In this document: positions 1-64,000 of the stretch, in pieces | How positions within the stretch are numbered: position 1 is the first letter of the stretch | How the letters are laid out: every line of letters starts with the position of its first letter | Source: Eledone cirrhosa | Taxonomy: Eukaryota | Direction: 5' to 3' | Length of the DNA stretch: 64,000 nt | Assembly (NCBI GenBank): GCA_964016885.1 | Contig: OZ024743.1 | Coordinates: 372,682,001-372,746,000 of the forward strand | Notes under the pieces: model-generated | What the model was told of the DNA's origin: nothing | What the model saw: the letters and a program-made list of their open reading frames with translations, nothing else | Databases searched by the model: none | Translations under genes and position numbers: made by a program

Positions 1-262
1 CTATGTCAATATATGTGTCAATAGCCTATGTCAATATATGTGCCAATAACCGATGTCGATATATATGTCAATATATACGTCAATAGCCCATGTCAAAATA
101 TGTGTCAATAGCCTATGTCAATATATGTGTCAATAGCCTATGTCAATATGCGTCAATAGCCTATGTCAATATGTATGTCAATAGCCAATGTCAATAGCTT
201 ATGTCAATAGCCTATGTCAATAGCCTATGTCAATATATATATGTCAATATATATGTCAATAG
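1..262. repeat. Degenerate minisatellite (tatgtcaata/gcc units)
   Basis: Repeated ctatgtcaatatatgtgtcaatagc. Confidence 0.9.
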
Positions 263-940
263 GTCTGTGTCATTAGATTATCTTTGTTAACAGGCTATAT
301 GTTATTATACAGGCCAATAGGCTATTATATGCCACTATACATGTCAATAGGCTATATGCCGTTATTTATGTCTATAACCTATATGATTGTATAAGTCAAT
401 AGACTATATGTCATTATACATTATATGTATATATGAAAAACAATGTTGTCTCTGATCGAGATGAAGCGAGAGTGTATTTAAATACATATAGAAATGAGAA
501 AACTTAACTCTAGAAAAGCCATTAAAACAGCTAAATGCTGCTAAAGACAGCATTTAGCAGAGGCATTTTTGCCCTTCGCTGTCCTGGATAGCATTTACCT
601 GGTTTAATGGCTGTTCTCGCGATGAGTTTTCTCATTTCTATATGTATATATATATAGAGAGATAGATAGATATATATCATCATCATCATCATCATCAACG
701 TTTTATGTCCATTTTCCACACTACCATGTAAATACATATACATGAATTTTAAGAGGATTATATACGTTCTTCTTAAATTGCCCATTCTTTTATAGAACAC
801 CTCCTTTAAATAATGGGAGAGAACTAAACTTTATAAATATGAATATTTATAAAATTTATTTTTTGAAACTGAAAATTTTCCACATTAAAATTTATTTCTA
901 ATTTTATTTTATTTATTGCCATTTTTTTCCTATATTCTAG

Positions 941-1456
941 TATCTTCAAACTGATTTTGAATCAGATACTTTCACCAATGACATCACACCAATTATATTA
1001 GCCGGTCACATCGATAACTATGAAATTATTAAAATGTTGCTTGACCGTGGTTACAGAATTCCAAGACCTCATGATCTCACTTGTCATTGTGATGACTGTC
1101 TCAAAGGAAGTACAGATGATGTGTTAGGCCATTCACGAGCCAGAATCAATGCATATCGGGCACTAGCAAGTCCTTCACTTATTGCTTTATCAAGTAAAGA
1201 TCCCATTCTTACAGCTTTCGAGTTGAGCTGGGAACTTCGGAACCTCAGTGAACTTGAGAATGAATTTAAAACTGAATATCAAGAACTGGGCAAAATCTGT
1301 CAGCAGTTTTCTGTTGATCTGCTCGATGAAATCCGTGGATCAAAAGAACTTGAAATTATTCTAAATCATGATTCACGATCCCCAGATGATGATCAATCTA
1401 AAGAAAACAAGAAATTAAATCGACTGAAACTTGCCATAAAATACAAACAGAAGAGG
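941..1456 (+). CDS. TRPC: TRPC-family channel, exon w1 (last ankyrin repeat, zinc-binding TRP_2 region, helical linker); gene begins upstream of the window
   Basis: Acceptor ttctag|TAT, donor AGG|gtaagg. Translates [100 protein letters not shown], a characteristic TRPC sequence. Confidence 0.95.
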
Positions 1457-2030
1457 GTAAGGTTGACTTTATTATTCTTATCTTCATTATTTAATTCAAG
1501 CAAAACTTGGGCAATTGTTAGAAGAATTTGGAAGGATTTAACTTTCTCAGTATTAAACTGGTGTTTGGAACATAACTTAAAAGTTCTTACATAAAGTTAG
1601 AATGGAAGGTTTTTAGATAAAAATAAACATGTTAAAGAAGAGGGCAAATTGTCAGAGTTATTAGAACATCAAGTCGAAGGCTTTGCAGTATTTATTCTGC
1701 TTCTTTGCACTCTGTGATCAACTTTGCTTTTTATCTTTTTGAAGTCAATAAAACAAGTACCAATCCTGTACTGGGGGGTCTATTTTCCTTCTATATCCCT
1801 CACCTCTCTCTCTCTCTCACATATATATAATATATATATATATTATAAGAGTCGGGACCCGATGGCTGAGCTCTTACCGTTTCAACAGATAGTCTATATA
1901 TACAAATATATATACAAATTTATATATATATATATATACATATAAGCAATGAATTATTTAATTTGTTGGTTATTCAACAAATTTAGTTTATAACAGATTA
2001 GAAGCACTCTACAATATTCTTCTGGAGTAT

Positions 2031-2303
2031 AATATCAATAATATTAATAAATGTAAACTATCTTTATAAAACCATATTTATTTTATTATATATATTTCAA
2101 GGGTACCAAATTTTTTGGTATGCTCTCGTCAGATAAAATACATAAGTTGTTTTACATATCTTGAATATGTCACTATCTGTAAAACAACTTTTGTATTTTA
2201 TCTGATGAGAGCGTACCAAAAATGTTGGTACCCTTAAAATATTTATAATAAAATAAATATGGTTTTATAAAGATAGTTTCTATTTATTAATATTATTGAT
2301 ATT
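2031..2303. repeat. Imperfect long inverted repeat, same family as 29571-29885
   Basis: Arms pair around a ~13-nt loop near 2160-2172 and share atattaataaatg..ataaaaccatatttattt with the 29.6 kb copy. Confidence 0.9.
2079..2140 (-). ncRNA. Minimal hammerhead ribozyme motif (same family as 29781)
   Basis: Minus strand reads tattttat CTGACGA gagcatacca..tggtaccctt GAA atatatat A ataaaata. The + arm copy (~2194-2256) has GAA changed to AAA. Confidence 0.62.
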
Positions 2304-2347
2304 TATATATACATTTTAAATATGTATATGTATATATATATGTGTGT

Positions 2348-2480
<133 letters not shown>

Positions 2481-2482
2481 CA

Positions 2483-2995
2483 TATATATAAAACTGAAAT
2501 TGTCTGTGTGTGTGTGTCCTAATTTTTGCAAAGTCTATACAAATCCCCATTTCTACTCCGATTGACTTCAAACTTGCATTTATATATTCCTTGCGGTCTA
2601 AAGATATTAACTGCAGCTTTTATTTTTCAATTTTCTGTTGTTAAAGGGGTTTTAGGCGCCGGTTAGCGATCTCACTCTCTTTCTTAGTCTCTCTTTTAAG
2701 ATAGATACATAGCTATAACGCCGTGCCCTTATAATATCTGTCTCTATGTCTGGCTGTCTGCATTACGACATTATGACAAAAATTGTTCTCATTGCTGACG
2801 TATTATCTTCGCTATTTTCCGTTCATTGCCAGGGAACGTCTTCACGAACCAAAGTATCATCTACCTGTTTTCCTTCAGTTGCCACGTTTTTCGAAATATT
2901 TACTTCTGCTTCTGCGTTGACAGATTGATTTTTTTTAGTTTCAGAAGATGCCGTTAAGGGTGAAAGCAGCGATTATTTGCTTAAACTTTAATCTG

Positions 2996-3034
<39 letters not shown>

Positions 3035-3932
3035 TATATTCGTGTACAGATATTTTTGCATACACAAAAACAAAATATAAACAAACTTATTTATTTCACG
3101 AAAGCACAGATGGCTTATCGTCATTGTTACTGCCGATATGCCACCCAAAAAGTCCCACTACTTTTGGCACAAGGCCAGCAATTACATAGTCAATGGTTCG
3201 GAAATCACATGCATTACTGACAAGTTTACTCCTTACTCTACCAGTTAGTCTTAGTGTACTTCGTCCTGCTTTTAGGTCATGCCTCAAAGGAAGAGATACT
3301 CCATTGGCCGAAATACTGCAAAAGCGGCAAGAAAAAGAACAAGGCAGGCAAACGAATCGTCAGTGGAATCTGCTATTCGACGGTCGCAAGATGCTGAACG
3401 TACTGCCACCAGAAGAGCACTTGAAACAGACAACCAACAAACCATTCGCCGAACCGTGTCAGCTTTGCAATGCCTATCAACAAATCCCAGGGTCAGACCC
3501 TAGCTGTTTGGAAGAGTCATGTTTTTCACACGGGCAACTATACGTTGGCTGCTCAAGAGAAGCAAGACAAATCTCTTTGCATATGCCCGACACGGAAGAA
3601 CAAGGAACATTGTGTACAAGGAGGTGCTACAATCATTGTTTAGGTAGACGAGGCAGAAGGGGATATACACAATTGGCTGAAGAAGGACAAGATTGTGTTA
3701 GTAGTACAACCAACGGCTGCTATCACACCAGCAAAACAACAACAAAAAAGAGAGGGAACGCAATTACATGTTTTTGAAAAATCTTGATGGAAAATTATTT
3801 GCCTAAGCACAAAATGTAGACACCATCCCCAAGCCGAGGTATTCCATACTTCTCTGTATTGTTTCAGAAAGGAGGGACAAACATGTCAATCTATGTTTAG
3901 AAGCCCGAGCAATGCCAGGCCATTCTGCTGGT
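2483..3932 (+). mobile_element. Internally deleted Helitron
   Basis: PIF1-helicase C-terminal motifs AMPINKSQGQTL, CFSHGQLYVGCSR and RNIVYKEVL (~3468-3630). Basic Rep-type N-terminus MPQRKRYSIGR (3279). 3' hairpin gcccgagcaatgccaggc followed by gctgg (CTAG-like). The 5' boundary is approximate. Confidence 0.78.
2937..2987 (+). ncRNA. Hammerhead-like motif with variant core CAGAAGA
   Basis: agttt CAGAAGA tgccgttaagggt GAA agca..tgct T aaact; second copy at 42706-42756 on the minus strand. Confidence 0.5.
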
Positions 3933-4427
3933 ATATATATATATATATATATAGCAATATCCATAGATATGTGAAAAGGAAAAAAGAAAGCAGCGTTAAA
4001 TCGGGAAGAGAGCTGAAATATTATATTATTTATTTATGTTCATACACGGAACAAAGGTGCTACCCATATATATATCATTATCACTGTTTAATGTCTATTT
4101 TCCATGCTTGCATTGGTAATATGGCTGTCATGTGGTGAGGCCTGACTGGTCATGTGACTAAGTCTGGTGACTAGGTCAGGGCACTAGGTTAGGTCACTAG
4201 ATCAGGTGACTAGGTCTTACTTATATATCTTGTTATGGCTTAGGTTCTCTGGCTAGATGCCCTTCCTAACACCAACCACTTTGCAGCACATACCGGGAGC
4301 ATTTATTTTATCGACCCCGTAAGGATGAAAGGCAAAGTTAACCTCGGCGGGATTTGAATTGGTATAATAATAATGAAGTAAATGACAATAAGGTTATACT
4401 TTAAACAAAGTTTTAGAATTGAAATAG

Positions 4428-4628
4428 AAATAGAAGCTTTGCTGTAACATTGACTATATAATATAGCCTAATAATGGGGTGTATAAACCCACTGAATAGA
4501 AAAAGATAGGTATCAGCACACATGAGTACAGATATTGTGAGCTGATACGATACCCACCTTTTTCCGTTCAGTGGGTTTATACACCCCATTATTAGACTAT
4601 ATTATGTAGTCAATGTTACAGTAAAGCT

Positions 4629-4635
<7 letters not shown>
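4428..4635. repeat. Inverted repeat next to (TA)n
   Basis: aaatagaagcttt..taataatggggtgtataaacccactgaa / ttcagtgggtttatacaccccattatta..aaagcttctattt. Confidence 0.9.
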
Positions 4636-4682
<47 letters not shown>

Positions 4683-4873
4683 CATAGAGGTAAAAGGATG
4701 ATTAACATGGATAAGCGATATAATAGGGTTTTAATCATCTTTTTACCTGTTATTACTACTCCAAGAACTGTTTCATCTTCTACTGACTGCCCCAATCCAT
4801 CATACTAATTCAACCTGATAATAAAACTTTATTTTATTTTGTTTCTAATAAGTTTTTCTAATTTCCTTTTCAG

Positions 4874-5108
4874 TTTGTTTCTCATCCAAATTGTCAACAG
4901 TTACTAGCATCGAAATGGTACGAAGGATTAGGCAACTTCCGACGAAAGCCTGCCATTAAACAACTCACAATTGCCTTATCAGTCTGTTTCCTCTTCCCAG
5001 TACTTAGTGTAATCTATATGGTTGCTCCTCATAGTAAATTTGGTAAACTCTGCCGGAAACCTTTTATTAAATTTTTACTTCATGCCTCATCTTATATAAG
5101 TTTCTTAG
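4874..5108 (+). CDS. TRPC: TRPC exon w2 (pre-S1 elbow and start of S1)
   Basis: tttcag|TTT ... TTAG|gtaagt. Translates FVSHPNCQQLLASKWYEGLGNFRRK..KPFIKFLLHASSYISFL. Phase 0 to 1. Not in the ORF track. Confidence 0.95.
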
Positions 5109-5863
5109 GTAAGTATGTTTCATTTAATACATTTTTCTATTTAAAATGAATTTGATATTCATGGGCATGTGGTTAGAATGTCTCAGGAAAGAACCACAAA
5201 AATGTGGTTGGTGTAAGGATGAGCATCCAGTTGTAGAAACCAAGCCAAAATCAGTTCCGTATGAGCCATAATCACTTGACCTGGCATTTCTCACAAAAGG
5301 ACAACTTTTCTAACCTATGTTAGCATGGAAAAATGGGCATTAAACTGTAATGATGATATATACACAACAGGCTTCCCACACAGTCACCATCAATGAAATT
5401 TCACTCTCATTGCTCAGCCGAGACTGTAGTAGAAGTCACTTGACTATGATGCCATACAGTGGAACTGAACCTGAAAAACCATGTGGTTGCAAAACCAACT
5501 TTTTTATTCTCACAGTATACATGTTACTATAAACAGATTACTAATGTATCTATTCTTAAACATGCACTGGATATCTAGTTTTAACATTCCAGCAAATTCT
5601 TGGTTGATGATTTCATGTTAATGGAACCGTGGATCCTCTAAACTAAAAGAAAACCTGAAATATAAGCTAAAATTATTTTAGTTTATTTTTTTGCTTGTTT
5701 TCTTTTTGCTGTTTGTTTGTTGTTTTTGTTGGATTATTTTCTCTGAATAAGTAAAACAATCTCTACACCTCTAAATCTTTCAGAAATTATCTAGAATCAA
5801 GGCATAAAATGTTTGACGAAAGCTTTTAAATACTTGATAATATATAATATTTTAATATAATGA

Positions 5864-6578
5864 TAATAATTGTTTCTACTTTTGGCACAAAGCCAGCAAT
5901 TATCCCAGTGTATTACTGGTACTTTATTTTTTCGACCCCCGTAAGGATGAAAGGCAAAGTTAACCTCGGCGGGATTTGAACTCAGACCATAAAGGGCCGT
6001 AACTCTTTGCGTCAAAGCATGGCATCCGATCCTCTACCGATACTGCAATGATAATTGTTTCTACTTTTGGCACAAGGCCAGCAATTATCCCAGTGCATTA
6101 CTGGTACTTTATTTTATCTACTCCATAAGGATGAAAGGCAAAGTTAACCTCAGCGGATTTTTAACTCAGGCTGTAAAGGGCCGTAACTCTATGTTCAAAG
6201 CATCTACTGATACTACCAATCCACCACCCCAACGATAATAATAATAATATGTATTCTACTACTACTATTTTATTTCTACTACTATTAATATTACTACTAC
6301 TAATAATAATAATAATGGTTTCTGATGTAGGCACAAGGCCAACAATTTTGAGAGAAGGGGAAGTCGATTAAATTGACCCCTGTGCATTACTGGTACTTTA
6401 TTTTATCAATCCCATAAGGATGATGATAGTCATGTAAAACACATAGCATTTACTTGCAGGCTGTTTACTTGCAAACAAATTTAATATTAATAATTGTTTC
6501 TACTTTTGGCACAAGGCCAGCAATTACCCAGTACATTACTGGTACTTTATTTTATCGACCCCGTAAGGATGAAAGGCA
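5864..6578 (-). mobile_element. Tandem cluster of four SINE family B copies or fragments
   Basis: Repeated aattgtttctacttttggcacaaggccagcaatt..actggtactttattttatcgaccccgtaaggatgaaaggcaaa units. Confidence 0.85.
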
Positions 6579-6711
6579 AAATATTAATAATGTTATTATA
6601 ATATTATTATTATTTTATATAAAACTCCCAAATGCATTTTTCTCATTGTTTTTCTATAAATTTATATATGTCATTAAATAGTTTCTTTTTCTTTTTACTT
6701 TATCATTTTAG

Positions 6712-6846
6712 GTCTCCTCATCATGGTTTCTCAAAGAATAGAGAATCCATTATTTTTCCTGTTTCCATTTCAAGAAACAAAAAAGAAAGAGTTGAGAGGA
6801 AAACCTGCCACTATAGTAGAAATGATGATTCTATCCTATGTTGTTG
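6712..6846 (+). CDS. TRPC: TRPC exon w3 (S1 end to S2 start)
   Basis: ttttag|GT ... GTTG|gtaaat. Translates (G)LLIMVSQRIENPLFFLFPFQETKKKELRGKPATIVEMMILSYVV. Phase 1 to 1, in frame with neighbours. Confidence 0.9.
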
Positions 6847-6885
6847 GTAAATTATTTTATATTCCTTTGGTTGTTTAAATATATA

Positions 6886-7042
6886 CAGTGAAATTCCATT
6901 ATAACGAAATTCATGGGGTACGAAAAATTCTTTATAAAGAGATCGACTTAATACATCAAGTGTGTGGCCTGTGATTGAAAAAAATTTCGTTATACTGAAA
7001 AATTTGTTATAATGGTATTCGTTATAACAGAATTTTTACCTG
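6886..7042. mobile_element. Tc1/mariner-pogo type MITE, TA-flanked
   Basis: ta|cagtgaaattccattataacgaa ... ttcgttataacagaatttttacctg|ta, with internal ttcgttata repeats. Confidence 0.65.
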
Positions 7043-7307
7043 TATTTATGTTAATTATGATTATGGTTGGTGATGTCAGAAAATAATCAAATGTTTTCAT
7101 CATAATTTGATCATCATCATCCTCATCATTATCATCATTAAGATCATCATCATCATCATTATCATCATCATCATCATCATTATTATTATCGTCGTTTTAA
7201 CATCCGCCTTCCTTGCTAGCAAGGGATGGATGGGTCTACATAGACCAAGTCAATACTCAAGAAAAGCTACTGACCTCCCAGACAGGCCAGAGATTGGCAT
7301 TTCACTT

Positions 7308-8107
7308 ATGCACAGTCTCTCATGCTACAGAGTTCACAGGAAAGATGCACAGTCTCTCATGCTACAGAGTTCACAGGAAAGATGCACAGTCTCTCATGCT
7401 ACAGAGTTCACAGGAAAGATGCATCAGTCTCTCATGCTACAGAGTTCACAGGAAAGATGCATCAGTCTCTCATGCTACAGAGTTCACAGGAAAGATGCAT
7501 CAGTCTCTCATGCTACAGAGTTCACAGGAAAGATGCATCAGTCTCTCATGCTACAGAGTTCACAGGAAAGATGCATCAGTCTCTCATGCTACAGAGTTCA
7601 CAGGAAAGATGCACAGTCTCTCATGCTACAGAGTTCACAGGAAAGATGCATCAGTCTCTCATGCTACAGAGTTCACAGGAAAGATGCATCAGTCTCTCAT
7701 GCTACAGAGTTCACAGGAAAGATGCATCAGTCTCTCATGCTACAGAGTTCACAGGAAAGATGCATCAGTCTCTCATGCTACAGAGTTCACAGGAAAGATG
7801 CATCAGTCTCTCATGCTACAGAGTTCACAGGAAAGATGCATCAGTCTCTCATGCTACAGAGTTCACAGGAAAGATGCATCAGTCTCTCATGCTACAGAGT
7901 TCACAGGAAAGATGCATCAGTCTCTCATGCTACAGAGTTCACAGGAAAGATGCATCAGTCTCTCATGCTACAGAGTTCACAGGAAAGATGCATCAGGCTC
8001 TCATGCTACAGAGTTCACAGGAAAGATGCATCAGTCTCTCATGCTACAGAGTTCACAGGAAAGATGCACAGTCTCTCATGCTACAGAGTTCACAGGAAAG
8101 ATGCATC
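7308..8107. repeat. 38-bp minisatellite, ~21 copies
   Basis: Unit atgcatcagtctctcatgctacagagttcacaggaaag with 37-bp variants. Explains the three overlapping repetitive ORFs. Confidence 0.97.
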
Positions 8108-8737
8108 AAGTGCGTCAACCCTTGTTTTGTAAGCTTTCTACAGCCAGATACCCTTCCTATCACCAATCACTTTACAGCATATACCAAGTGCATTTATTGT
8201 GTAGATCACCAACATCACCAACGCTAGGGAAGCCATCATGTTCTTTATATGACTGAAGGGTCCTCCTGATCCTTTGTTTGGCAAGCTTTCTACAACTGGA
8301 TGCTTTCCTATCACTAACCACTTTACAGAGTGTACTGGGTGTATTTACTGTGTAAATCCCAAACATTAATTACTTTGTGGATTGGCACCGGACAAATATT
8401 TAGCAGTATTTGTTTCTGGTTAAAAGTCTAGCAAAGTCAACTTTATCATTCATCCTTCTAAAGTTAATAAACTAACGTACCAGTAAAGTACTGGGGTTGA
8501 TATAATCGACTTTCCCCTTTCCACACAATTGCTGGCTTTGTGCCTAAATTAGAAATCATCATCAGTGACATCACCATCATCATCACCATCATAATCATCA
8601 GCAACATCATCATCATCATCATCAGCAACGTCACCATCATCATCATCAGTGACATCACCATCATCACCATCAGCGACATCACCATCATCATCATCATTAT
8701 TGTTGTTGTTGTTATATTTATTATTTCCTACTTTCAG

Positions 8738-8877
8738 GTTTAATATGGTCTGAGATAAAACAAATATGGATGCAGGGAGCCCTAGAGTACATCCATGATA
8801 TGTGGAACATATTGGATTTTGTCACCAATTCCCTCTACATGGCCACATTTACACTACGTCTTCTGGCTTTCATTGAA
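8738..8877 (+). CDS. TRPC: TRPC exon w4 (S2-S3)
   Basis: tttcag|GT ... GAA|gtaaat. Translates (G)LIWSEIKQIWMQGALEYIHDMWNILDFVTNSLYMATFTLRLLAFIE. Phase 1 to 0. Confidence 0.95.
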
Positions 8878-8909
8878 GTAAATAAGCATTTGATATTATT
8901 ATTGTATAA

Positions 8910-9082
8910 TGGCAGTATCGGTAGAGGGTCGGACGCCATGCTTTGATGCATAGAGTTACGGCCCTTTCCATTCTGAGTTCAAATCCCGCCGAGTGCCTTT
9001 CATCCTTACGGGGTCGATAAAATAAAGTACCAGTAATGCACTGGGTAATTGCTGGCCTTGTGCCAAAAGTAGAAACAATTAT
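8910..9082 (+). mobile_element. SINE family B copy, 30 nt downstream of exon w4
   Basis: Same head, core and tail as 50472-50660. Confidence 0.85.
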
Positions 9083-9251
9083 TGTATATCATCATCATCG
9101 TTTAATGTCCAATTTCCACGTTAGTATGGGTTAGACGAGTTGTCCTATTTGAGGCAAGTTGAGGTCAGATGATCATGTTTTGCTCATACTGAACCGATTT
9201 GGGCTTGGTTTCTACGGCTGGATGCCCTTCCTAATGCCAACCACATTTACA

Positions 9252-9284
<33 letters not shown>

Positions 9285-9288
<4 letters not shown>

Positions 9289-9618
9289 CATCATCATCAT
9301 CATTTTATGTTCGCTTTTCCCTGCTTGCAAGGGTGGGACGGGAACTGATTCTGGCTTGATTTCTACAGCTGGATGCCCTTTCTAACACCAACCTCATTTA
9401 CAGTGAGCGCTGGGTGCTTTTTTTTCCATGACGCCTACACGTCCACTTTACAGTGTGGGCTGGGTGCTTTTTCTTTTTGCCGTGGCACTTCCACGACCAG
9501 TTTGCAGTGGAATGATAGGGACCTCAGTCCTATCATCTCATTTCTACAGCTGAGTAAAATGGAGCAATGTGAAATAAAGTTTCTTGCTCAAGGAAACAAC
9601 ACATCACCCAGTCTGAGA
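9285..9618 (-). mobile_element. SINE family A copy
   Basis: Reverse complement of 15204-15532 with a small internal duplication. Confidence 0.85.
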
Positions 9619-10310
9619 TTGAACTCACAACCTTTCGATTGCAAGCCCAATGCTCTAACCACTAAGCCATGTGCCTCCATTATACATATATATATATATA
9701 TATATTTTTTTTTTATGCAAGTTTCTACATCACCAAGTGCATCTTTGTGTTCCTAAAATGTGTACAGAACTGCATATTATTAGTTTTTGTGGGTGGATAT
9801 AGACTCTCCCTGTTAGTGTATTGCATCAGTCTTGTTTCTAGGCAAAAAACAGACAATAATTGGCAATACATGTGTGTGTTGAGGTTCTCTCTCTTTCACT
9901 CACTGTTTCCATCTCTCTCACTCTCCCCATCTCTCACTATTATAAGCAAATAGGAGCCTACATGCTGGTCACCCCATGACCCCTGTTACAGAGTTTAGCT
10001 TATGTGTTTGATTTTTTCCTGGTGTTATTTTAGTGTTTATTCCACTGAAAGGTGTATGTGTAATGTGAGTTGTGTTATTTTATTGAGCAGTGAATAGTTC
10101 TGTATATGTTGCGTACTTAATGTTATATGTCTCAGTGTTGAGTGTGGAGGGTGTGTAGTGAGTGTAGTTTGTGCAGTGTGTGCAGCATTAATGTATTGCA
10201 TCTGATTGTGTGACTTATTGGTGTTTCAGTGTCAGATATCGGTTTTGTAAGAGTATGAATTATGATGTTTTATTAGATGCTAATCCTGTAGAGTTATGCT
10301 GTGTTATTCT

Positions 10311-10342
<32 letters not shown>

Positions 10343-10354
10343 TATTATTATTAT

Positions 10355-10392
<38 letters not shown>

Positions 10393-10602
10393 TTATTATT
10401 ATTACTATAACTATTACCCTACTTCATAGTTGAAATATATTAACCACTTATATCATATATTCATGCTAGTAGGTGCAAATTTTACTCCGTATTAATAATT
10501 GCAATTAGATTTCTAAGAAAAACCTGTATTTCCCCCGAGTCTAAAATTTCAAATATAAGAAATTCATATTTACATAACCTATCCTACTCTACCATTTTGT
10601 CC

Positions 10603-10727
<125 letters not shown>

Positions 10728-11387
10728 TATACATATATATCCAACCTATTGCAAGCATGGGAAAACAAACATAAAATATAAAATGCTGATGATGATGATA
10801 TGTGTGTGTATATGATATATATATGTAACCTGGGCATAGGTGATAAGGAATTGATGATTTCAAAATACACGTATACACTGCTCCTAGCCTTATACTGAGG
10901 TAGCTGTGATATGATCTTATCTTAAAATACTTGCAGACTAAATCTAAATGTATATTTATTATCCATAAATATATTCTATATGACTGCAAATACAACTTTA
11001 TATACTCTATTTGATGGCTTATATGACGCACCTCATTTTGGGCAAACATATAAAAAAATAAATAAATGAGTTTAAACTACGACTGTTTCATTCGTATTAA
11101 ACAGTTCTAGTCCTGTAGAAGCCATATATATATATGTATATATATATTTAAATTTCTTTCATCATCATCATTATCTTTTAATATTTTCCACACTAGCATA
11201 GGTTAGACAGGTAATCCCGTTTGAGGCAAGTTGGGTCAGGTGACCATATCTTGCTCATGCAGAACTGTTTCTGGCTTACTTTCTATGGCTGGATGCTCTT
11301 CCTAACACTAACGACATTTACAGTGTGTACTGGGTGCTGTTTGTCGTGACTCCTACATGACCTCTTTACAGTTTTATATATATTGGG

Positions 11388-11443
<56 letters not shown>

Positions 11444-11448
<5 letters not shown>

Positions 11449-11529
11449 AAAATGTTTGACCCCAACGGCAGAACTCAAGCCGTTTCGAAACAGCTTGAGC
11501 TCTGCTGTCGGGGTCAAACATTTTCCTAT
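11444..11529. repeat. Palindrome within a (TA)n-flanked element (family also at 15980-16178 and 1850-1890)
   Basis: ataggaaaatgtttgacccc..gtttcgaaac..ggggtcaaacattttcctat. The flank 11530-11607 is the reverse complement of 15980-16062. Confidence 0.88.
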
Positions 11530-11605
11530 TACCCACTCTACTCCCCTAAGTATTGAGTACTCTGGTGCGTTATGATCCATCTGGTTCCTTACCACACCTC
11601 CTTCG

Positions 11606-11668
<63 letters not shown>

Positions 11669-11804
11669 GACTAGCATCCAAAATTAAGAGTCTTTTCCTA
11701 CTATATCAAGCGCAAAACTAATAATATATTTATTCATTGTACTGTGTCATTTGCTTTCTTATTTCTGTTTGGCTTTTATATTATATCTTTAATATCTATT
11801 ACAG

Positions 11805-12154
11805 GTATATAATGAAAGAGCTGCACATAACCCATATGCTTTTGAAGAACGCAAACATTGGGATGCTTATGATCCAAACCTTATTGCCGAAGCTTTGTTT
11901 GCTGGTGCTAATATCTTCAGCTCCTTGAAGTTAATTTATATTTTCACGATAAATCCCCACCTGGGACCACTACAGATCTCCTTGGGGCGTATGGTTGCAG
12001 ATATTGTCAAATTTATATCAGTATATTTCCTCGTACTCTTCTCCTTTGCCTGTGGCTTGAACCATCTTTACTGGTACTACGCTGCACTCCGCGCAGAAGA
12101 ATGTGAAGCAGGAATTACACATTCATGTGATATCAAATACAGAAGTTTTGCAAA
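11805..12154 (+). CDS. TRPC: TRPC exon w5 (S4, S4-S5 linker, S5, extracellular Cys pair)
   Basis: ttacag|GTA ... GCAAA|gtaagt. Translates [86 protein letters not shown]......SC..YRSFA. Ends in phase 2. Confidence 0.95.
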
Positions 12155-13418
12155 GTAAGTATTTATTACCATTTAATTAATTAATATTACTATTAATTAA
12201 TATTATTGATTTCTAATTTTTTATGGGCTTCCTTGGCTTTAGTTAGTCTCAAGTTGCAGATAACTAGATGGGGATCAGGTGACAGCTCAGCCCCTCTCTT
12301 AACACTAACATCCAGCACAGAATCAAAGAGATCAGAGACAATTATAAAATAAATTATTGATCTCTGCCCCTGATTCCCCTTATCCCTTTAACATTTACAT
12401 TACTTTATATTTACTTTTGTTTTTCGCATTTTGATGTTATTTATTCTGAGAAGAATACCTTAACATCAGTATCAGCTGCCAGTTACAGCCGGTTTCAACA
12501 GAAAGAGGTGAGAGGATTCTGGTCGGATACGGCCGATTTAAAAGTTAAGGGGTTATACCATGTGTTTCTGTGCTGGAAGAAGGTGTTCATAATAGAGAGT
12601 CCATTGCTAGAATAGAAGTCTAGTAGGACCTTTCCATTTGTATTTAGATCAGGGTGGCCATTCCTTCCAAACACTCCTTTGTATGTCAGGTGGTCAGTAC
12701 CAACATGTGCATTGAAGTCTCAGGATAAATGACTCAGTTTTGCACAAGACCAGTAATTTTGGCAGGAAGGGAAAGATGATTATATCAAGTACTTGACTGG
12801 TACTTTATTATATCAGCCTTGGAAAGGTGAATGGTAAAGTTGACTTTGCCAAGATTTAAACTCATAATATAAAGGGCCGTAACTAAATCCTCCATAGAAA
12901 TTTGTCTGGTGCTTTACTGATTCTACCAACATGCCACCCTTAATGATTTCTGATTTAGGCATAAGGCTAACAACATGGGTGAGGGGAAAGTTGATTATAC
13001 TAGTATTTTACTGCTACTTTATTTTATTTGATCTTTGAAGGATGAATGGCAAAGTTAACTTTGCTGGAATCTGAATTCACCTTGGGGACAATTTCTTTGA
13101 AGTCCTATGGATCTGTGTTCGATCTGACAGCATCTTGGGGACAATGTCTTTGTAGCCATATAGTTCTGTGCTCAATCTGACAGAACAGCATCTTGGGGAC
13201 AATGTCGTGATAGTCATATGGTCCTGTGTTTGATCTGACAGCACAACATCTTGGGAAATTGTCTTCCATCATAGCTGTGGGTTGGTCAATTCTTTGAAAT
13301 GGAATAAAATAGGAGAAAACTGGCAAATTTGATCATTTTTAAACAATTTTTGTTTTGTTTTAAATGTAACAAAATCACACTTCTGTTACAGTTTATTTTC
13401 TCATCTAACAAATGTTAA

Positions 13419-13583
13419 GTTCTTCTTCTTCTTCTTCTTCTTCTTCTTCTTCTTCTTCTTCTTCTCCTTCTTCTCCTTCTTCTTCTCCTTCTTCTCCTTC
13501 TTCTTCTCCTCCTCCTCCTCCTCCTCCTCCTCCTTCTTCTTCTTCTTCTTCTTCTTCTTCTTCTGCTACTACTACTTCTTTTT

Positions 13584-13670
<87 letters not shown>

Positions 13671-13765
13671 CTTCTTCTTCTTCTTGCCTTCTTCTTCTTG
13701 CCTTCATCTTCATCTTCTCTCCCTTATCCTTTACTACAACTCCTCCTCCTCCTCCTCCTCCACCC
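13419..13765. repeat. Compound trinucleotide microsatellite (TTC/TCC/TAC)
   Basis: Direct inspection. Confidence 0.97.
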
Positions 13766-13874
13766 CTCATCCTCCCTCATTTATCCTCCATCCCTCATCC
13801 TCCTCTTTCCCTTCCTCATCATCATCTTTAATATGTCTGTTATATTCAGTTATATCCTTGTATGTTCTTTTATA

Positions 13875-13955
<81 letters not shown>

Positions 13956-15137
13956 GTTATTTTGTTGTTTTACATATTTAATATGAACACTTTTACAATT
14001 GTTGTTGTTGTAATAAGATTATATTTGAAACAATAATAATATTATAAAACTTTGAAACTGTTCAAAACTATGTATGCATAATCATGATGCACAGCAGTGC
14101 ACATTGCTGCATACCAATGCATAATAATGCAATAATATGACTACATTGTCATGCACATGTATTTTGATAACTATTTTGCATTTCCCTGCAATTTTTGCTT
14201 TTGCATTATTGTGATAATTATAATTATCATTTTTATTATTATTATTACAATTATTTTCGTTTTCATTGCTGTTTCACATTTTCAGCTAATTCACAATTTC
14301 ATATTGTTGCCAGAATCTTCGAAATTTTAGAGTCAGGTTATTGAATGAAACAAAGATTACAAGAATAGATGAAGATTGTTAGGAGTATATGGAATTAGAG
14401 AAATTGCTACTAAGAAAAGTATAAGATTTTGGTTGGGTGTTGATCGGGTTAGCCATTTTCTGGTCATATTTCTCACAAGAATATATCTTTGCGTTTTAAT
14501 TAGCAAAATATATGTGAAAGGAAGTGGAGAAAGGGGCAGTCCAAGAAAGAGATGATTGAGAATGTTGGGTGTTGGTGAAGGAGGAAGGGGATGCAAACAT
14601 GGTGGAGGTGGAGAATTTTGTCTTGGAGCCCACTAAATTAACCCTTGCAGGGAAAATGGCCTTAAAATACTTCCTATTGGTGTTACCATATTTTTATGAT
14701 TTTCAAACCATTTTAAACATAATCAAGAATATAACTAACTTTGTCATTATTAAGCTTGCATTTGGAACATAACTTAACAAAAGGTTTTACATATGATGGA
14801 AGGCTTTGAGATAAATACAAACACATTCAAATACAGTTTTATATTGTAGAACCAGGAGTGTTTTCACGTGCTGTGGTATCAAAAGGGTTTAAATAGTTTA
14901 GTTTTAGATTACAAAGAAGTGTTTAGTATAACATATACTAACAATCTCAGTTTTAGTTGCGTTTCAAAGAATTTTACTAATAAACTATTTCCAAAAATTG
15001 AATATGAAATCTGTTTTGTTGCAAAAACAAAAGCTGTTTCATATGTGACACACGCGTTTTGAGTACATTTCTCTCCCAACTCACCACTACATATATGCTT
15101 ATTTATATACAGCAGAGAAAAAAGATGTTAAATGATG

Positions 15138-15184
<47 letters not shown>

Positions 15185-15203
15185 AATGATGATACATATA
15201 CAT

Positions 15204-15532
15204 GGAGGCACATGGTTTAGTGGTTAGAGCATTGGCCTTGCAATCAAAAGGTTGTGAGTTCAATTCTCAGACCAGGTGATGTGTTGTTTCCTTGAGCAAG
15301 ACACTTTATTTCACATTGCTCCAGTTTACTCAGCTGTAGAAATGAGATGATAGGGACTGGGGTCCCTATCATTCCACTGCAAAGTGATCATAGAGGTGCC
15401 ATGGCAAAAAAGCACCCAGCACTCACTGTAAATGAGGTTGGTGTTAAGGGCATCCAGCTGTAGAAATCAAGCCAGAATCAGTTCCCGTCCCACCCTTGCA
15501 AGCAGGGAAAAGTGGACGTAAAATGATGATGA
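15204..15532 (+). mobile_element. tRNA-headed SINE with RTE-derived body and tail (family A)
   Basis: A box tggtttagtgg, B box gagttcaattct; 3' end cccacccttgcaagcagggaaaagtggacgtaaaa(tga)n is nearly identical to the RTE LINE 3' end. Confidence 0.88.
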
Positions 15533-15611
15533 TATATAGTTGTTGTAAGGTTGCAATAAATGCATCCGTAGGTGGTATGCCTTTTAAGCACTCGATGCTC
15601 CCGTGGAGCAC

Positions 15612-15710
15612 AGATAACGAGAAATCAGTGACGCATCAAAACGCAATTTATTAACATATGTAATATGTTAATAAATTGCGTTTTGATGCGTCACTGATTT
15701 CTCGTTATCT
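15612..15710. repeat. Perfect inverted repeat, ~48-bp arms
   Basis: agataacgagaaatcagtgacgcatcaaaacgcaatttattaacatat gta atatgttaataaattgcg...ctcgttatct. Confidence 0.92.
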
Positions 15711-15713
15711 ATA

Positions 15714-15745
<32 letters not shown>

Positions 15746-15947
15746 AAGCAAGTATATATATATATATATATGTGTGTATATGAAATTTATCAAAATCACC
15801 ATTGCATAAAAGGAACATGGATCAATATATATATCATCATTTCATGATCATTTCATTTTACGTCCACTTTTCCCTGCTTGCAAGGGTGGGATGGGAACTG
15901 ATTGTGGCTTGATTTCTACAGCTGGATGCACTCATTTACAGTGAGTG

Positions 15948-15981
<34 letters not shown>

Positions 15982-16065
15982 CAAAGGAAATGTGGTAAGG
16001 AACCAGATGGACCATAACGCACCAAAGTACTCAATACTTAGGGTAGTAGAGTGGGTAATAGGAAT

Positions 16066-16178
16066 GAGTAGGACCCCGACGGCTGAGCTCAAGCCGTTTC
16101 GACGGCTAATTCTGGACTAAATTTTAGTCCAGAATTAGCCGTCGAAACGGCTAGTTCTCAGCCGTCGGGGTCCTACTC
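16066..16178. repeat. Near-perfect palindrome in a (TA)n-flanked element
   Basis: gagtaggaccccgacggctgag..ctggactaaa t tttagtccag..ctcagccgtcggggtcctactc. Confidence 0.9.
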
Positions 16179-17057
16179 GTTGCTATATATATATATATTT
16201 TAGAAAAACAAGAAAGTTTTGTTTCCATTTATAAGATATTTATTGTGTATCAACCTGTTACTTGCGTTTCGTAGAGGATTGGCTTAAGGTCTCCCATAAG
16301 AGTTAAGGACCCAACTCACCTATCGATCTGCTCTTCAGGCTGGTGATGCAACAATACACTCTGCCTGTGTATAGAGTGCTTGCTTTAGTACCAACACCAG
16401 TTATTCACTGACTCACTTATACTATATATATATATAGATATATATATCAAGAGAGAGAGTGGGGGGGTGATATGTGCATGTGTGTTTAGTATGTGTTTAC
16501 ATTTTCTTAGCTATCAACAAAGAGATTGATAAAATAAATACCAGACTTATAAAAAAAAAGGGTGTGTCTTGGGATGATATGACCACAGTCTAATGACTGA
16601 AAGTAGTAAAAGAAATAAAATAAGATGTATATGTATATAGCAGTATATATGTAGTGGATCCATTACTGAATCTAGGGAGAGATTTGTCTCACATATGTTT
16701 GACACAACATAAACCAGAGCTAAACAGCACTGACAAGCTAGGCATGGAAATCACAAGTTCACTGCTGCCATTAAAGAATCATCACGTTTCTTCAACTTTT
16801 TTGTGCTTAAATTTTCGTTTTTATTTGCTTTTCTTTTATTTCACACACTTATTTTATGATTTTTTCTTGCATGATATTAAATATTTGCTTCCTGTTTTTT
16901 TTTGCATTCAATGAACAATTTAATTCTTTTGATGAATACATTTACAATTTCAGAGCTTTATTCTTATCACATCTTTTATTTATCTGTGCACATCCAGTCC
17001 TTATACAGGAAACAGAGCTTTTATGCAGCATTCTATAAATAATAATAATAATAATAA

Positions 17058-20000
17058 TGCTTTCTTTATTAACCACAAGGTTTGACATAAATTATAACAT
17101 TAAGGACAGCACAGAAAGGTACATGATGGTACAAATGGGCATTTCTGTATGCAAAAAAAAACAAAATTATATATATATAAAAAACAAAAACAAACGATGT
17201 AGCAAAAAATGAAACAAGGAAAAAATCCCCAATAAGGGGGAGACTTCTAAGGATCACTTGAGAAGAAAACCCACAAAAAGCCACAGTCACCCTAACTGCT
17301 AGGACAAAGGCCCTCTTCCAGTTTTCCTCCTACGATACTACAGGCATATACTCAGAGCAGGCCCATTCACACAGGCCATCTTGCCTCACCCACCTTTCAA
17401 CAAACTGGCTGGAAGACAGCACTTCCCTCTCCCCCATGATTTTCCTTTTCAGGTGAAACCTGAAAAAGGTAATGAGCGTGTCACTGAAGAGGAAAGTGCC
17501 CATCTTCAACCCTTTCAGATGCGTCCACCATACAACCTCTTTTACCATGGCCACTAGGCAGATAAAAACTGCGTGCCATCTTGGTTAAAGGAGGGCAACA
17601 AGGCAATCTTCACGATGGACTCAGCTGATAGCCGTATCTGTCCTACACGCGACAGTAGATGTTCAATATAACCCCACAGCAATGTCGGCAATGTGTCAGC
17701 AATGCTCGGACACTGGACGAGTGCATGCAGGATGGTTTCATCACCCTGCACGCATCTTGGACAGGCCCGGCTGACGGCCTGTAGAGTTTATCCTGAACTG
17801 GCAAAGCTCCCTGGTAGCTCTGCCAGACCAGAGATCTCTGGAAGTTGTCCATGGGCCCTGGCCCAAAAGTTCTCCCAAAGAGATTGGGCTAGTTGATTTT
17901 CGTCGATGCCCAGAGTCTCCTCAAGGATGTCGTTTCTCTTTCTCTCCACTAACCCTCTATAGAATGCCAAGGTGGAGTTTCCAGCGATCGCATTGCCTGA
18001 TTGGTCGAGAGCTGTGAGCGCCTGAAGACATTCCAATCTCCAAACGCTCCCTCTCAGTCTTCGTTTGATCAAGGACTGCAGCTCCGTGAAGGAGACGAGC
18101 TGAAGAAATGTGCATCTAGCAAACAACGACCACACCTGTTCACCGTCAAGGAAGAGGTGGAGATGCCATAGCCTGAGAGTATGTCTGCACATCATCAGCC
18201 ACGACATGCCCTAGCCCTCCATGTAGTGGGTGTTGACAGCAGATGGACCACCTGACTATTGGAGTGCATCCCTACCACAAAAAGCGGAATAGCAAATGCT
18301 CCAGCACAGTCAGGCAAGGCTTAGGACAAGGCATGATGGTCAGGCAGTAGTAGATGACAGATGCAAGGTACGCATTCGCCACCTCCGCTCGACCTTTCAG
18401 GGATAGCTTCCTCTCAGCCCATCTGGGTGAGAGAGGCCACCCTGTTCGTCACCTCGTCCCAGTTTTTGTTCATCTGGAGGTCCGGATAGACCAGACTCCT
18501 AGCAATTTAATCGGTCCGTCCCTCTAGTGCTTGACATTGAATGGCATAACCTGCCTCTCCAGATGCCGAGCCGCAGACCCATCGACTTTTCCTAGTTAAT
18601 CATTGCTCCTGTCACCGCCTTGTATTCTCTTAGTGTAGTGCTGATATGTTTGGCACTCAACACCACTACAGTGACATTGTCGGCATATGCTGACACAGTT
18701 CTCCCACAGCCCAGTTCGCGCAGGATGCCCCTCAACATCTCCAGTTTGTGTAGTAATGGCTCGAGAGTCAATACCTACAACAGGGACGATAGGGACATCC
18801 TTGGCGGACCAAGTGCAAGATGTTGAACGGTTCCGAAAGGTGACCATTCACTCTCACCACAGAGCAGATATCACTGTGCATGGCAGCAAACCAACCTCTG
18901 AAGAGGGGCATAAATCTAGATATGATCTGGATGACCTGATGCAGTTTGTCCATGTCCACATTGGCACATTTGGGAAATCCAGTTAAAAACGTCTGAGCAA
19001 GGTTATGAGGCGTTTACACCCTCCTCCCATATCCGCTAATCCCACACAGTCCTAGCGTGCATCTAAGATCCCATTCCAGTCGCCCACTAACACTAAAGAG
19101 TGGGACATTCCAAGAAAGGTCTCCAGTCGCCGGAAGAAGTCAGGCTGTCGTGCCCCTGTCGGGGCATAGCTGACCACTAGCCTCAAAGCTTGCCCTTGTT
19201 CACTGGTCACGTCCAGCACCACCAACTTACCTTCTGGATCCAAGAAGATGGCCTGTATCTCGAGATCCAGGCTTCTCCAGAACAACACAGCCACTCCTCC
19301 CCTAGATCCGGGACGGCTTGGAGATGTGTTGTGTACACCTCGTAACTGCCGAAAATGGGTGTGCGAATGCCCGTGCATCAGAGATTCTGGTCTCGCTGAT
19401 GGCCACCACATCTATGTTTAGCGACCTGAGATCGTTGAGCAGGTGACCCTGCTTCCAAGATGACCCCAGGCCACATGCATTTATACTGCCTATTCTGAGA
19501 GAAGGCATGTTGGCCAAGATAGGAGGGAAAGAAGTGAGAGGCGAAAAGTAAAAAACTTTACCTTTGGCTTTTTTTTAGGAAGGGAGTGGGTGATGCATCC
19601 CTCCGACCAGTGGTGGATTTCTCCATGAGAATGTGAGAATATATTCTTTTCGAGAGGGTCCCTTGATAGTCTCCAATTGCCGCAGGGAACTTTTTCTTTA
19701 ATGTTGTGTAATTCTTTTGAGAGATTTCAATTATTTTTCTGTGTGTAGGAGGTGCAATTTTGGTGGTTTGTATGTAATTTGTTTCTGTGATGTTGGTGTG
19801 GTGTTGAATGTAATTTAAAAGCTTTGTTGTCTGTGTCTATAGCTGTGTATTGTGTCTGCTTTTGGGATGTTGGTGCTTTCTGTGTTTACTGTGGTGTTGC
19901 TGGAGGTGACGATGAGGTAGATGATAATGATGGCGGTGATGATGGTGATGGTGTAGGTGGTTGTGGGGGAGGGGCTGTTGATGGTGATGGTGGTGGGGTC

Positions 20001-21140
20001 GTTGAATTTTTAATTTTGGTGGTTTTTTTCCTCTTCTTTTTTTTTTTGGAGGGCGAAGGTAGGGAGTTCCTTTTTTTTTTTTCGCTGCGATGGTTTTCCA
20101 CCCTACAGCTACATCACACTCCCAGTCCAATTTAGGGTTATTGGGTAGGGGCAGGCTCTCCATTGGTCTTGTTGGTGCTGTTGGTGATGGAGATGGAGTT
20201 TTTGTCATTGTTGTCGCTGGTGCGGTTTGGCCACACCAGTCGCCGGGCATGGCGTAGGTAGAAGGGGGGAAGGGGGAGCACATGCTCACCTTGGTGAGTT
20301 TGGGGCAGAAGACCTTAGGATGTGTTTTGTCTCCACACCTGTGACATCTTGACAGTCATGAGTAGATGGCTTTGACAGTCATGAGTAGATGGCTGCCGTT
20401 GTCCAAGTCGATCACATCAGGAGTGGCCTCTATGCTTTCATGGTTTGATTGGATGATTAGCTCCATCACTGAGCCTGACCAGTTTTTCTGTCTTATACTC
20501 ATGGCATCTAGGATTGTGGTTGACTCCTCGACGTCAGCGAGGACGGCCACCATCAGCCAAGTGATCTCCACTGAGGGTGGAACCTGGGTCACTTGGACAT
20601 TTGTGACTCTCTGGCCACAGTATGTGGGCACCATCACTATTTTGTCTCTGCTGAGTGGCATAATGGAGTGTGCTCTGGCTTCCTCAGGTGTAGCAAAGAG
20701 AACATCCACTGTGCCATACTTCGGTCCTCAGGCTATGTAAGTTTTCTGTGCCCAGACGGCACCCATAGCCCTTTGGACCTGCAACTCGGTTGGCCGTTCC
20801 ACCCGGTGCGATTTCAGTCCAAGTGTATGGTAGGAGACCGTACACAAACGTCAGTTTTTCTGATGTCGGGTGGGTGAGGCTTACCCTGTGTCTGGTTTTT
20901 TTTTACCAACATCTTGGCCTGCCTCATTTTCATGTCACTGATGCGGACTCGTTCAACATTTTTGGCAGTCTTCGCAAATGGTGTAGCTTGGGCAGCTCCT
21001 ATCTGTTGTGTGGTTTCGTCGTTACTGCTGTTTTTGTTGTTGTTGTGGTATTGCTGTTGTTGTGGTGTTGTTGTTGTTGTGGTGTTGTTGTTGGTGTTGT
21101 CGTTGTCGCTGTTGTTGGTGGTGTTGCTGAGCAAAGAAAC
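17058..21140 (-). mobile_element. Decayed L1/Tx1-clade LINE with ORF1 (zinc knuckle) and fragmented ORF2
   Basis: ORF1 knuckle CHRCGDKTHPKVFC (~20305-20346). ORF2 start LRIGSINACGL (19517), GGVAVL, LVGDWN, VRQGCP, SAYADNV and C-terminal CPRCVQGDETILHALVQCP. Many stops and frameshifts plus an internal deletion near 19050. Confidence 0.88.
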
Positions 21141-21722
21141 AATAATAATCGTAATAATAATAATAATATATGTCCCTGTGTATCGTAAGTGGTGACTAAA
21201 AGGGCTGGTGCCAGGGAAGAGCATTTAGTTGTAAAACCCATCCAACCCATATCAGCATGGAAGAGAGAACATAAAAATCGTAATGATGATGATGATGATA
21301 ACGATGATGATGATGATGGTGATGGTAATGATGATGATGGTGATGGTGATGATGATGAGGAGGAGGAGGAGGAGGAGGATATCCCTAATATCTTCATTAA
21401 GGAACATGCTGATTTCTTCAGTTCAATTTTTAGAAGCAAAGTAATAAGAAAATTATGTTAAGAAATGTCTAGGAATATACTTACATCTTTTATTTTTATT
21501 TATCTGTATAATCAATTTGAAATGTCCGTGTAGAGCTAGTAAGCCATGATAGATTAGTAGAGATATCAAATACCTCTTACAATTAAGAAACAAAAATAAG
21601 AGAGAGATAAATCAATAGAAAGAGAGGGAAAATAAGTGGCAAAAGAACCATAAAAAAGGTGAAAAACAAGAACAACACTAAAACAATAGTTTCAGTTGTT
21701 GAATTTTTAATTTCATTTTAAC

Positions 21723-22140
21723 AGTGGAAACTTCTGGGTCCTTGGCCCGAGTACCATCTCCCTACTCACTACCATTGGCACGGAGTTGGCTACCCATAGC
21801 AGTGGAAACTTCTGGTGTCCTTGGCCCTAGGACCACCTCCTTACTGACTACCATTGGCACGGAGCTGGCTACCCATAGCAGTGGAAACTTCTGGGTCCTT
21901 GGCCCGAGTACCATCTCCCTACTTACCACCATTGGCACGGAGTTGGCTACCCGCAGGTGTGAGCCTTGCGAGCTGGAATGGCTCTTCCAGCATGTCTCCT
22001 TTGCCATCCTCTGGGGAAACGCTTTTTTCTATTCTGTCCACTGAGGCCACGGGGCGGCCAGCGCATGGGCTCTCATTTGCTCATAATAGTGAGAGATGGG
22101 GAGAGCGAGAGAGAGATGGTGGCAGGGAGTGAAAGAGAGA
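21723..22140. mobile_element. Unclassified interspersed repeat with ~79-bp x3 internal tandem (copies at 49438-49750, 57290-57505)
   Basis: Shared gagctggaat..ccatcctctggggaaa..ctattctgtcc..catttgcttataatagtga. cagtggaaacttctgg unit occurs three times. Confidence 0.7.
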
Positions 22141-22299
22141 GAACATCAACGCACGCATTTTTCAGTTCGAACATCTAAAACTATACATTTTATTTTTATG
22201 CTGCTTTTGAATAAACTTTCAAACAATTTCTTTCACTACATCACTTACCATATTTTTAATAAAAGTCACTGCCTGCAATTTTTCAAAATATTTTGAAAA

Positions 22300-23365
22300 T
22301 ATATAAGAATTTGAAGGATTTAGATTTAGTAAAATAACTAAATTTTTCCTTATTAAGCTTGTGTTTGGAACATAACTTAAATAAAATAAAATTGTGAGGG
22401 AAGGTTTTTAGATAAATTTAAATACTTTAAGATAAGCAGTTTAATATCATATAACCAGGGGTAGTTTCAAGCAGTTTGATATCAAAAAGGGTTAATTTTG
22501 ACACTGGAAAGTTTTTAGACAAACTTAAACAATTTAAAATAAACAATTTAGTATCATAGAATCAGGGGCAGTGTCAGGTGGTATTAAAGCTGTGTCACAT
22601 TTGAATTTGGCCAAATACACACAAAACTGTAAAACTATCAAATAAATATTTTCTCAGGATAAAAATAAAATTTAACCCTTCCATTACCATATTTCTAATG
22701 AAAAACACTGCCTATGATTTTCTAATATCTTTTAAAAATGTCAAGAATTGGGAGAGATTTAGTAATATATCTAACTTTCTCATTATTTGTCTGGTGTCAT
22801 GACAAAAAGCACCCAGCACACATGTGGCTGGTGTTAGGAAGGGCATCCAGCCATAGAAACCAACCTAAAACAGTTCTGTATGAGCAAGACAGTCACCTGA
22901 ACTGACTTGCTTCAAATGAGACAACCCATCTAACCCATGCTCACATGGAAAATAGATGTTAGATGATGGTGATAATGATGATGATGATGATGATGATGTT
23001 CAGAACTTAACAAATGTTCTTAGTATAAAATTAAGATAGGGAATTTAAAAATAAATATGAACACTTTAAAACAAACAACTTTGGGTAGTTTCGGGTGGTT
23101 TGGTATCAAAAGGTTTAAGCTGGTATTTAGAGCATAACTTAACAAAACTTCTTACATAAAATGATAAAGGAAGGTTTTTAGTCCATTATGCACACTTTAA
23201 AACAAATAGATCTGGATTTATCTGATGTTTGGAACATAACTTAATAAATGTGTCTTAATGTAAAATTAAGGTGGAAAGTTTTTAAATATAAACACTTTAA
23301 AACAAACAGTTTTGTACCATAGAACCAGAGGTGGTTTGGGGTGGTTTGGTATCATAAAGATTAAA
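22300..23365. mobile_element. Cluster of piggyBac-like MITE fragments
   Basis: Repeated gtgtttggaacataacttaa..gaaggtttttagataaat..tttggtatcaaaagggttaa units. Confidence 0.7.
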
Positions 23366-23822
23366 TATTGCTTGAAAATCAGGCAAGACACACAATAAAT
23401 ATTTTAAGGAGAATATTTTAGAAGTTAAGATTCTAGAATATTTCTAACAGTTGCTATTATACTAACCTAATCTGCTAATCTTATCCATGCACATCTGCAA
23501 TGTTCCCACACTCAATGAAACTGCTTTTCAACACAAAGCTTACAAAATGCAGGCACAGTTTTGACAAAGCTTTTATTAACAATAATGATAATAATAATAA
23601 TAATAATATTATCATTTCGGTATAAATAATATTTGTTAAACATAATAGTTTCCTCTAAATATAATCTGCTTAAAATGCTAAAATATTTTTGAAAGGTATA
23701 ATAAATAATATTTTATTTTTAAAACATGGGAGAAGATAAAATCAGATTTCTGAATATTGACATTCTAATTTCTAACCAAAAATAGGTACAAATATCAATT
23801 GTCAGTATATTACTAAATATTT

Positions 23823-23981
23823 TGAAATTTGAAAATCTGAGAGTCCCAAATGTAGAAAATAACTGTAATAACAGTCAAGCACTATAGATAATAGTTGCGA
23901 AAATTGGGCAAATTACCCTTAGAGACTGTTACTACAGTTATCACATTTTCTGCCTTTCAGACTCCACATTTTCAAATTTCA
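23823..23981 (+). other. Diverged stem-loop about 220 nt upstream of pore exon 6A
   Basis: tgaaatttgaaaat..gagtc..agaaaat.aactgtaataacagtc pairs with gactgttactacagtt..attttctg..gactc..attttcaaatttca. Confidence 0.7.
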
Positions 23982-24199
23982 GATACCCCAAGTACTTCAA
24001 TAATTCAAAAGACTAAATATATTGTTAAGTCTAAGTAGATTAAAATCTATATCTAAAAATGTTATGATCTGTACTGAACAAGAGCCATGATCTGAACTCA
24101 AGTTTTACTGAATTCATTCCAAGAAAATCATACCTATATCTTTGTTGTATATTTATGTTTGTTGTACAATTACTATTGTCTGTTTCCTTTATTTTCCAG

Positions 24200-24395
24200 T
24201 CTTTTTGAGATCTTGCAGAGTTTATATTGGGCAATTTATGGCCTTGTTGATCTAGAACACGCTCATTTGGATGAACCACACAAACTGACAGAACTGATAG
24301 GCAAATTGATGTTTGGCAGTTACAGTATGATAGCCATTATTATTCTGCTTAACTTACTTATCGCTATGATGAGCAATTCCTACCAACTCATCTAT
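24200..24395 (+). CDS. TRPC: TRPC pore exon w6A (pore helix, filter, S6); alternative copy 1
   Basis: ttccag|T ... TAT|gtaaga, 196 nt, phase 2 to 0. Translates LFEILQSLYWAIYGLVDLEHAHLDEPHKLTELIGKLMFGSYSMIAIIILLNLLIAMMSNSYQLIY. Confidence 0.93.
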
Positions 24396-25870
24396 GTAAG
24401 ACTCATTCCTTTGTATACAAAATTCTTTATTCATTATATTTTCATCAATATATATATATTCACCCTTGTAATTTTAATGAATTTTGTAATTCGTTTTTGT
24501 GTGTGAAATTTTTCAGAAAAGAAAATTATGACCTTCTATCTATAACTGTAATAGATTTAACAATTTCTTTTGAACAGGCAACAAGTATATTCTTTTCTCT
24601 TTCAGCATAGATAACTCGGAAAATAATACATGAAAAAATAATTCTCTAACAACCTGGACCTTCACAGCTTCATCCGTTCATCACTTCCAGAACATTCCAA
24701 AATACCGGTATTCGTTAAAAATAGTCGTTCATTTATCAAGGAATTTTAATCTTGTGTTGAATTTTTCTTTGTTAAAATTTTATACAGATTTTCAGACCTG
24801 ACCATTTGGCAAATTCCTCAATAATCTGCTTCTTCTTTACAAACTTCTGCACTATTTCTTAATTTTTTAAATCTTTTTTTGATTTTAAATATATTTAGAA
24901 TATAAAACTAGTTAGTTAGTTAATTAATCATAATTCTATGAAATAATAATATTTTAAATTTAAAAATGCTGAATAGAAAAAATTATATTTTCAAAAAAGG
25001 GTAGAAGAGAAATTAGTATTGTAGTTGAATTCTGGGAAACATATCTCTAATGAAACAAAAAAATAATATTCATTAAACGAAGAGAGAATGAAGGCTTCTG
25101 ATTCACACTTGATAAGAAGTCTGAATATTAATGTAGACAGATTAAATGACTATCACATATAATAGAACTACAATGATATGGGGTTGTTTTGAAAGAAACC
25201 ATGCTTATATATCATATATAACTATGTCACAGGTTTTCTAAAAATATAATATTGTACCAAATGGTACCCTGATGTCAGATGGTAAGAGCAATACTTGGGT
25301 GTACTAACTTAATTTTTTTTTTTTTTGTGTGGGAAGGAGGAGTTTTATTTTGTTTTGTCTTTGATGAGTGCCAGAGTTCTAGACAGGATGAACTGAGCAT
25401 AGGGGTTAGGGCAAAGCCTAGGGTAGGGATGAATACAGTATAGGTGATGAGAAGAGGAAAGACAAATGAATCAAGAATGCCTAGCAAGCTCCAAAGAGCA
25501 GTGGCCATTGTAGTAATGGTAGACTGTGTGTCTATATAAGTCACCGGCTGGAGAGTGTCTAACCAATTGCTTTAATTTCTTTAATTATACACTAACTGAT
25601 GATATTTCATTCTAAATGAAGATCATAAAGTAACCATATAATCTTTCCCAGAAAATAAAGAATATAATTATTTCTGGAAGTTTTCCCAAATATTCTATTA
25701 TATTACTTTGGGAAGCTGACTAAAAAATAATCGTATTTCTATTGACCAAAACATTTTTCAATTTTCAGACTACTAAGAGCAAATATTTAGAACAGACATC
25801 ACAGATATAAATCAGTTTCAATAATCTTAGAAATACTGAAGATTCCTGTAACTTTTTCTTTTCTTTCCAG

Positions 25871-26066
25871 TCTTTTTGAAATCTTGCAGAGTTTATATTG
25901 GGCTTTGTATGGCCTTATAGAACTGGACAACGCTCACTTGGACGAACCACACAAATTCACAGAGCTGGTTGGCAAACTGATGTTTGGAAGTTACAGTATG
26001 ATAGCAATCGTTGTGTTGCTCAATTTGCTCATTGCTATGATGTCACTATCATATCAAATGATATCT
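25871..26066 (+). CDS. TRPC: TRPC pore exon w6B; alternative copy 2
   Basis: ttccag|T ... TCT|gtaaga, 196 nt. Translates LFEILQSLYWALYGLIELDNAHLDEPHKFTELVGKLMFGSYSMIAIVVLLNLLIAMMSLSYQMIS. Confidence 0.92.
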
Positions 26067-26124
26067 GTAAGAAAGTCTTTTACTTTCTCCTTATTGATCA
26101 TGATTTATTCTGCTTCTTTTGCAG

Positions 26125-26320
26125 TCTTTTTGAGATATTGCAGAGCTTATATTGGGCAATTTATGGTCTTATTGATCTGGAAGATGCCCATCTGAAAGAA
26201 AATCACCATTTCACTGAGCTCATTGGGAAACTGATGTTTGGTAGTTACAGTTTGATAGCCATAATTGTACTTCTGAACATGCTAATCGCTATGATGAGCA
26301 ACTCATACCAAATTATATCT
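26125..26320 (+). CDS. TRPC: TRPC pore exon w6C; alternative copy 3
   Basis: ttgcag|T ... TCT|gtaagg, 196 nt. Translates LFEILQSLYWAIYGLIDLEDAHLKENHHFTELIGKLMFGSYSLIAIIVLLNMLIAMMSNSYQIIS. Confidence 0.93.
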
Positions 26321-29300
26321 GTAAGGAATACAATTTAAGTCTGCTCTACCTAAGTTACAGCCTACTGATATAAAGTTCTGGCAAGACGAATACAATCCAC
26401 ACTGTTCTATATAGTTTTTTCCTCATGGTACGCATATATAAACCATGTTCATTTCTATAGTTAGCTGCAATATAGAAACTGTATATTAACATTCATATAT
26501 TTGACAGTAGAAGATAGATATATGTTTCGAGCCATATGCAATCCTAGCTATTTAGTTATTGGGCCTTTAAAATAACAACCCGTGCTCTACTACAGAGTTA
26601 GTATACAATTGTTTTTGTTCAAGACACCTCCAGTATAGTTATTTATTTTCATCACTAAATATTTTTAGTCTCCTTTAACCTTTTCACAATAAACTTCTGC
26701 CCACACTTCAAAAAATATTTTTCTTTTACTTTAAAACTATTACAATTGGGAAATCTTAGAAATTAAGAATTTTATGCCTTAATTCTAAACAACAAAGTCT
26801 TAAATTTTTTCTTATTAATTTGTTAGTATTTCTGATAAAATTAAAAATATTGTTTTCTGGAGAATTTAAAAAAAAATACAGAAATTGAAAATCTAGGGAA
26901 TTAGAAATTTTTTTGTCTTCAAGAATTCTAAATAATGAAGTTTTTAAATTTTTTTATTAATTTGGAGACTTTAGAGATAATATTTTTGATGATTCTTTTC
27001 TTTCTTTTCACGGAGAAACTAATAGAATTCTTTTAAAGTAATTTTTCAAGCAATATGTGAACAATACATTTGTTTAAACTCTGCTTGTTTTTACCTGGGT
27101 TTGGAATTTTGGCATAAATGAATCCAAACAAATATTTTCAGCTGCATTAATTTCTTAATGTAAACCAGTCAACCATGAAATAGAAGTTAAACTTATCTTC
27201 AGTGAGGTAGGATATGTCAAATGGAATTATATACCAAGCCTTAACATTTGGTTCAATATTCATTTGTAGGTTTTAAAAGCTTGAGGGACATGTAACTGCA
27301 AAAATAGTTGGAGCACAACCCTCCCAGTGTTTTAGACAGCACCTTCCTTATCACACAAATGTTGTTTTTTTTTAACCCCAAATTAAACTCTACTCCCTTC
27401 ATCAACCATTTGCAAGCCCCTTTACTTATAAATGCATTGTCTATGGCATTATCCTACACATGTATTTCAAGGGACCTCAGATCCACAATTTCTTTTCTTA
27501 TAATTTATTCCTTTGTGAGTCTGGCAACACCCTGATTATATCGGCTGATTCATTATCTTAAATTAACTGATATTTCATTACAGTTTGTACTTTTTTGCTC
27601 AGCTTCTCAGAGAATCTTCAGAAGTTCTTGTACAACTCTACCATTTCATATGAAACATACCTTGAACGATTTCAGTTATCTTAAACTGGTTTGTTTGAAG
27701 TATCCACAATAAATTCTTTATCTGTAGAGCATAAATGTTGGTGTTGAATCACTTACCACTATTCCATGGGCAGTATAGTTAGAATCATATATCCTATATC
27801 AATGTTATCTGTTGAGAGAAATGTTCAAAATGCCAACCGATGAACTTTAATGTCAAAATACTTTGTATTAACATGAAACATCAGTTGATAACAAAGAATA
27901 TTCTGATTAGACTTTCAATGGAATGTCTGCATAAGATATCAGATATTGTTCTATCTGGGAAAGAAAAAGAAAATATGTGTCCTATTGTAGAAATCAGTTG
28001 TCTAAAATAGTTTTAATAAAAGACACAATCTACAATTTTCGAATAATTTTGAAAATAATCAAAGAAATAGAGAGATTGAGTAATAGAATTAATTTTCTTT
28101 ACTAAGCCTGTGTTTGGAGGATAACATAGCAAAGGTTCTTACATAAATTTATAATGAGAGGTTTTTAAATAAATATAAACACTTTAACCCTTTTTCACAG
28201 CCATATTTTTAACGAAAGACACTGCCTATGATTTTAAAATAATTTTTTTAATATTTAAGAAAATAAAGAGTTCTAATTAAAAAAAAAAAAATTATTCTTA
28301 CTATCAAGCTGGTGTTTGGAGCATAACTTAAGAAAAGTTCTTACATAGAGTTATGATGAAAGTTTTTAGATAAATATAAATGTTTGGTATCAAAAGGTTT
28401 AACTGTAGCTAGACTTTGTACAATAAAAGAAAGGTTCTTTTTAATAACAGTACATGAAAAGGACAATACTAGTGAGTGTGAAAAAGTTACAGCTCAAACC
28501 TATGTAGGTAGGTTTGGCTGGCCTCTTACAAAGTAATATTTCATAGATTTCTCAGATAATCCTATCATGAAAAGCAACTTGTGTTTTGCTCAGTCGAAGA
28601 ATCTAACACAGCCTTATGATGTAAATTTTTTCCAGTTTTTAAATAAGGCTATTGTTTAAAAAAGAAAAAAGTTACACTAGTCGTTTCATTGCCATATTTT
28701 AAATGAAATACTACACTGCATATGTATTTCTATTCATTTAAGAATAATTTGAAGGAGGTTTAATCAAATATGTAATGTTTTCATGATAAAGTTGGTATTT
28801 GGTGCATAACTTTACAAATTGTTCTGAAACAAGATCATCTCAGACAGTTGTAATTTGAATACAAACAGAGCTGACTAGGGTTAGGGTTAGGGCTAAGGAT
28901 AGAGTTACTATTAGGGTCATGGTGTCTCGAGTAGGACAGGTATGATGATAGGAAGGGGTTAATGAGGACATATGGAGATATAAGATATAACCTTTTTTCT
29001 TATTTTTAGTTTTTTTTTTGTTTTTAGAATAGGTGATTTTAATAATTTAATGTAATTTATCTTGTTTGAAAAGAGAGCAACTCCAATTAAATATGAAAAT
29101 AGTTTCAAAATTTTGGAAGTCTTTGTAAAATTTCTAGTTGATGTAAAACTTTTCACACTTTCCCAACCTTCTTCCTTATGTGTTTGCACTATCTGTGAGT
29201 CTGCCAGAGCTGTATAGAAGTAAGCTGTAAAAGTCGGTTTGTTGCAAATGCTTTCTTTTTTCATTCAGCTTTTGATTCTTTCTACATAATGCTATAACCC

Positions 29301-29495
29301 TCAAACAAAGACAACTAAATTGAGATATACATACCTCTATTATATCTGCAGTGTACATGATGTATATCTGCAATATATTTGTATATATGTGTGTGCATAT
29401 ATATACATATATATATTTATATATACATATATATATACATATATATATACATACATATATATATATATATGTATTTTTTTTTTTTTTCGAAGAAA

Positions 29496-29571
<76 letters not shown>

Positions 29572-29610
29572 GATATTAATAAATGGAAACTATATTTATA
29601 AAACCATATT

Positions 29611-29675
29611 TATTTCATTATATATATTTCAAGGATACCAAGTTAAATTATGGTATGCCTTCATCAGACAAAATA
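29611..29675 (-). ncRNA. Mirror copy of the minimal hammerhead motif on the opposite palindrome arm
   Basis: Exact reverse complement of 29781-29845. Confidence 0.6.
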
Positions 29676-29780
29676 CAATATATAACAGTTTTATAAATAG
29701 ATATTGACGTACCCTTTTAAAAGTGACCGTTGCTTTTAAAAGGGTACGTCAATATCTATTTATAAAACTGTTATATATTG

Positions 29781-29845
29781 TATTTTGTCTGATGAAGGCA
29801 TACCATAATTTAACTTGGTATCCTTGAAATATATATAATGAAATA
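29781..29845 (+). ncRNA. Minimal hammerhead ribozyme motif with palindromic stem III
   Basis: Stem I tattttgt/atgaaata (two G-U); CTGATGA; stem II agg(c)atacca/tggtatcct; GAA; atatatat; A17. Confidence 0.65.
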
Positions 29846-31823
29846 AATATGGTTTTATAAATATAGTTTCCATTTATTAATATCGTATATCTACTCCAAA
29901 TATTTGTCGAGTGCTTTATATCAGTTATAAAAATATTTGCTTGTTGTATCCCAACAATTTAAATAGAACTTTTGTATATATATATATGTATTTATGTATG
30001 CATGTATGTATATATATATATACACACTAAGGTATATAAAATATACATATAAATATATACATATATATATATAGGTGTGAGTGTGTGTATATATATATAT
30101 ATGCAGTGGGGATATATACACACACATACATACAATCATAGGATATTTGGGAATGATTTTAAAGCTAATCTTTTTATCATTATATATCTCACTGCCTTCA
30201 TTGTGTGTAATAACTCTGCCATGTGATATTCTTGTTTGCTTTCAAATGTAATAATGTAATAACCATGTAATAACCATGTAATAACCATGTAATAACAGCT
30301 ATGATGTTTAATTATATCTTACTGTGCACATATTCTTCTTATTTCCATCACACTATTATAACATTTCATCCTTATTTGCAATCTGACATATAAAATTAGT
30401 TATGTTAAATAAATATCATATTTTATGTTAAGTGACACTAAAGATACAATTTATATATTTAATAAGACAATGTAAATATATACAGTACTAAAATATAGCA
30501 GAAGAAAAGGGGGAATAATGAGGAAGAAAAAAAACGAGGGGAAGAAAACCCACACACTTAATCAGGTGCCACAACAGTGGGTGTTGAAGCCTCAGAATAT
30601 CTTAAATAATCCTTACTAATAAATTTGATTTTGTGTCCATCTGTCAGTCCACTTCCAAATAGTTAGTGCAGCTGCATTGAATTTGTGCTCGACAAGTGCA
30701 ATTTAAACATTTTTTTCAGTGCAAGTTTTTACTCGAATATAAATGATATATATAATAACAATGATATTACTTCAATTGTAAAGGTATATATAACAATTCA
30801 AATGTAGTGAAGAATGTGGAGTTTGTTTCTATACATAGACAAACATGTATTGGCATACACACACATATTTTATGGGTGTAGAAATTGTCATAAATAATTC
30901 TAGATCTGATTTGTCAGCACACCAACTGGCAAGGGAGGATGAAAAGGAAGATGTTCAAATGAAATAACTCTAGATCTGATTTATCAATTATTTCAGCCAA
31001 CCACCCTCTCAGTGTCAGCACACCAACTGGAGGGGAAGATGCAAAGGAGGATCTTCAATCCTGAGCACTAACTACAATTTACCTATGCTGACTGCCAAGT
31101 TGTTCGATAAGTTTTCACTGTGCCTTCATACAGAGATCTGGAGGAGCATTGACATAATGTTTTTCTGTTCAGCATCTAGTATAAATCACTGTTCACTTAG
31201 TTCCTCCACTAATGTCACACATCCACAATGCTACAAACTAATTTATTTACTTGAAAGTTCAAAACATCTTCATTTCTAAAGTTAATCTGCTTTCTTTCTC
31301 TTTCAACCAGCATTAGAAGTAACTCTAGTCATGACACTATACTATGTATGCATGTATGGACCTGTAACTCCTGATGGAAGTGTAGGGACACCATCATGAT
31401 ATACAGTATGTCCTGGGCACTTTGAACCTGGCAGATCCCATCCTCTCTCCAGGTCTGAACTCAATCGATTTCTTCCAGAGAAGGATAAAGCGGGTGTGTA
31501 GGGGACGAAGTGAGCATGAGAAAGAATTGACCTCAGTACTGGACTAGTACTTCTTTTTATTGACTGCAAAAGAAAATGAAAGTCATAGTTGACTTTGGAG
31601 GGATTTAAATTCTGAGAGTTGGAACAAATACTGCAAAGCCTTCTATCCGCCATTCTAATGATTCTGATACCAAAAGGGCTCATAGATGTTAGAAGAAAAC
31701 ATTATCTGCACATACACTTCTGCCATTATCACATGTGTACTATCTATTCTATGGCTAACACAAACGCTAACAGCAACATTATATATACATATATATATAT
31801 CTATATATATATATATCTATCTA

Positions 31824-31866
<43 letters not shown>

Positions 31867-31910
31867 GTATATGTATATATATATATATACACAGATATAT
31901 ATATATGTAT

Positions 31911-34900
31911 ATCATCATCATCATCATTTTACGTCCGCTTTTCCCTGCTTGCAAGGGTGGGACGGGTCTTATTCAGCACAGCATCTCTCCACTCGTCACG
32001 GTCCCTCGTCATCTCCACCGTGAGCTTCAATGATCTGAGGTCTGTTCTCACCACCTCCGCCCATGTTTTTCGTGGTCTACCTCTACTACGTCTTCCTTCA
32101 ACTGGCATTTCCTGGCACTTCTTCACCCATCGGTCATCCTCCATGCGCATCACATGTCCATACCACCTCAGTCTCCTCTCCCGTACACTACATTCTATCC
32201 CTCTCAGACACAGTTTCTCTCTCAACACATTTATGCTGGGTCGTTCACGCACATTTACACTGCACATCCAACGGAGCATGCTTGCCTCATTTCTCTCCAG
32301 CCGTCGCATATCTTCTGCGGTAGCTGCCCATGTCTCACTACCATGCAGCATCGCGCTCCTCACACAGGCATCATACAACCGGCCTTTCGTACGCAGGGAG
32401 AAACCCTTCTTCGTCAACAGAGGAAGCAGCTCCCTAAACTTCTTCCAACCCGTCCTTATTCTAGATACTATGGCCTCGGAACACCCTCCTCCCATGCTAA
32501 TCTGATCTCCTAGGTACCGGAAGCTATCCACCACTTCTATAGCGCCCTCTCGCATTTGAAAAATGTGTCTATCAGTGCGACTTCTACTGTCTAATTTCCC
32601 TGTACATCTACTGCATACATATTTCTCCCTACCTGTTAGTTTGCCTGCTATCCCGCTACATCTCTTGTGTACCCAGGACCTACATTGTGTGCATTTTATA
32701 GAATTTATGCCAGTTCCTTTTCTGCATATCGAACATGGCCATTTCCCTGACGGAATCAGGGTTTTGTCCTCTTTTCTACTCATCAACACTTTTGTCTTAG
32801 CTAGATTTACTCTCAGTCCTCTTGCTTCCAACTGCTGTTTCCATAGCCGGAATTTATTCTCTAGCTCCTCTACTGATTCTGCCATAAGAGCCAGATCGTC
32901 AGCATAGAGAAGTTCCCATGGACAGCCAGTCTTAAACTCCTCTGTTATGGCTTGGAGGACTATAATGAACAAGAGCGGGCTGAGGACCGAACCCTGATGT
33001 ACTCCTACTTGTATCTGGAATTCCTCACTAAACTCCATTCCTACCCTGACTTTACTGAGAGTACCTCTGTACAAAGTTTGCACTGTCCTTACAAGCCATT
33101 CCTCAACACCCAGCTTCCTTAGGGACCACCAGATGACAGATCGGGGTACCCTATCAAAGGCCTTCTCTAGGTCAACAAAGGCCAAGTATAGTGGCTTATT
33201 CTTCTCTAAGAACCTCTCTTGCATTTGTCTCACCAAGAAGAGGGCATCTGTTGTACTCTTCCCAGGCACAAAACCAAACTGCATCTCATCTAGTTTGACC
33301 CTTTCTCTAATTAGTTGTGCTAAAATCCTTTCTGCCACTTTCATAACCTGATCTATCAGTTTTATACCCCTATAATTGCTCCTCTCCAAAGCATCCCCTT
33401 TACCTTTGTAGCAATTTATGAGAATACTGCTGCACCAGTCTTTGGGTATGACACCACCATATATAGCCTGATTGATTATGCGTGCAACCAGTTTAGTGCC
33501 TACGTCCCCTGATGCCTTCAGCATCTCAGCAACTATTCCCGATGGTCCGGCCGCCTTACCATTTTTCATTTCCCTAATCGCCTCTTGGACCCTATATTCG
33601 TCAATCTCAATAGCTGGTCCCTCTGTCGGATCTACCAAGGGTAATTTCTCTCTCTCCCATTCGTTCTCCACATTCATCAGTCTCTCATAATGACATTTCC
33701 AGGCCTCCTTTTTCTGGTCATTCGTGACACTAAGTACACTGGCATCATCCCGGACACATTTATCACCAACAACATCCTGATTTGCATTGACACACTGCCT
33801 TGCAATGTGGAACACCGCACGCCTCTGATCTTCCCGTCGCAGAACATTGGCAAACCTCCTACTCTCTGCCTCCCTGCGTGCTAAGTACACCTGACGTCTA
33901 GCTTCTCTCTTAGTGGCTGTATATTCTTCCCTACTCCCACCCTTATTCCAAGCCTTCCATGCTAGTCTTTTGTCTCTAATAGCCTTATCTACACTGCTGT
34001 TCCACCACCAGGTCACTCTCTGTCTGGTTGGAGCTCTGCTCCAGCCACAGGTTTCATCAGTAGCCTTCAGCAAGTTGTCACGTAAGAACTTCCAGTTATT
34101 ATCTATGTCATACGTCTCTAAATCGTCTTCTTTTTCGTCATATACATCTTGAAGGGCTTTCCTAAATTTGAATTTTAGTGAAAGGTCTTTTAGCTTCCAG
34201 ACCTTTCTTCTCCACACCTTCCTATATGGCTCATTCCATTTCTTGCTTACTGAGATATCACTAACAACTAACCTATGCTGTGGGGTACATTCTTCCCCAG
34301 GGTATGCCTTGGTATTAGACACTATCTGCCTGTCCCGCTGCCTAACTAGCAGGAAGTCAATCTGGCTTATGTGCTCACCAGATTTGTAGGTTATTAGGTG
34401 ATTGGCAGGTTTCTGGAAGTTTGTGTTGCAAATAGTCAATGTACTTGCATCACAAAATTCAAGAAGTCTCACTCCTTCTTCATTTCTTGAACCATAACCA
34501 TGCCCACCATGTACCCCAGTGTAACCATCCTGGAGCTGTCCAACATGACCATTGAAGTCTCCTGCTAGCATAACGATGTCTCCGTCCTCTGTCATTGTGG
34601 TTGTTTGCAAAAGTTGCTCATAAAAGCAGTCTTTCTCATCTTTGCCTAGGCCTGCTTGGGGAGCATAGACCGAGATGATTGTCAGTAGTCTCCTACCTAC
34701 AACTAATCTAAGCTTAATTATTCGATTACTAACTCGAACTACCTCTATTGTCTTATTGATCCATTTCTCAGCCAGGAAAATGCCTACTCCCCCTAACCCA
34801 TCATCCTTACCTACCCAGAATAGCTTATAGCTAAGACGCTTGCCTACGACTAGTCTCGCAGAGGTACCTCACCATCTCACCTCTTGCACGCAGCACACAT

Positions 34901-35130
34901 CCACCTGCCTTCTCTCCAGCATCTCCGCTATTTCAGCAGATCTACCTCTGAGAGTGCCAACATTAAGTGTTGCAACTCTGAGATGCGACGTCTTCATATT
35001 TTTCTATGCTGTTTTGTTGCTGTGCTGATAAGCTTTTTGGCATTGATACACTGGTTGGATGCCCTTCCTAACACCAGCGCCACTTTACAGCATGGACTGG
35101 GTGCTTTTATTTGTGCCACCAGCACTAGAG
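31911..35130 (-). mobile_element. Near full-length RTE-clade LINE (APE endonuclease + reverse transcriptase), antisense within the intron
   Basis: ORF 31929-34610 has GDFNGH, SQIDF, QHRLV, QFGF, FVDLEKAFD, GVHQGSVLSPLLF, LYADD, FRYLG and RGRPRKTW. The frame extends to ATG 34997 through a single TGA. (ATG)n tail at 31911-31928. Confidence 0.95.
31929..34997 (-). pseudogene. RTE LINE EN-RT ORF (1022 codons) interrupted by one TGA at 34869-34871
   Basis: MKTSHLRVATLNVGTLRGRSAEIAEMLERRQVDVCCVQEVRW*GTSARL..TIISVYAPQAG.. continues in frame into the 893-aa ORF. Confidence 0.88.
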
Positions 35131-35234
35131 AGGATGTCTTACTAGACTCAAGGGCCCTCTCTACCCCTCCATTTTACAGCATGGTCATTTAAAAAAAAAA
35201 AAAATATATATATATATATACATATATATATAAG

Positions 35235-35265
<31 letters not shown>

Positions 35266-35531
35266 AAATATACATATTGCAGTAACATTATCACCGCTAC
35301 TATTTGTTTTGTGATCAGCACTAACACTAATATCTATCTATCGATTGCAGTAACACTATCACAGCTATATTATTTATTCTGTGGCAAATACTAACAGCAA
35401 TATTTTATATATAGATATATATATAGACATTAAACGACGATGATGATATATATATATATATATATATTATAATAGCATTATCACACCTCTGCTATTTATT
35501 CTGTGGCAAATACTAACACTAACAGCAACAT

Positions 35532-35564
<33 letters not shown>

Positions 35565-35814
35565 TATAGTTGCATTGTCACACCTGAGCTATTTATTCTG
35601 TGGCCAACACTAACACTAACAGCAATAATGCTTTAAAAGTTATTTTATGATGCTTGTGTTATGTTATCCACTCATGTGTAATACCTTTGGACAAATTGTC
35701 CTTTAAGTCAATGTTTCCCTTCAATGAATGTCAAACATCTTCTCACTCCATTATTTATCATACCCATGTGATTATATAATTTCAGTTTTTACTTTTGCAG
35801 CAAAACATTCCTCC

Positions 35815-36315
35815 CAACAAACAATTCTTTAGTAAACAACTATTTAGTAAACAATTTCTCCATACACAATTCTTTTAGTAAGCAATCCCTCAGTAAACAA
35901 TCTATTTAGTAAACAATCCCTCATTAAACAATCTCTTTAGTAAAGAATCCCTCATTAAATAATCTCTATAGTAAGCAATCCCTCAGTAAACAATCTCTTT
36001 AGTAAAAATGTTTTCAGTAAACAATCCCTCTATAAGCAATTGTTTAATAGACAATCCCTTTAGTAAATAGTAAACAATTATTTCCTATTCAATCCCATTT
36101 GTAAACAAGCTTTTTGTAAACAATTCCTTAATAATAAATCCCTTTAGTTAACAATTCCTTAATAATCAATCTTTCAGTAAATGATCCTTTATAAACAAAT
36201 CTTTTTGTAAACAGTTCCTTAAAAACATTCCTTAGTAAACAAACTTTTTTGTAAATAGTTCCTTAAAAACAATATTTAGTAAATAATCCTTTTGTAAACA
36301 ATTCCCTAATAAATA
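35815..36315. repeat. Degenerate ~17-bp tandem repeat (tagtaaacaatccct..)
   Basis: Recurring agtaaacaat core. Confidence 0.8.
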
Positions 36316-37017
36316 GTTCCAATTTTTGTTAGATTCCAATGACTTATTCAGCATTTCCCAGTATTTCTATTCTGTCATGACAAATTATTAGAATTACTAA
36401 TTAAATAATTATTTACTATTCTTTGATAGAATTGAATTTTATAATTTCTACAAGTTATATTTTGTTGATGGTTGCTAGGCAAAGAATTGTTCATAATGAA
36501 CAGGCTTATTTGGCTCACAAATAATCTACCATCTAAAGTTACTTGTGTATAAACCACTCATCCTATCAAAAGAGGAACTCTAACAACAAAAGACATCAGA
36601 AGACTACATGTATTCAAAACGTACTGCATGAAAGTCATCCTGGCCAAGATAAAATATCCAATGAGAGGATTCCAGTGATATTAGGTTTAGAGTAGATTAT
36701 TGCGGAAAGGAATCTCCACCATTGTGTGTCCAAGTCTGAACATGTGAGTCATCAGTCCTTTATGTCAATAGTTGGGAAGGTGTATAGAGGAGGATTTTCC
36801 TAACAGCAGGAGGAGAGGGATATTCATGAAAAGGAGGTGTAGAGAACATCTAAGAAGACGAAAACATAGGTTTACCAATTCTTACATGGAAATATCATAC
36901 CAAAGATTGTAATTCTTGGAACCATGAAATTTATAGGAAATGAAGAGACAAACAGTAGTCCTATGACTTTTAATGTACTGTGTATATAATGTAATAGAAT
37001 GATTTATTTTATGATAT

Positions 37018-37069
<52 letters not shown>

Positions 37070-37070
37070 C

Positions 37071-37103
<33 letters not shown>

Positions 37104-37550
37104 CATGTATATACATATAAATATATATATATATTATATATATATACATATATATATATGTATATACATATATATACATATAAATATATATATATTATAT
37201 ATATATAACACAATGAATTGTAATGCTCTGTAATGTAATCTACTTCCAGTATATCTTTAAACATACAACATTGATATTTCATACAGTTCAATGTTTTAAT
37301 TAAATGAGAGGATTTCAAACTAATTAACTTCTGCTTTAGAGATGAAGCATTTTGAAATATTTACACCTCCCCAGGGCTGTCATCACTGTAAAACACACCC
37401 AGTACACTTTATAGAGGAATGGTTTTAGAAAGGGCAACTAGCTGTAGAACCCATGCCAAAAGCAGGTTTAAAAGGCTTTTCAGTCAAATCAAGGACACAA
37501 CAACCTCCTTAGTGCAGGTGTCAAGATAAAATGCACCTAGTACTCTCTGT

Positions 37551-37812
37551 GGAGTCACGTGGCCTAGTGGTAAGGGTGTTGGACTTACAATCATAATGTC
37601 GTGGGTTTGATTCCTGCGTTGGGTTGTGTGTCGTGTTCTTGAGCAAACCACTTCATTTCATGTTGCTGCAGTATACTCAGCTGAAAATTAGTACCAACAA
37701 TAGTTGTGGGTTTAACCCTGCGATGAACTAACACCCCATCCAGTGGGAGTCGCTTCTGCCATAAAATCGGGATAAGCGCCAGCCTAATGAGCCTTCTGGC
37801 TTACAGACTTTA
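37551..37812 (+). mobile_element. tRNA-headed SINE (related family)
   Basis: ggagtcacgtggcctagtggtaagggtgttggacttac..gggtttgattcct head, then ttcttgagcaa..cacttcatttca core. Confidence 0.8.
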
Positions 37813-39096
37813 GAGACACTCTGTAAAGTGATTGGTGTTATGAAGGACACCCAGGCATAGAAACCATACCATAAAAGGAAAGTATTGAGACATGATATTT
37901 TAACCCATTTAAAAAGACAGTAGCTCTGATTAAACCCTGACCTGGTCTGTTATGACCCATGCAACCAAGACGAGCAGGGAAGGATGTGACAACGATGAAT
38001 ATGTTTTGATTGGTTTCATTTCCAATCCTGATCAGGCATCTTTTTTCTGAATATGCTGTACATATTTCACATTCAGGATTAATAATTCTGACAGTTGTGG
38101 TTATATTTTCTATATTTCTAATGACAGAAGACTGCCAGAATTGTGTTATTTATTCTGATTACATCTACAGTCTGACTTCAAACCCCATTGAAGTCAACTT
38201 TATCTTTCATTCATCTGAGGTTGATAAAATAAAATATCAGTCAAATAGGGGTGATATAATTAGCTTTACCCACCTTGTACAAATCATGATTTCTGTATTT
38301 TGTACATTAATTTAATAATAAATATTCTGGGTTCAAATCCACTCCAGTACTATGTCCACATCGAGGAAAATGACACCTAATGATGATCAGAGGTGGACCT
38401 AAGTGCTGGGAGGGTTTATGGAGCACTGAATGACACTGCTTCTCTATTTTTCAATGGTGCACCTTTGGATTTGGTGAGCAAAATGGGGTCCTCTGACCTG
38501 GCTTGTCTCACAATGGGACAGCTTGTCTAACCCATGCTAGCGTGGAAAATGGACATCAAACGATGATGATGATGACATGCTTATTCTGAAACTTTGCTTT
38601 AGAATTATTGATAATTAAAGTACCCACTCATAATGTAATGTTCTGAGTGGGTACTAAGTGGATTCTTCAGCCCAGCTGAAGACACAAATAAATTGCTACA
38701 GCTGTCACTGGTGCCCCCCACCCACTGCAAGGGACCCCGGGGCAAGTGTCCCCCTTCCCTTACCTCCCATTAAATTCACCCCTGGTTGGATGAGTCATCA
38801 GTACTCAGGTGTAGATGTAAATATTAAAACATTTCTCATCTCTAAATATGGTGTTAATAGATTGAAAGACTATAAATGGTAATGTTGTATGTATTTAATG
38901 TAGATGTTGTACAAGACACCCTTCTTTAATATGCCATTGGTACCAATATGGTTTGAAAATATATATTTCTTGCTTTCAATACTTAGCCACTATTCTAGCC
39001 TAACTGAATCTCTTGGCATTCATCCAACATATGTAATTAATAATTCTCAAATTATTCATCTCCAAGGATATCAATGGAATATATCTACCTTCTAGA

Positions 39097-39310
39097 TGGA
39101 TTGGCAGAATCGGTAGAGCGTCAGACACTATGCTTTGCGGCATAGAGTTATGGCCCTTTATGTTCTGAGATCAAATCCTGCCGAGGTTGACTTTGCCTTT
39201 CATCCTTACGGGGGTCGATAAAATAAAGCACCAGTCACGCACTGGGGTCAATTTAATCGACTTTCCCTTCTCCCCACATTGCTGGCCTTGTGCCAAATTC
39301 AAAAACCATT
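39097..39310 (+). mobile_element. SINE family B copy
   Basis: ggattggcagaatcggtagag..gttgactttgcctttcatccttacgggggtcgataaaataaagcaccag. Confidence 0.82.
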
Positions 39311-39439
39311 ATTATCATCATCATTGACATCATCATCATCATCATTATTATTATCATCATTATTATTATTATTATTAATATTCTTATTCTCAATTGGGAA
39401 ATAAGGCTTCGGTATTTTAATGCCATTCACACCAGATAA

Positions 39440-39720
39440 GTTTTTTTTTTTTTACACTCAGTAGTTCTGGAGAAAGAAGCAGTGACCCTGACCTTCGCAG
39501 GTTTTCTGAGGCTAGAGAGATTGATGCCATTGACGTTCTGTTTAAATTGTTGCAGGTCCCCTCCTTTGGGAAAAACATAAGCTAGGAGGAAGTTCCTCAT
39601 AGCAGATGCTCTGGGTAGGAAGGATTGGGTATAGCAGTTAATGCAGGGCTTGTGGGGGTTGGACACAACATGGGTGGTAAGAAGGGGAAAGATAAATGAG
39701 TTGGGTTGGTACCAGAAGAA
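39440..39720 (-). mobile_element. 3' fragment of a CR1/L2/Jockey-type LINE
   Basis: YTQSFLPRASAMRNFLLAYVFPKGGDLQQFKQNVN resembles the SFFPR..WN.LP..VF....L..FK..V C-terminus. Confidence 0.55.
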
Positions 39721-39749
39721 CTAAGTTAGATGAGGTAATTTAGGTCCCT

Positions 39750-39824
39750 CCCAACCCAGGAACCGAACCCACAACATTATGATCGTAAGTCCAACACCCT
39801 TACCACTAAGCCACGTGGCTCCAC

Positions 39825-39884
<60 letters not shown>

Positions 39885-40080
39885 TCTTGAGCAAAACACT
39901 TCATTTCACATTTCTCCAGTATACTCAGCTGAAAATGAGTACCAGAAATAGCTGGGGGTTTAACCCTGCGATGGACTGGTGTCCTGTCCAGGGGGAGTCT
40001 TGTACTCTCAGTCGCTTCATGCCATGAAACCGGGATAAGCACCGGCCACATGAGCCTTCTGGCTTACGACAGACTTTAGA
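39750..40080. mobile_element. SINE copy with its tRNA head inverted relative to the body
   Basis: 39750-39822 is the reverse complement of the head seen at 37551-37625; 39880-40080 is the body in forward orientation. Confidence 0.8.
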
Positions 40081-41313
40081 CTTTTTTATATATATATCAA
40101 AAAAGAGAAGAATGACTCCACTCATGTCATATATCATATATATCTTTGTATATCTTTGTATATATGATATCAAGAAAACTATTTTTCCACAGACATTAAG
40201 AATCTCTCAAATTTAAATTATTGTATTAACATTTTTCATTTTTTCCTCCTTCTTCTCATATTAAAAGAACAGTAACTGAAGGAAAAAGACACTTGATATG
40301 CCCACCTTAATTAACAAATGTGATAAAGCAGAGGAAATTTGGAAAACTATACCCTTCACACCTGTGCCCCAGGAAATATTAGATGGCATTACCACCCTCC
40401 CTCACCTATTCTGTAACCAATATAGTTCATGATATTCTCATCTTACTAATAATCTGCATGTTCACTAAAATTATAGTTGAATCCTTCTTTATTATATGTA
40501 CAACAATTTGTTCATATTTGAGTGTTTTCTTATCCTGTAAAACTTTATACCCAATAATTTGACCTGCTCAAGCCCTACTCATTATTGATTCTACTTCCAC
40601 ATTGCATATGTTGGAGAACATATTTATTTAAACTCTATACAATATCATTATCATCATTTTGTATCCATTCTTCCATGAATTGAACAGATCTTCTCCAGCA
40701 CATCTCACTATCTCACTGTTTGTTGTGGTCCCTTATACTATTCAATATATATATATATGCACATACAAACTCATAAGCAAACATACAATGCAGTCAGCAT
40801 ATATATATATATATACAATACATAAACAGAGAAAGCCTTAAGCGATACTCTGACCAACTCCATCTCACTCAACAAACATTAGGATATACCTAAGTATTCT
40901 CCCAATTTAGTGTTTGGGGTGCTAACTAATCAGTATTTCGTGGATAGCTGGTTGTATTATTCTATATGAGACATTATTAAATAAATATCTCTTTCCTTCC
41001 AGACAGCCGTTTTGTTATAAGATTTTTACAGTTTGGGATAAATAATTTCCAGGTTATGTAGAAACTTGTATATAATCCATAGTTTTATACACAAGCGGTG
41101 GATGCCCAAATAATATCGATATAAGAATTATATCGACATTAATAGAATAGTGATGGTCTCCCTCAGCGCTAAGAAGAGACTGGTAGATTAGAAAAACCAG
41201 CAGTCCTCCCAAAGATAAAATACATGCTGTCCCCATATATATATATATATATTAGAAAGTGAGGTTTTTTTTACAAAATGAAAAATAACCGAGGTGTCCT
41301 ACACGAGTGAAAG

Positions 41314-41616
41314 TATAAAGAAAAAGAGATGAAATCGAAAATGCAACTGGAGTCTTATTTTTTTTTTAAATATATATATTTATTTGGTTCCTTTACCGGT
41401 TTCGCAATTCTTCTGCTTTTCAAAAGGTGAGTTGAGATGGAGGGTCTGTGGTTTTTCTCACATCAGATGTGAGAAAAACCACAGACCCTCCATCTCAACT
41501 CACCTTTTGAAAAGCAGAAGAATTGCGAAACCGGTAAAGGAACCAAATAAATATATATATTTTTTTTTAAAATAAGACTCCAGTTGCATTTTCGATTTCA
41601 TCTCTTTTTCTTTATA
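41314..41616. repeat. Near-perfect ~150-bp-arm palindrome with a decayed hammerhead core
   Basis: Centre cacatc-a-gatgtg at 41465. 41503-41540 reads cctt TTGAAAA gca..tgc GAA accggt A aagg. Confidence 0.92.
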
Positions 41617-41619
41617 TCA

Positions 41620-41935
41620 TCATCATCATCATCATCATCATCACGTTTAACGTCCGTGTTCCACGCTTGCATGGGTTTGGACGGGGGTATTTCCCACTTG
41701 AGGCAAGAGTGATTGTCTTGCTCGCATAGGACTGTCTGGCGGGTTTTCTACAGCTGGATGCCCTTCTTAACACCAACCACATTTACAGTGTGGGGCTGGG
41801 AGGTTTTTACCGTGTTGCCGACACGGCCACATTACAGCGTGGACTGTGTGTTTTTTTGTCGTGACACCTACACGATCTCATTTGTTTCGGCCTGGATGTT
41901 GTGGCACCAACATAACTTTACATTGAAAGGGGCGG
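41620..41935 (-). mobile_element. RTE-derived non-autonomous element (copies also at 47835-48115 + and 55788-56128 -)
   Basis: (cat)n tail then cgtccgtgttccacgcttgcatgggtttggacggg..agctggatgcccttc..acaccaaccacatttacagtgtgg. Near-identical at 55788-56128. Confidence 0.8.
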
Positions 41936-41980
41936 TGTGGATGGGGTGGGGGTGGTGGGACGGGGGTGATATATATATAT

Positions 41981-42316
41981 ATATTGTTATACTTGGGGAG
42001 GGTCATATTTGTGTAATATTGCCAGAATTAATAACAGAACACACTCACTGTTTGGTTGGTTTTCGCTTCTCGCTTCTGTGTCTTTTATATCGGTAATCTA
42101 ATTTACTCGGTCCTCAATTGGTTTTCGCTTCTCGCTTCTGTGTCTTTTATATCGGTAATCTAATTTACTTGGTCCTCAATTGAGGACCAAGTAAGTTAGA
42201 TTACCGATATAAAAGACACAGAAGCGAGAAGCGAAAACCAACCAAACAGTGAGTGTGTTCTGTTATTAATTCTGGCAATATTACACAAATATGACCCTCC
42301 CCAAGTATAACAATAT
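41981..42316. repeat. Long palindrome with a ~62-bp tandem duplication in the left arm
   Basis: Centre ggtcctcaattgaggacc. ggttttcgcttctcgcttctgtgtc..ggtcctcaatt is repeated twice. A related single arm lies at ~47548-47650. Confidence 0.9.
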
Positions 42317-42614
42317 TTGTTTCGACACACGATTTCATATAAAAAACCTCGCAAAACTAATTCATCGCCGTTATATATATATACATATATATATATATAC
42401 AAGAACATATGTAAATAAGATGTAAGCCCCATGGGCTGTCTGCGAGGTCAATAGCTCTGATTAAGTAATGAATTGGTCTCTGACAACCTCTCCAATCTTT
42501 GCTGGCTAGGAGAGAAAAGAGGCATTAAATGATGATGATGATGATGATGATAATGATATATATATATACATATATAAACATATACATATATTTATTTGCA
42601 TATATATATGTATG

Positions 42615-42689
<75 letters not shown>

Positions 42690-42705
42690 TAAAATAACAG
42701 ATTAA

Positions 42706-42756
42706 AGTTTAAGCAAAGAATCGCTGCTTTCACCCTTAACGGGATCTTCTGAAACT
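42706..42756 (-). ncRNA. Hammerhead-like motif with variant core CAGAAGA, second copy
   Basis: Minus strand: agttt CAGAAGA tcccgttaagggt GAA agca gcgattctt tgct T aaact. Confidence 0.5.
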
Positions 42757-42989
42757 CTTTGGATTTTAGTCTTCAATTTTATTATTATTACTATTATTAT
42801 TATTATTACTATATATATATAAATATATATATATATAATGCATATATATATATATATATAGATATACAGGATATGTATCCAGATATTTCTCCCAGTTCAT
42901 TCTAAATTCTTAATAAGTACCTCATAATATTTCATTTCTTCTGCTTCACTATAGCATAAGCTTTGATTAATTTCTTTTTTAATGTCTTA

Positions 42990-43225
42990 TCTTTTGAATG
43001 TCTTAGCTTTCAAACAACTCATTTTTGAACATCTTATATTTTGTGTGTCTTATACTTTGAATGCCTTAAACTTTGAATGCCTTATATTTTAACTTTGAAT
43101 GCCTTATATTTTGAATGCTTTATACTTTGAATGCCTTATATTTTGAATGTCTTATAGTTTGAATGTTTTATCTCAGTTTTACCTTATAAATGCCTCATAT
43201 TTGAATGTCTTAATCTTTCAATGTC
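42990..43225. repeat. Degenerate ~18-bp tandem repeat (tttgaatgccttata)
   Basis: Direct inspection. Confidence 0.8.
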
Positions 43226-43519
43226 CTATGTTTTATTAATTTCGGCATGAGGCCAGCAATTTAGGGGGGAAAGTCGATTATATCACCCCAGATAACTAGA
43301 CTGGTACTTTATTTTGTCGACTTTAGAAAGATGAAAGACAAAGTTGACCTTAGTGGGATTTGAACTTTGAACATACCTATGCTTTAATTATAATACACAT
43401 TTTTACTTCATTAGAATTCATAAAGGATTCCCCATTATGATGCAATCATATTTAGCTAACTATAATTTTACATAATCCAATTAAAATGAACAAAAAGATT
43501 ACACATTATTTATTAAACA

Positions 43520-43850
43520 AGAGTTTCCATTGAAGCTGCTCTGTTAACTTCTAGCTGTGGGGTCTACATATGTTATGCCAGGGACTCTAATGGAAGCAAT
43601 GTAGACAATACAGACAATAGAATGAGTAGAGTTTCCATTGAAGCTGCTCTGTTAACTTCTAGCTGTGGGGTCTACATATGTTATGCCAGGGACTCTAATG
43701 GAAGCAATGTAGACAATACAGACAATAGAATGAGTAGAGTTTCCATTGAAGCTGCTCTGTTAACTTCTAGTTGTGGGGTCTACATATGTTATGCCAGGGA
43801 CTCTAATGGAAGCAATGTAGACAATACAGACAATAGAATGAGTAGAGTTT
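43520..43850. repeat. 108-bp tandem repeat x3
   Basis: agagtttccattgaagctgctc.. recurs at 43521, 43628 and 43736. Confidence 0.95.
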
Positions 43851-43984
43851 CTAATGAAAATGTGGCAATGCCTTTTTGTTGTGGTCATCTTTAGCTTGCT
43901 TTAAATAGTTCTGAAGCCTTCTTACTGGTCTTTCATTTCTAATAATAATGATAAAAATAACAATACTAATACTACTAATAATAA

Positions 43985-44382
43985 TGATTTAGGCATACAG
44001 CCATCAAATTTTGGGGAGGGAAAAGTCAATTAAATCAACCCCAGTACATTACTGATGCTTTATTTTATCGACCCCGTAAGGATGAAAAGTAAAACTAACC
44101 ACAGTGGAATCTGAACTGAGAATATAAAGGGACGTAACTATATGCCATACAGCATGTTGTCTGATGCTCTACCGATACTGCCAATCCACCGCCCTATTAC
44201 AACTACTAATACTAATAATAATTGTTTCCACTTTTGGCACAAGGCCAGCAATTAACCAGTGTATTACTGGTACTTTATTTTATCGACCCCGTAAGGATGA
44301 AAGGCAAAGTTAACCTCGGCGGGATTTGAACTCAGATCACAAAGGGCCGTAACTCTATGCTGGAAAGCATGGCGTCCGACCT
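43985..44382 (-). mobile_element. Two adjacent SINE family B copies
   Basis: Reverse-complement core atcgaccccgtaaggatgaaa occurs twice. Confidence 0.82.
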
Positions 44383-44394
44383 AATAATAATAAT

Positions 44395-44605
44395 AGGCAT
44401 AAAGTGGATTTTTGTGTGCAAAAAAATGTTAAACTAAAATTAACAGTAAAAATTTCAAACAAAAGAAAATTCCCCAATAGGAGGAAGACTTCTGAGACTC
44501 ACTTGTGGAGAAAGCCCACAAAAAAGCCACAGTCATCTTGACTGACTGGGCAAGTCCCCCATCTCAGTTATCCTCCTCCGATCTACAGGTACATACTCAG
44601 AGTAT
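44395..44605 (-). mobile_element. 3' fragment of the same Tx1/L1 family
   Basis: Aligns by eye with 17140-17356 (aaa(t)tccccaata..agacttct..cacttg..cccacaaaaagccacagtca..acatactcagag). Preceded by (AAT)n. Confidence 0.75.
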
Positions 44606-45690
44606 ACCTGTTGACTTGGACCAAAAACAAATTAAATGGACATGGTGGGGCGGTACAAAGAAGTGATGTAAGCTTTCTACTACTGAATAGAAAAACCAGG
44701 GACAAATCAAACTGAAGATGCCTTTAAGATTTGGAGAAATAGAAATAAGGATAGGCCTAAGCCCCTAAACCCCAATAAGTTAGCAAACATGAGGAGTAGC
44801 ATATAGGATCGATCGACTTTCGTCAAATCGGACCGAGGAAACAATGTTTTCGTCGGTCTTTCCATTGCTAATACTATCTATCGGTCGCAACTCCAGGTAG
44901 CATAATGAGAAGAAAAAAATTTACAAATGCAGAACTAAGTAAAATAAAACAATTTTTTAAGAAGATTTAAATACTTGTATTACTAAAATAGAAAAAACAA
45001 CCAACAGAAGTGACAGATTAGCTTTGTGGTCCCCATGAAACAAGTTTCTCCATTTATCCCTATCATCTATATGTCCTTTCATCATTGCAGGATTCACCAT
45101 GGTGCTTAGGTGTGCTTAAGCACAGGGCCCTGTTGGTCAGGGGGTCTCAGCTTCCTGCCAAAACCTAGCACAGGGCCTCATTTGTCCTAAATCCGGCACT
45201 GCCTCTCATCAAACCCTCTGGCTTTATAATATTTCAATAATGAAATACTAAATAATTGAAATAAATCCCTCTAAATTCTTTATTAATATATTGAGATACA
45301 ATGTGTTTCATTAGAAATAAGGTTATTGAAAGGTTAAAGAGATATAAAATCAAGACAGAATACCAGAAGAATTGATTGGAAAGCTAAATGTCAAACATTT
45401 CCTTGCCAAAATTGAATGTTCCTGATGAGAATAAATACTGGAGAATATTTCTGTCTGTGTGTTATCTAGCAAACTTCCATTAGGATTAAGATTTTATCAC
45501 AGATTAAGATAAACTAGTTTGAGTATTATCTATAAATTATAGCGAATGGATCTCCATCAATTTCGATGTTGAGTGATCCAGTTGTTTGGTCAATGTAACA
45601 GCCTACTCATGAAATTAATGTGTGACAGAGCATTCTACTGACATATGAGGAATTCAAATGTCTACCTACAATTATATCTAGATAAACATA

Positions 45691-46016
45691 GAGGCACATG
45701 GCTTAGTGTTTAGAGCATTAGCCTTGCAATCGAAAGGTTGTGAGTTCAATTCTCAGACCGGGTGATGTGTTGTTTCCTTGAGCAAGACACTTTATTTCAC
45801 ATTGCTCCAGTTTACTCAGCTGTAGAAATGAGATGATAGGGACTGGGGTCCCTATCATTCCACTGTAAAGTGGACGTGGAGGCGCCATGGCATAAAAGCA
45901 CCCAGCACTCACTGTAAATGAGGTTGGTGTTAGGAAGGGCATCCAGCTGTAGAAATCAAGCCAGAATCAGTTCCCGTCCCAACCTTGCAAGCAGGGAAAA
46001 GCGGACGTAAAATGAA
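45691..46016 (+). mobile_element. SINE family A copy
   Basis: Near-identical to 15204-15532. Confidence 0.88.
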
Positions 46017-46960
46017 ATGAAAAAAATGAAACAGAGATGCCAGCCCGTCAGTTGCCAGAAAATTAGTGTTATACATATATTATCATCATCATTTAACATC
46101 CATTTTCACTGCTAGCAAAGGTGAGACAGGTCTTTACAGATTGAGTCAGTATTTAAGCAGAGCTGCTGGCTTCTTTGATGTGCCAGGGGTCTGCATCTTG
46201 CTTACTCATGTTCCCACACACTTATGAATACTCCAATGGGCATCCCACTTACAAACGTTCACACACTCTACCAACTGTATTTTATCATGGCACCAACCCT
46301 AAGGAGGCTGTCATGTCTTTGCATAGCTGAAAAATTCTCCTCATCCTTTATTTGACAAGTTTTCTTCAGCTAGATGCCCTCCCTATCATCAACCCCTCTA
46401 CAGAGTGTTATGGATACATTTGTCAAATAGATCACCAATACTAGGGAGGTTGTCATCTCCTTAACTAATAACAACAAAAACAACAATAACAACAATAATA
46501 AAAATAATGATAATAATGGTGATGATGATATAATGATGTCAGAAGAAATGTTAAATAGCACAATGAACTTGCAGAGTTATTAGTGTGTCAGATAGGAAAT
46601 CTTGTGCTATTCCAACTTTCTGAGTTCTAATACAGCTGAGGAGCTCAACTTTGCTTTTTATTCTTTTGGGGTCAATAAAATAAAGTACCATCCCATGGAG
46701 TTGGATTGGTGGAATTGTTAGAGCATTGAACGAGATGTTTTGTGCCATCTGTTCTGGTACTTTGCATTCTGATTTCAAATCTACCAATGGTTAGGGCTAA
46801 GCCCCCAACCATGGGTCCACCACTGATTATGGAGGCTGCAAGAGGTGGAAGAGAATTGTGGGCAACCACTGCAGCATTTGAGCAAGGATGATAATGACAA
46901 TTGTAAAATTACAATATTTTCCATTTTGAACAGAGTTTTAGGTGTGTTGCTTATGTTGCA

Positions 46961-47003
<43 letters not shown>

Positions 47004-47009
<6 letters not shown>

Positions 47010-47125
47010 ATAGAAGGAGCTTCTACAGGACTAGTACTGTTTCATTCAGATGAAATCTTCAGCTTCCTGAAGATTTCATCTGAATGAAACAGTACTAGTC
47101 CTGTAGAAGCTCCTTCTATAAAATA
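47004..47125. repeat. Perfect palindrome, 59-bp arms, containing the hammerhead motif
   Basis: tattttatagaaggagcttctacagg..tcttcag cttc ctgaaga..cctgtagaagctccttctataaaata. Confidence 0.93.
47061..47111 (+). ncRNA. Type I hammerhead ribozyme motif
   Basis: Stem I agcttc/gaagct; core CTGAAGA; stem II ttca-tc-tgaa (closed by a T-T mismatch); GAA; stem III acag/ctgt; GTA cleavage triplet. Confidence 0.75.
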
Positions 47126-47272
47126 AAAAAATTTTACTCTGCCATGTATTGAGTACCTTACTTACTGTGGTTATCCCCGACTCAACCCGGGACCTACGTA
47201 TATATATATATATATATATATAATCCTTATTGAGCCCTCTATTGATTTTAGTCTTCACATTTATTATTATTA

Positions 47273-47389
47273 TATATATTAAATTAAGAGTAGTTAAGAT
47301 GGGTTACTTCACCTACATTTGCTTTATTGCATGAATAAAGCAAATATAGGTGAAGTAACTCCATCTTAATTACTCTTAATTTAATATAT
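47273..47389. repeat. Imperfect palindrome between (TA)n runs
   Basis: attaaattaagagta..gttacttcaccta..tttgctttatt / aataaagcaaat..taggtgaagtaac..tactcttaatttaat. Confidence 0.85.
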
Positions 47390-48330
47390 ATATATATACT
47401 CCATCACTCTTAATCACCAACTTTTAGCTGGAATAAACTACTGACATGAAGTGCTTTTGGATCGCCCAACCCAGTTTATCCTCATGAAGCTACAGTGTAA
47501 CAACCACATATAAGCACGTTATCTTCTGCAATATATATATATATATTTAGGGCGGGTCATATTGTTATAATATTGACAGAAATAATAATAAAACACACTT
47601 ACTGTTTGGTTTGGATTGGATTTCACTTCTGTATATGTTATATCCCTATAGTTAATTTAGCTGGCAATCAATGTTTATCATTGATTGACCAATGGTTAAA
47701 AATATAGATATAAATATATATATATATATATAGTCTATATAAATATATAGATATAAATATATATATATAGTCTATATAAATATATAGATATAAATATATA
47801 CATATAGTCTATATTTTTAACCTATATATATATGTTGGTACCACAACATCCAGTCCTAAATAAATGAGGTTGTGTAGGTGTCACGACAAAAAAAAACACA
47901 CAGTCCATGCTGTAATGTGGCCATGTAGGTAACACAGTAAAACCTCCCAGTCCACACTGTAAACATGGTTGGTGTTAGGAAGGGCATCCAGCTGTAGAAA
48001 ACCCGCCAGACAGTCCCGAGCAAGACAACCAGTCTTGCCTCAAGTGGGACAATTCCCGTCCAGACCCATGCTAGCGTGGAAGATAGACGTCAAACGATGA
48101 TGATGATGATGATGATATAAGTATATATATATATATATAGTGTAGTTGTAATAAATATCCAAAGTTGGTAGAGCACTCAATCTGAGTGACAAGTTGTGTT
48201 ATATGATGGCTGAACTGAGGACCTGAAAGGGTCTGTTAAACTCACCCAGTGAAACACATGTATCTAGAAAATGTATTGTTAATATAATAAAAATTATATA
48301 TATATATGAGTATTTCTTTTTATTATTTAG

Positions 48331-48525
48331 AGCCAAGCTGATGAAGAATGGAAATTTGCTCGTTCCCGACTCTGGATAAGTTACTTTCTAGAAGGCGCAA
48401 CTGTTCCTCCACCTTTTAACATCTTTCCCAGTCCAAAGTCTTTTACAAATGTTGTTGCATCCATCAAAAATCTACTCCTGGCTCACACAGCAGAACAGAA
48501 GACAGCCAAATGGAAGAATGTTCGG
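48331..48525 (+). CDS. TRPC: TRPC exon w7 (TRP box and proline-rich TRP box 2)
   Basis: atttag|AGC ... CGG|gtaagt. Translates [38 protein letters not shown]..; EWKFAR is the TRPC signature. Phase 0 to 0. Confidence 0.96.
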
Positions 48526-49916
48526 GTAAGTCAATTCAACAAGACATTAACCCTAAAACTTCCTCTGATTCATCAAAGCAAAACCCTTTTTCAAAGTTTC
48601 TTATCTAAATAAAAACCTTCCATCATTATTTGATATGTCATATATACTTGTATATAAGCCAAGAAAAAAATCAATGGTAAAAATGCAGATTTTCAACAAC
48701 TTCAAAATTCTACGTAATGTGGTGCTAAAATATTTTCACTTCGGTTTACTTTGGAGGTGAACATTACACTAGTTTCACTTCAGAGGTGAAATTTGTATTT
48801 CCTATTGTTTTTATGTTTTGAGTCAATATGGTCTTCAAAATGTCCAGAAATTGGTAAAAAATCATTATATAATGGAGTTGTGAAACAAAAACTATACACT
48901 AAACAACACTTAAAACATTTTATATAAGAAATATTAAAACTTCATAAATATATTCTCCACTCATGAAGATTTCAAAACCACACCATCTAAGCATAATGTG
49001 TTGGTTAGCTGCCACAGCTTATAAACAGGATTTGGGTTTTTGCTTATTTCTCAAATATAAAATAGGGAGTTTGGCTTATATTCAAGTATATATGGTAAGC
49101 ACCATTTGTTAAGTTATGTTACAAATACCATCTTAATAATAAAATAATTAATAATTTTAGTAAATCCCTCCAAATTCTTCATTAATTAATAAAAATATGA
49201 ATATTGTAACAAAAGAGTTAATGGAAAAATCTGTTTTGATGTTGTTGTAGTAGTTCTGGTCAGCTCTGGTCAATTCTGGTTCATCTTGGCTAGCTCTGGT
49301 CAGCCCTTGCTGTATAACATCAGCTATGTTCAACCTTAGATCACCTTGATTAGCTCTGGTCAGCCATAGTCAGCTCTTGTAAGCTTTGGTTGACGCTGTC
49401 AGCTCTGGTTAGCTATAGTTAGCCATGGTTAGCTATAAGTATTAATGTGGTGTGGTAAATAAATATATACATATACACCAGGTTTGAACACAGGAACCAA
49501 ACTCCCATAGTCACTGCCTCCGTCTTACTCACTCTTTCACTATTATAAGCAAATGGGTGCCCCATGGCCTCAGCAGACAGAATAGGGAAGGTGTTTCCTT
49601 GGAGGGTAGTGAGGGAGATGTGTTGGAAGAGCCATTCCAGTTTGTGAGGCTCACACCTGCGAGTAGCCAACTCTGTGCCGATGGTAGTGAGTAGGAAGGT
49701 GGTCCTCGTGCCATGAACACCAGAATTCTCCATTACTATGGGCTCGACCACACATCTCTCAGAGAGAGACCAATTATTATTTCATTGTTTCGTAATTTCA
49801 TTGCTTCATTAGTTCCCTATTTCATTGCCTCATTCCTCTTTTAATATTGTTTCATTATTATTTCATTATTGTTTCGTTATTATTTCATTATCATTTCTTC
49901 CATTTCTATTCTTCAG

Positions 49917-49958
49917 TCCACTGTCACAAACATTAACAAGAGAGAAATTCGTTACCAG
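49917..49958 (+). CDS. TRPC: TRPC micro-exon w8 (42 nt, start of rib helix / CIRB-like region)
   Basis: Long pyrimidine tract, cttcag|TCC ... CAG|gtaaaa. Translates STVTNINKREIRYQ, which joins VVIRKLISRY to recreate the TRPC YQ-x-V-x-R-x-L-x-x-RY motif. Confidence 0.85.
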
Positions 49959-50007
49959 GTAAAATTCTATATTTATTATTTCTTTGAGAAAGTCAGTTGT
50001 GTGTATA

Positions 50008-50300
50008 TCCTTCTTCTTCGCCCACTTATTCCTGAGAGGGTCATGGGGGAAGAGTTTTCAAACACTCCTTCCAGCAGGTCCTGTCAGAAGCAACCATTTC
50101 CAACTGATCAGGCTGGATCACCAAGCCAAACAAGCCAAGCTCATGGATGTTATCCAAACATCTTGCTCGGGGTCAACCTCTGGGTTTCCTGCCAGGTGGT
50201 TTTGCTCGTAAAATCTATCCAGTGATTCTTTCCTGAAACATTCTAACCATATGGCCATGGGGCTTCTCCAATAAAGTGCGTAGCTCAGAGATCAGAGAGT
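50008..50300 (-). mobile_element. Decayed RTE-type LINE 3' fragment
   Basis: Minus strand reads RKPRG*PRARCLD (RPRGRPR..W.D motif), with a (gaa)n tail. Confidence 0.45.
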
Positions 50301-50471
50301 CACTCCAGGTAGAGCCACTACTTCTCCAAATTGAAAGATCACAGCTCTGATACAATGGGCATGTGTGTATATTCAATTTAGAATATGTACACTGTATCCC
50401 TGCCCTGCATGTTGTAAGAGGCATCGGTGCCAGGAAGGGTATCTAACTATAAAATATTACCTTAATAGGGC

Positions 50472-50660
50472 GATGGATTGGCAGTATCGGTAGAGGGTCG
50501 GACGCCATGCTTTGCAGCAAAGAGTTACGACCCTTTGTGGTCTGAGTTCAAATCCCGCTGAGGTTAACTTTGCCTTTCATCCTTACAGGGTCAATAAAAT
50601 AAAGTACCAGTAATGCACTGGGTAATTGCTGGCCTTGTGCCAAAAATAGAAACAATTATC
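50472..50660 (+). mobile_element. SINE family B (conserved central domain aactttgcctttcatccttacggggtcgataaaataaagtaccag)
   Basis: tRNA-like head tggcagtatcggtagag..gagttcaaatccc and tail tgctggccttgtgccaaaa..gaaacaattat. Confidence 0.85.
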
Positions 50661-50840
50661 TTAAGAAGGACTCTATGAGGAGTATGAAGCTAAGCAGGAG
50701 GCCTGCAAGGCTAACCTCTGCTTAACCCTTTTGTTACCAAACCAGTCAAAACCAGCTCTGATTCTATGAAGTAAAACCACCCATTTTAAATGTTTCCAAT
50801 TTAAATTAAAATCTTCCAGCATATAAGAACTTTACATTAA

Positions 50841-51217
50841 CCCTTTAGCATTTAAACCTGTCATATCCAGTCAGAATTCTCTTTCTTCTTTCTGTTCAAA
50901 CCGGCTGGAACTAGCCACTCATACTGATGTTAATATATTGTTCTCAAAATAAATAATATCAAAATCTCATAGATTCAATATTATGTGATTCAATATTACC
51001 GTGAAAATACAATAACATATATAGAATAATTGTTTCTACTTTTGGCACAAGGCCAGCAATTACTCAGTGTATTACTGGTACTTTATTTTATTGACCCTGG
51101 AAAGGCAAAGTTAACCTCGGTGGGATTTGAACTCAGAATGGAAAGGGCCGTAACTCTTTGCGTCAAAGCATGGCGTCCGACCCTCTACCGATACTGCCAA
51201 ATGTAAATGCTAAAGGG
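50841..51217. mobile_element. piggyBac-like MITE (inner), TTAA target duplication
   Basis: ttaa|ccctttagcattta ... taaatgctaaaggg|ttaa. Further copies at ~12324-12553 and ~57801-58148. Confidence 0.8.
51027..51200 (-). mobile_element. SINE family B copy nested in a MITE
   Basis: Reverse complement of 50472-50660. Confidence 0.85.
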
Positions 51218-51453
51218 TTAAGTTACTATCTTAGTAATGAAATAATTGATAATTATAGTAAATCCATCAAAATTCTTTGTTAACTAATTGAAATAGAGTG
51301 TATTTCATTAGAAATTCGGTCATGAAAGAGTTAACAGAGAAAATGACCATCAATTGCTGTTGTTGTATTTTGATATAATCAAAAAATGTGTGCTGTTTCT
51401 TGAAGTAGTTTCTGTTTGTTTATTTGTTACCTGGTTATCTTTCTCTTGTACAG

Positions 51454-51732
51454 GTGGTTATTCGTAAGTTAATTAGTCGTTACATCATGAATAAACAACG
51501 ACCACAGAAGGATGAGATTGTCTCTCAGGATGACGTTAACGAACTTAAACAAGATATCTCAACATTCCGTTTTGAACTGATGCAAGTGTTGAACACTAAC
51601 GGCTTTGAAACCCCTGTTATACATCAAGCGAAAACCTCGAGTAAGAAAGACAGAATGTGGAAGAACCTTTCAGTGGCAACTGATACTAATCCAGAACAAC
51701 TTTTGGAAGAAGCTGGTTTGGTTGACGACTAG
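51454..51732 (+). CDS. TRPC: TRPC terminal coding exon w9 (rib helix and C-terminal coiled coil)
   Basis: gtacag|GTG. Translates VVIRKLISRYIMNKQR..VSQDDVNELKQDISTFRFELMQVL..AGLVDD*; ELKQDIS.FRFE is the TRPC coiled-coil motif. Confidence 0.9.
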   Translation: MVIRKLISRYIMNKQRPQKDEIVSQDDVNELKQDISTFRFELMQVLNTNGFETPVIHQAKTSSKKDRMWKNLSVATDTNPEQLLEEAGLVDD

Positions 51733-52129
51733 TTGCTTCGTTGACTGGAAACACTTTAAAACATTCCTTTTATTAATTAGTATATAACGTAATTAAGATA
51801 ATTACAGATAGTTATTTTTTTAAAGATAATAATAACACTGAAGCTGTGAGATGATATAACAGTCACGTTAGCCAAATGTGCAATTAGTAGAGTGTTTACT
51901 AAATTTTCGAGCAGGAAAAGGAATTTAAAAAAAACCTTCTTTGAGGAACACTATCATGAGTCTCATAGTAAGAGAAAATAACTCTTGTCTTAATTCCATC
52001 CATTCTGTGTTGCCTAGCAACAGATTAGAGATGTTCTTTTTGCAAGCAATGGCCAATGTTTATTTCTACCTAGTAGAGATATTACTCCTGCCATGCATTA
52101 GTAATACTTTTGGAAGAATTCATGAATAT

Positions 52130-52135
52130 AATAAA
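52130..52135 (+). terminator. Candidate polyadenylation signal of the TRPC gene
   Basis: AATAAA about 400 nt after the stop, with ATTAAA about 30 nt further. Weak evidence in AT-rich DNA. Confidence 0.25.
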
Positions 52136-52259
52136 TATCAATTCATTTGACCATTCTCTATTAAAATGCCTGGTTTCAGCCCTGGTCAAAAACTTCATCA
52201 GAGATGGGCTCCAACAGAATACATGATGTAGTCTTCTGTGATAAACTATTGACCAAATT

Positions 52260-52495
52260 TTCGGTGGGAAAGCTGTCTTTCAGTAAGGACCGATTAAATT
52301 ATTAGAGGGGCCACTGGATTTCAGGGATGGCTCATTAAATTATTAGTGGGACAGCTGTCTTTCAGTGGTAACCCATTAATTAAATCAATTGTAGGAAAGC
52401 TGTCTTTTAATGAGGACCCATTAATTATATGATAGATGGGACAGCTGTTTTTCCGAGATGTCCCATTAATTTAATTATTCATGGGGCAACTGTCT
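52260..52495. repeat. Degenerate ~42-48-bp tandem repeat downstream of the stop codon
   Basis: ggga.agctgtctttcagt..acccattaa units occur about five times. Confidence 0.7.
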
Positions 52496-53299
52496 TAAAA
52501 ACTTTGGAGCAAGAATATGTATTCCTATGGAAAACATTCCAAGTTATTTTTTTAGAAATATTATTTTGATTATCAGTACAGAACGTTTTCTAAGTTGTCT
52601 TTCACAATATTCCAATGTGCAGTCTTCTCTCAAAACCTTCAGTATTTTCTTGAATCCAAACTTTTAGAAGTTGAAATAGAATTGTCAAGGATGATATTTT
52701 CGAGTTGAAGGGTAAGCAGAGAACATGTCTAAAACTGACAGAAACACCCAAAACTACCACTGCCCTTGTATATCAATCTCAACATTTCCCTAAACTTTCT
52801 GGTGTTTATTCTTGGTTTTATGACATGGCTGGGGACATTGTTAAAAATGACCTCTCTATGATATAGTCATTTTTTTTTTACATAAATAGCTTAGAGTACA
52901 TCATAACAAATAACATCATCATCACCATCATCATTGTCATCATCATCATCATCATCATCAGTGTTGTCATCACTTTCATCATGGTGCTACAAACATTCTT
53001 ATTATATCAGTATGTGTACAGCATCATTACTTTCATCATCACCACCACTGCCAACAACAACAACCAATGACACCATCATCATTGTAGAATGTAAACTAAG
53101 TTTGGGTGGGCAGAGGGATTTTCTTTTACCACTCCCCGCTCTTGCTCCCATATCTGATGTTTACTAATAACACTCCCACCTCCCTTAACATAACAGGAGG
53201 AAGAAGGTTGAAGATAAACCTGTCATCTACTTGGTAGACTGTAAACATTTCACTAATTGTACATGACTAACTGAGAAGAACTTTAGTATAATAGTTAAG

Positions 53300-53331
<32 letters not shown>

Positions 53332-53403
53332 TAATAATAATAATAATAATTGTTTCTACTTTTGGCACAAGGCCATCAATTACCCAGTACATTACTGGTA
53401 CTT

Positions 53404-53465
<62 letters not shown>

Positions 53466-53469
53466 ACAA

Positions 53470-53590
53470 CAATGTTTTCTTTATTAACGACAAGTGTTTA
53501 CACAAAGCATAACACTAAGGACAGCACAGGACAGTCAAACGGCCGTTTCTGTGTGTAAATCAAAACATAAAACAAAAACAAAAATAATCT
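53470..53590 (-). mobile_element. Extreme 3' fragment of the same Tx1/L1 family
   Basis: ttctttattaac.acaag..acataac..taaggacagcacag matches 17062-17115. Abuts a long (AAT)n. Confidence 0.7.
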
Positions 53591-54093
53591 GGGAATGATA
53601 AAAAAACACAGACAGATACATAATCAAAACCCCAGAACTTGTAAATATATACAACATACAGAAAATAGCACTACTAGGCACTGCATACATATTACAAAGA
53701 GTACTCTCAATACAATAGAAACAACAGTATCAAAAACAACACTGCATATACCCAAGGTGCACAGAGCTATGCTCGATAATACAGTGATGATATGCAATAA
53801 AAATAAGAGTAATTATAATGATAATAATATTTTTATATTCCTTGTTTATATTTCCCTGTCTCAGAATAGATTCTAATGTTTATTGATTATCTTTGGTCCT
53901 TCAATGTGACATTCAACAACGATTTCAACATCAGTTTAGTTATATTCTTAGATAACAATTGCTTCTATAGAACGATTAATCTCAACACTCTTACTTCTGT
54001 ACTAGTCAAACACATCATAGACACCCCTACCACCACTAAAGTGTATGCACTACACATACATACACTGATAGATACACATATACACACACACAT

Positions 54094-54155
<62 letters not shown>

Positions 54156-54299
54156 AAAAAAAACACAAAGACATTCTTTTCAAAAATGAGATTACATCAT
54201 GTAAAGAATTGGAAATCTTTCAAGAAGCCAACGACAAAATATTGTTATGACAACAACTCACCTGGAGGTATGAATTAATTGTCTATTTAACTTATAAAA

Positions 54300-54915
54300 C
54301 TCCACACTTAGCCACTCCCACATGTCATTTTGTCTTAACTTAGCCACACACCCACACTTCTCAAGTCATTTAGACACACACACACGTCATTTTGTCTTAA
54401 CTTAACCACACCTACACATTTCCCAAGTCATTTAGACACACACACACGTCATTTTGTCTTAACTTAACCACACCTACACATTTCCCAAGTCATTTAGACA
54501 CACACATGTCATTTTGTCTTAACTTAACCACACCTACACATTTCCCAAGTCATTTAGACACACACATTTCATTTTTGTCTTGAGTTAGCCACACCCACAC
54601 ATTTCCCAAGTCATTTAGACACACACATTTCATTTTTGTCTTGAGTTAGCCACACCCACACATTTCCCAAGTCATTTAGACACACACATGTCATTTTTGT
54701 CTTGAGTTAGCCACACCCACACATTTCCCAAGTCATTTAGACACACACATCTCATTTTTGTCTTGAGTTAGCCACACCCACACATTTCCCAAGTCATTTA
54801 GACACACACATGTCATTTTTGTCTTGAGTTAGCCACACCCACACATTTTCCATGTAATTTAGATACACCAAGATAGTTGTAGCTAACATTAGCCACATCC
54901 ACACATTTCCCAAGG
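54300..54915. repeat. ~60-bp minisatellite, ~10 copies
   Basis: gtcattttgtctt..ttagccacacccacacatttcccaagtcatttagacacacaca. Confidence 0.93.
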
Positions 54916-57900
54916 CACTCCTGACTTCTGTCAATCATATTCATACATATCCCAATAATTGAACAGTTTGTAAGATTCATTGAGTCCCAATAGTGACACA
55001 TGATTTGCAAATATTCTCAACTCTGAATGTTTTATTTTTATTAATTAATAAATATGATTTATTAGGAATAATTACTACATTTACCCAAAGATATATTTAA
55101 AAACCTATAATTTCAATATCAATATTTCCCCATAATTAGATAAAACTCCATGTTTGGTGTTAATCTTATGTCACCTTTAATAAATACAACAACAATTTCT
55201 ACTTCATTGATCTGTAAAGGAAAACTATTGAATATGTTAGGTTTTTATCAAGTCAGTCAAGTACATAGGACAGATTTGTGATGGCTCTTATCTTAATAAT
55301 TACAGTGTTGGGCTTATAATCATTAAGTCATGGGTTTGATTTCTGGACCAGGCATTGTGTTCTTAAACAAAACACTTCATTTCACATTGTCTAATCCACC
55401 CAGTCAGCTTAATCCTGTGACAGACTGCCATACCATCTAGGAAGGAGTCTTGTACTTTCAACCAACGAAACCAGAATAAACTTTGGCCTGACAAACTTCT
55501 TGACTAACGAGAGACTGTAATTTTTCTAATTTGGTCATCTTGAGCCTCAATATAGTCACTTAGCTTACCAAAATTTTAGTCAATTCTTCTTCAAATTTTA
55601 ATCCAGCAATCTCAAAATTCATCTCCTTTTAGTCAATTTAATTTAATAGACTTCTATAAATATCAAAATATTTTAGCTCAATAGCTAGCGCATACAGCTG
55701 GAATTTGAAAGGTACTGAGTTTGATTATTTGTAGCTGAACCTTTATTTCCCTCTATAGGGGTACTTTAACCAATTTTCTCAGCTATTCATCATCATCATC
55801 ATCATCATCATCAGGTTTAGCGTCCGTGTTCCACGCTTGCATGGGTTTGGACGGGGGTTTTCCCACTTGAGGCAAGAGTGGTTGTCTTGCTCGCATAGGA
55901 CTGTCTGGCGGGTTTTCTACAGTTGGATGCCCTTCCTAACACCAACCACATTTACAGTGTGGGGCTGGGAGGTTTTTACCGTGTTGCCTACACGGCCACA
56001 TTACAGCGTGGACTGTCTGGCAGGTTTTCTACAGCTGGATGCCCTTCCTAACACCAACCACATTTACAGTGTGGGGCTGGGAGGTTTTTACCGTGTTGCC
56101 TACACGGCCACATTACAGCGTGGACTGTCTGTCTATTGTTTATAGCAATTGACTGTGACTACAGTTATTTTCTGCATTTGGGATTCTAACATCTTCTGAG
56201 AATTTCAAATCTAACCAAACGCTTCCATACTTCATATTTACAAAATTATAAACTTTATTTCTATTGACTGTCTATTTGTTTTGGGGAGATATTTTGCAAG
56301 AGAGAGGACTTGCTTCAGAGTTAAATTTAAAAAAAAATATAATTAAGGATAGCTACATTATTTTCCACTTAATATTTATACAAAGATGATTGATTGGCAA
56401 AATTGGCAGAGTGTCAGATAAAATACCATTGTGGCATTTGTTCTGACGCTTTACAATCAGAGTTCAAATATCACCAAGGTCAACTTTGCCTTTCATACTT
56501 CTAAAGTCAATAAAATATACTACCAGTCAAGTATAAGGGTTGATTCAATAAACCTTGTCTTTCCCAAAAATTTACTGACCTTGTAACTAAATTAAAAATC
56601 AATATTAACACAAATTCGAATTTATTTCATTTCAGCTGTAATATTCTTCTAATATTACATCATTTATTAATACATTAGTTTGTATCCCACACTGGATTCT
56701 TTATTTAGGATTTGTGGAATATATAAAACCTATGATAAGAATTTTATCAAATATATTTAATAAATATAAAAAAATATATATTTTCCAGACAACGAAGTGT
56801 GCATGAAATAACAGCAATAAGTTTTTTTTCTGGCTGCAAATATTGTTTGAATTTATGCTTTTTTTTTAACTTTATTTTCTAATTTTAAATAAATATAAAT
56901 AATAATTAAATTTTGGTTTTTTCACAATTGTATAAATAATATTAGAAATTGTTTATAATTCTTACAGAATGAAAATATAAACACAAATATAAACATATAT
57001 AATAAATAGAAATCTTGACACTGGGATGGAATTGGTTACAGAATTAATGTCTGGGGTGGGGGTGGAGTGCAAATAACTAGTTTCAAATATAAATGTATTT
57101 TATATCTTACTACTACTAATACTAATACTGTTTCTGCTGCTACTGCTCTTCTACTACTACTACTGCTACTACTACTACTGTTGCTGCTGCTACTACTACT
57201 ACTACTGCTACTACTACTACTGTTGCTGCTGCTACTACTACTACTACTACTACTACTATATTATACTACTAACATTGCTTATTTTGCTGATTGAGCTGGA
57301 ATCCCTCACCATCCTCTGGGGAAATGCCTTCTCTATTCTGTCCAACATCACCATGGGGCATCCAGCCTGTGGGCCCCCATTTGCTTATAATAGTGATAGA
57401 TGAGGAGAGTGGGAAAGACAGAGGTAGTGACAGTGGGAGTTTGGTTCCATTGTGTTCGGACTTGGTGTACATGTGTATATTTATTTACCACACCACATTA
57501 ATACTTTCACAAACTATCTAATAAGCAGTAGACTTAATCTGTCACACAAGTTTAACACCAGAACATTACCCTCGGGTACCTTTGGTGGAAGGGTATCCAT
57601 AAAATTCTGTCCCAAAGTGTCTCAGCCAACATGGGAAAATAGATGTAAAATAGATGATGATAATTAAATTCTATTTTGTTATTAGATGGATGAATAATGT
57701 TGTGATATTTAGATGAGAAGACATAAGTATTTGTTAAGTTGTATTCTAATCCCTAAATTTAACCCTTTAAAAACAATGTCTTCTGTTAGTTCTATGTTAA
57801 CCCTTTAGCATTTAAACTACTCATATCCATCCAGAATTCTCTCACTTCTTTCTGTTCAATCCGACCATAATTGGCTGCAAAATAAACCCGTTTTTAAATA

Positions 57901-58929
57901 TTTTCTGCTTAATCATTATAGGATGCAAATTTTCACTATGATCTGTCCACTGGTAAATACACTATAAATATTTGAATTAGCAAACCAATTTTTAGATATT
58001 TTGTGTTAAATCATTCTTAAGGTATTATTTTCAAAATAAATAACATCAAAATCTCATAGACTCGATATAATGTGAGATAATTATGTGAGATAAAGCCTTT
58101 ACCACAAAAATACAATAGTAAATATAAAGAAATGTAAATGCTAAAGGATTAAAGAAAACAAAACCATTTTTATGATATGTAAAATAAATAAAGGTTTTTA
58201 TTATTTAAAACTCTTCGAAAAAGAAAAAAAGTTATGAATCTCAATTAACAGTAAAAAAAATATTATATATTCTTAACTTTTTGATTACCATAATTGTAAT
58301 TAAAGACACAGCCTATAATTTTTGCCCATTAGTAAAAAAACTATAAACATTTGAATTAATAAACCCGTTTTTTAATATTTTCTGCTAAATTATTAAGGGA
58401 TGCAATTTTTCGCTATTATCTGTCCACTAGTAAATATTTGAATTAAGAAACCAATTTTTAGATATTTTCTGTTAAATCATTACAGGATGTTAAGAGTTAA
58501 AATATGGTCAGAAACAGTTCCTGGAATATTCGTTGATGTCAATATTTCATTTCATTCTCTGCATGTTTTGCATACTATTTGCATATCATTTGCATATTAT
58601 TAGCTAATTTTCTTTAAATTTTCTTTTTGCACTGCATGCAAAAACTGTATATTTTGTATGTGCACCTTTTATAAACATTTTATTCCAGGAAATTCGAAGA
58701 CTGCTCAGGTATTGTACTTATTAGGTTTAATAAATTTAATTAGCCATAGATATGCAATTAATATTTATAATTGGTATAATGAATGTATAATTATTATTTA
58801 TAAATTCAAAATTCATATTTATAATAAATTCATAATTGATATAATTATATAATTATTGTTTATAATTAGTATTTATAAGGTCTCTGATATAAAGGGTTTT
58901 TCTGGTGTGTATTTAAATATACATATATA

Positions 58930-59270
58930 GGTGAAGGTGCTTGGCTTAGTGGTTAGAGCATTGGGCTTGCAGTTGGGAAGTTGTGAGTTCAATTCTCAGA
59001 CCAGATGATGTGTTGTGTCCTTCAACAAGACACTTTATTTCATGTTCCTTCAGCAGTATACTCATCTGTAGAAATGAGATGTGATGTCACTGGTGCCAAG
59101 TTGTATCGGCCATTGTCTTTCCCTTGAACAACATCAGATGTGTGGAGAGGGGAGGCTGGTATGCATGGACGACTGCTGGTGTTCCACAAACAACTTTGAC
59201 TGGACTTGTGCCTTGGAGGGGAACTTTCTAGGTGCAAATCCCATCGTCATTTGTGACCGAAGGTGGTCTT
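58930..59270 (+). mobile_element. tRNA-headed SINE, family-A head with a different 3' part
   Basis: tggcttagtggttagagcattgg..gtgagttcaattctcagacc..caagacactttatttca. Confidence 0.75.
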
Positions 59271-60685
59271 TTATATATATATATATATATGTATGCATGT
59301 ATGTATGTATGTATGTATGTATCCCAGTACAACCTGTCCCATGGTCGGGTCGTTGGCGACTAAACTGGCAACCCCACCAAGGTTTCTTGGTGAGGAGGGT
59401 GACTTTGGACATCCTGCAGGACTAAAAACAAAACCTGTCAAAGGGCAAAGGAGCTCTTAAGAGTCAATGGCCATCCAAAATCACTGGGAGAGATGACCCC
59501 TTAGCCTTTGTCAAGGCAGAATTCTAGGAGAAGGAAAACTCTGATATAACACCTGCAACCCTGATGGTATCCAATGATGTTGACTTGTTCTTCTTTTTGG
59601 TAAATATCATCTTGGTTAAGAGAGTGGGACTGGCTTTGTGCAGTGCCTTTGCTCACTATAAAAGCTTCACGGCACAGACATTTCTTTATATCTGGAGATC
59701 TCTCTGCACTTGTCCTCACATGGTACCATGGACCCAGCACTATGTGTCGATAATTGTCACAAGTGTAGTGTTTGTACCAGAGATTTCAAGTCGCTGGCTG
59801 GACTAAAAAGTCACACTCGTTCAGCGCATCGGTAGGGGTTCTCCTACATGGATATAAAGTAGTGGCCATACTCGAAAACGAGTTGGCAGCCACCATGTAT
59901 GTATATAAAGACATGAAGTACAGATGTAAAGTATCATAACAAGTGTTTTTCAATTGGCAGTTATTAGTGTTAAATAACATAAATAATGTAGTTATATTTA
60001 TAATTAATTAATGTTAATATAATTGTTTTATTAACAGTCAAATATTCAATAATATAGTAGTTATATTTAAAATTAATTAGTCAAGGATACAGTTGTTATA
60101 TTTACAGCCAAATATCATTGATAATACAGTTATATATTGTTTGTAGTTTTTTAGCAGAAATTTTGGTTTGATGTATGTTGGATGTGTGATTAGTGTGAGG
60201 TTGATGTGATCAACATTAGGGGTGCAATTTCTCCAATGCATCAGTATCGAATGAATAAACTAATAAGGAAACAAAACTGCTATTACATATTTATTTGTTA
60301 CTATGGAATACAACGAATCCATGTGACGAACAATAAAGTATTTTGGAGGGCTGTAAATATATTTGGTATAGAGAAATTTATCAGTAAGATATGTTGTATA
60401 AAGTTTTTAGGGAAAGATTAAATACATGACTGTAGAGAGGTGAAGAAATTAGGGAAGATTACCTCAGTGTAGTGTCACACATGTTATTAGTGACCATCTA
60501 AAATGGCTGCTCTGCTATCACAGTCATGATCTGTCGTCAGTAATGATAATAATAAAAATTGTGTACAGTTCTCAGGTGCACTACAATTCATCAAAGGTGC
60601 ATGTATAGTACATAGAATAATGTACAAATGTCAGGAAAGTGAACAGTGTACGAGTCATTATATATACAAGAAAGATAAGAGCCAA

Positions 60686-63600
60686 GATGTTATATTTACA
60701 GTGAACAATATAGGTATTATGTTTACAGTAGACAATATAGTTATTATGTTTACAGTGAACAATATAGATGTTATGTTTACAGTGAACAATATAGGTATTA
60801 TGTTTACAGTGAACAATATAGATGTTATGTTTACAATGAACAATATAGGTATTATGTTTACAGTAAACAATATAGTTATTATGTTTACAGTGAACAATAT
60901 AGATGTTATGTTTACAGTGAACAATATAGGTATTATGTTTACAGTGAACAATATAGATGTTATATTTACAGTGAACAATATAGTTATGTTTACAGTAAAC
61001 AATATAGATGTTATGTTTACAATGAACAATATAGGTATTATGTTTACAGTAAACAATATAGTTATTATGTTTACAGTGAACAATATAGATGTTATGTTTA
61101 CAGTGAACAATATAGTTATTATGTTTACAGTGAACAATATAGTTATGTTTACAGTGAACAATATAGATGTTATGTTTACAGTAAACAATATATATGTTAT
61201 GTTTACAGTGAACAATATAGATGTTATGTTTACAGTAAACAATATATATGTTATGTTTACAGTGAACAATATAGGTATTATGTTTACAGTGAACAATATA
61301 GATGTTATGTTTACAGTAAACAATATATATGTTATGTTTACAGTGAACAATATAGGTGTTATGTTTACAGTGAACAATATAGTTATTATGTTTACAGTGA
61401 ACAATATAGATGTTATGTTTACAGTGAACAATATATATGTTATGTTTACAGTGAACAATATAGTTATTATGTTTACAGTGAACAATATAGATGTTATGTT
61501 TACAGTAAACAATATAGGTATTATGTTTACAGTGAACAATATAGATGTTATGTTTACAGTGAACAATATAGGTATTATGTTTACAGTGAACAATATATAT
61601 GTTATGTTTACAGTGAACAATATAGATGTTATATTTACAGTGAACAATATAGGTATTATGTTTACAGTGAACAATATAGTTATGTTTACAGTGAACAATA
61701 TAGATGTTATGTTTACAGTAAACAATATATATGTTATGTTTACAGTGTACAATATAGATGTTATGTTTACAGTAAACAATATAGATGTTATGTTTACAGT
61801 AAACAATATAGATGTTATGTTTACAGTAAACAATATAGATGTTATGTTTACAGTAAACAATATAGATGTTATGTTTACAGTAAACAATATAGGTATTATG
61901 TTTACAGTAAACAATATAGATGTTATGTTTACAGTAAACAATATAGGTATTATGTTTACAGTAAACAATATAGATGTTATGTTTACAGTAAACAATATAG
62001 ATGTTATGTTTACAGTAAACAATATAGATGTTATGTTTACAGTGAACAATATAGATGTTATATTTACAGTAAACAATATAGTTATGTTTACAGTAAACAA
62101 TATAGATGTTATGTTTACAGTAAACAATATAGATGTTATGTTTACAATGAACAATATAGATGTTATGTTTACAGTGAACAATATAGATGTTATGTTTACA
62201 GTAAACAATATAGATGTTATGTTTACAGTAAACAATATAGGTATTATGTTTACAGTAAACAATATAGATGTTATGTTTACAGTAAACAATATAGGTATTA
62301 TGTTTACAGTAAACAATATAGATGTTATGTTTACAGTAAACAATATAGATGTTATGTTTACAGTAAACAATATAGATGTTATGTTTACAGTAAACAATAT
62401 AGATGTTATGTTTACAATGAACAATATAGATGTTATGTTTACAGTGAACAATATAGATGTTATGTTTACAGTAAACAATATAGATGTTATGTTTACAGTA
62501 AACAATATAGGTATTATGTTTACAGTAAACAATATAGATGTTATGTTTACAGTAAACAATATAGGTATTATGTTTACAGTAAACAATATAGATGTTATGT
62601 TTACAGTAAACAATATAGATGTTATGTTTACAGTAAACAATATAGATGTTATGTTTACAGTAAACAATATAGATGTTATGTTTACAGTAAACAATATAGA
62701 TGTTATGTTTACAGTAAACAATATAGATGTTATGTTTACAATGAACAATATAGATGTTATGTTTACAGTGAACAATATAGATGTTATGTTTACAGTAAAC
62801 AATATAGATGTTATGTTTACAGTAAACAATATAGGTATTATGTTTACAGTAAACAATATAGATGTTATGTTTACAGTGAACAATATAGATGTTATGTTTA
62901 CAGTAAACAATATAGATGTTATGTTTACAGTAAACAATATAGATGTTATGTTTACAGTAAACAATATAGATGTTATGTTTACAGTGAACAATATATATGT
63001 TATATTTACAGTAAACAATATAGATGTTATATTTACAGTGAACAATATAGATGTTATGTTGACAGTAAACAATATATATGTTATGTTTACAGTGAACAAT
63101 ATAGATGTTATATTTACAGTAAACAATATAGATGTTATATTTACAGTAAACAATATAGTTGTTATGTTTGCAGTTAAATAATATAGTTGTTATATTTACA
63201 GTTAACAATATAGATGTTATGTTTACAATGAACAATATAGATGTTATGTTTACAGTGAACAATATAGATGTTATATTTACAGTAAACAATATAGATGTTA
63301 TGTTTACAGTGAACAATATAGATGTTATGTTTACAGTAAACAATATAGATGTTAAGTTTACTGTAAACAATATAGATGTTATGTTTACAGTGAACAATAT
63401 AGATGTTATATTTACAGTAAACAATATAGATGTTATGTTTACAGTAAACAATATATATGTTATGTTTACAGTGAACAATATAGATGTTATATTTACAGTA
63501 AACAATATAGATGTTATGTTTACAGTAAATAATATATATGTTATGTTTACAGTGAATAATATAGATGTTATGTTTACAGTGAACAATATAGATGTTATGT

Positions 63601-64000
63601 TTACAGTGAACAATATAGTTATATTTACAGTAAACAATATAGATGTTATATTTACAGTAAACAATATAGATGTTATATTTACAGTAAACAATATAGATGT
63701 TATGTTTACAGTAAACAATATATATGTTATATTTACAGTGAACAATATAGATGTTATATTAACAGTAAACAATATATATGTTATGTTTACAGTAAACAAT
63801 ATAGATGTTATATTTACAGTGAACAATATAGATGTTATATTTACAATAAACAATATATATGTTATATTTACAGTGAACAATATATATGTTATATTTACAG
63901 TGAACAATATATATGTTATATTTACAGTAAACAATATAGATGTTATGTTTACAGTAAACAATATAGATGTTATATTTACAGTGAACAATATATATGTTAT
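60686..64000. repeat. 27-bp minisatellite/satellite, >120 copies, runs off the window end
   Basis: Unit gatgttatgtttacagtaaacaatata with variants (gtga, ggtatt, 24-bp deletion). Confidence 0.98.

What the first reader, a model, noticed from the sequence alone, without database searches (positions are those of the whole stretch)
24200..26320. Three tandem, mutually exclusive pore exons: a TRPC channel with a swappable selectivity filter and S6 gate
Seen: three paralogous exons (24200-24395, 25871-26066, 26125-26320), each exactly 196 nt with AG/GT sites, phase 2 to 0 and no stops. Many differences are synonymous and the protein is conserved. All other exons in the window are single-copy, so this is exon triplication rather than gene duplication. 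Any one copy joins exon w5 (..FA AA|T = Asn) to the TRP-box exon in frame. Known: this segment is the pore helix (LFW motif, here LYW), filter and S6 of TRPC channels, and mutually exclusive duplicated exons tune Nav, Cav and AMPA channels. Inference: one gene makes three pores, and mixed tetramers could give many permeation or gating variants. I do not recall such a whole-pore cassette described for a TRPC gene, but could not check.
Basis: partly seen in the sequence, partly recalled or inferred. Interest (0 to 1): 0.93.

Follow-up and report, generated by a model that had tools for sequence, protein, structure and literature searches.

The report
Alternative pore exons, octopus TRP channel
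An octopus TRPC channel gene, the counterpart of the channel cloned from squid photoreceptors, carries three either/or copies of the exon that builds its pore; two are old and well conserved, the third is often broken, and the same exon is duplicated in several other invertebrate groups, so pore fine-tuning by splicing looks like a recurring feature of this channel family.

Summary
Real. Three 196-nt pore exons (A, B, C) lie in one octopus TRP-gamma-like (TRPC) gene. Each alone keeps the frame; skipping or any pair gives a premature stop. Contigs from relatives show exon5>A>exon7 (3 of 4 runs), exon5>C>exon7 (1 of 4), B>exon7 only (1 of 4), and no copy-to-copy joint. RefSeq already predicts all three isoforms in Octopus sinensis. 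The gene matches the Loligo trp-like protein, which carries A. A and C predate the octopus-squid split; B is broken in one octopus relative and apparently in squid-type records. The exon is also duplicated in Mytilus, Haliotis, Owenia, Lineus, mantis-shrimp trp and nematode models, probably independently. 'Swappable filter and gate' is overstated: the filter glycine and three gate positions are identical in all three copies; only B changes the Ca2+-site Asp to Glu. Tandem-exon splicing in ion channels is a known kind. Ten paper searches found no TRPC pore case, but a 2004 Limulus 'TRP variants' paper could not be read. This scan noted pore-exon pairs in other channels, none in TRPC. Function untested.

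The parts
24200..24395 (+). Pore exon A (pore helix LYW, filter GLVD, outer loop, S6)
   Evidence: AG/GT and open frame; spliced to exons 5 and 7 in contigs of runs X1, X4, X3; differs by 1 of 65 aa from the Loligo and O. sinensis A sequence
25871..26066 (+). Pore exon B (filter GLIE; N59L next to the gate); evolutionarily labile copy
   Evidence: Intact here and in O. sinensis X3; B>exon7 junction in X3 only, exon5>B not seen; 1-nt deletion and a stop codon in organism A
26067..26124 (+). 58-nt intron between B and C; candidate branch points 30-36 nt from the B donor; probable steric block to B>C splicing (inference)
   Evidence: Length and branch-point-like motifs; retained in the contigs that cross it in all 4 runs, no B>C joint listed
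26125..26320 (+). Pore exon C (filter GLID; D20, F29, L43, V48, M52, S65)
   Evidence: One contig of run X3 carries both exon5>C and C>exon7; RefSeq isoforms in O. sinensis and O. bimaculoides; squid-type record P0369
11805..12154 (+). Constitutive upstream exon (S4-S5 region, turret); donor splits the Asn codon (phase 2)
   Evidence: Pfam Ion_trans; its last 18-30 nt are the loose ends before A and C; frame
48331..48525 (+). Constitutive downstream exon with the TRP box (EWKFAR)
   Evidence: Its first 24-30 nt are the loose ends behind A, B and C; frame
941..1456 (+). Constitutive exon with the TRP_2 domain; the first coding exon (ankyrin region) lies about 1 kb before the window
   Evidence: PF08344 E=2e-28; L006:8702-9022
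4874..8877 (+). Three constitutive exons (4874-5108, 6712-6846, 8738-8877): pre-S1 to S3
   Evidence: Splice sites and frame; match to O. sinensis protein
49917..51732 (+). Two final constitutive exons (49917-49958, 51454-51732 with the stop)
   Evidence: Splice sites and frame

Best explanation
One TRP-gamma-like TRPC gene, orthologous to the squid trp-like protein, splices exactly one of three homologous exons into each mRNA. SHOWN: each copy alone gives a full channel frame; skipping or co-inclusion gives a premature stop; A and C occur with both junctions in relatives; all three are under purifying selection in this lineage. INFERRED: B and C cannot be joined because the 58-nt intron puts the branch point too near the B donor; A+B and A+C products are removed by nonsense-mediated decay; A is the main, probably photoreceptor, form, and C and B are minor or cell-type-restricted forms. 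INFERRED EFFECT: the core filter and gate are kept, and the swap fine-tunes the pore. A versus C changes outer-mouth charge three residues after the Ca2+-site Asp (His20/Asp20), a lipid-pocket residue of S6 (Met43/Leu43, matching the DAG contact V610 of TRPC5) and the S6-TRP-helix junction (Tyr65/Ser65). B alone changes the Ca2+-site Asp to Glu and Asn59 to Leu, so it is the best candidate for altered permeation, but also the copy most often lost.
For: Frame test of 8 of 8 combinations: A, B, C give 695 aa; skip stops at 474 aa; AB, AC, BC, ABC stop at 526 aa. Loose ends matching exon 5 and exon 7 at A in 3 of 4 runs, at C in 1 of 4 (one 238-nt contig), at the B donor in 1 of 4; none of the 5 listed joints links two copies. 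RefSeq O. sinensis X1/X2/X3 differ by 10-12 aa, all in 578-631; O. bimaculoides X1/X2 by 11 aa. dN/dS 0.07-0.12 between copies. Only 3 of the 12 listed differences in B against organism B are non-synonymous (p=8e-5 against neutrality). Loligo and O. sinensis are identical at 65 of 65 aa in exon A against 608 of 738 elsewhere. Six A/C differences are fixed over 4 A and 4 C rows from octopods and squid-type records. Residue map from the TRPC4 alignment, TRPC5 gate and DAG contacts (PMC7987348, passages), D621 numbering and its role in Ca2+ permeation (PMC4370639, passages).
Against: No run of the window's own organism with junctions was laid; all junction evidence comes from relatives, from assembled contigs of runs whose RNA status is a guess. 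C and B junctions come from a single low-depth run (depth 6-10). No exon5>B junction was seen. Absence of copy-to-copy joints in contigs is weak, because such products would be degraded and rare variants are dropped. Contigs that retain the introns around B and C occur in all 4 runs. Tissues are unknown, so 'A = photoreceptor form' rests only on the Loligo record and the title of Monk et al. 1996. The substitutions are conservative and nothing functional was measured. The shortest spliceable intron in octopus was not determined, and about 60 nt is a normal intron length in flies (recalled).
Confidence: 0.72

Rival explanations
1. Mutually exclusive splicing is real, but the isoforms are biophysically near-equivalent. 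The copies persist because different cell types came to depend on different splice sites, or because the cassette throttles expression through intron retention and decay.
For: 44 of 65 positions invariant; filter glycine and gate positions identical in this species. Intron-retaining contigs across B and C in all 4 runs. A survey of human tandem-exon events reports mostly conservative changes (PMC9741552, passages).
Against: Six A/C differences are fixed across octopods and squid-type records instead of drifting; A is 65/65 identical between Loligo and O. sinensis; the same exon is duplicated in several other lineages, which hints at a benefit from alternative pores.
Confidence: 0.3
2. One reading: the cassette is a true selectivity and gate switch, giving three distinct pores and many mixed tetramers.
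For: B has Glu at the D621-equivalent site and Leu at 59, the only Leu among 191 distinct pore sequences scored there. Squid-type C has His at the Q629-equivalent gate ring (2 of 2 rows), and that position differs between copies in 4 of 7 lineage pairs.
Against: In this species A and C have identical filter and gate residues. The position-62 excess is nominal only (p=0.025, one of 65 positions). B is broken in organism A and apparently in squid-type records. Co-expression in one cell is unknown.
Confidence: 0.15
3. Only A (or A and C) matters; B is a decaying relic that is still intact by chance in this octopus lineage.
For: Frameshift in 2 of 2 runs of organism A and a stop in the 1 run covering it. 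Decayed B-like sequence just before C in P0003 and P0011. No exon5>B junction. B differs from O. sinensis at 3 aa against 1 each for A and C.
Against: B shows purifying selection against organism B, its donor is used, and RefSeq models it as X3. If the decayed squid-type copy is its orthologue (shared Leu59), B stayed intact in octopods since the coleoid split.
Confidence: 0.25
4. History rival: the duplication is one ancient protostome or mollusc event whose copies were later homogenised within lineages, not repeated independent duplications.
For: AU tests do not reject grouping cephalopod C with Mytilus copy 1 (p=0.14), A with Mytilus copy 2 and other bivalves (p=0.25), or A with Haliotis copy 1 (p=0.063). 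Only 65 columns are available.
Against: All 10 cephalopod rows form one starred clade (99/93; 91/91 in the 26-row tree). C with Haliotis copy 2 is rejected (p=0.009). Both Haliotis copies share a 2-aa and both Lineus copies an 8-aa insertion, and arthropod and nematode pairs carry their own lineage signatures.
Confidence: 0.2
5. Assembly artefact or remnant of a whole-gene duplication.
For: None found.
Against: Copies are 20-24% divergent in DNA; contigs of two other organisms run from the end of A through B and C in the same order; other exons are single.
Confidence: 0.01

Closest known systems
RefSeq predicted isoforms X1/X2/X3 of Octopus sinensis TRP-gamma-like (XP_036364088, XP_036364090, XP_036364091) and X1/X2 of O. 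bimaculoides
   Same: Same gene; the isoforms differ only at aa 578-631 and correspond to A, C and B.
   Different: Automated models. A 2026 cephalopod TRP survey kept one sequence per locus and has 0 occurrences of 'splic', 'exon' or 'pore' (PMC13402157; abstract and passages; supplements not opened).
Loligo forbesii trp-like protein (CAA11261, O46129), taken to be the squid photoreceptor TRP of Monk et al. 1996 (paper not seen; title in reference lists)
   Same: 84% identical over the window's constitutive exons (526 of 627 aa); carries exon A.
   Different: One isoform on record; linking the record to that paper is my inference from name and species.
Tandem duplicated, mutually exclusive exons in ion-channel genes (Copley 2004, not seen; as summarised in PMC3342872 and PMC9741552, passages)
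   Same: Homologous tandem exons, one used at a time, mostly conservative changes, repeated origins in ion channels.
   Different: Neither paper's main text contains 'TRP' (0 occurrences each; supplements not opened). Here the exon holds pore helix, filter and all of S6, and the same exon recurs in several protostome lineages.
TRPM3 short/long pore-loop variants (PMC9886277, passages)
   Same: Splicing alters a TRP pore and, there, cation selectivity.
   Different: An alternative 5' splice site that lengthens the loop, not duplicated exons; a different subfamily; function measured.
Limulus TRP mRNA variants (Bandyopadhyay and Payne 2004, PMID 15525336; not held; only the title seen)
   Same: TRP mRNA variants in an invertebrate rhabdomeric eye and brain. 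I recall, without being able to check, that variants differ in the pore/S6 region.
   Different: Unverified. If the recollection is right, this is prior art for pore-region splice variants of an invertebrate TRPC, in a different lineage.

Membership tests
TRPC (TRP-gamma-like) channel | N-terminal ankyrin repeats followed by the TRP_2 domain | tested here: met
   PF08344 E=2e-28 on 941-1456; the first coding exon is in L006; ankyrin Pfam entries are precomputed for the O. sinensis and squid-type orthologues, not scanned on L006 itself
TRPC (TRP-gamma-like) channel | Pore module with LFW-type helix and filter glycine, closest to TRPC4/5 and TRP-gamma | tested here: met
   Ungapped 64-aa match to TRPC4 564-627 (E=1.5e-18), TRPC5 568-631 and TRP-gamma; motif reads LYW
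TRPC (TRP-gamma-like) channel | TRP box EWKFAR after S6 | tested here: met
   Exon 48331-48525; motif recalled
TRPC (TRP-gamma-like) channel | PLC-coupled cation conductance | not testable with these tools
   Needs expression and recording
Tandem duplicated mutually exclusive exons | Adjacent homologous exons of equal length and phase with intact splice sites | tested here: met
Tandem duplicated mutually exclusive exons | Exactly one copy keeps the reading frame | tested here: met
   8 of 8 combinations behave as predicted
Tandem duplicated mutually exclusive exons | Each copy occurs in spliced transcripts between the same flanking exons | tested here: inconclusive
   Met for A (3 of 4 runs) and C (1 of 4) in relatives; for B only the downstream junction plus a RefSeq model
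Tandem duplicated mutually exclusive exons | Copies are never spliced together | tested here: inconclusive
   No copy-to-copy joint among 5 listed joints, but contigs drop rare forms
Steric mutual exclusion (intron too short to splice) | Donor-to-branch-point distance below the spliceable minimum | tested here: inconclusive
   58-nt intron, candidate branch points at intron positions 31 and 37; octopus minimum unknown; thresholds recalled
Docking-site/selector exclusion (Dscam type) | Conserved complementary intron elements that compete for pairing | tested here: not met
   No convincing duplex among 55 block pairs (best p 0.01-0.02, diffuse AU-rich pairing); inverted repeats in 23000-27500 are short or about 70% matched; the 12-kb and 22-kb flanking introns were not searched
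Selectivity or gate switch by splicing (TRPM3-like in effect) | Copies differ at filter or gate residues | tested here: inconclusive
   Not met for A versus C in this species; met in sequence for B (D17E) and for squid-type C (Q62H); function untested

The most novel reading that the evidence does not exclude
The pore exon of rhabdomeric-type TRPC channels has been duplicated independently at least six times in protostomes (cephalopods, mussels, abalones, an annelid, a ribbon worm, crustaceans, nematodes) as a recurring way to make a visual and a non-visual pore from one gene. In octopus, splicing would switch Ca2+ permeability or lipid and proton gating between retina (A) and other cells such as skin or brain (C, B), giving natural pore chimeras of a candidate light-activated channel.
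Probability: 0.25. Interest if true: 0.8.

Novelty: new member of a known kind. Interest (0 to 1): 0.55.

Why it matters
The gene is the best sequence candidate for the cephalopod light-activated channel: it matches the Loligo trp-like record, and an alpha-TRPC transcript is eye-enriched in Sepia and Octopus embryos (PMC13402157, passages; I did not check that their assayed gene is this locus). Ca2+ permeability of invertebrate photoconductances ranges from unmeasurably low to over 50-fold above Na+ (PMC3250099, passage), and its molecular basis outside Drosophila is open. Three natural isoforms that differ only in 11-13 pore residues make this directly testable. The repeated duplication of the same exon in distant protostomes adds TRPC to the ion-channel families with convergent tandem-exon splicing. 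Surveys that keep one isoform per locus miss it. The surprise is moderate: the mechanism class is well known, the isoforms already sit in RefSeq, and the core filter and gate hardly change.

Tried and rejected
Fourth or decayed copies in the window: none; none in 50 kb of flanking DNA. Duplicated pore exons in five other TRPC-like genes of this genome: one copy each within 10 kb; for the C28 gene the 10 kb do not span the whole intron. RNA-pairing mechanism: no convincing duplex. Run search: no holder on record as RNA was listed, which is no evidence on expression; 4 of the 12 listed runs were laid. The three DNA holders may be the assembly's source and were not counted. Contig depths (A 891, 1185, 592 against 52, about 3, 133 for intron-retaining B/C contigs; A 5, B 7, C 10 in X3) cannot rank exons and are only a weak hint that A dominates where the gene is abundant. 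Single-sequence structure prediction of the B isoform: mean pLDDT 41, unusable. Recurrence of the same changed positions across lineage pairs: position 62 nominal p=0.025, position 37 p=0.001 on 2 pairs, not persuasive over 65 positions. Cordylochernes P0172 has two identical pores within a larger repeat and was dropped as a model or assembly duplication; P0010's second hit is weak and was dropped. Pore variants were seen in 7 of 30 protein clusters looked up (compared in 25, 40, 65); none among the listed members for oysters, clams, scallops, pulmonates, Patella, Pomacea, Lingula, bees, wasps, locusts, ticks, a spider, Steinernema or Trichinella (at most 15 members listed per cluster, so not proof of absence). 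The cluster of P0049 holds two pore variants that may be different species and was not counted. Paper searches gave no description of duplicated TRPC pore exons; Bandyopadhyay 2004, Liu 2007, Minke 2010 and Kingston 2015 were not held. One search had exon ends off by one and was replaced.

Full report
OBSERVATION. The three exons are at the stated coordinates: A 24200-24395, B 25871-26066, C 26125-26320, each 196 nt with AG/GT and one open frame. They share 149-156 of 196 nt and 52-54 of 65 aa, with dN/dS about 0.07-0.12 and near-saturated dS. There is no fourth copy in the window or among the 8 own-genome matches. All other exons are single. The A-B intron is 1475 nt and the B-C intron 58 nt.

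THE GENE. Window exons are 941-1456, 4874-5108, 6712-6846, 8738-8877, 11805-12154, [A, B or C], 48331-48525, 49917-49958 and 51454-51732; the first coding exon lies about 1 kb upstream. The constitutive exons are 96% identical (603 of 627 aa) to the TRP-gamma-like proteins of Octopus sinensis, O. vulgaris and O. bimaculoides, 92% to Argonauta and 84% to the Loligo forbesii trp-like protein, so the window is from an octopus. The exon matches TRPC4 564-627 and TRPC5 568-631 without gaps: pore helix, filter, outer loop and all of S6. The Loligo record came up in the cluster of P0008. From its name and species I take it to be the channel cloned from squid photoreceptor membranes (Monk et al. 1996, title only).

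MUTUAL EXCLUSION. Any one copy gives an open frame of 695 aa across the window. Skipping stops at 474 aa, and AB, AC, BC and ABC stop at 526 aa, two codons into the second copy. Contigs of four public runs from two related organisms were laid on 24100-26400 (4 of 12 listed runs; RNA status guessed, but the contigs join exons that lie 12 and 22 kb apart). Loose ends matching the end of exon 5 and the start of exon 7 flank A in X1, X4 and X3. One 238-nt contig in X3 carries both junctions of C. B shows only its downstream junction, in X3. None of the five listed joints links two copies; contigs crossing the B-C intron retain it. RefSeq models agree: O. sinensis X1, X2, X3 are A, C, B and differ only at aa 578-631; the two O. 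bimaculoides models seen are A and C. Limits: no junctions from the window's own organism, low depth for B and C, and contigs drop rare forms. How exclusion is enforced is inferred. Candidate branch points lie 30-36 nt from the B donor, which suggests a steric block. Double inclusion with A would be caught by nonsense-mediated decay. No docking-selector pairing was found.

HISTORY IN CEPHALOPODS. Loligo carries A, identical to O. sinensis A at 65 of 65 aa while the rest is 608 of 738. A squid-type unnamed record (P0369, near the Loligo cluster) carries C. So A and C predate the octopus-squid split (about 270-300 million years, recalled). Two unnamed genomic ORFs with squid-type C show a decayed copy about 62 nt upstream that shares B's rare Leu59, which suggests that B is as old and has died there. 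In organism A, B has a 1-nt deletion (2 of 2 runs) and a stop codon (the 1 run covering it). In the window and organism B it is intact and constrained: 3 of 12 listed differences are non-synonymous (p=8e-5; 10 further differences in the stretch were not shown). B is therefore a labile third copy.

OTHER LINEAGES. Same-species isoforms that differ only in this segment, with one or two unrelated small differences in Owenia and M. trossulus, exist for Mytilus (15 aa; three species), Haliotis (12-13 aa; three species), Owenia (12 aa), Lineus (4 aa) and the mantis shrimp Oratosquilla trp (8 aa). Tandem pore segments also appear in gene models of Mytilus coruscus, Owenia, Romanomermis and Mesorhabditis and in two unnamed arthropod-type ORFs, one with a 35-nt spacer. 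Pore variants were seen in 7 of 30 clusters looked up; many molluscs and insects showed none. In a 60-row tree all 10 cephalopod rows form one clade (99/93), Owenia and Lineus copies pair within species, and Haliotis, arthropod and nematode copies stay in their own groups. Lineage-specific insertions are shared by both copies in Haliotis and Lineus. AU tests reject one cross-lineage pairing (p=0.009) but not three others (p=0.06-0.25). Independent origins are favoured, not proven.

WHAT THE SWAP CHANGES. Using exon position + 567 = TRPC5 number: the TRPC5 gate is I621, N625, Q629 and DAG contacts include Q573, F576, W577, V579, V610, I611, L616, L617 (PMC7987348, passages); the narrowest filter residue is a glycine (PMC7116371, section 6). 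Position 17 is residue 621 in three Drosophila TRP proteins, where D621G is described as making the pore impermeable to Ca2+ (PMC4370639, passages). In the window, Gly14, Ile54, Ser58 and Gln62 are the same in A, B and C. Position 17 is Asp in A and C and Glu in B. Fixed A/C differences over 4 + 4 rows are H20D, L29F, M43L, I48V, L52M and Y65S; B-specific are 12, 17, 20, 59 and 63. So A versus C is not a filter or gate swap but a change of outer-mouth charge, a lipid-pocket residue and the S6-TRP-helix junction. B is the only copy that touches the Ca2+ site. In squid-type C the third gate ring is His, and this position differs in 4 of 7 lineage pairs, a nominal signal only.

MECHANISM. Most likely (about 0.7): regulated either/or splicing gives a main A form, probably the photoreceptor form, and minor C and B forms with modestly different Ca2+ handling or lipid and proton sensitivity. 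Splicing and selection are shown; tissue pattern and biophysical effect are inferred. Rivals: functionally equivalent isoforms (0.3), B a relic (0.25), a strong selectivity switch (0.15), artefact (0.01); these overlap in part.

PRIOR KNOWLEDGE. Convergent tandem-exon splicing in ion channels is established (PMC3342872, PMC9741552; passages), and TRPM3 changes selectivity by pore-loop splicing (PMC9886277, passages). Ten searches of the held library found no account of duplicated TRPC pore exons. A 2026 cephalopod TRP survey dropped isoforms, a crayfish survey lists other TRP splice events (passages), and a 2021 preprint does not mention splicing. Supplements of these papers were not opened and could list such events. 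The 2004 Limulus paper on TRP mRNA variants was not held; my recollection that its variants lie in the pore region is unchecked. Earlier notes of this scan hold no TRPC case but several pore-exon pairs in other channel families (unchecked).

VERDICT. Confirmed and expressed in relatives; a new member of a known kind, made more interesting by its link to the squid photoreceptor channel and by its recurrence across protostomes, and less so by conservative changes, existing RefSeq models and possible prior art. Interest 0.55.

Noticed in passing
window:51640: Internal donor-like site in the last exon (KTS|GT). A squid-type record (P0369), Mytilus and Haliotis have long C-terminal isoforms that diverge exactly here, so a second terminal exon probably exists downstream. 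It was not found in the rest of the window, in 20 kb beyond, or by the genome search.
   Followed up: partly
P0383/P0389 (Lineus longissimus), aa 513-553: A second pair of equal-length alternative segments (15 aa differences) upstream of the pore, combined freely with the pore variants in isoforms X1-X4.
   Followed up: no
P0009 (unnamed arthropod-type ORF): Two pore exon copies separated by only 35 nt, a stronger case of an intron too short to splice than the octopus B-C intron.
   Followed up: no
window:24366-26368: Intron-retaining contigs run from the end of A through B and C in runs X1 and X2, and into the intron before A in X2; slow splicing, a detained intron or DNA in the run.
   Followed up: no
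window:23965-23987 and 25752-25774: A similar 23-nt TTTTCAG-containing element lies upstream of A and of B; could be chance in AT-rich DNA.
   Followed up: partly
G000:C28:34752545-34893361: Second TRPC gene, the closest paralogue (39-54% identity), with one pore exon found.
   Followed up: partly
L004 (G000:C3:283514.6-283515.5 kb): TRP-like coding stretch without introns across the transmembrane region, unlike the other paralogues.
   Followed up: no
window:31932-34868 (- strand): 979-codon open frame beginning with an endonuclease-like sequence, probably a LINE retrotransposon in the 22-kb intron; further LINE-like fragments at 17550-20730 (family judged by eye).
   Followed up: no
window:7200-8250 and 60660-64000: Minisatellite arrays that give long spurious open frames.
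   Followed up: no

Follow-up and report, generated by a model that had tools for sequence, protein, structure and literature searches.

Results

Gene structure

The window analyzed here, a 64,000-nt stretch of AT-rich animal DNA from the 3.0-Gb genome of Eledone cirrhosa (contig C4, 372682001-372746000), contains the greater part of a single TRPC gene, on the plus strand, and its exons are 84-97% identical to a TRP-gamma-like protein of Octopus sinensis (P0027, RefSeq isoform X3). Upstream exons located by tblastn at about 941-1456, 4871-5110, 6696-6848, and 8737-8886 (plus strand, as are all exons below) encode ankyrin repeats, the linker, and S1-S3, and the first coding exon, also found by tblastn, lies directly upstream of the window (L019:8702-9022). 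A constitutive exon at 11802..12154 (start approximate) covers the end of S3 to S5 and ends in phase 2 with the donor GTAAGT. Downstream of the pore region, a second constitutive exon, which encodes the TRP box EWKFAR, occupies 48331..48525, and the last exons lie at about 49911-49961 and 51451-51729 (tblastn). Precomputed Pfam annotations of P0006 and P0009 comprise ankyrin repeats (PF12796), TRP_2 (PF08344), and a six-helix ion-transport domain (PF00520), and the pore carries an LFW-type helix (LYW here) and the filter glycine G14. On these features, we identify the window gene as a TRPC channel gene that matches the trp-like gene of squid photoreceptors.

The squid-cluster protein P0033 and Mytilus proteins have a longer alternative C-terminus, branching at about 51640 of the window; an exon for a long C-terminus of the P0033 kind was found neither in the window nor in the following 60 kb. 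Long tandem-repeat tracts with spurious open frames occupy about 60500-64000 and 7200-8250, and there are many AT microsatellites besides. Five other TRP-family pore exons occur in the genome, at 37-48% identity (L004-L008; contigs C28, C3, C11, C25, and C3), each of them single-copy within about 1.5 kb on either side.

Three copies of the pore exon

Between the two constitutive exons, the pore exon is present three times on the plus strand: copy A at 24200..24395, copy B at 25871..26066, and copy C at 26125..26320. Each copy is 196 nt long and encodes 65 residues that run from the pore helix through the filter and turret to the gate end of S6. The three are equal in length and phase (2/0), are preceded by AG and followed by GTAAG, and are separated by introns of 1475 nt (A-B) and 58 nt (B-C). 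The interval that the earlier note had assigned to B proved to be the exact exon. A search with nhmmer recovered the three copies at E values of about 1e-62 and no fourth copy in the window, the next match having an E value of 1.7. Copy A is the version present in squid photoreceptor cDNA; it is 98% identical to Loligo forbesii O46129 over 65 columns.

Translation gives ...GLVDLEHAHLDEPHK...IAMMSNSYQ for A, ...GLIELDNAHLDEPHK...IAMMSLSYQ for B, and ...GLIDLEDAHLKENHH...IAMMSNSYQ for C, bearing out the earlier reading of a filter Asp in A and C, a filter Glu in B, and an Asn-to-Leu difference near the end of S6 in B. The Glu is codon 17 of B (GAA, 25920..25922; Asp in A and C), and the Leu lies in codons 58-59 (Ser-Leu, TCA CTA, 26043..26048; AGC AAY in A and C). 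Both residues also occur in RefSeq O. sinensis isoform X3 (P0027). Within 26043-26048, the Ser58 codon of B (TCA versus AGC) adjoins the Asn-to-Leu codon, and five to six bases have changed en bloc. Copy C differs from A in turret codons 20-28 (26183..26209) by H20D, D24K, P26N, and K28H; here K24 corresponds to K591 of TRPC5 and H28 to E595 of its EFTE motif. The turrets had been given as HLDEPHK in A and B and HLKENHH in C, which holds in the window, but the Pro-to-Asn change is found in the window only: the C turret reads HLKEPHH in RefSeq O. sinensis, O. vulgaris, and O. bimaculoides.

The copies agree pairwise at 148-155 of 195 nucleotides and 52-54 of 65 amino acids. Because their divergence amounts to a dS of about 1.3 and a dN of 0.10-0.16, they are old and represent neither chance nor an assembly echo. 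Their sequences indicate that each copy has long been kept coding.

Splicing of the three copies

We followed splicing in RNA contigs of related species, using 8 of 13 probable RNA runs aligned to 24100-26420 and leaving out the three high-share runs of organism D. Such contigs drop rare forms, and contig depth, although high over A in X1, X2, and X4, cannot rank exons. The loose contig ends preceding 24200, 25871, and 26125 match the end of exon 11802..12154, and those behind 24395, 26066, and 26320 match the start of exon 48331..48525. Copy A was spliced to both flanks in six of the eight runs (X1, X3, X4, X5, X7, and X11). Both joints of copy B appeared in two runs (X5 and X7) of a single study, and its 3' joint alone in X3, a run of a different study; all three runs are from organism B. 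For copy C, three runs (X3, X11, and X13) show both joints, and X5 and X7 show the 3' joint. Runs differed in which copies were spliced.

A joint between B and C was absent from the RNA contigs of all eight runs from related species, and the B-C intron was retained in contigs of X1, X2, X3, X5, and X7. In X13, one low-depth contig continues from A into nine letters that agree with the first bases of B or C, so exclusion may be leaky. Frame analysis showed that inclusion of A, B, or C alone keeps the frame into EWKFAR. Any double or triple inclusion runs into a stop after 6 nt of the second copy because the nine starting bases that the copies share (24200-24208, 25871-25879, and 26125-26133) contain a stop in the shifted frame, and skipping of all three copies leads to a stop in the next exon. 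The 58-nt B-C intron (26067..26124, plus strand) has branch-point-like motifs 31 and 25 nt before its acceptor, about 30-36 nt from the donor of B; it is likely too tight to splice, and the short distance from donor to motifs suggests steric exclusion.

The three O. sinensis RefSeq isoforms, X1, X2, and X3, differ inside this exon only. The locus thus has the marks of a mutually exclusive cluster: tandem exons of equal length and phase, single use between the same flanks (in relatives and in RefSeq X1-X3), and joint inclusion or skipping that is absent or non-productive. We consider it highly probable that A, B, and C are used mutually exclusively.

Unlike most of the A-B intron, the stretch immediately before B (25724..25870, plus strand) can be aligned in relatives (X1 and X2) and is a possible splicing-control region. 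It includes a possible cryptic acceptor near 25769. An RNA pairing analysis of 21 pairs of intron segments yielded one candidate duplex of -28.4 kcal/mol, a value that none of 100 shuffles reached; the predicted helix pairs 25807-25824 with 26091-26108 at probabilities mostly above 0.8, loops out B, and covers the branch-point region of C. A conserved docking-site/selector pairing was nevertheless rejected, as 17 of 434 window tiles match the energy of this duplex and, among the variants listed, all six variable paired positions in relatives break the pair. By structure prediction, the core helix around B may still form in Eledone cirrhosa.

Selection on the copies and losses of B

Compared with run X5, B carries 10 synonymous and 3 replacement substitutions (13/13 letters; binomial p 2e-5), A at least 8 synonymous and 1 replacement (9 of 11 letters; p 2e-5), and C 7 synonymous and 2 replacement (p 3e-4); the pattern is that of purifying selection acting on each of the three. 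E17 and L59 of B are unchanged relative to X5 and are fixed in the B copies of the window and O. sinensis at a dS of about 0.3.

In runs X1 and X4, which represent organism A in two studies, B is frameshifted by a one-base loss at 25896 of the window and meets a stop at codon 16; splicing of B was detected in none of the three runs of organism A. Proteins P0001, P0035, P0036, and P0002 contain a degenerate B-like stretch right before C, with Leu at or near position 59. At the protein level, P0001 has Ile at the donor position, where the frame of the window has Val, which would fit loss of the GT. Either the donor or the frame of B appears to be gone in proteins of the P0001 and P0002 types, and B was probably lost more than once. 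Because it is frameshifted in organism A and broken in the P0001- and P0002-type proteins, B seems to be dispensable in several coleoids. The Leu change is probably old, because Leu is also present in the B-like remnants of P0001, P0035, and P0036. These remnants have Thr at the place of Ser58, a possible intermediate. P0001 and P0033 share an identical C copy, and P0033 clusters with the Loligo protein; the triplication therefore probably predates the octopus-squid split.

Related proteins

The O. sinensis isoforms X1, X2, and X3 (XP_036364088, XP_036364090, and XP_036364091), named 'transient receptor potential-gamma protein-like', carry A, C, and B, respectively. In O. bimaculoides, A is found in isoform X1 and C in X2, the O. 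vulgaris model includes C, and no B isoform of O. bimaculoides is among the eight cluster members listed. The isoforms are thus already in RefSeq as automatic gene models with the same A, C, and B, from which the window differs at three residues in B and one in C (P26N). The trp-like protein of Loligo forbesii (O46129/CAA11261) belongs to the same gene lineage, in a cephalopod clade with 100% local support, and the cloned protein carries copy A only. Monk et al. (1996) reportedly cloned this trp-like gene from membranes of squid photoreceptors. According to excerpts of two papers, trp-like marks retinal photoreceptors in Loligo vulgaris (PMC9839350), and squid TRP transcripts occur in skin (PMC4564192). 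A search of literature, partly in excerpt and with most subscription journals outside its reach, found no account of alternative pore exons in cephalopod TRP or in TRP/TRPC channels.

An unrooted FastTree analysis of 65 proteins, which carries a long-branch warning, separated molluscs and nemerteans from the arthropod proteins of all three types (TRP, TRPL, and TRPgamma) and placed the cephalopod proteins as a clade inside the mollusc-nemertean group. The 'TRPgamma' label is best read as a best-hit name rather than as proof of one-to-one orthology. Drosophila TRPgamma (PDB 9VQQ) is the nearest structural relative by whole-protein sequence (E 2e-258), and TRPC5 and TRPC4 match the fold of the P0027 model (E 1e-42 to 1e-33), with the pore segment aligning to TRPC4/5 without gaps.

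Pore exon duplication outside cephalopods

RefSeq isoforms X1 and X2 of Mytilus edulis and of M. galloprovincialis swap two versions of the same 65-residue exon, as do X2 versus X3/X4 of M. trossulus, and the M. coruscus model P0079 chains both versions. Among the proteins of Mytilus and of a Mytilus-like contig (P0024, P0045, P0046, P0049, P0050, P0079, and P0021), position 59 is Ser and the gate Gln is replaced by Ile in one version. P0021 contains one copy out of frame, ten residues, and then the other copy, which at the protein level implies a spacer of about 28 nt. Two overlapping metagenome contigs, L010 (2-46 and 738-935) and L011 (6-122 and 818-1015), hold two copies about 690 nt apart that differ in S6; both copies are followed by GT, and the second is preceded by AG. 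The animal from which these contigs come probably adds another lineage to those with the duplication. Each of the clam, scallop, and gastropod proteins found shows a single exon version, and extra unannotated copies are possible. In a tree of the exon (37 rows, 66 columns), 5 of 33 branches were starred and coleoid monophyly was not rejected (p-AU 0.42). This tree is compatible with one or several origins of the mussel and coleoid duplications.

The filter site

The exon was aligned without gaps to residues 568-631 of human TRPC5. In this map, positions 17, 24, 28, 51, and 54 are N584, K591, E595, N618, and I621, and positions 58, 59, and 62 are N625, N626, and Q629; over matched ranges of equal length, position 17 is also E630 of TRPC3 and E687 of TRPC6. 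We take position 17 to be equivalent to Asp621 of Drosophila TRP. Excerpts of PMC7565274 describe N584, E630, and E687 as pore-facing Ca2+-permeability sites and Asp621 as the fly TRP site, and the N584 site of TRPC5 is sensitive because swaps there shift PCa/PNa 2- to 5.7-fold (PMC7565274). The earlier claim that the Asp-to-Glu difference of B falls on the Ca2+ site of the filter thus agrees with the alignment. For fly TRP, the literature search, partly in excerpt, returned a phototransduction paper with D621G and no account of an Asp621-to-Glu change.

Among 148 distinct non-coleoid pore peptides, which are search matches, arthropod-rich, and non-independent, position 17 is Asp in 96, Glu in 28, and Gly in 18; the 48 closest orthologues have Asp in 44, Glu in three, and Gly in one. 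The Asp-to-Glu change keeps the charge, and Glu, the residue that TRPC3 and TRPC6 use, is naturally common there. As in a selectivity-switching exon, the alternative exon encodes the filter and turret, but the charge of the filter ring stays the same.

The lower gate and S6

The lower gate of TRPC5 consists of I621, N625, and Q629 (excerpts of PMC7565274), with N625 as the constriction residue (excerpts of PMC12789093). The matching positions 54, 58, and 62 are Ile, Ser, and Gln in A, B, and C alike, and 144 of 155 peptides share the Ser at 58. According to the earlier note, B replaces the conserved gate-region Asn by Leu. The Leu is indeed present, but the gate Asn, N625, corresponds to position 58, which is Ser throughout; the change lies at N626, and none of I621, N625, and Q629 is affected. 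On an ideal helix, position 59 is about 100 degrees off the face formed by 54, 58, and 62, pore-facing assignments being made here from published residue numbers and an ideal helix wheel.

Position 59 in the 148 non-coleoid peptides is Asn in 125, His in 12, Ser in seven, Thr in three, and Leu in none, and 45 of the 48 closest orthologues have Asn and none Leu; Drosophila TRPgamma has His there, and Mytilus X2 has Ser. Leu59 is a true outlier and likely acts through packing. A literature search for TRPC work on N626, the S6 residue after the gate, found none. An alignment-based structure model (pLDDT 73) predicted a break in S6 at residues 623-626 around the Leu, which we set aside for its local pLDDT of 53, as we did a single-sequence model with a pLDDT of 41.

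The turret of copy C

The earlier note had ascribed an extra His and a charge reversal to the turret of C, leaving out H20D. At positions 20, 24, and 28, C and A contain the same three residues permuted (His to Asp, Asp to Lys, and Lys to His), and residues 17-28 comprise four acids and one Lys in each of A, B, and C, with three, two, and three His, respectively; in both loop charge and His count, C equals A. The Lys-to-His change at position 28 does hit the E595 site of TRPC5. E595 contributes to potentiation by protons and lanthanides. K28H could plausibly alter the response of C to pH or metals. In TRPC5, E595Q/E598Q raises PCa/PNa from 1.79 to 4.28 (excerpts of PMC7116371). Fatty-acid sensitivity maps outside this exon (excerpts of PMC6061713). 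Position 28 (window 25953-25955, for example) is Lys or His in coleoids and Glu in 35 of the 48 close orthologues; neither Lys nor His was found there in any of the 148 other peptides.

Distribution of the differences

Of the changes in B, those at positions 17 and 59 fall on the sites most fixed among the closest orthologues (Asp in 44 and Asn in 45 of 48). Across the exon, positions that vary between the copies have a mean family-wide entropy of 1.74 bits versus 0.60 bits for the rest (p = 8e-6), 8 of the 17 variable positions lie in a 14-residue loop (p = 0.006), and 2 of 11 named pore sites are changed. The general claim that the substitutions hit functional positions is therefore weak as judged from these counts: the variable positions are mostly variable in the family as well.

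Discussion

Our analysis suggests that the gene has three exclusive pore exons, two of which, B and C, have been modestly retuned with a measurable functional difference, an account we hold somewhat more readily than not. The gene likely makes three channel subunits. Exclusion would be doubly enforced, by a B-C intron too tight to splice and by the stop early in any second copy, and double-inclusion messages would decay. In B, a longer Glu ring at the filter mouth would slightly shift Ca2+ affinity or block and leave the channel Ca2+-permeable, and the Leu one residue past the gate Ser would alter open probability or kinetics via S6 packing rather than the plug itself. In C, an acid nearer the filter (D20) together with a His at the E595-equivalent site would change pH or metal modulation at the same net loop charge. 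Use of A, B, and C would be tissue-specific.

The main competitor, to which we give appreciably less credence, is that the three exons are mutually exclusive and functionally near-equivalent, with B a minor copy on its way out. The concentration of differences at family-variable sites (p = 8e-6), the equal loop charge of the three copies, their identical gate residues at 54, 58, and 62, and the frequency of a filter Glu (28/148) all count in its favour, and so do the defects of B in organism A and in the P0001- and P0002-type proteins. Near-equivalent copies would not, on the other hand, be expected to keep their own signatures across species, as A does at 98% identity between the window and Loligo and as B does with E17 and L59, both fixed in the window and O. 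sinensis at a dS of about 0.3; nor does near-equivalence sit well with an L59 that occurs in no other homologue and with spliced sets that differ between runs.

At the opposite extreme, B could rewrite both the filter and the gate constriction and so make a large switch in Ca2+ selectivity or gating of the kind seen in NALCN 15a/b or Cav3 12a/b, which we regard as unlikely. Position 17 is a known Ca2+ site, but Asp-to-Glu keeps the charge, unlike the E/K exchange of NALCN. L59 is unique and one residue from the gate, and a register shift of S6 could turn it inward, TRPC S6 gate conformations varying between structures (excerpts of PMC7116371); the gate Asn N625 is nonetheless position 58, a Ser in all copies, and position 59 points about 100 degrees away and accommodates His in TRPgamma and Ser in Mytilus X2. 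It is very improbable that B is a poorly conducting or dampening subunit, by analogy with TRPC1, in tetramers with A or C: TRPC1 offers a precedent in heteromers, B has been lost repeatedly, and its hydrophobic residue occupies an S6 site that is otherwise polar (N125, H12, S7, and T3 of 148), but purifying selection acts on B, and its gate and pore-helix residues are all retained. Least probable of all is that copy B of this genome represents a pseudoexon or an artefact of assembly, since, although B is broken in other coleoids and its splicing evidence comes from relatives, it has an open frame, intact AG and GT, in-frame joining, 10 synonymous against 3 replacement changes, and splicing in those relatives, and an assembly echo is excluded by the dS of about 1.3 between copies.

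Returning to three modestly retuned pore exons, we can sketch a broader and tentative picture, which may well prove wrong: a single coleoid gene could achieve by pore-exon swap the division of labour that flies get from TRP plus TRPL, with A retinal and with B and C, differing in Ca2+ permeability and in pH or metal sensitivity, serving other cells or heterotetramers, and the repeated duplication of the same exon in lophotrochozoans would reflect recurrent tuning. Ca2+ entry through TRP channels shapes light adaptation in flies. If the isoforms differ, splicing would in this gene exchange the complete pore module of a TRPC channel. Three natural pores on an identical scaffold offer a clean comparison of Asp and Glu at the TRPC filter, and they also probe the S6 residue after the gate (N626) and the E595 modulation site. 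Work on 'the' cephalopod TRP needs exon-level resolution.

In known TRPC and TRPL families, the filter residue varies between genes (N584, E630, and E687, with Gly in TRPL-type matches), whereas here it varies between exons. A TRPC channel is a tetramer of separate subunits. Duplicated, exclusive pore exons likewise exist in two other lophotrochozoan channels: exons 15a/15b of NALCN, which encode EEEE versus EKEE in molluscs and annelids (excerpts of PMC4436565), and exons 12a/12b of Lymnaea Cav3, which are mutually exclusive and have a measured effect on Na+/Ca2+ preference (excerpts of PMC10017353). Both are four-domain channels in which one pore quarter is swapped with a change of charge. 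The octopus TRPC gene differs from them in having three copies of an exon that comprises the pore helix, the filter, and all of S6, and in keeping the filter charge. Exclusive pore exons as such are thus already known from NALCN and Cav3, and what appears to be new here is the three-way swap of a whole TRPC pore module.

Follow-up and report, generated by a model that had tools for sequence, protein, structure and literature searches.

A TRPC channel gene in the 64,000-nt stretch of DNA analysed here (the window) carries three alternative copies of one pore exon, A, B and C, and the last two are separated by an intron of only 58 nt. We consider it likely, with a probability of about 0.7, that the joining of B to C is sterically blocked, as judged from the geometry and size of this intron. 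The 58-nt intron would be too short for the B donor and the C acceptor to be used together, U1 at the B donor and U2 at the C branch site presumably being unable to co-assemble. Any one pre-mRNA would then use either the B donor, joined to an exon 22 kb off, or the C acceptor, joined from an exon 14 kb off, and a frameshift stop would lead to the removal of any message still bearing two pore exons. The product would be three channels differing only in pore helix, filter and S6. Mutual exclusion of A, B and C is supported by single-pore proteins and by single-exon joints in relatives. A first-pass annotation of this DNA had proposed that B and C cannot be spliced together and that the short intron sterically enforces their exclusion. 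The exclusivity and the sub-ordinary size of the intron are supported; the steric cause is one that we infer, and "enforcement" is too strong a word because the frame rule already excludes all exon pairs.

The O. sinensis protein P0007, in which Pfam lists ankyrin repeats together with TRP_2 and Ion_trans domains, aligns along the window by tblastn with its parts in the right order, the first exon there being 97% identical. Judged by sequence, the gene is the counterpart (orthologue) of squid TRP (TRP-gamma/TRPC4-5-like), and PLC-coupled cation conduction is a predicted property of this class of channels. Among the relatives of the gene is the Loligo forbesii trp-like protein O46129, whose pore does not differ from that of O. 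sinensis exon A. We take the gene to encode the photoreceptor channel, squid TRP having presumably come from photoreceptor membranes, and we assume that it carries the cephalopod light response. The best other genomic match to exon C in a genome-wide search reaches at most 52% identity. The first coding exon lies ~1-1.3 kb upstream of the window start, and the features within the window are the following.

941..1456, + strand: N-terminal TRPC coding exon (tblastn with P0007, 97%)
4874..5108, + strand: constitutive TRPC exon (tblastn with P0007)
6712..6846, + strand: constitutive TRPC exon (tblastn with P0007)
8738..8877, + strand: constitutive TRPC exon (tblastn with P0007)
11805..12154, + strand: exon preceding the pore cluster, phase 2 at its end (tblastn with P0007; its end precedes A and C in contigs)
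24200..24395, + strand: pore/S6 exon A, 196 nt, matching the form in Loligo and O. sinensis isoform X1 at 98% identity
24396..25870, + strand: A-B intron, 1475 nt, of ordinary size
25871..26066, + strand: pore/S6 exon B, 196 nt, intact here
26067..26124, + strand: B-C intron, 58 nt, GT-AG, with candidate branch adenosines at 26097 (position 31) and 26103 (position 37)
26125..26320, + strand: pore/S6 exon C, 196 nt
48331..48525, + strand: exon following the cluster, with the TRP box, phase 0, 22,010 nt beyond C (tblastn with P0007; its start trails A, B and C in contigs)
49917..49958, + strand: 42-nt coding exon (tblastn with P0007)
51454..51732, + strand: final coding exon, containing the stop (tblastn with P0007)

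The nine other introns within the window measure 3417, 1603, 1891, 2927, 12045, 1475, 22010, 1391 and 1495 nt. The difference originally noticed, 58 nt as opposed to 1.4-22 kb, is therefore borne out by measurement (58 versus 1391-22010 nt). The 22-kb intron contains a 979-codon ORF with endonuclease and reverse-transcriptase motifs (31932-34868, - strand), and broken coding fragments are present in the 12-kb intron (17550-19570, - strand); we take both to be LINE-like. Tandem repeat arrays at 60679-64000 and 7201-8253 give rise to long spurious ORFs.

Exons A, B and C are equal in length and phase and are 76-80% identical to each other in pairwise DNA comparisons; no fourth copy was found in the 64-kb window. 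Each encodes 65 residues, which match Pfam Ion_trans (PF00520) and align without gaps to residues 564-627 of TRPC4 and 568-631 of TRPC5, corresponding to the pore helix, filter and S6. The switch exchanges pore helix, filter and S6 gate as a whole, and there are signs of its repeated evolution in other protostomes. At position 17, aligned with N580 of TRPC4 and N584 of TRPC5, B has Glu whereas the other two exons have Asp; we take this position to be the site of D621 in Drosophila TRP. D621 is reported to set calcium permeation (PMC4164786), and divalent permeation in TRPCs is governed by acidic residues near the filter (PMC7116371). At position 59, beside the S6 gate, Leu in B replaces a conserved Asn that is present in A and C, and the outer-pore charges vary between the three exons. 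The A, B and C channels are predicted to differ functionally. Separately, position 26 of exon C (window 26200-26202) is Asn here but Pro in the covering contigs of related organisms and in the O. sinensis, O. bimaculoides and O. vulgaris proteins, a difference of two adjacent bases.

The B-C intron starts with GTAAGA and ends with TTTTGCAG. Its adenosines are at positions 3, 4, 6, 7, 8, 16, 27, 31, 34, 37, 41 and 57. The candidate branch adenosines that had been placed about 31-37 nt from the donor are indeed those at positions 31 and 37, which lie 27 and 21 nt from the 3' end of the intron, and the AG-free zone ahead of the C acceptor is 47 nt long. The adenosine farthest from the B donor, apart from that of the acceptor AG itself, is at position 41. 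Given these positions, the predicted branch point would be at most 41 nt from the donor, compared with a steric donor-to-branch limit of ~50 nt proposed for mammals (PMC5740500, PMC7969005).

The limit below which an intron is no longer spliceable differs by species, since introns of Drosophila are most often 58 nt long. The comparison with the species' own introns that the first-pass annotation had suggested was made on 71 myosin introns of this genome, mapped with an O. bimaculoides protein; 27 further myosin gaps, in which a missed exon is likely, were dropped from the count. In this one gene family the shortest introns are 89, 90, 93, 100 and 110 nt, and 0 of 71 are shorter than 89 nt. A published fit places the short-intron peak at 105 nt in O. 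bimaculoides, 89 nt in human and 59 nt in Drosophila, the O. bimaculoides fit being based on 234,484 introns with a short component of 2.3% (PMC6157073). Approximately 0.24% of the fitted O. bimaculoides mass falls at 0-58 nt, a value extrapolated from the curve and not counted. Together, the 71 introns of one gene family and the fit from another species support the view that the 58-nt intron is below ordinary octopus intron size. The octopus looks vertebrate-like in this respect, with the B-C intron under its range. The cluster thus offers a natural test of minimal cephalopod intron size with an internal control, 1475 nt between A and B versus 58 nt between B and C.

Transcripts were represented by the contigs of four runs (X1, X2, X3 and X13) among 16 listed runs (13 guessed as RNA; three related organisms). 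The B-C spacer is 58 nt long in runs X2 and X3 and 60 nt long in run X1, and it is likewise present in the read-through ORF P0006. Because it is found in the contigs of two other organisms and in P0006, it is not a product of chance or an assembly artefact. Three further runs contain 0.96-0.99 of the words of 24190-26330. Relative to organism B, the intron has two differences listed, at most three, per 58 nt, whereas exons A and B each have seven synonymous codon changes per ~40 synonymous sites among the differences listed; on the listed differences the intron is less changed than exon synonymous sites (binomial p 0.001-0.02). Both intron changes in organism B flank position 37 and spare its adenosine, and we presume that they bring the site closer to the branch consensus. 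Organism A has two extra nt downstream of position 37, hence its 60-nt spacer. In squid-like read-through ORFs the spacer is 62 nt long, with the last seven codons' worth of sequence unchanged; across cephalopods, the spacer between the duplicated pore exons is 58-62 nt. This conservation does not prove selection on length, because splice signals occupy much of the 58 nt.

Each of the 11 full-length cephalopod proteins examined has a single pore segment. The O. sinensis isoforms X1, X2 and X3 contain A, C and B, respectively, the B isoform being the RefSeq prediction XP_036364091 (TRP-gamma-like X3), and the O. bimaculoides isoforms X1 and X2 contain A and C. A search for near-length proteins with exon B returned six matches, none of the B type. 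In the contigs, loose ends matched to flanking exons were taken as splice joints; such contig sets drop rare forms, and their coverage of B is thin. Joints of A to both the upstream and the downstream exon are present in runs X1 and X3, and the equivalent two joints of C in runs X3 and X13. The joint of B to the downstream exon, which bypasses the C acceptor, occurs in run X3 only, at a depth of ~6, and the upstream-to-B joint is absent from the four contig sets and found only in the RefSeq model isoform X3. The B-C joint (26066>26125), which the first-pass annotation had proposed to count, appears in 0 of the 4 contig sets, at low depth on B and with decay active. Its absence is weak evidence, because B is rare and contigs lose rare forms, and it is not specific to steric blocking, because a message with B and C would be degraded anyway. 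In each of the three runs with coverage of B, the 58-nt intron is left unspliced. Runs X1 and X2 contain long unspliced contigs extending from the end of A through C (window 24366-26449), which suggests that the introns of the cluster are removed slowly or retained. A contrast between A-high and C-high runs was also seen and is only a lead.

A length of 196 nt equals 3n+1. In the window model, A, B or C alone gives the full frame, and each of the combinations AB, AC, BC and ABC meets a stop three codons into the second exon (residue 526 of the model), 427-623 nt upstream of the last joint. Skipping all pore exons gives a stop 191 nt ahead of the last joint, and retention of the 58-nt intron also gives an early stop. 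Given the 3n+1 length and the early stop, decay likely backs every exon pair. It could accordingly be argued that B joins C at a low rate, that nonsense-mediated decay (NMD) destroys the product, and that the short intron is a leftover of tandem duplication. Every double inclusion is indeed out of frame, and 377 of 629 human clusters are of the frame/decay type (PMC5740500). Furthermore, the spacer has stayed short even in relatives with a broken B, and so its shortness need not be selected for exclusion. However, 58 nt is far under the sampled intron sizes, and a joint of A to a pore exon survives in one run while a B-C joint survives in none. The weight of the latter comparison is small: in run X13, the end of A is followed by nine letters common to the starts of A, B and C, in a contig of depth 2.5. 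This contig may represent a joint of A with B, with C or with A itself, and would weakly fit leakage across the long intron. Moreover, decay is compatible with steric blocking and almost surely acts as its backstop. We therefore regard decay with an incidental short intron as unlikely. Steric blocking, the reading that we prefer, is likely redundant with decay and adds efficiency for the B-C pair alone.

The state of exon B bears on another explanation, namely that B is a weak or dying exon, seldom included, whose exclusion from C needs no mechanism. In organism A (run X1), a 1-nt deletion at window 25896 shifts the frame of B, which is likely a pseudo-exon there. B is also degenerate in the squid-like ORFs P0003, P0289, P0290 and P0009, its donor apparently lost in the first three. 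Neither of the two named O. bimaculoides isoforms contains B, which also has the unusual Leu in S6 and, as mentioned, shows no upstream joint in any of the four runs. On the other hand, B is intact both here and in O. sinensis, with 62 of 65 residues identical and 7 synonymous versus 3 replacement codons among the differences listed, and by this comparison of sequences it is under purifying selection here. Its donor is used in run X3, and RefSeq includes the B isoform. A dying B thus seems quite improbable as the reason for exclusion, and steric blocking remains our preferred reading.

As the first-pass annotation had anticipated, the choice between A and B/C calls for a different mechanism. 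Because the A-B intron is of normal size, this choice likely depends on splicing regulation together with the reading frame and NMD; the low-depth contig of run X13 is the one instance of A joined to a pore-exon start. All donors of the cluster are of the GTAAG type and all acceptors are YAG. Incompatibility of U2 and U12 sites was considered and rejected, all cluster donors being U2-type. Competing RNA pairings (docker/selector, cf. Dscam) or regulatory proteins might also pick the exon, the length of the intron then being incidental. Some intron islands are conserved in relatives, and 4 of 102 segment pairs scored z < -3.3, including the pre-B region paired with the 58-nt intron. However, these duplexes are long, interrupted and AU/GU-rich and were scored against 40 shuffles only, and organisms A and B have several changes in the partner region ahead of exon B. 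Among the 102 segment pairs no selector common to all three exons was found on either side, nor does any strong inverted repeat connect exons A, B and C. We consider it highly improbable that pairing or regulatory proteins account for the exclusion of C by B in place of steric blocking.

Duplicated pore exons occur in other animals as well. Judging from protein ORFs, four mussel-like records (P0016, P0292-P0294) have two pore exons with 24 nt between them; the distance is 30 nt in a bivalve-type ORF with a damaged second copy (P0010) and 35 nt in the arthropod-type P0004/P0291. The second mussel-like copy is read off-frame, with a TGA apparently called as Trp. P0001, P0002 and P0005 (Mytilus coruscus, Owenia and Toxocara), which are gene models and not cDNAs, have two pore segments per chain, probably an annotation error caused by tandem exons, and Lineus isoforms include two pore variants. 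Of 80 metagenome loci, 52 have one pore exon (many on short contigs) and 28 have two. The latter (L047, L050-L087) belong to TRPC genes that are less closely related; their tandem pore exons have diverged strongly and have introns of ~265-540 nt, and thus a pore exon can be duplicated without any tiny intron. Among the 80 loci there was no orthologue from a cephalopod or bivalve that had a short spacer. A look for a 40-nt case among acetylcholine-receptor genes, limited to five stretches chosen from 74 matches, turned up no duplicated exon. Elsewhere, ~20 tandem matches to Cys-loop receptors in long single frames were seen at G000:C11:23618645-23924408, presumably a cephalopod cluster of the chemotactile-receptor-like kind.

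A tree of the pore exons (65 columns, arbitrary root) was built after three rows had been left out: the long copy 1 of Toxocara, exon A of O. sinensis, which does not differ from Loligo, and copy 1 of P0016. In this tree, a single branch (79/89, not starred) separates the nine cephalopod rows from the rest, the two arthropod copies come together (100/98), and the Owenia and Lineus copies pair by species. The grouping of Mytilus copies 1 and 2 is neither supported nor rejected (p-AU 0.07). The union of octopus B and the second copy of Mytilus in one clade, a group named after the first tree, was rejected (p-AU 0.008). With its root arbitrary and gene conversion possible, the tree leans towards repeated independent duplication of the pore exon. 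A wider proposal is tentative, and we would put it at somewhat below even odds: cephalopods, bivalves, arthropods and further protostomes may each have duplicated the pore exon on their own, several of these lineages would have converged on a sub-minimal spacer of 24-62 nt as a lock, and one gene may switch pore modules of different calcium permeability by tissue, with A in the eye and C elsewhere.

The mechanism proposed here is already known, from 57 of 629 human clusters and 5 of 29 in C. elegans, and the octopus intron is a new case of it. A literature search, largely outside subscription papers, returned no account of TRPC pore-exon switching or of the 58-nt intron, and the accessible part of a paper on O. 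vulgaris nociceptors contains no description of the pore cluster or the intron. RefSeq already has the isoforms, and no comment on mechanism was seen there. The squid TRP O46129 is the same gene and carries exon A, and the O. sinensis isoforms X1-X3 are database predictions.

The first-pass annotation had likened the intron to that between exons 2 and 3 of alpha-tropomyosin, where we take the donor-to-branch distance to be under ~50 nt, as is predicted for the B-C intron. This analogy is sound for the donor-branch geometry, which is also shared by exons 4a/4b of OGDH, with a donor-to-branch distance of 25-41 nt (PMC7969005) against at most 41 nt here. However, in OGDH and alpha-tropomyosin the intron is longer and the mapped branch point is far from the acceptor, whereas in the octopus the whole intron is short and the candidates are 21-27 nt from the acceptor. 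A wholly short intron is closer to C. elegans egl-15 and let-2. In egl-15 5B/5A (14 nt) and let-2 9/10 (30 nt), and also in bet-2, gly-5 and gly-6, the intervening introns are too short (PMC4165533). Like B and C, these clusters consist of homologous tandem exons; their intervening intron is under the species minimum, as that of B and C probably is, and its excision was never seen in C. elegans (PMC4165533). The five C. elegans clusters have 3n exons, with size as the sole lock, whereas the octopus exons are 3n+1 and decay would form a second lock; in addition, the size threshold is octopus-specific, and a third exon, A, is outside the lock. Finally, in Lymnaea and other invertebrates, NALCN has mutually exclusive selectivity-filter exons 15a/15b (PMC3557258). 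There, as in octopus TRPC, the pore of the channel is exchanged by means of a duplicated, mutually exclusive exon, and molluscs are among the animals concerned. NALCN belongs to a different channel family and exchanges lysine and glutamate, whereas the exchange in octopus TRPC is milder, affecting Asp/Glu at the filter exit and the outer-pore charges.
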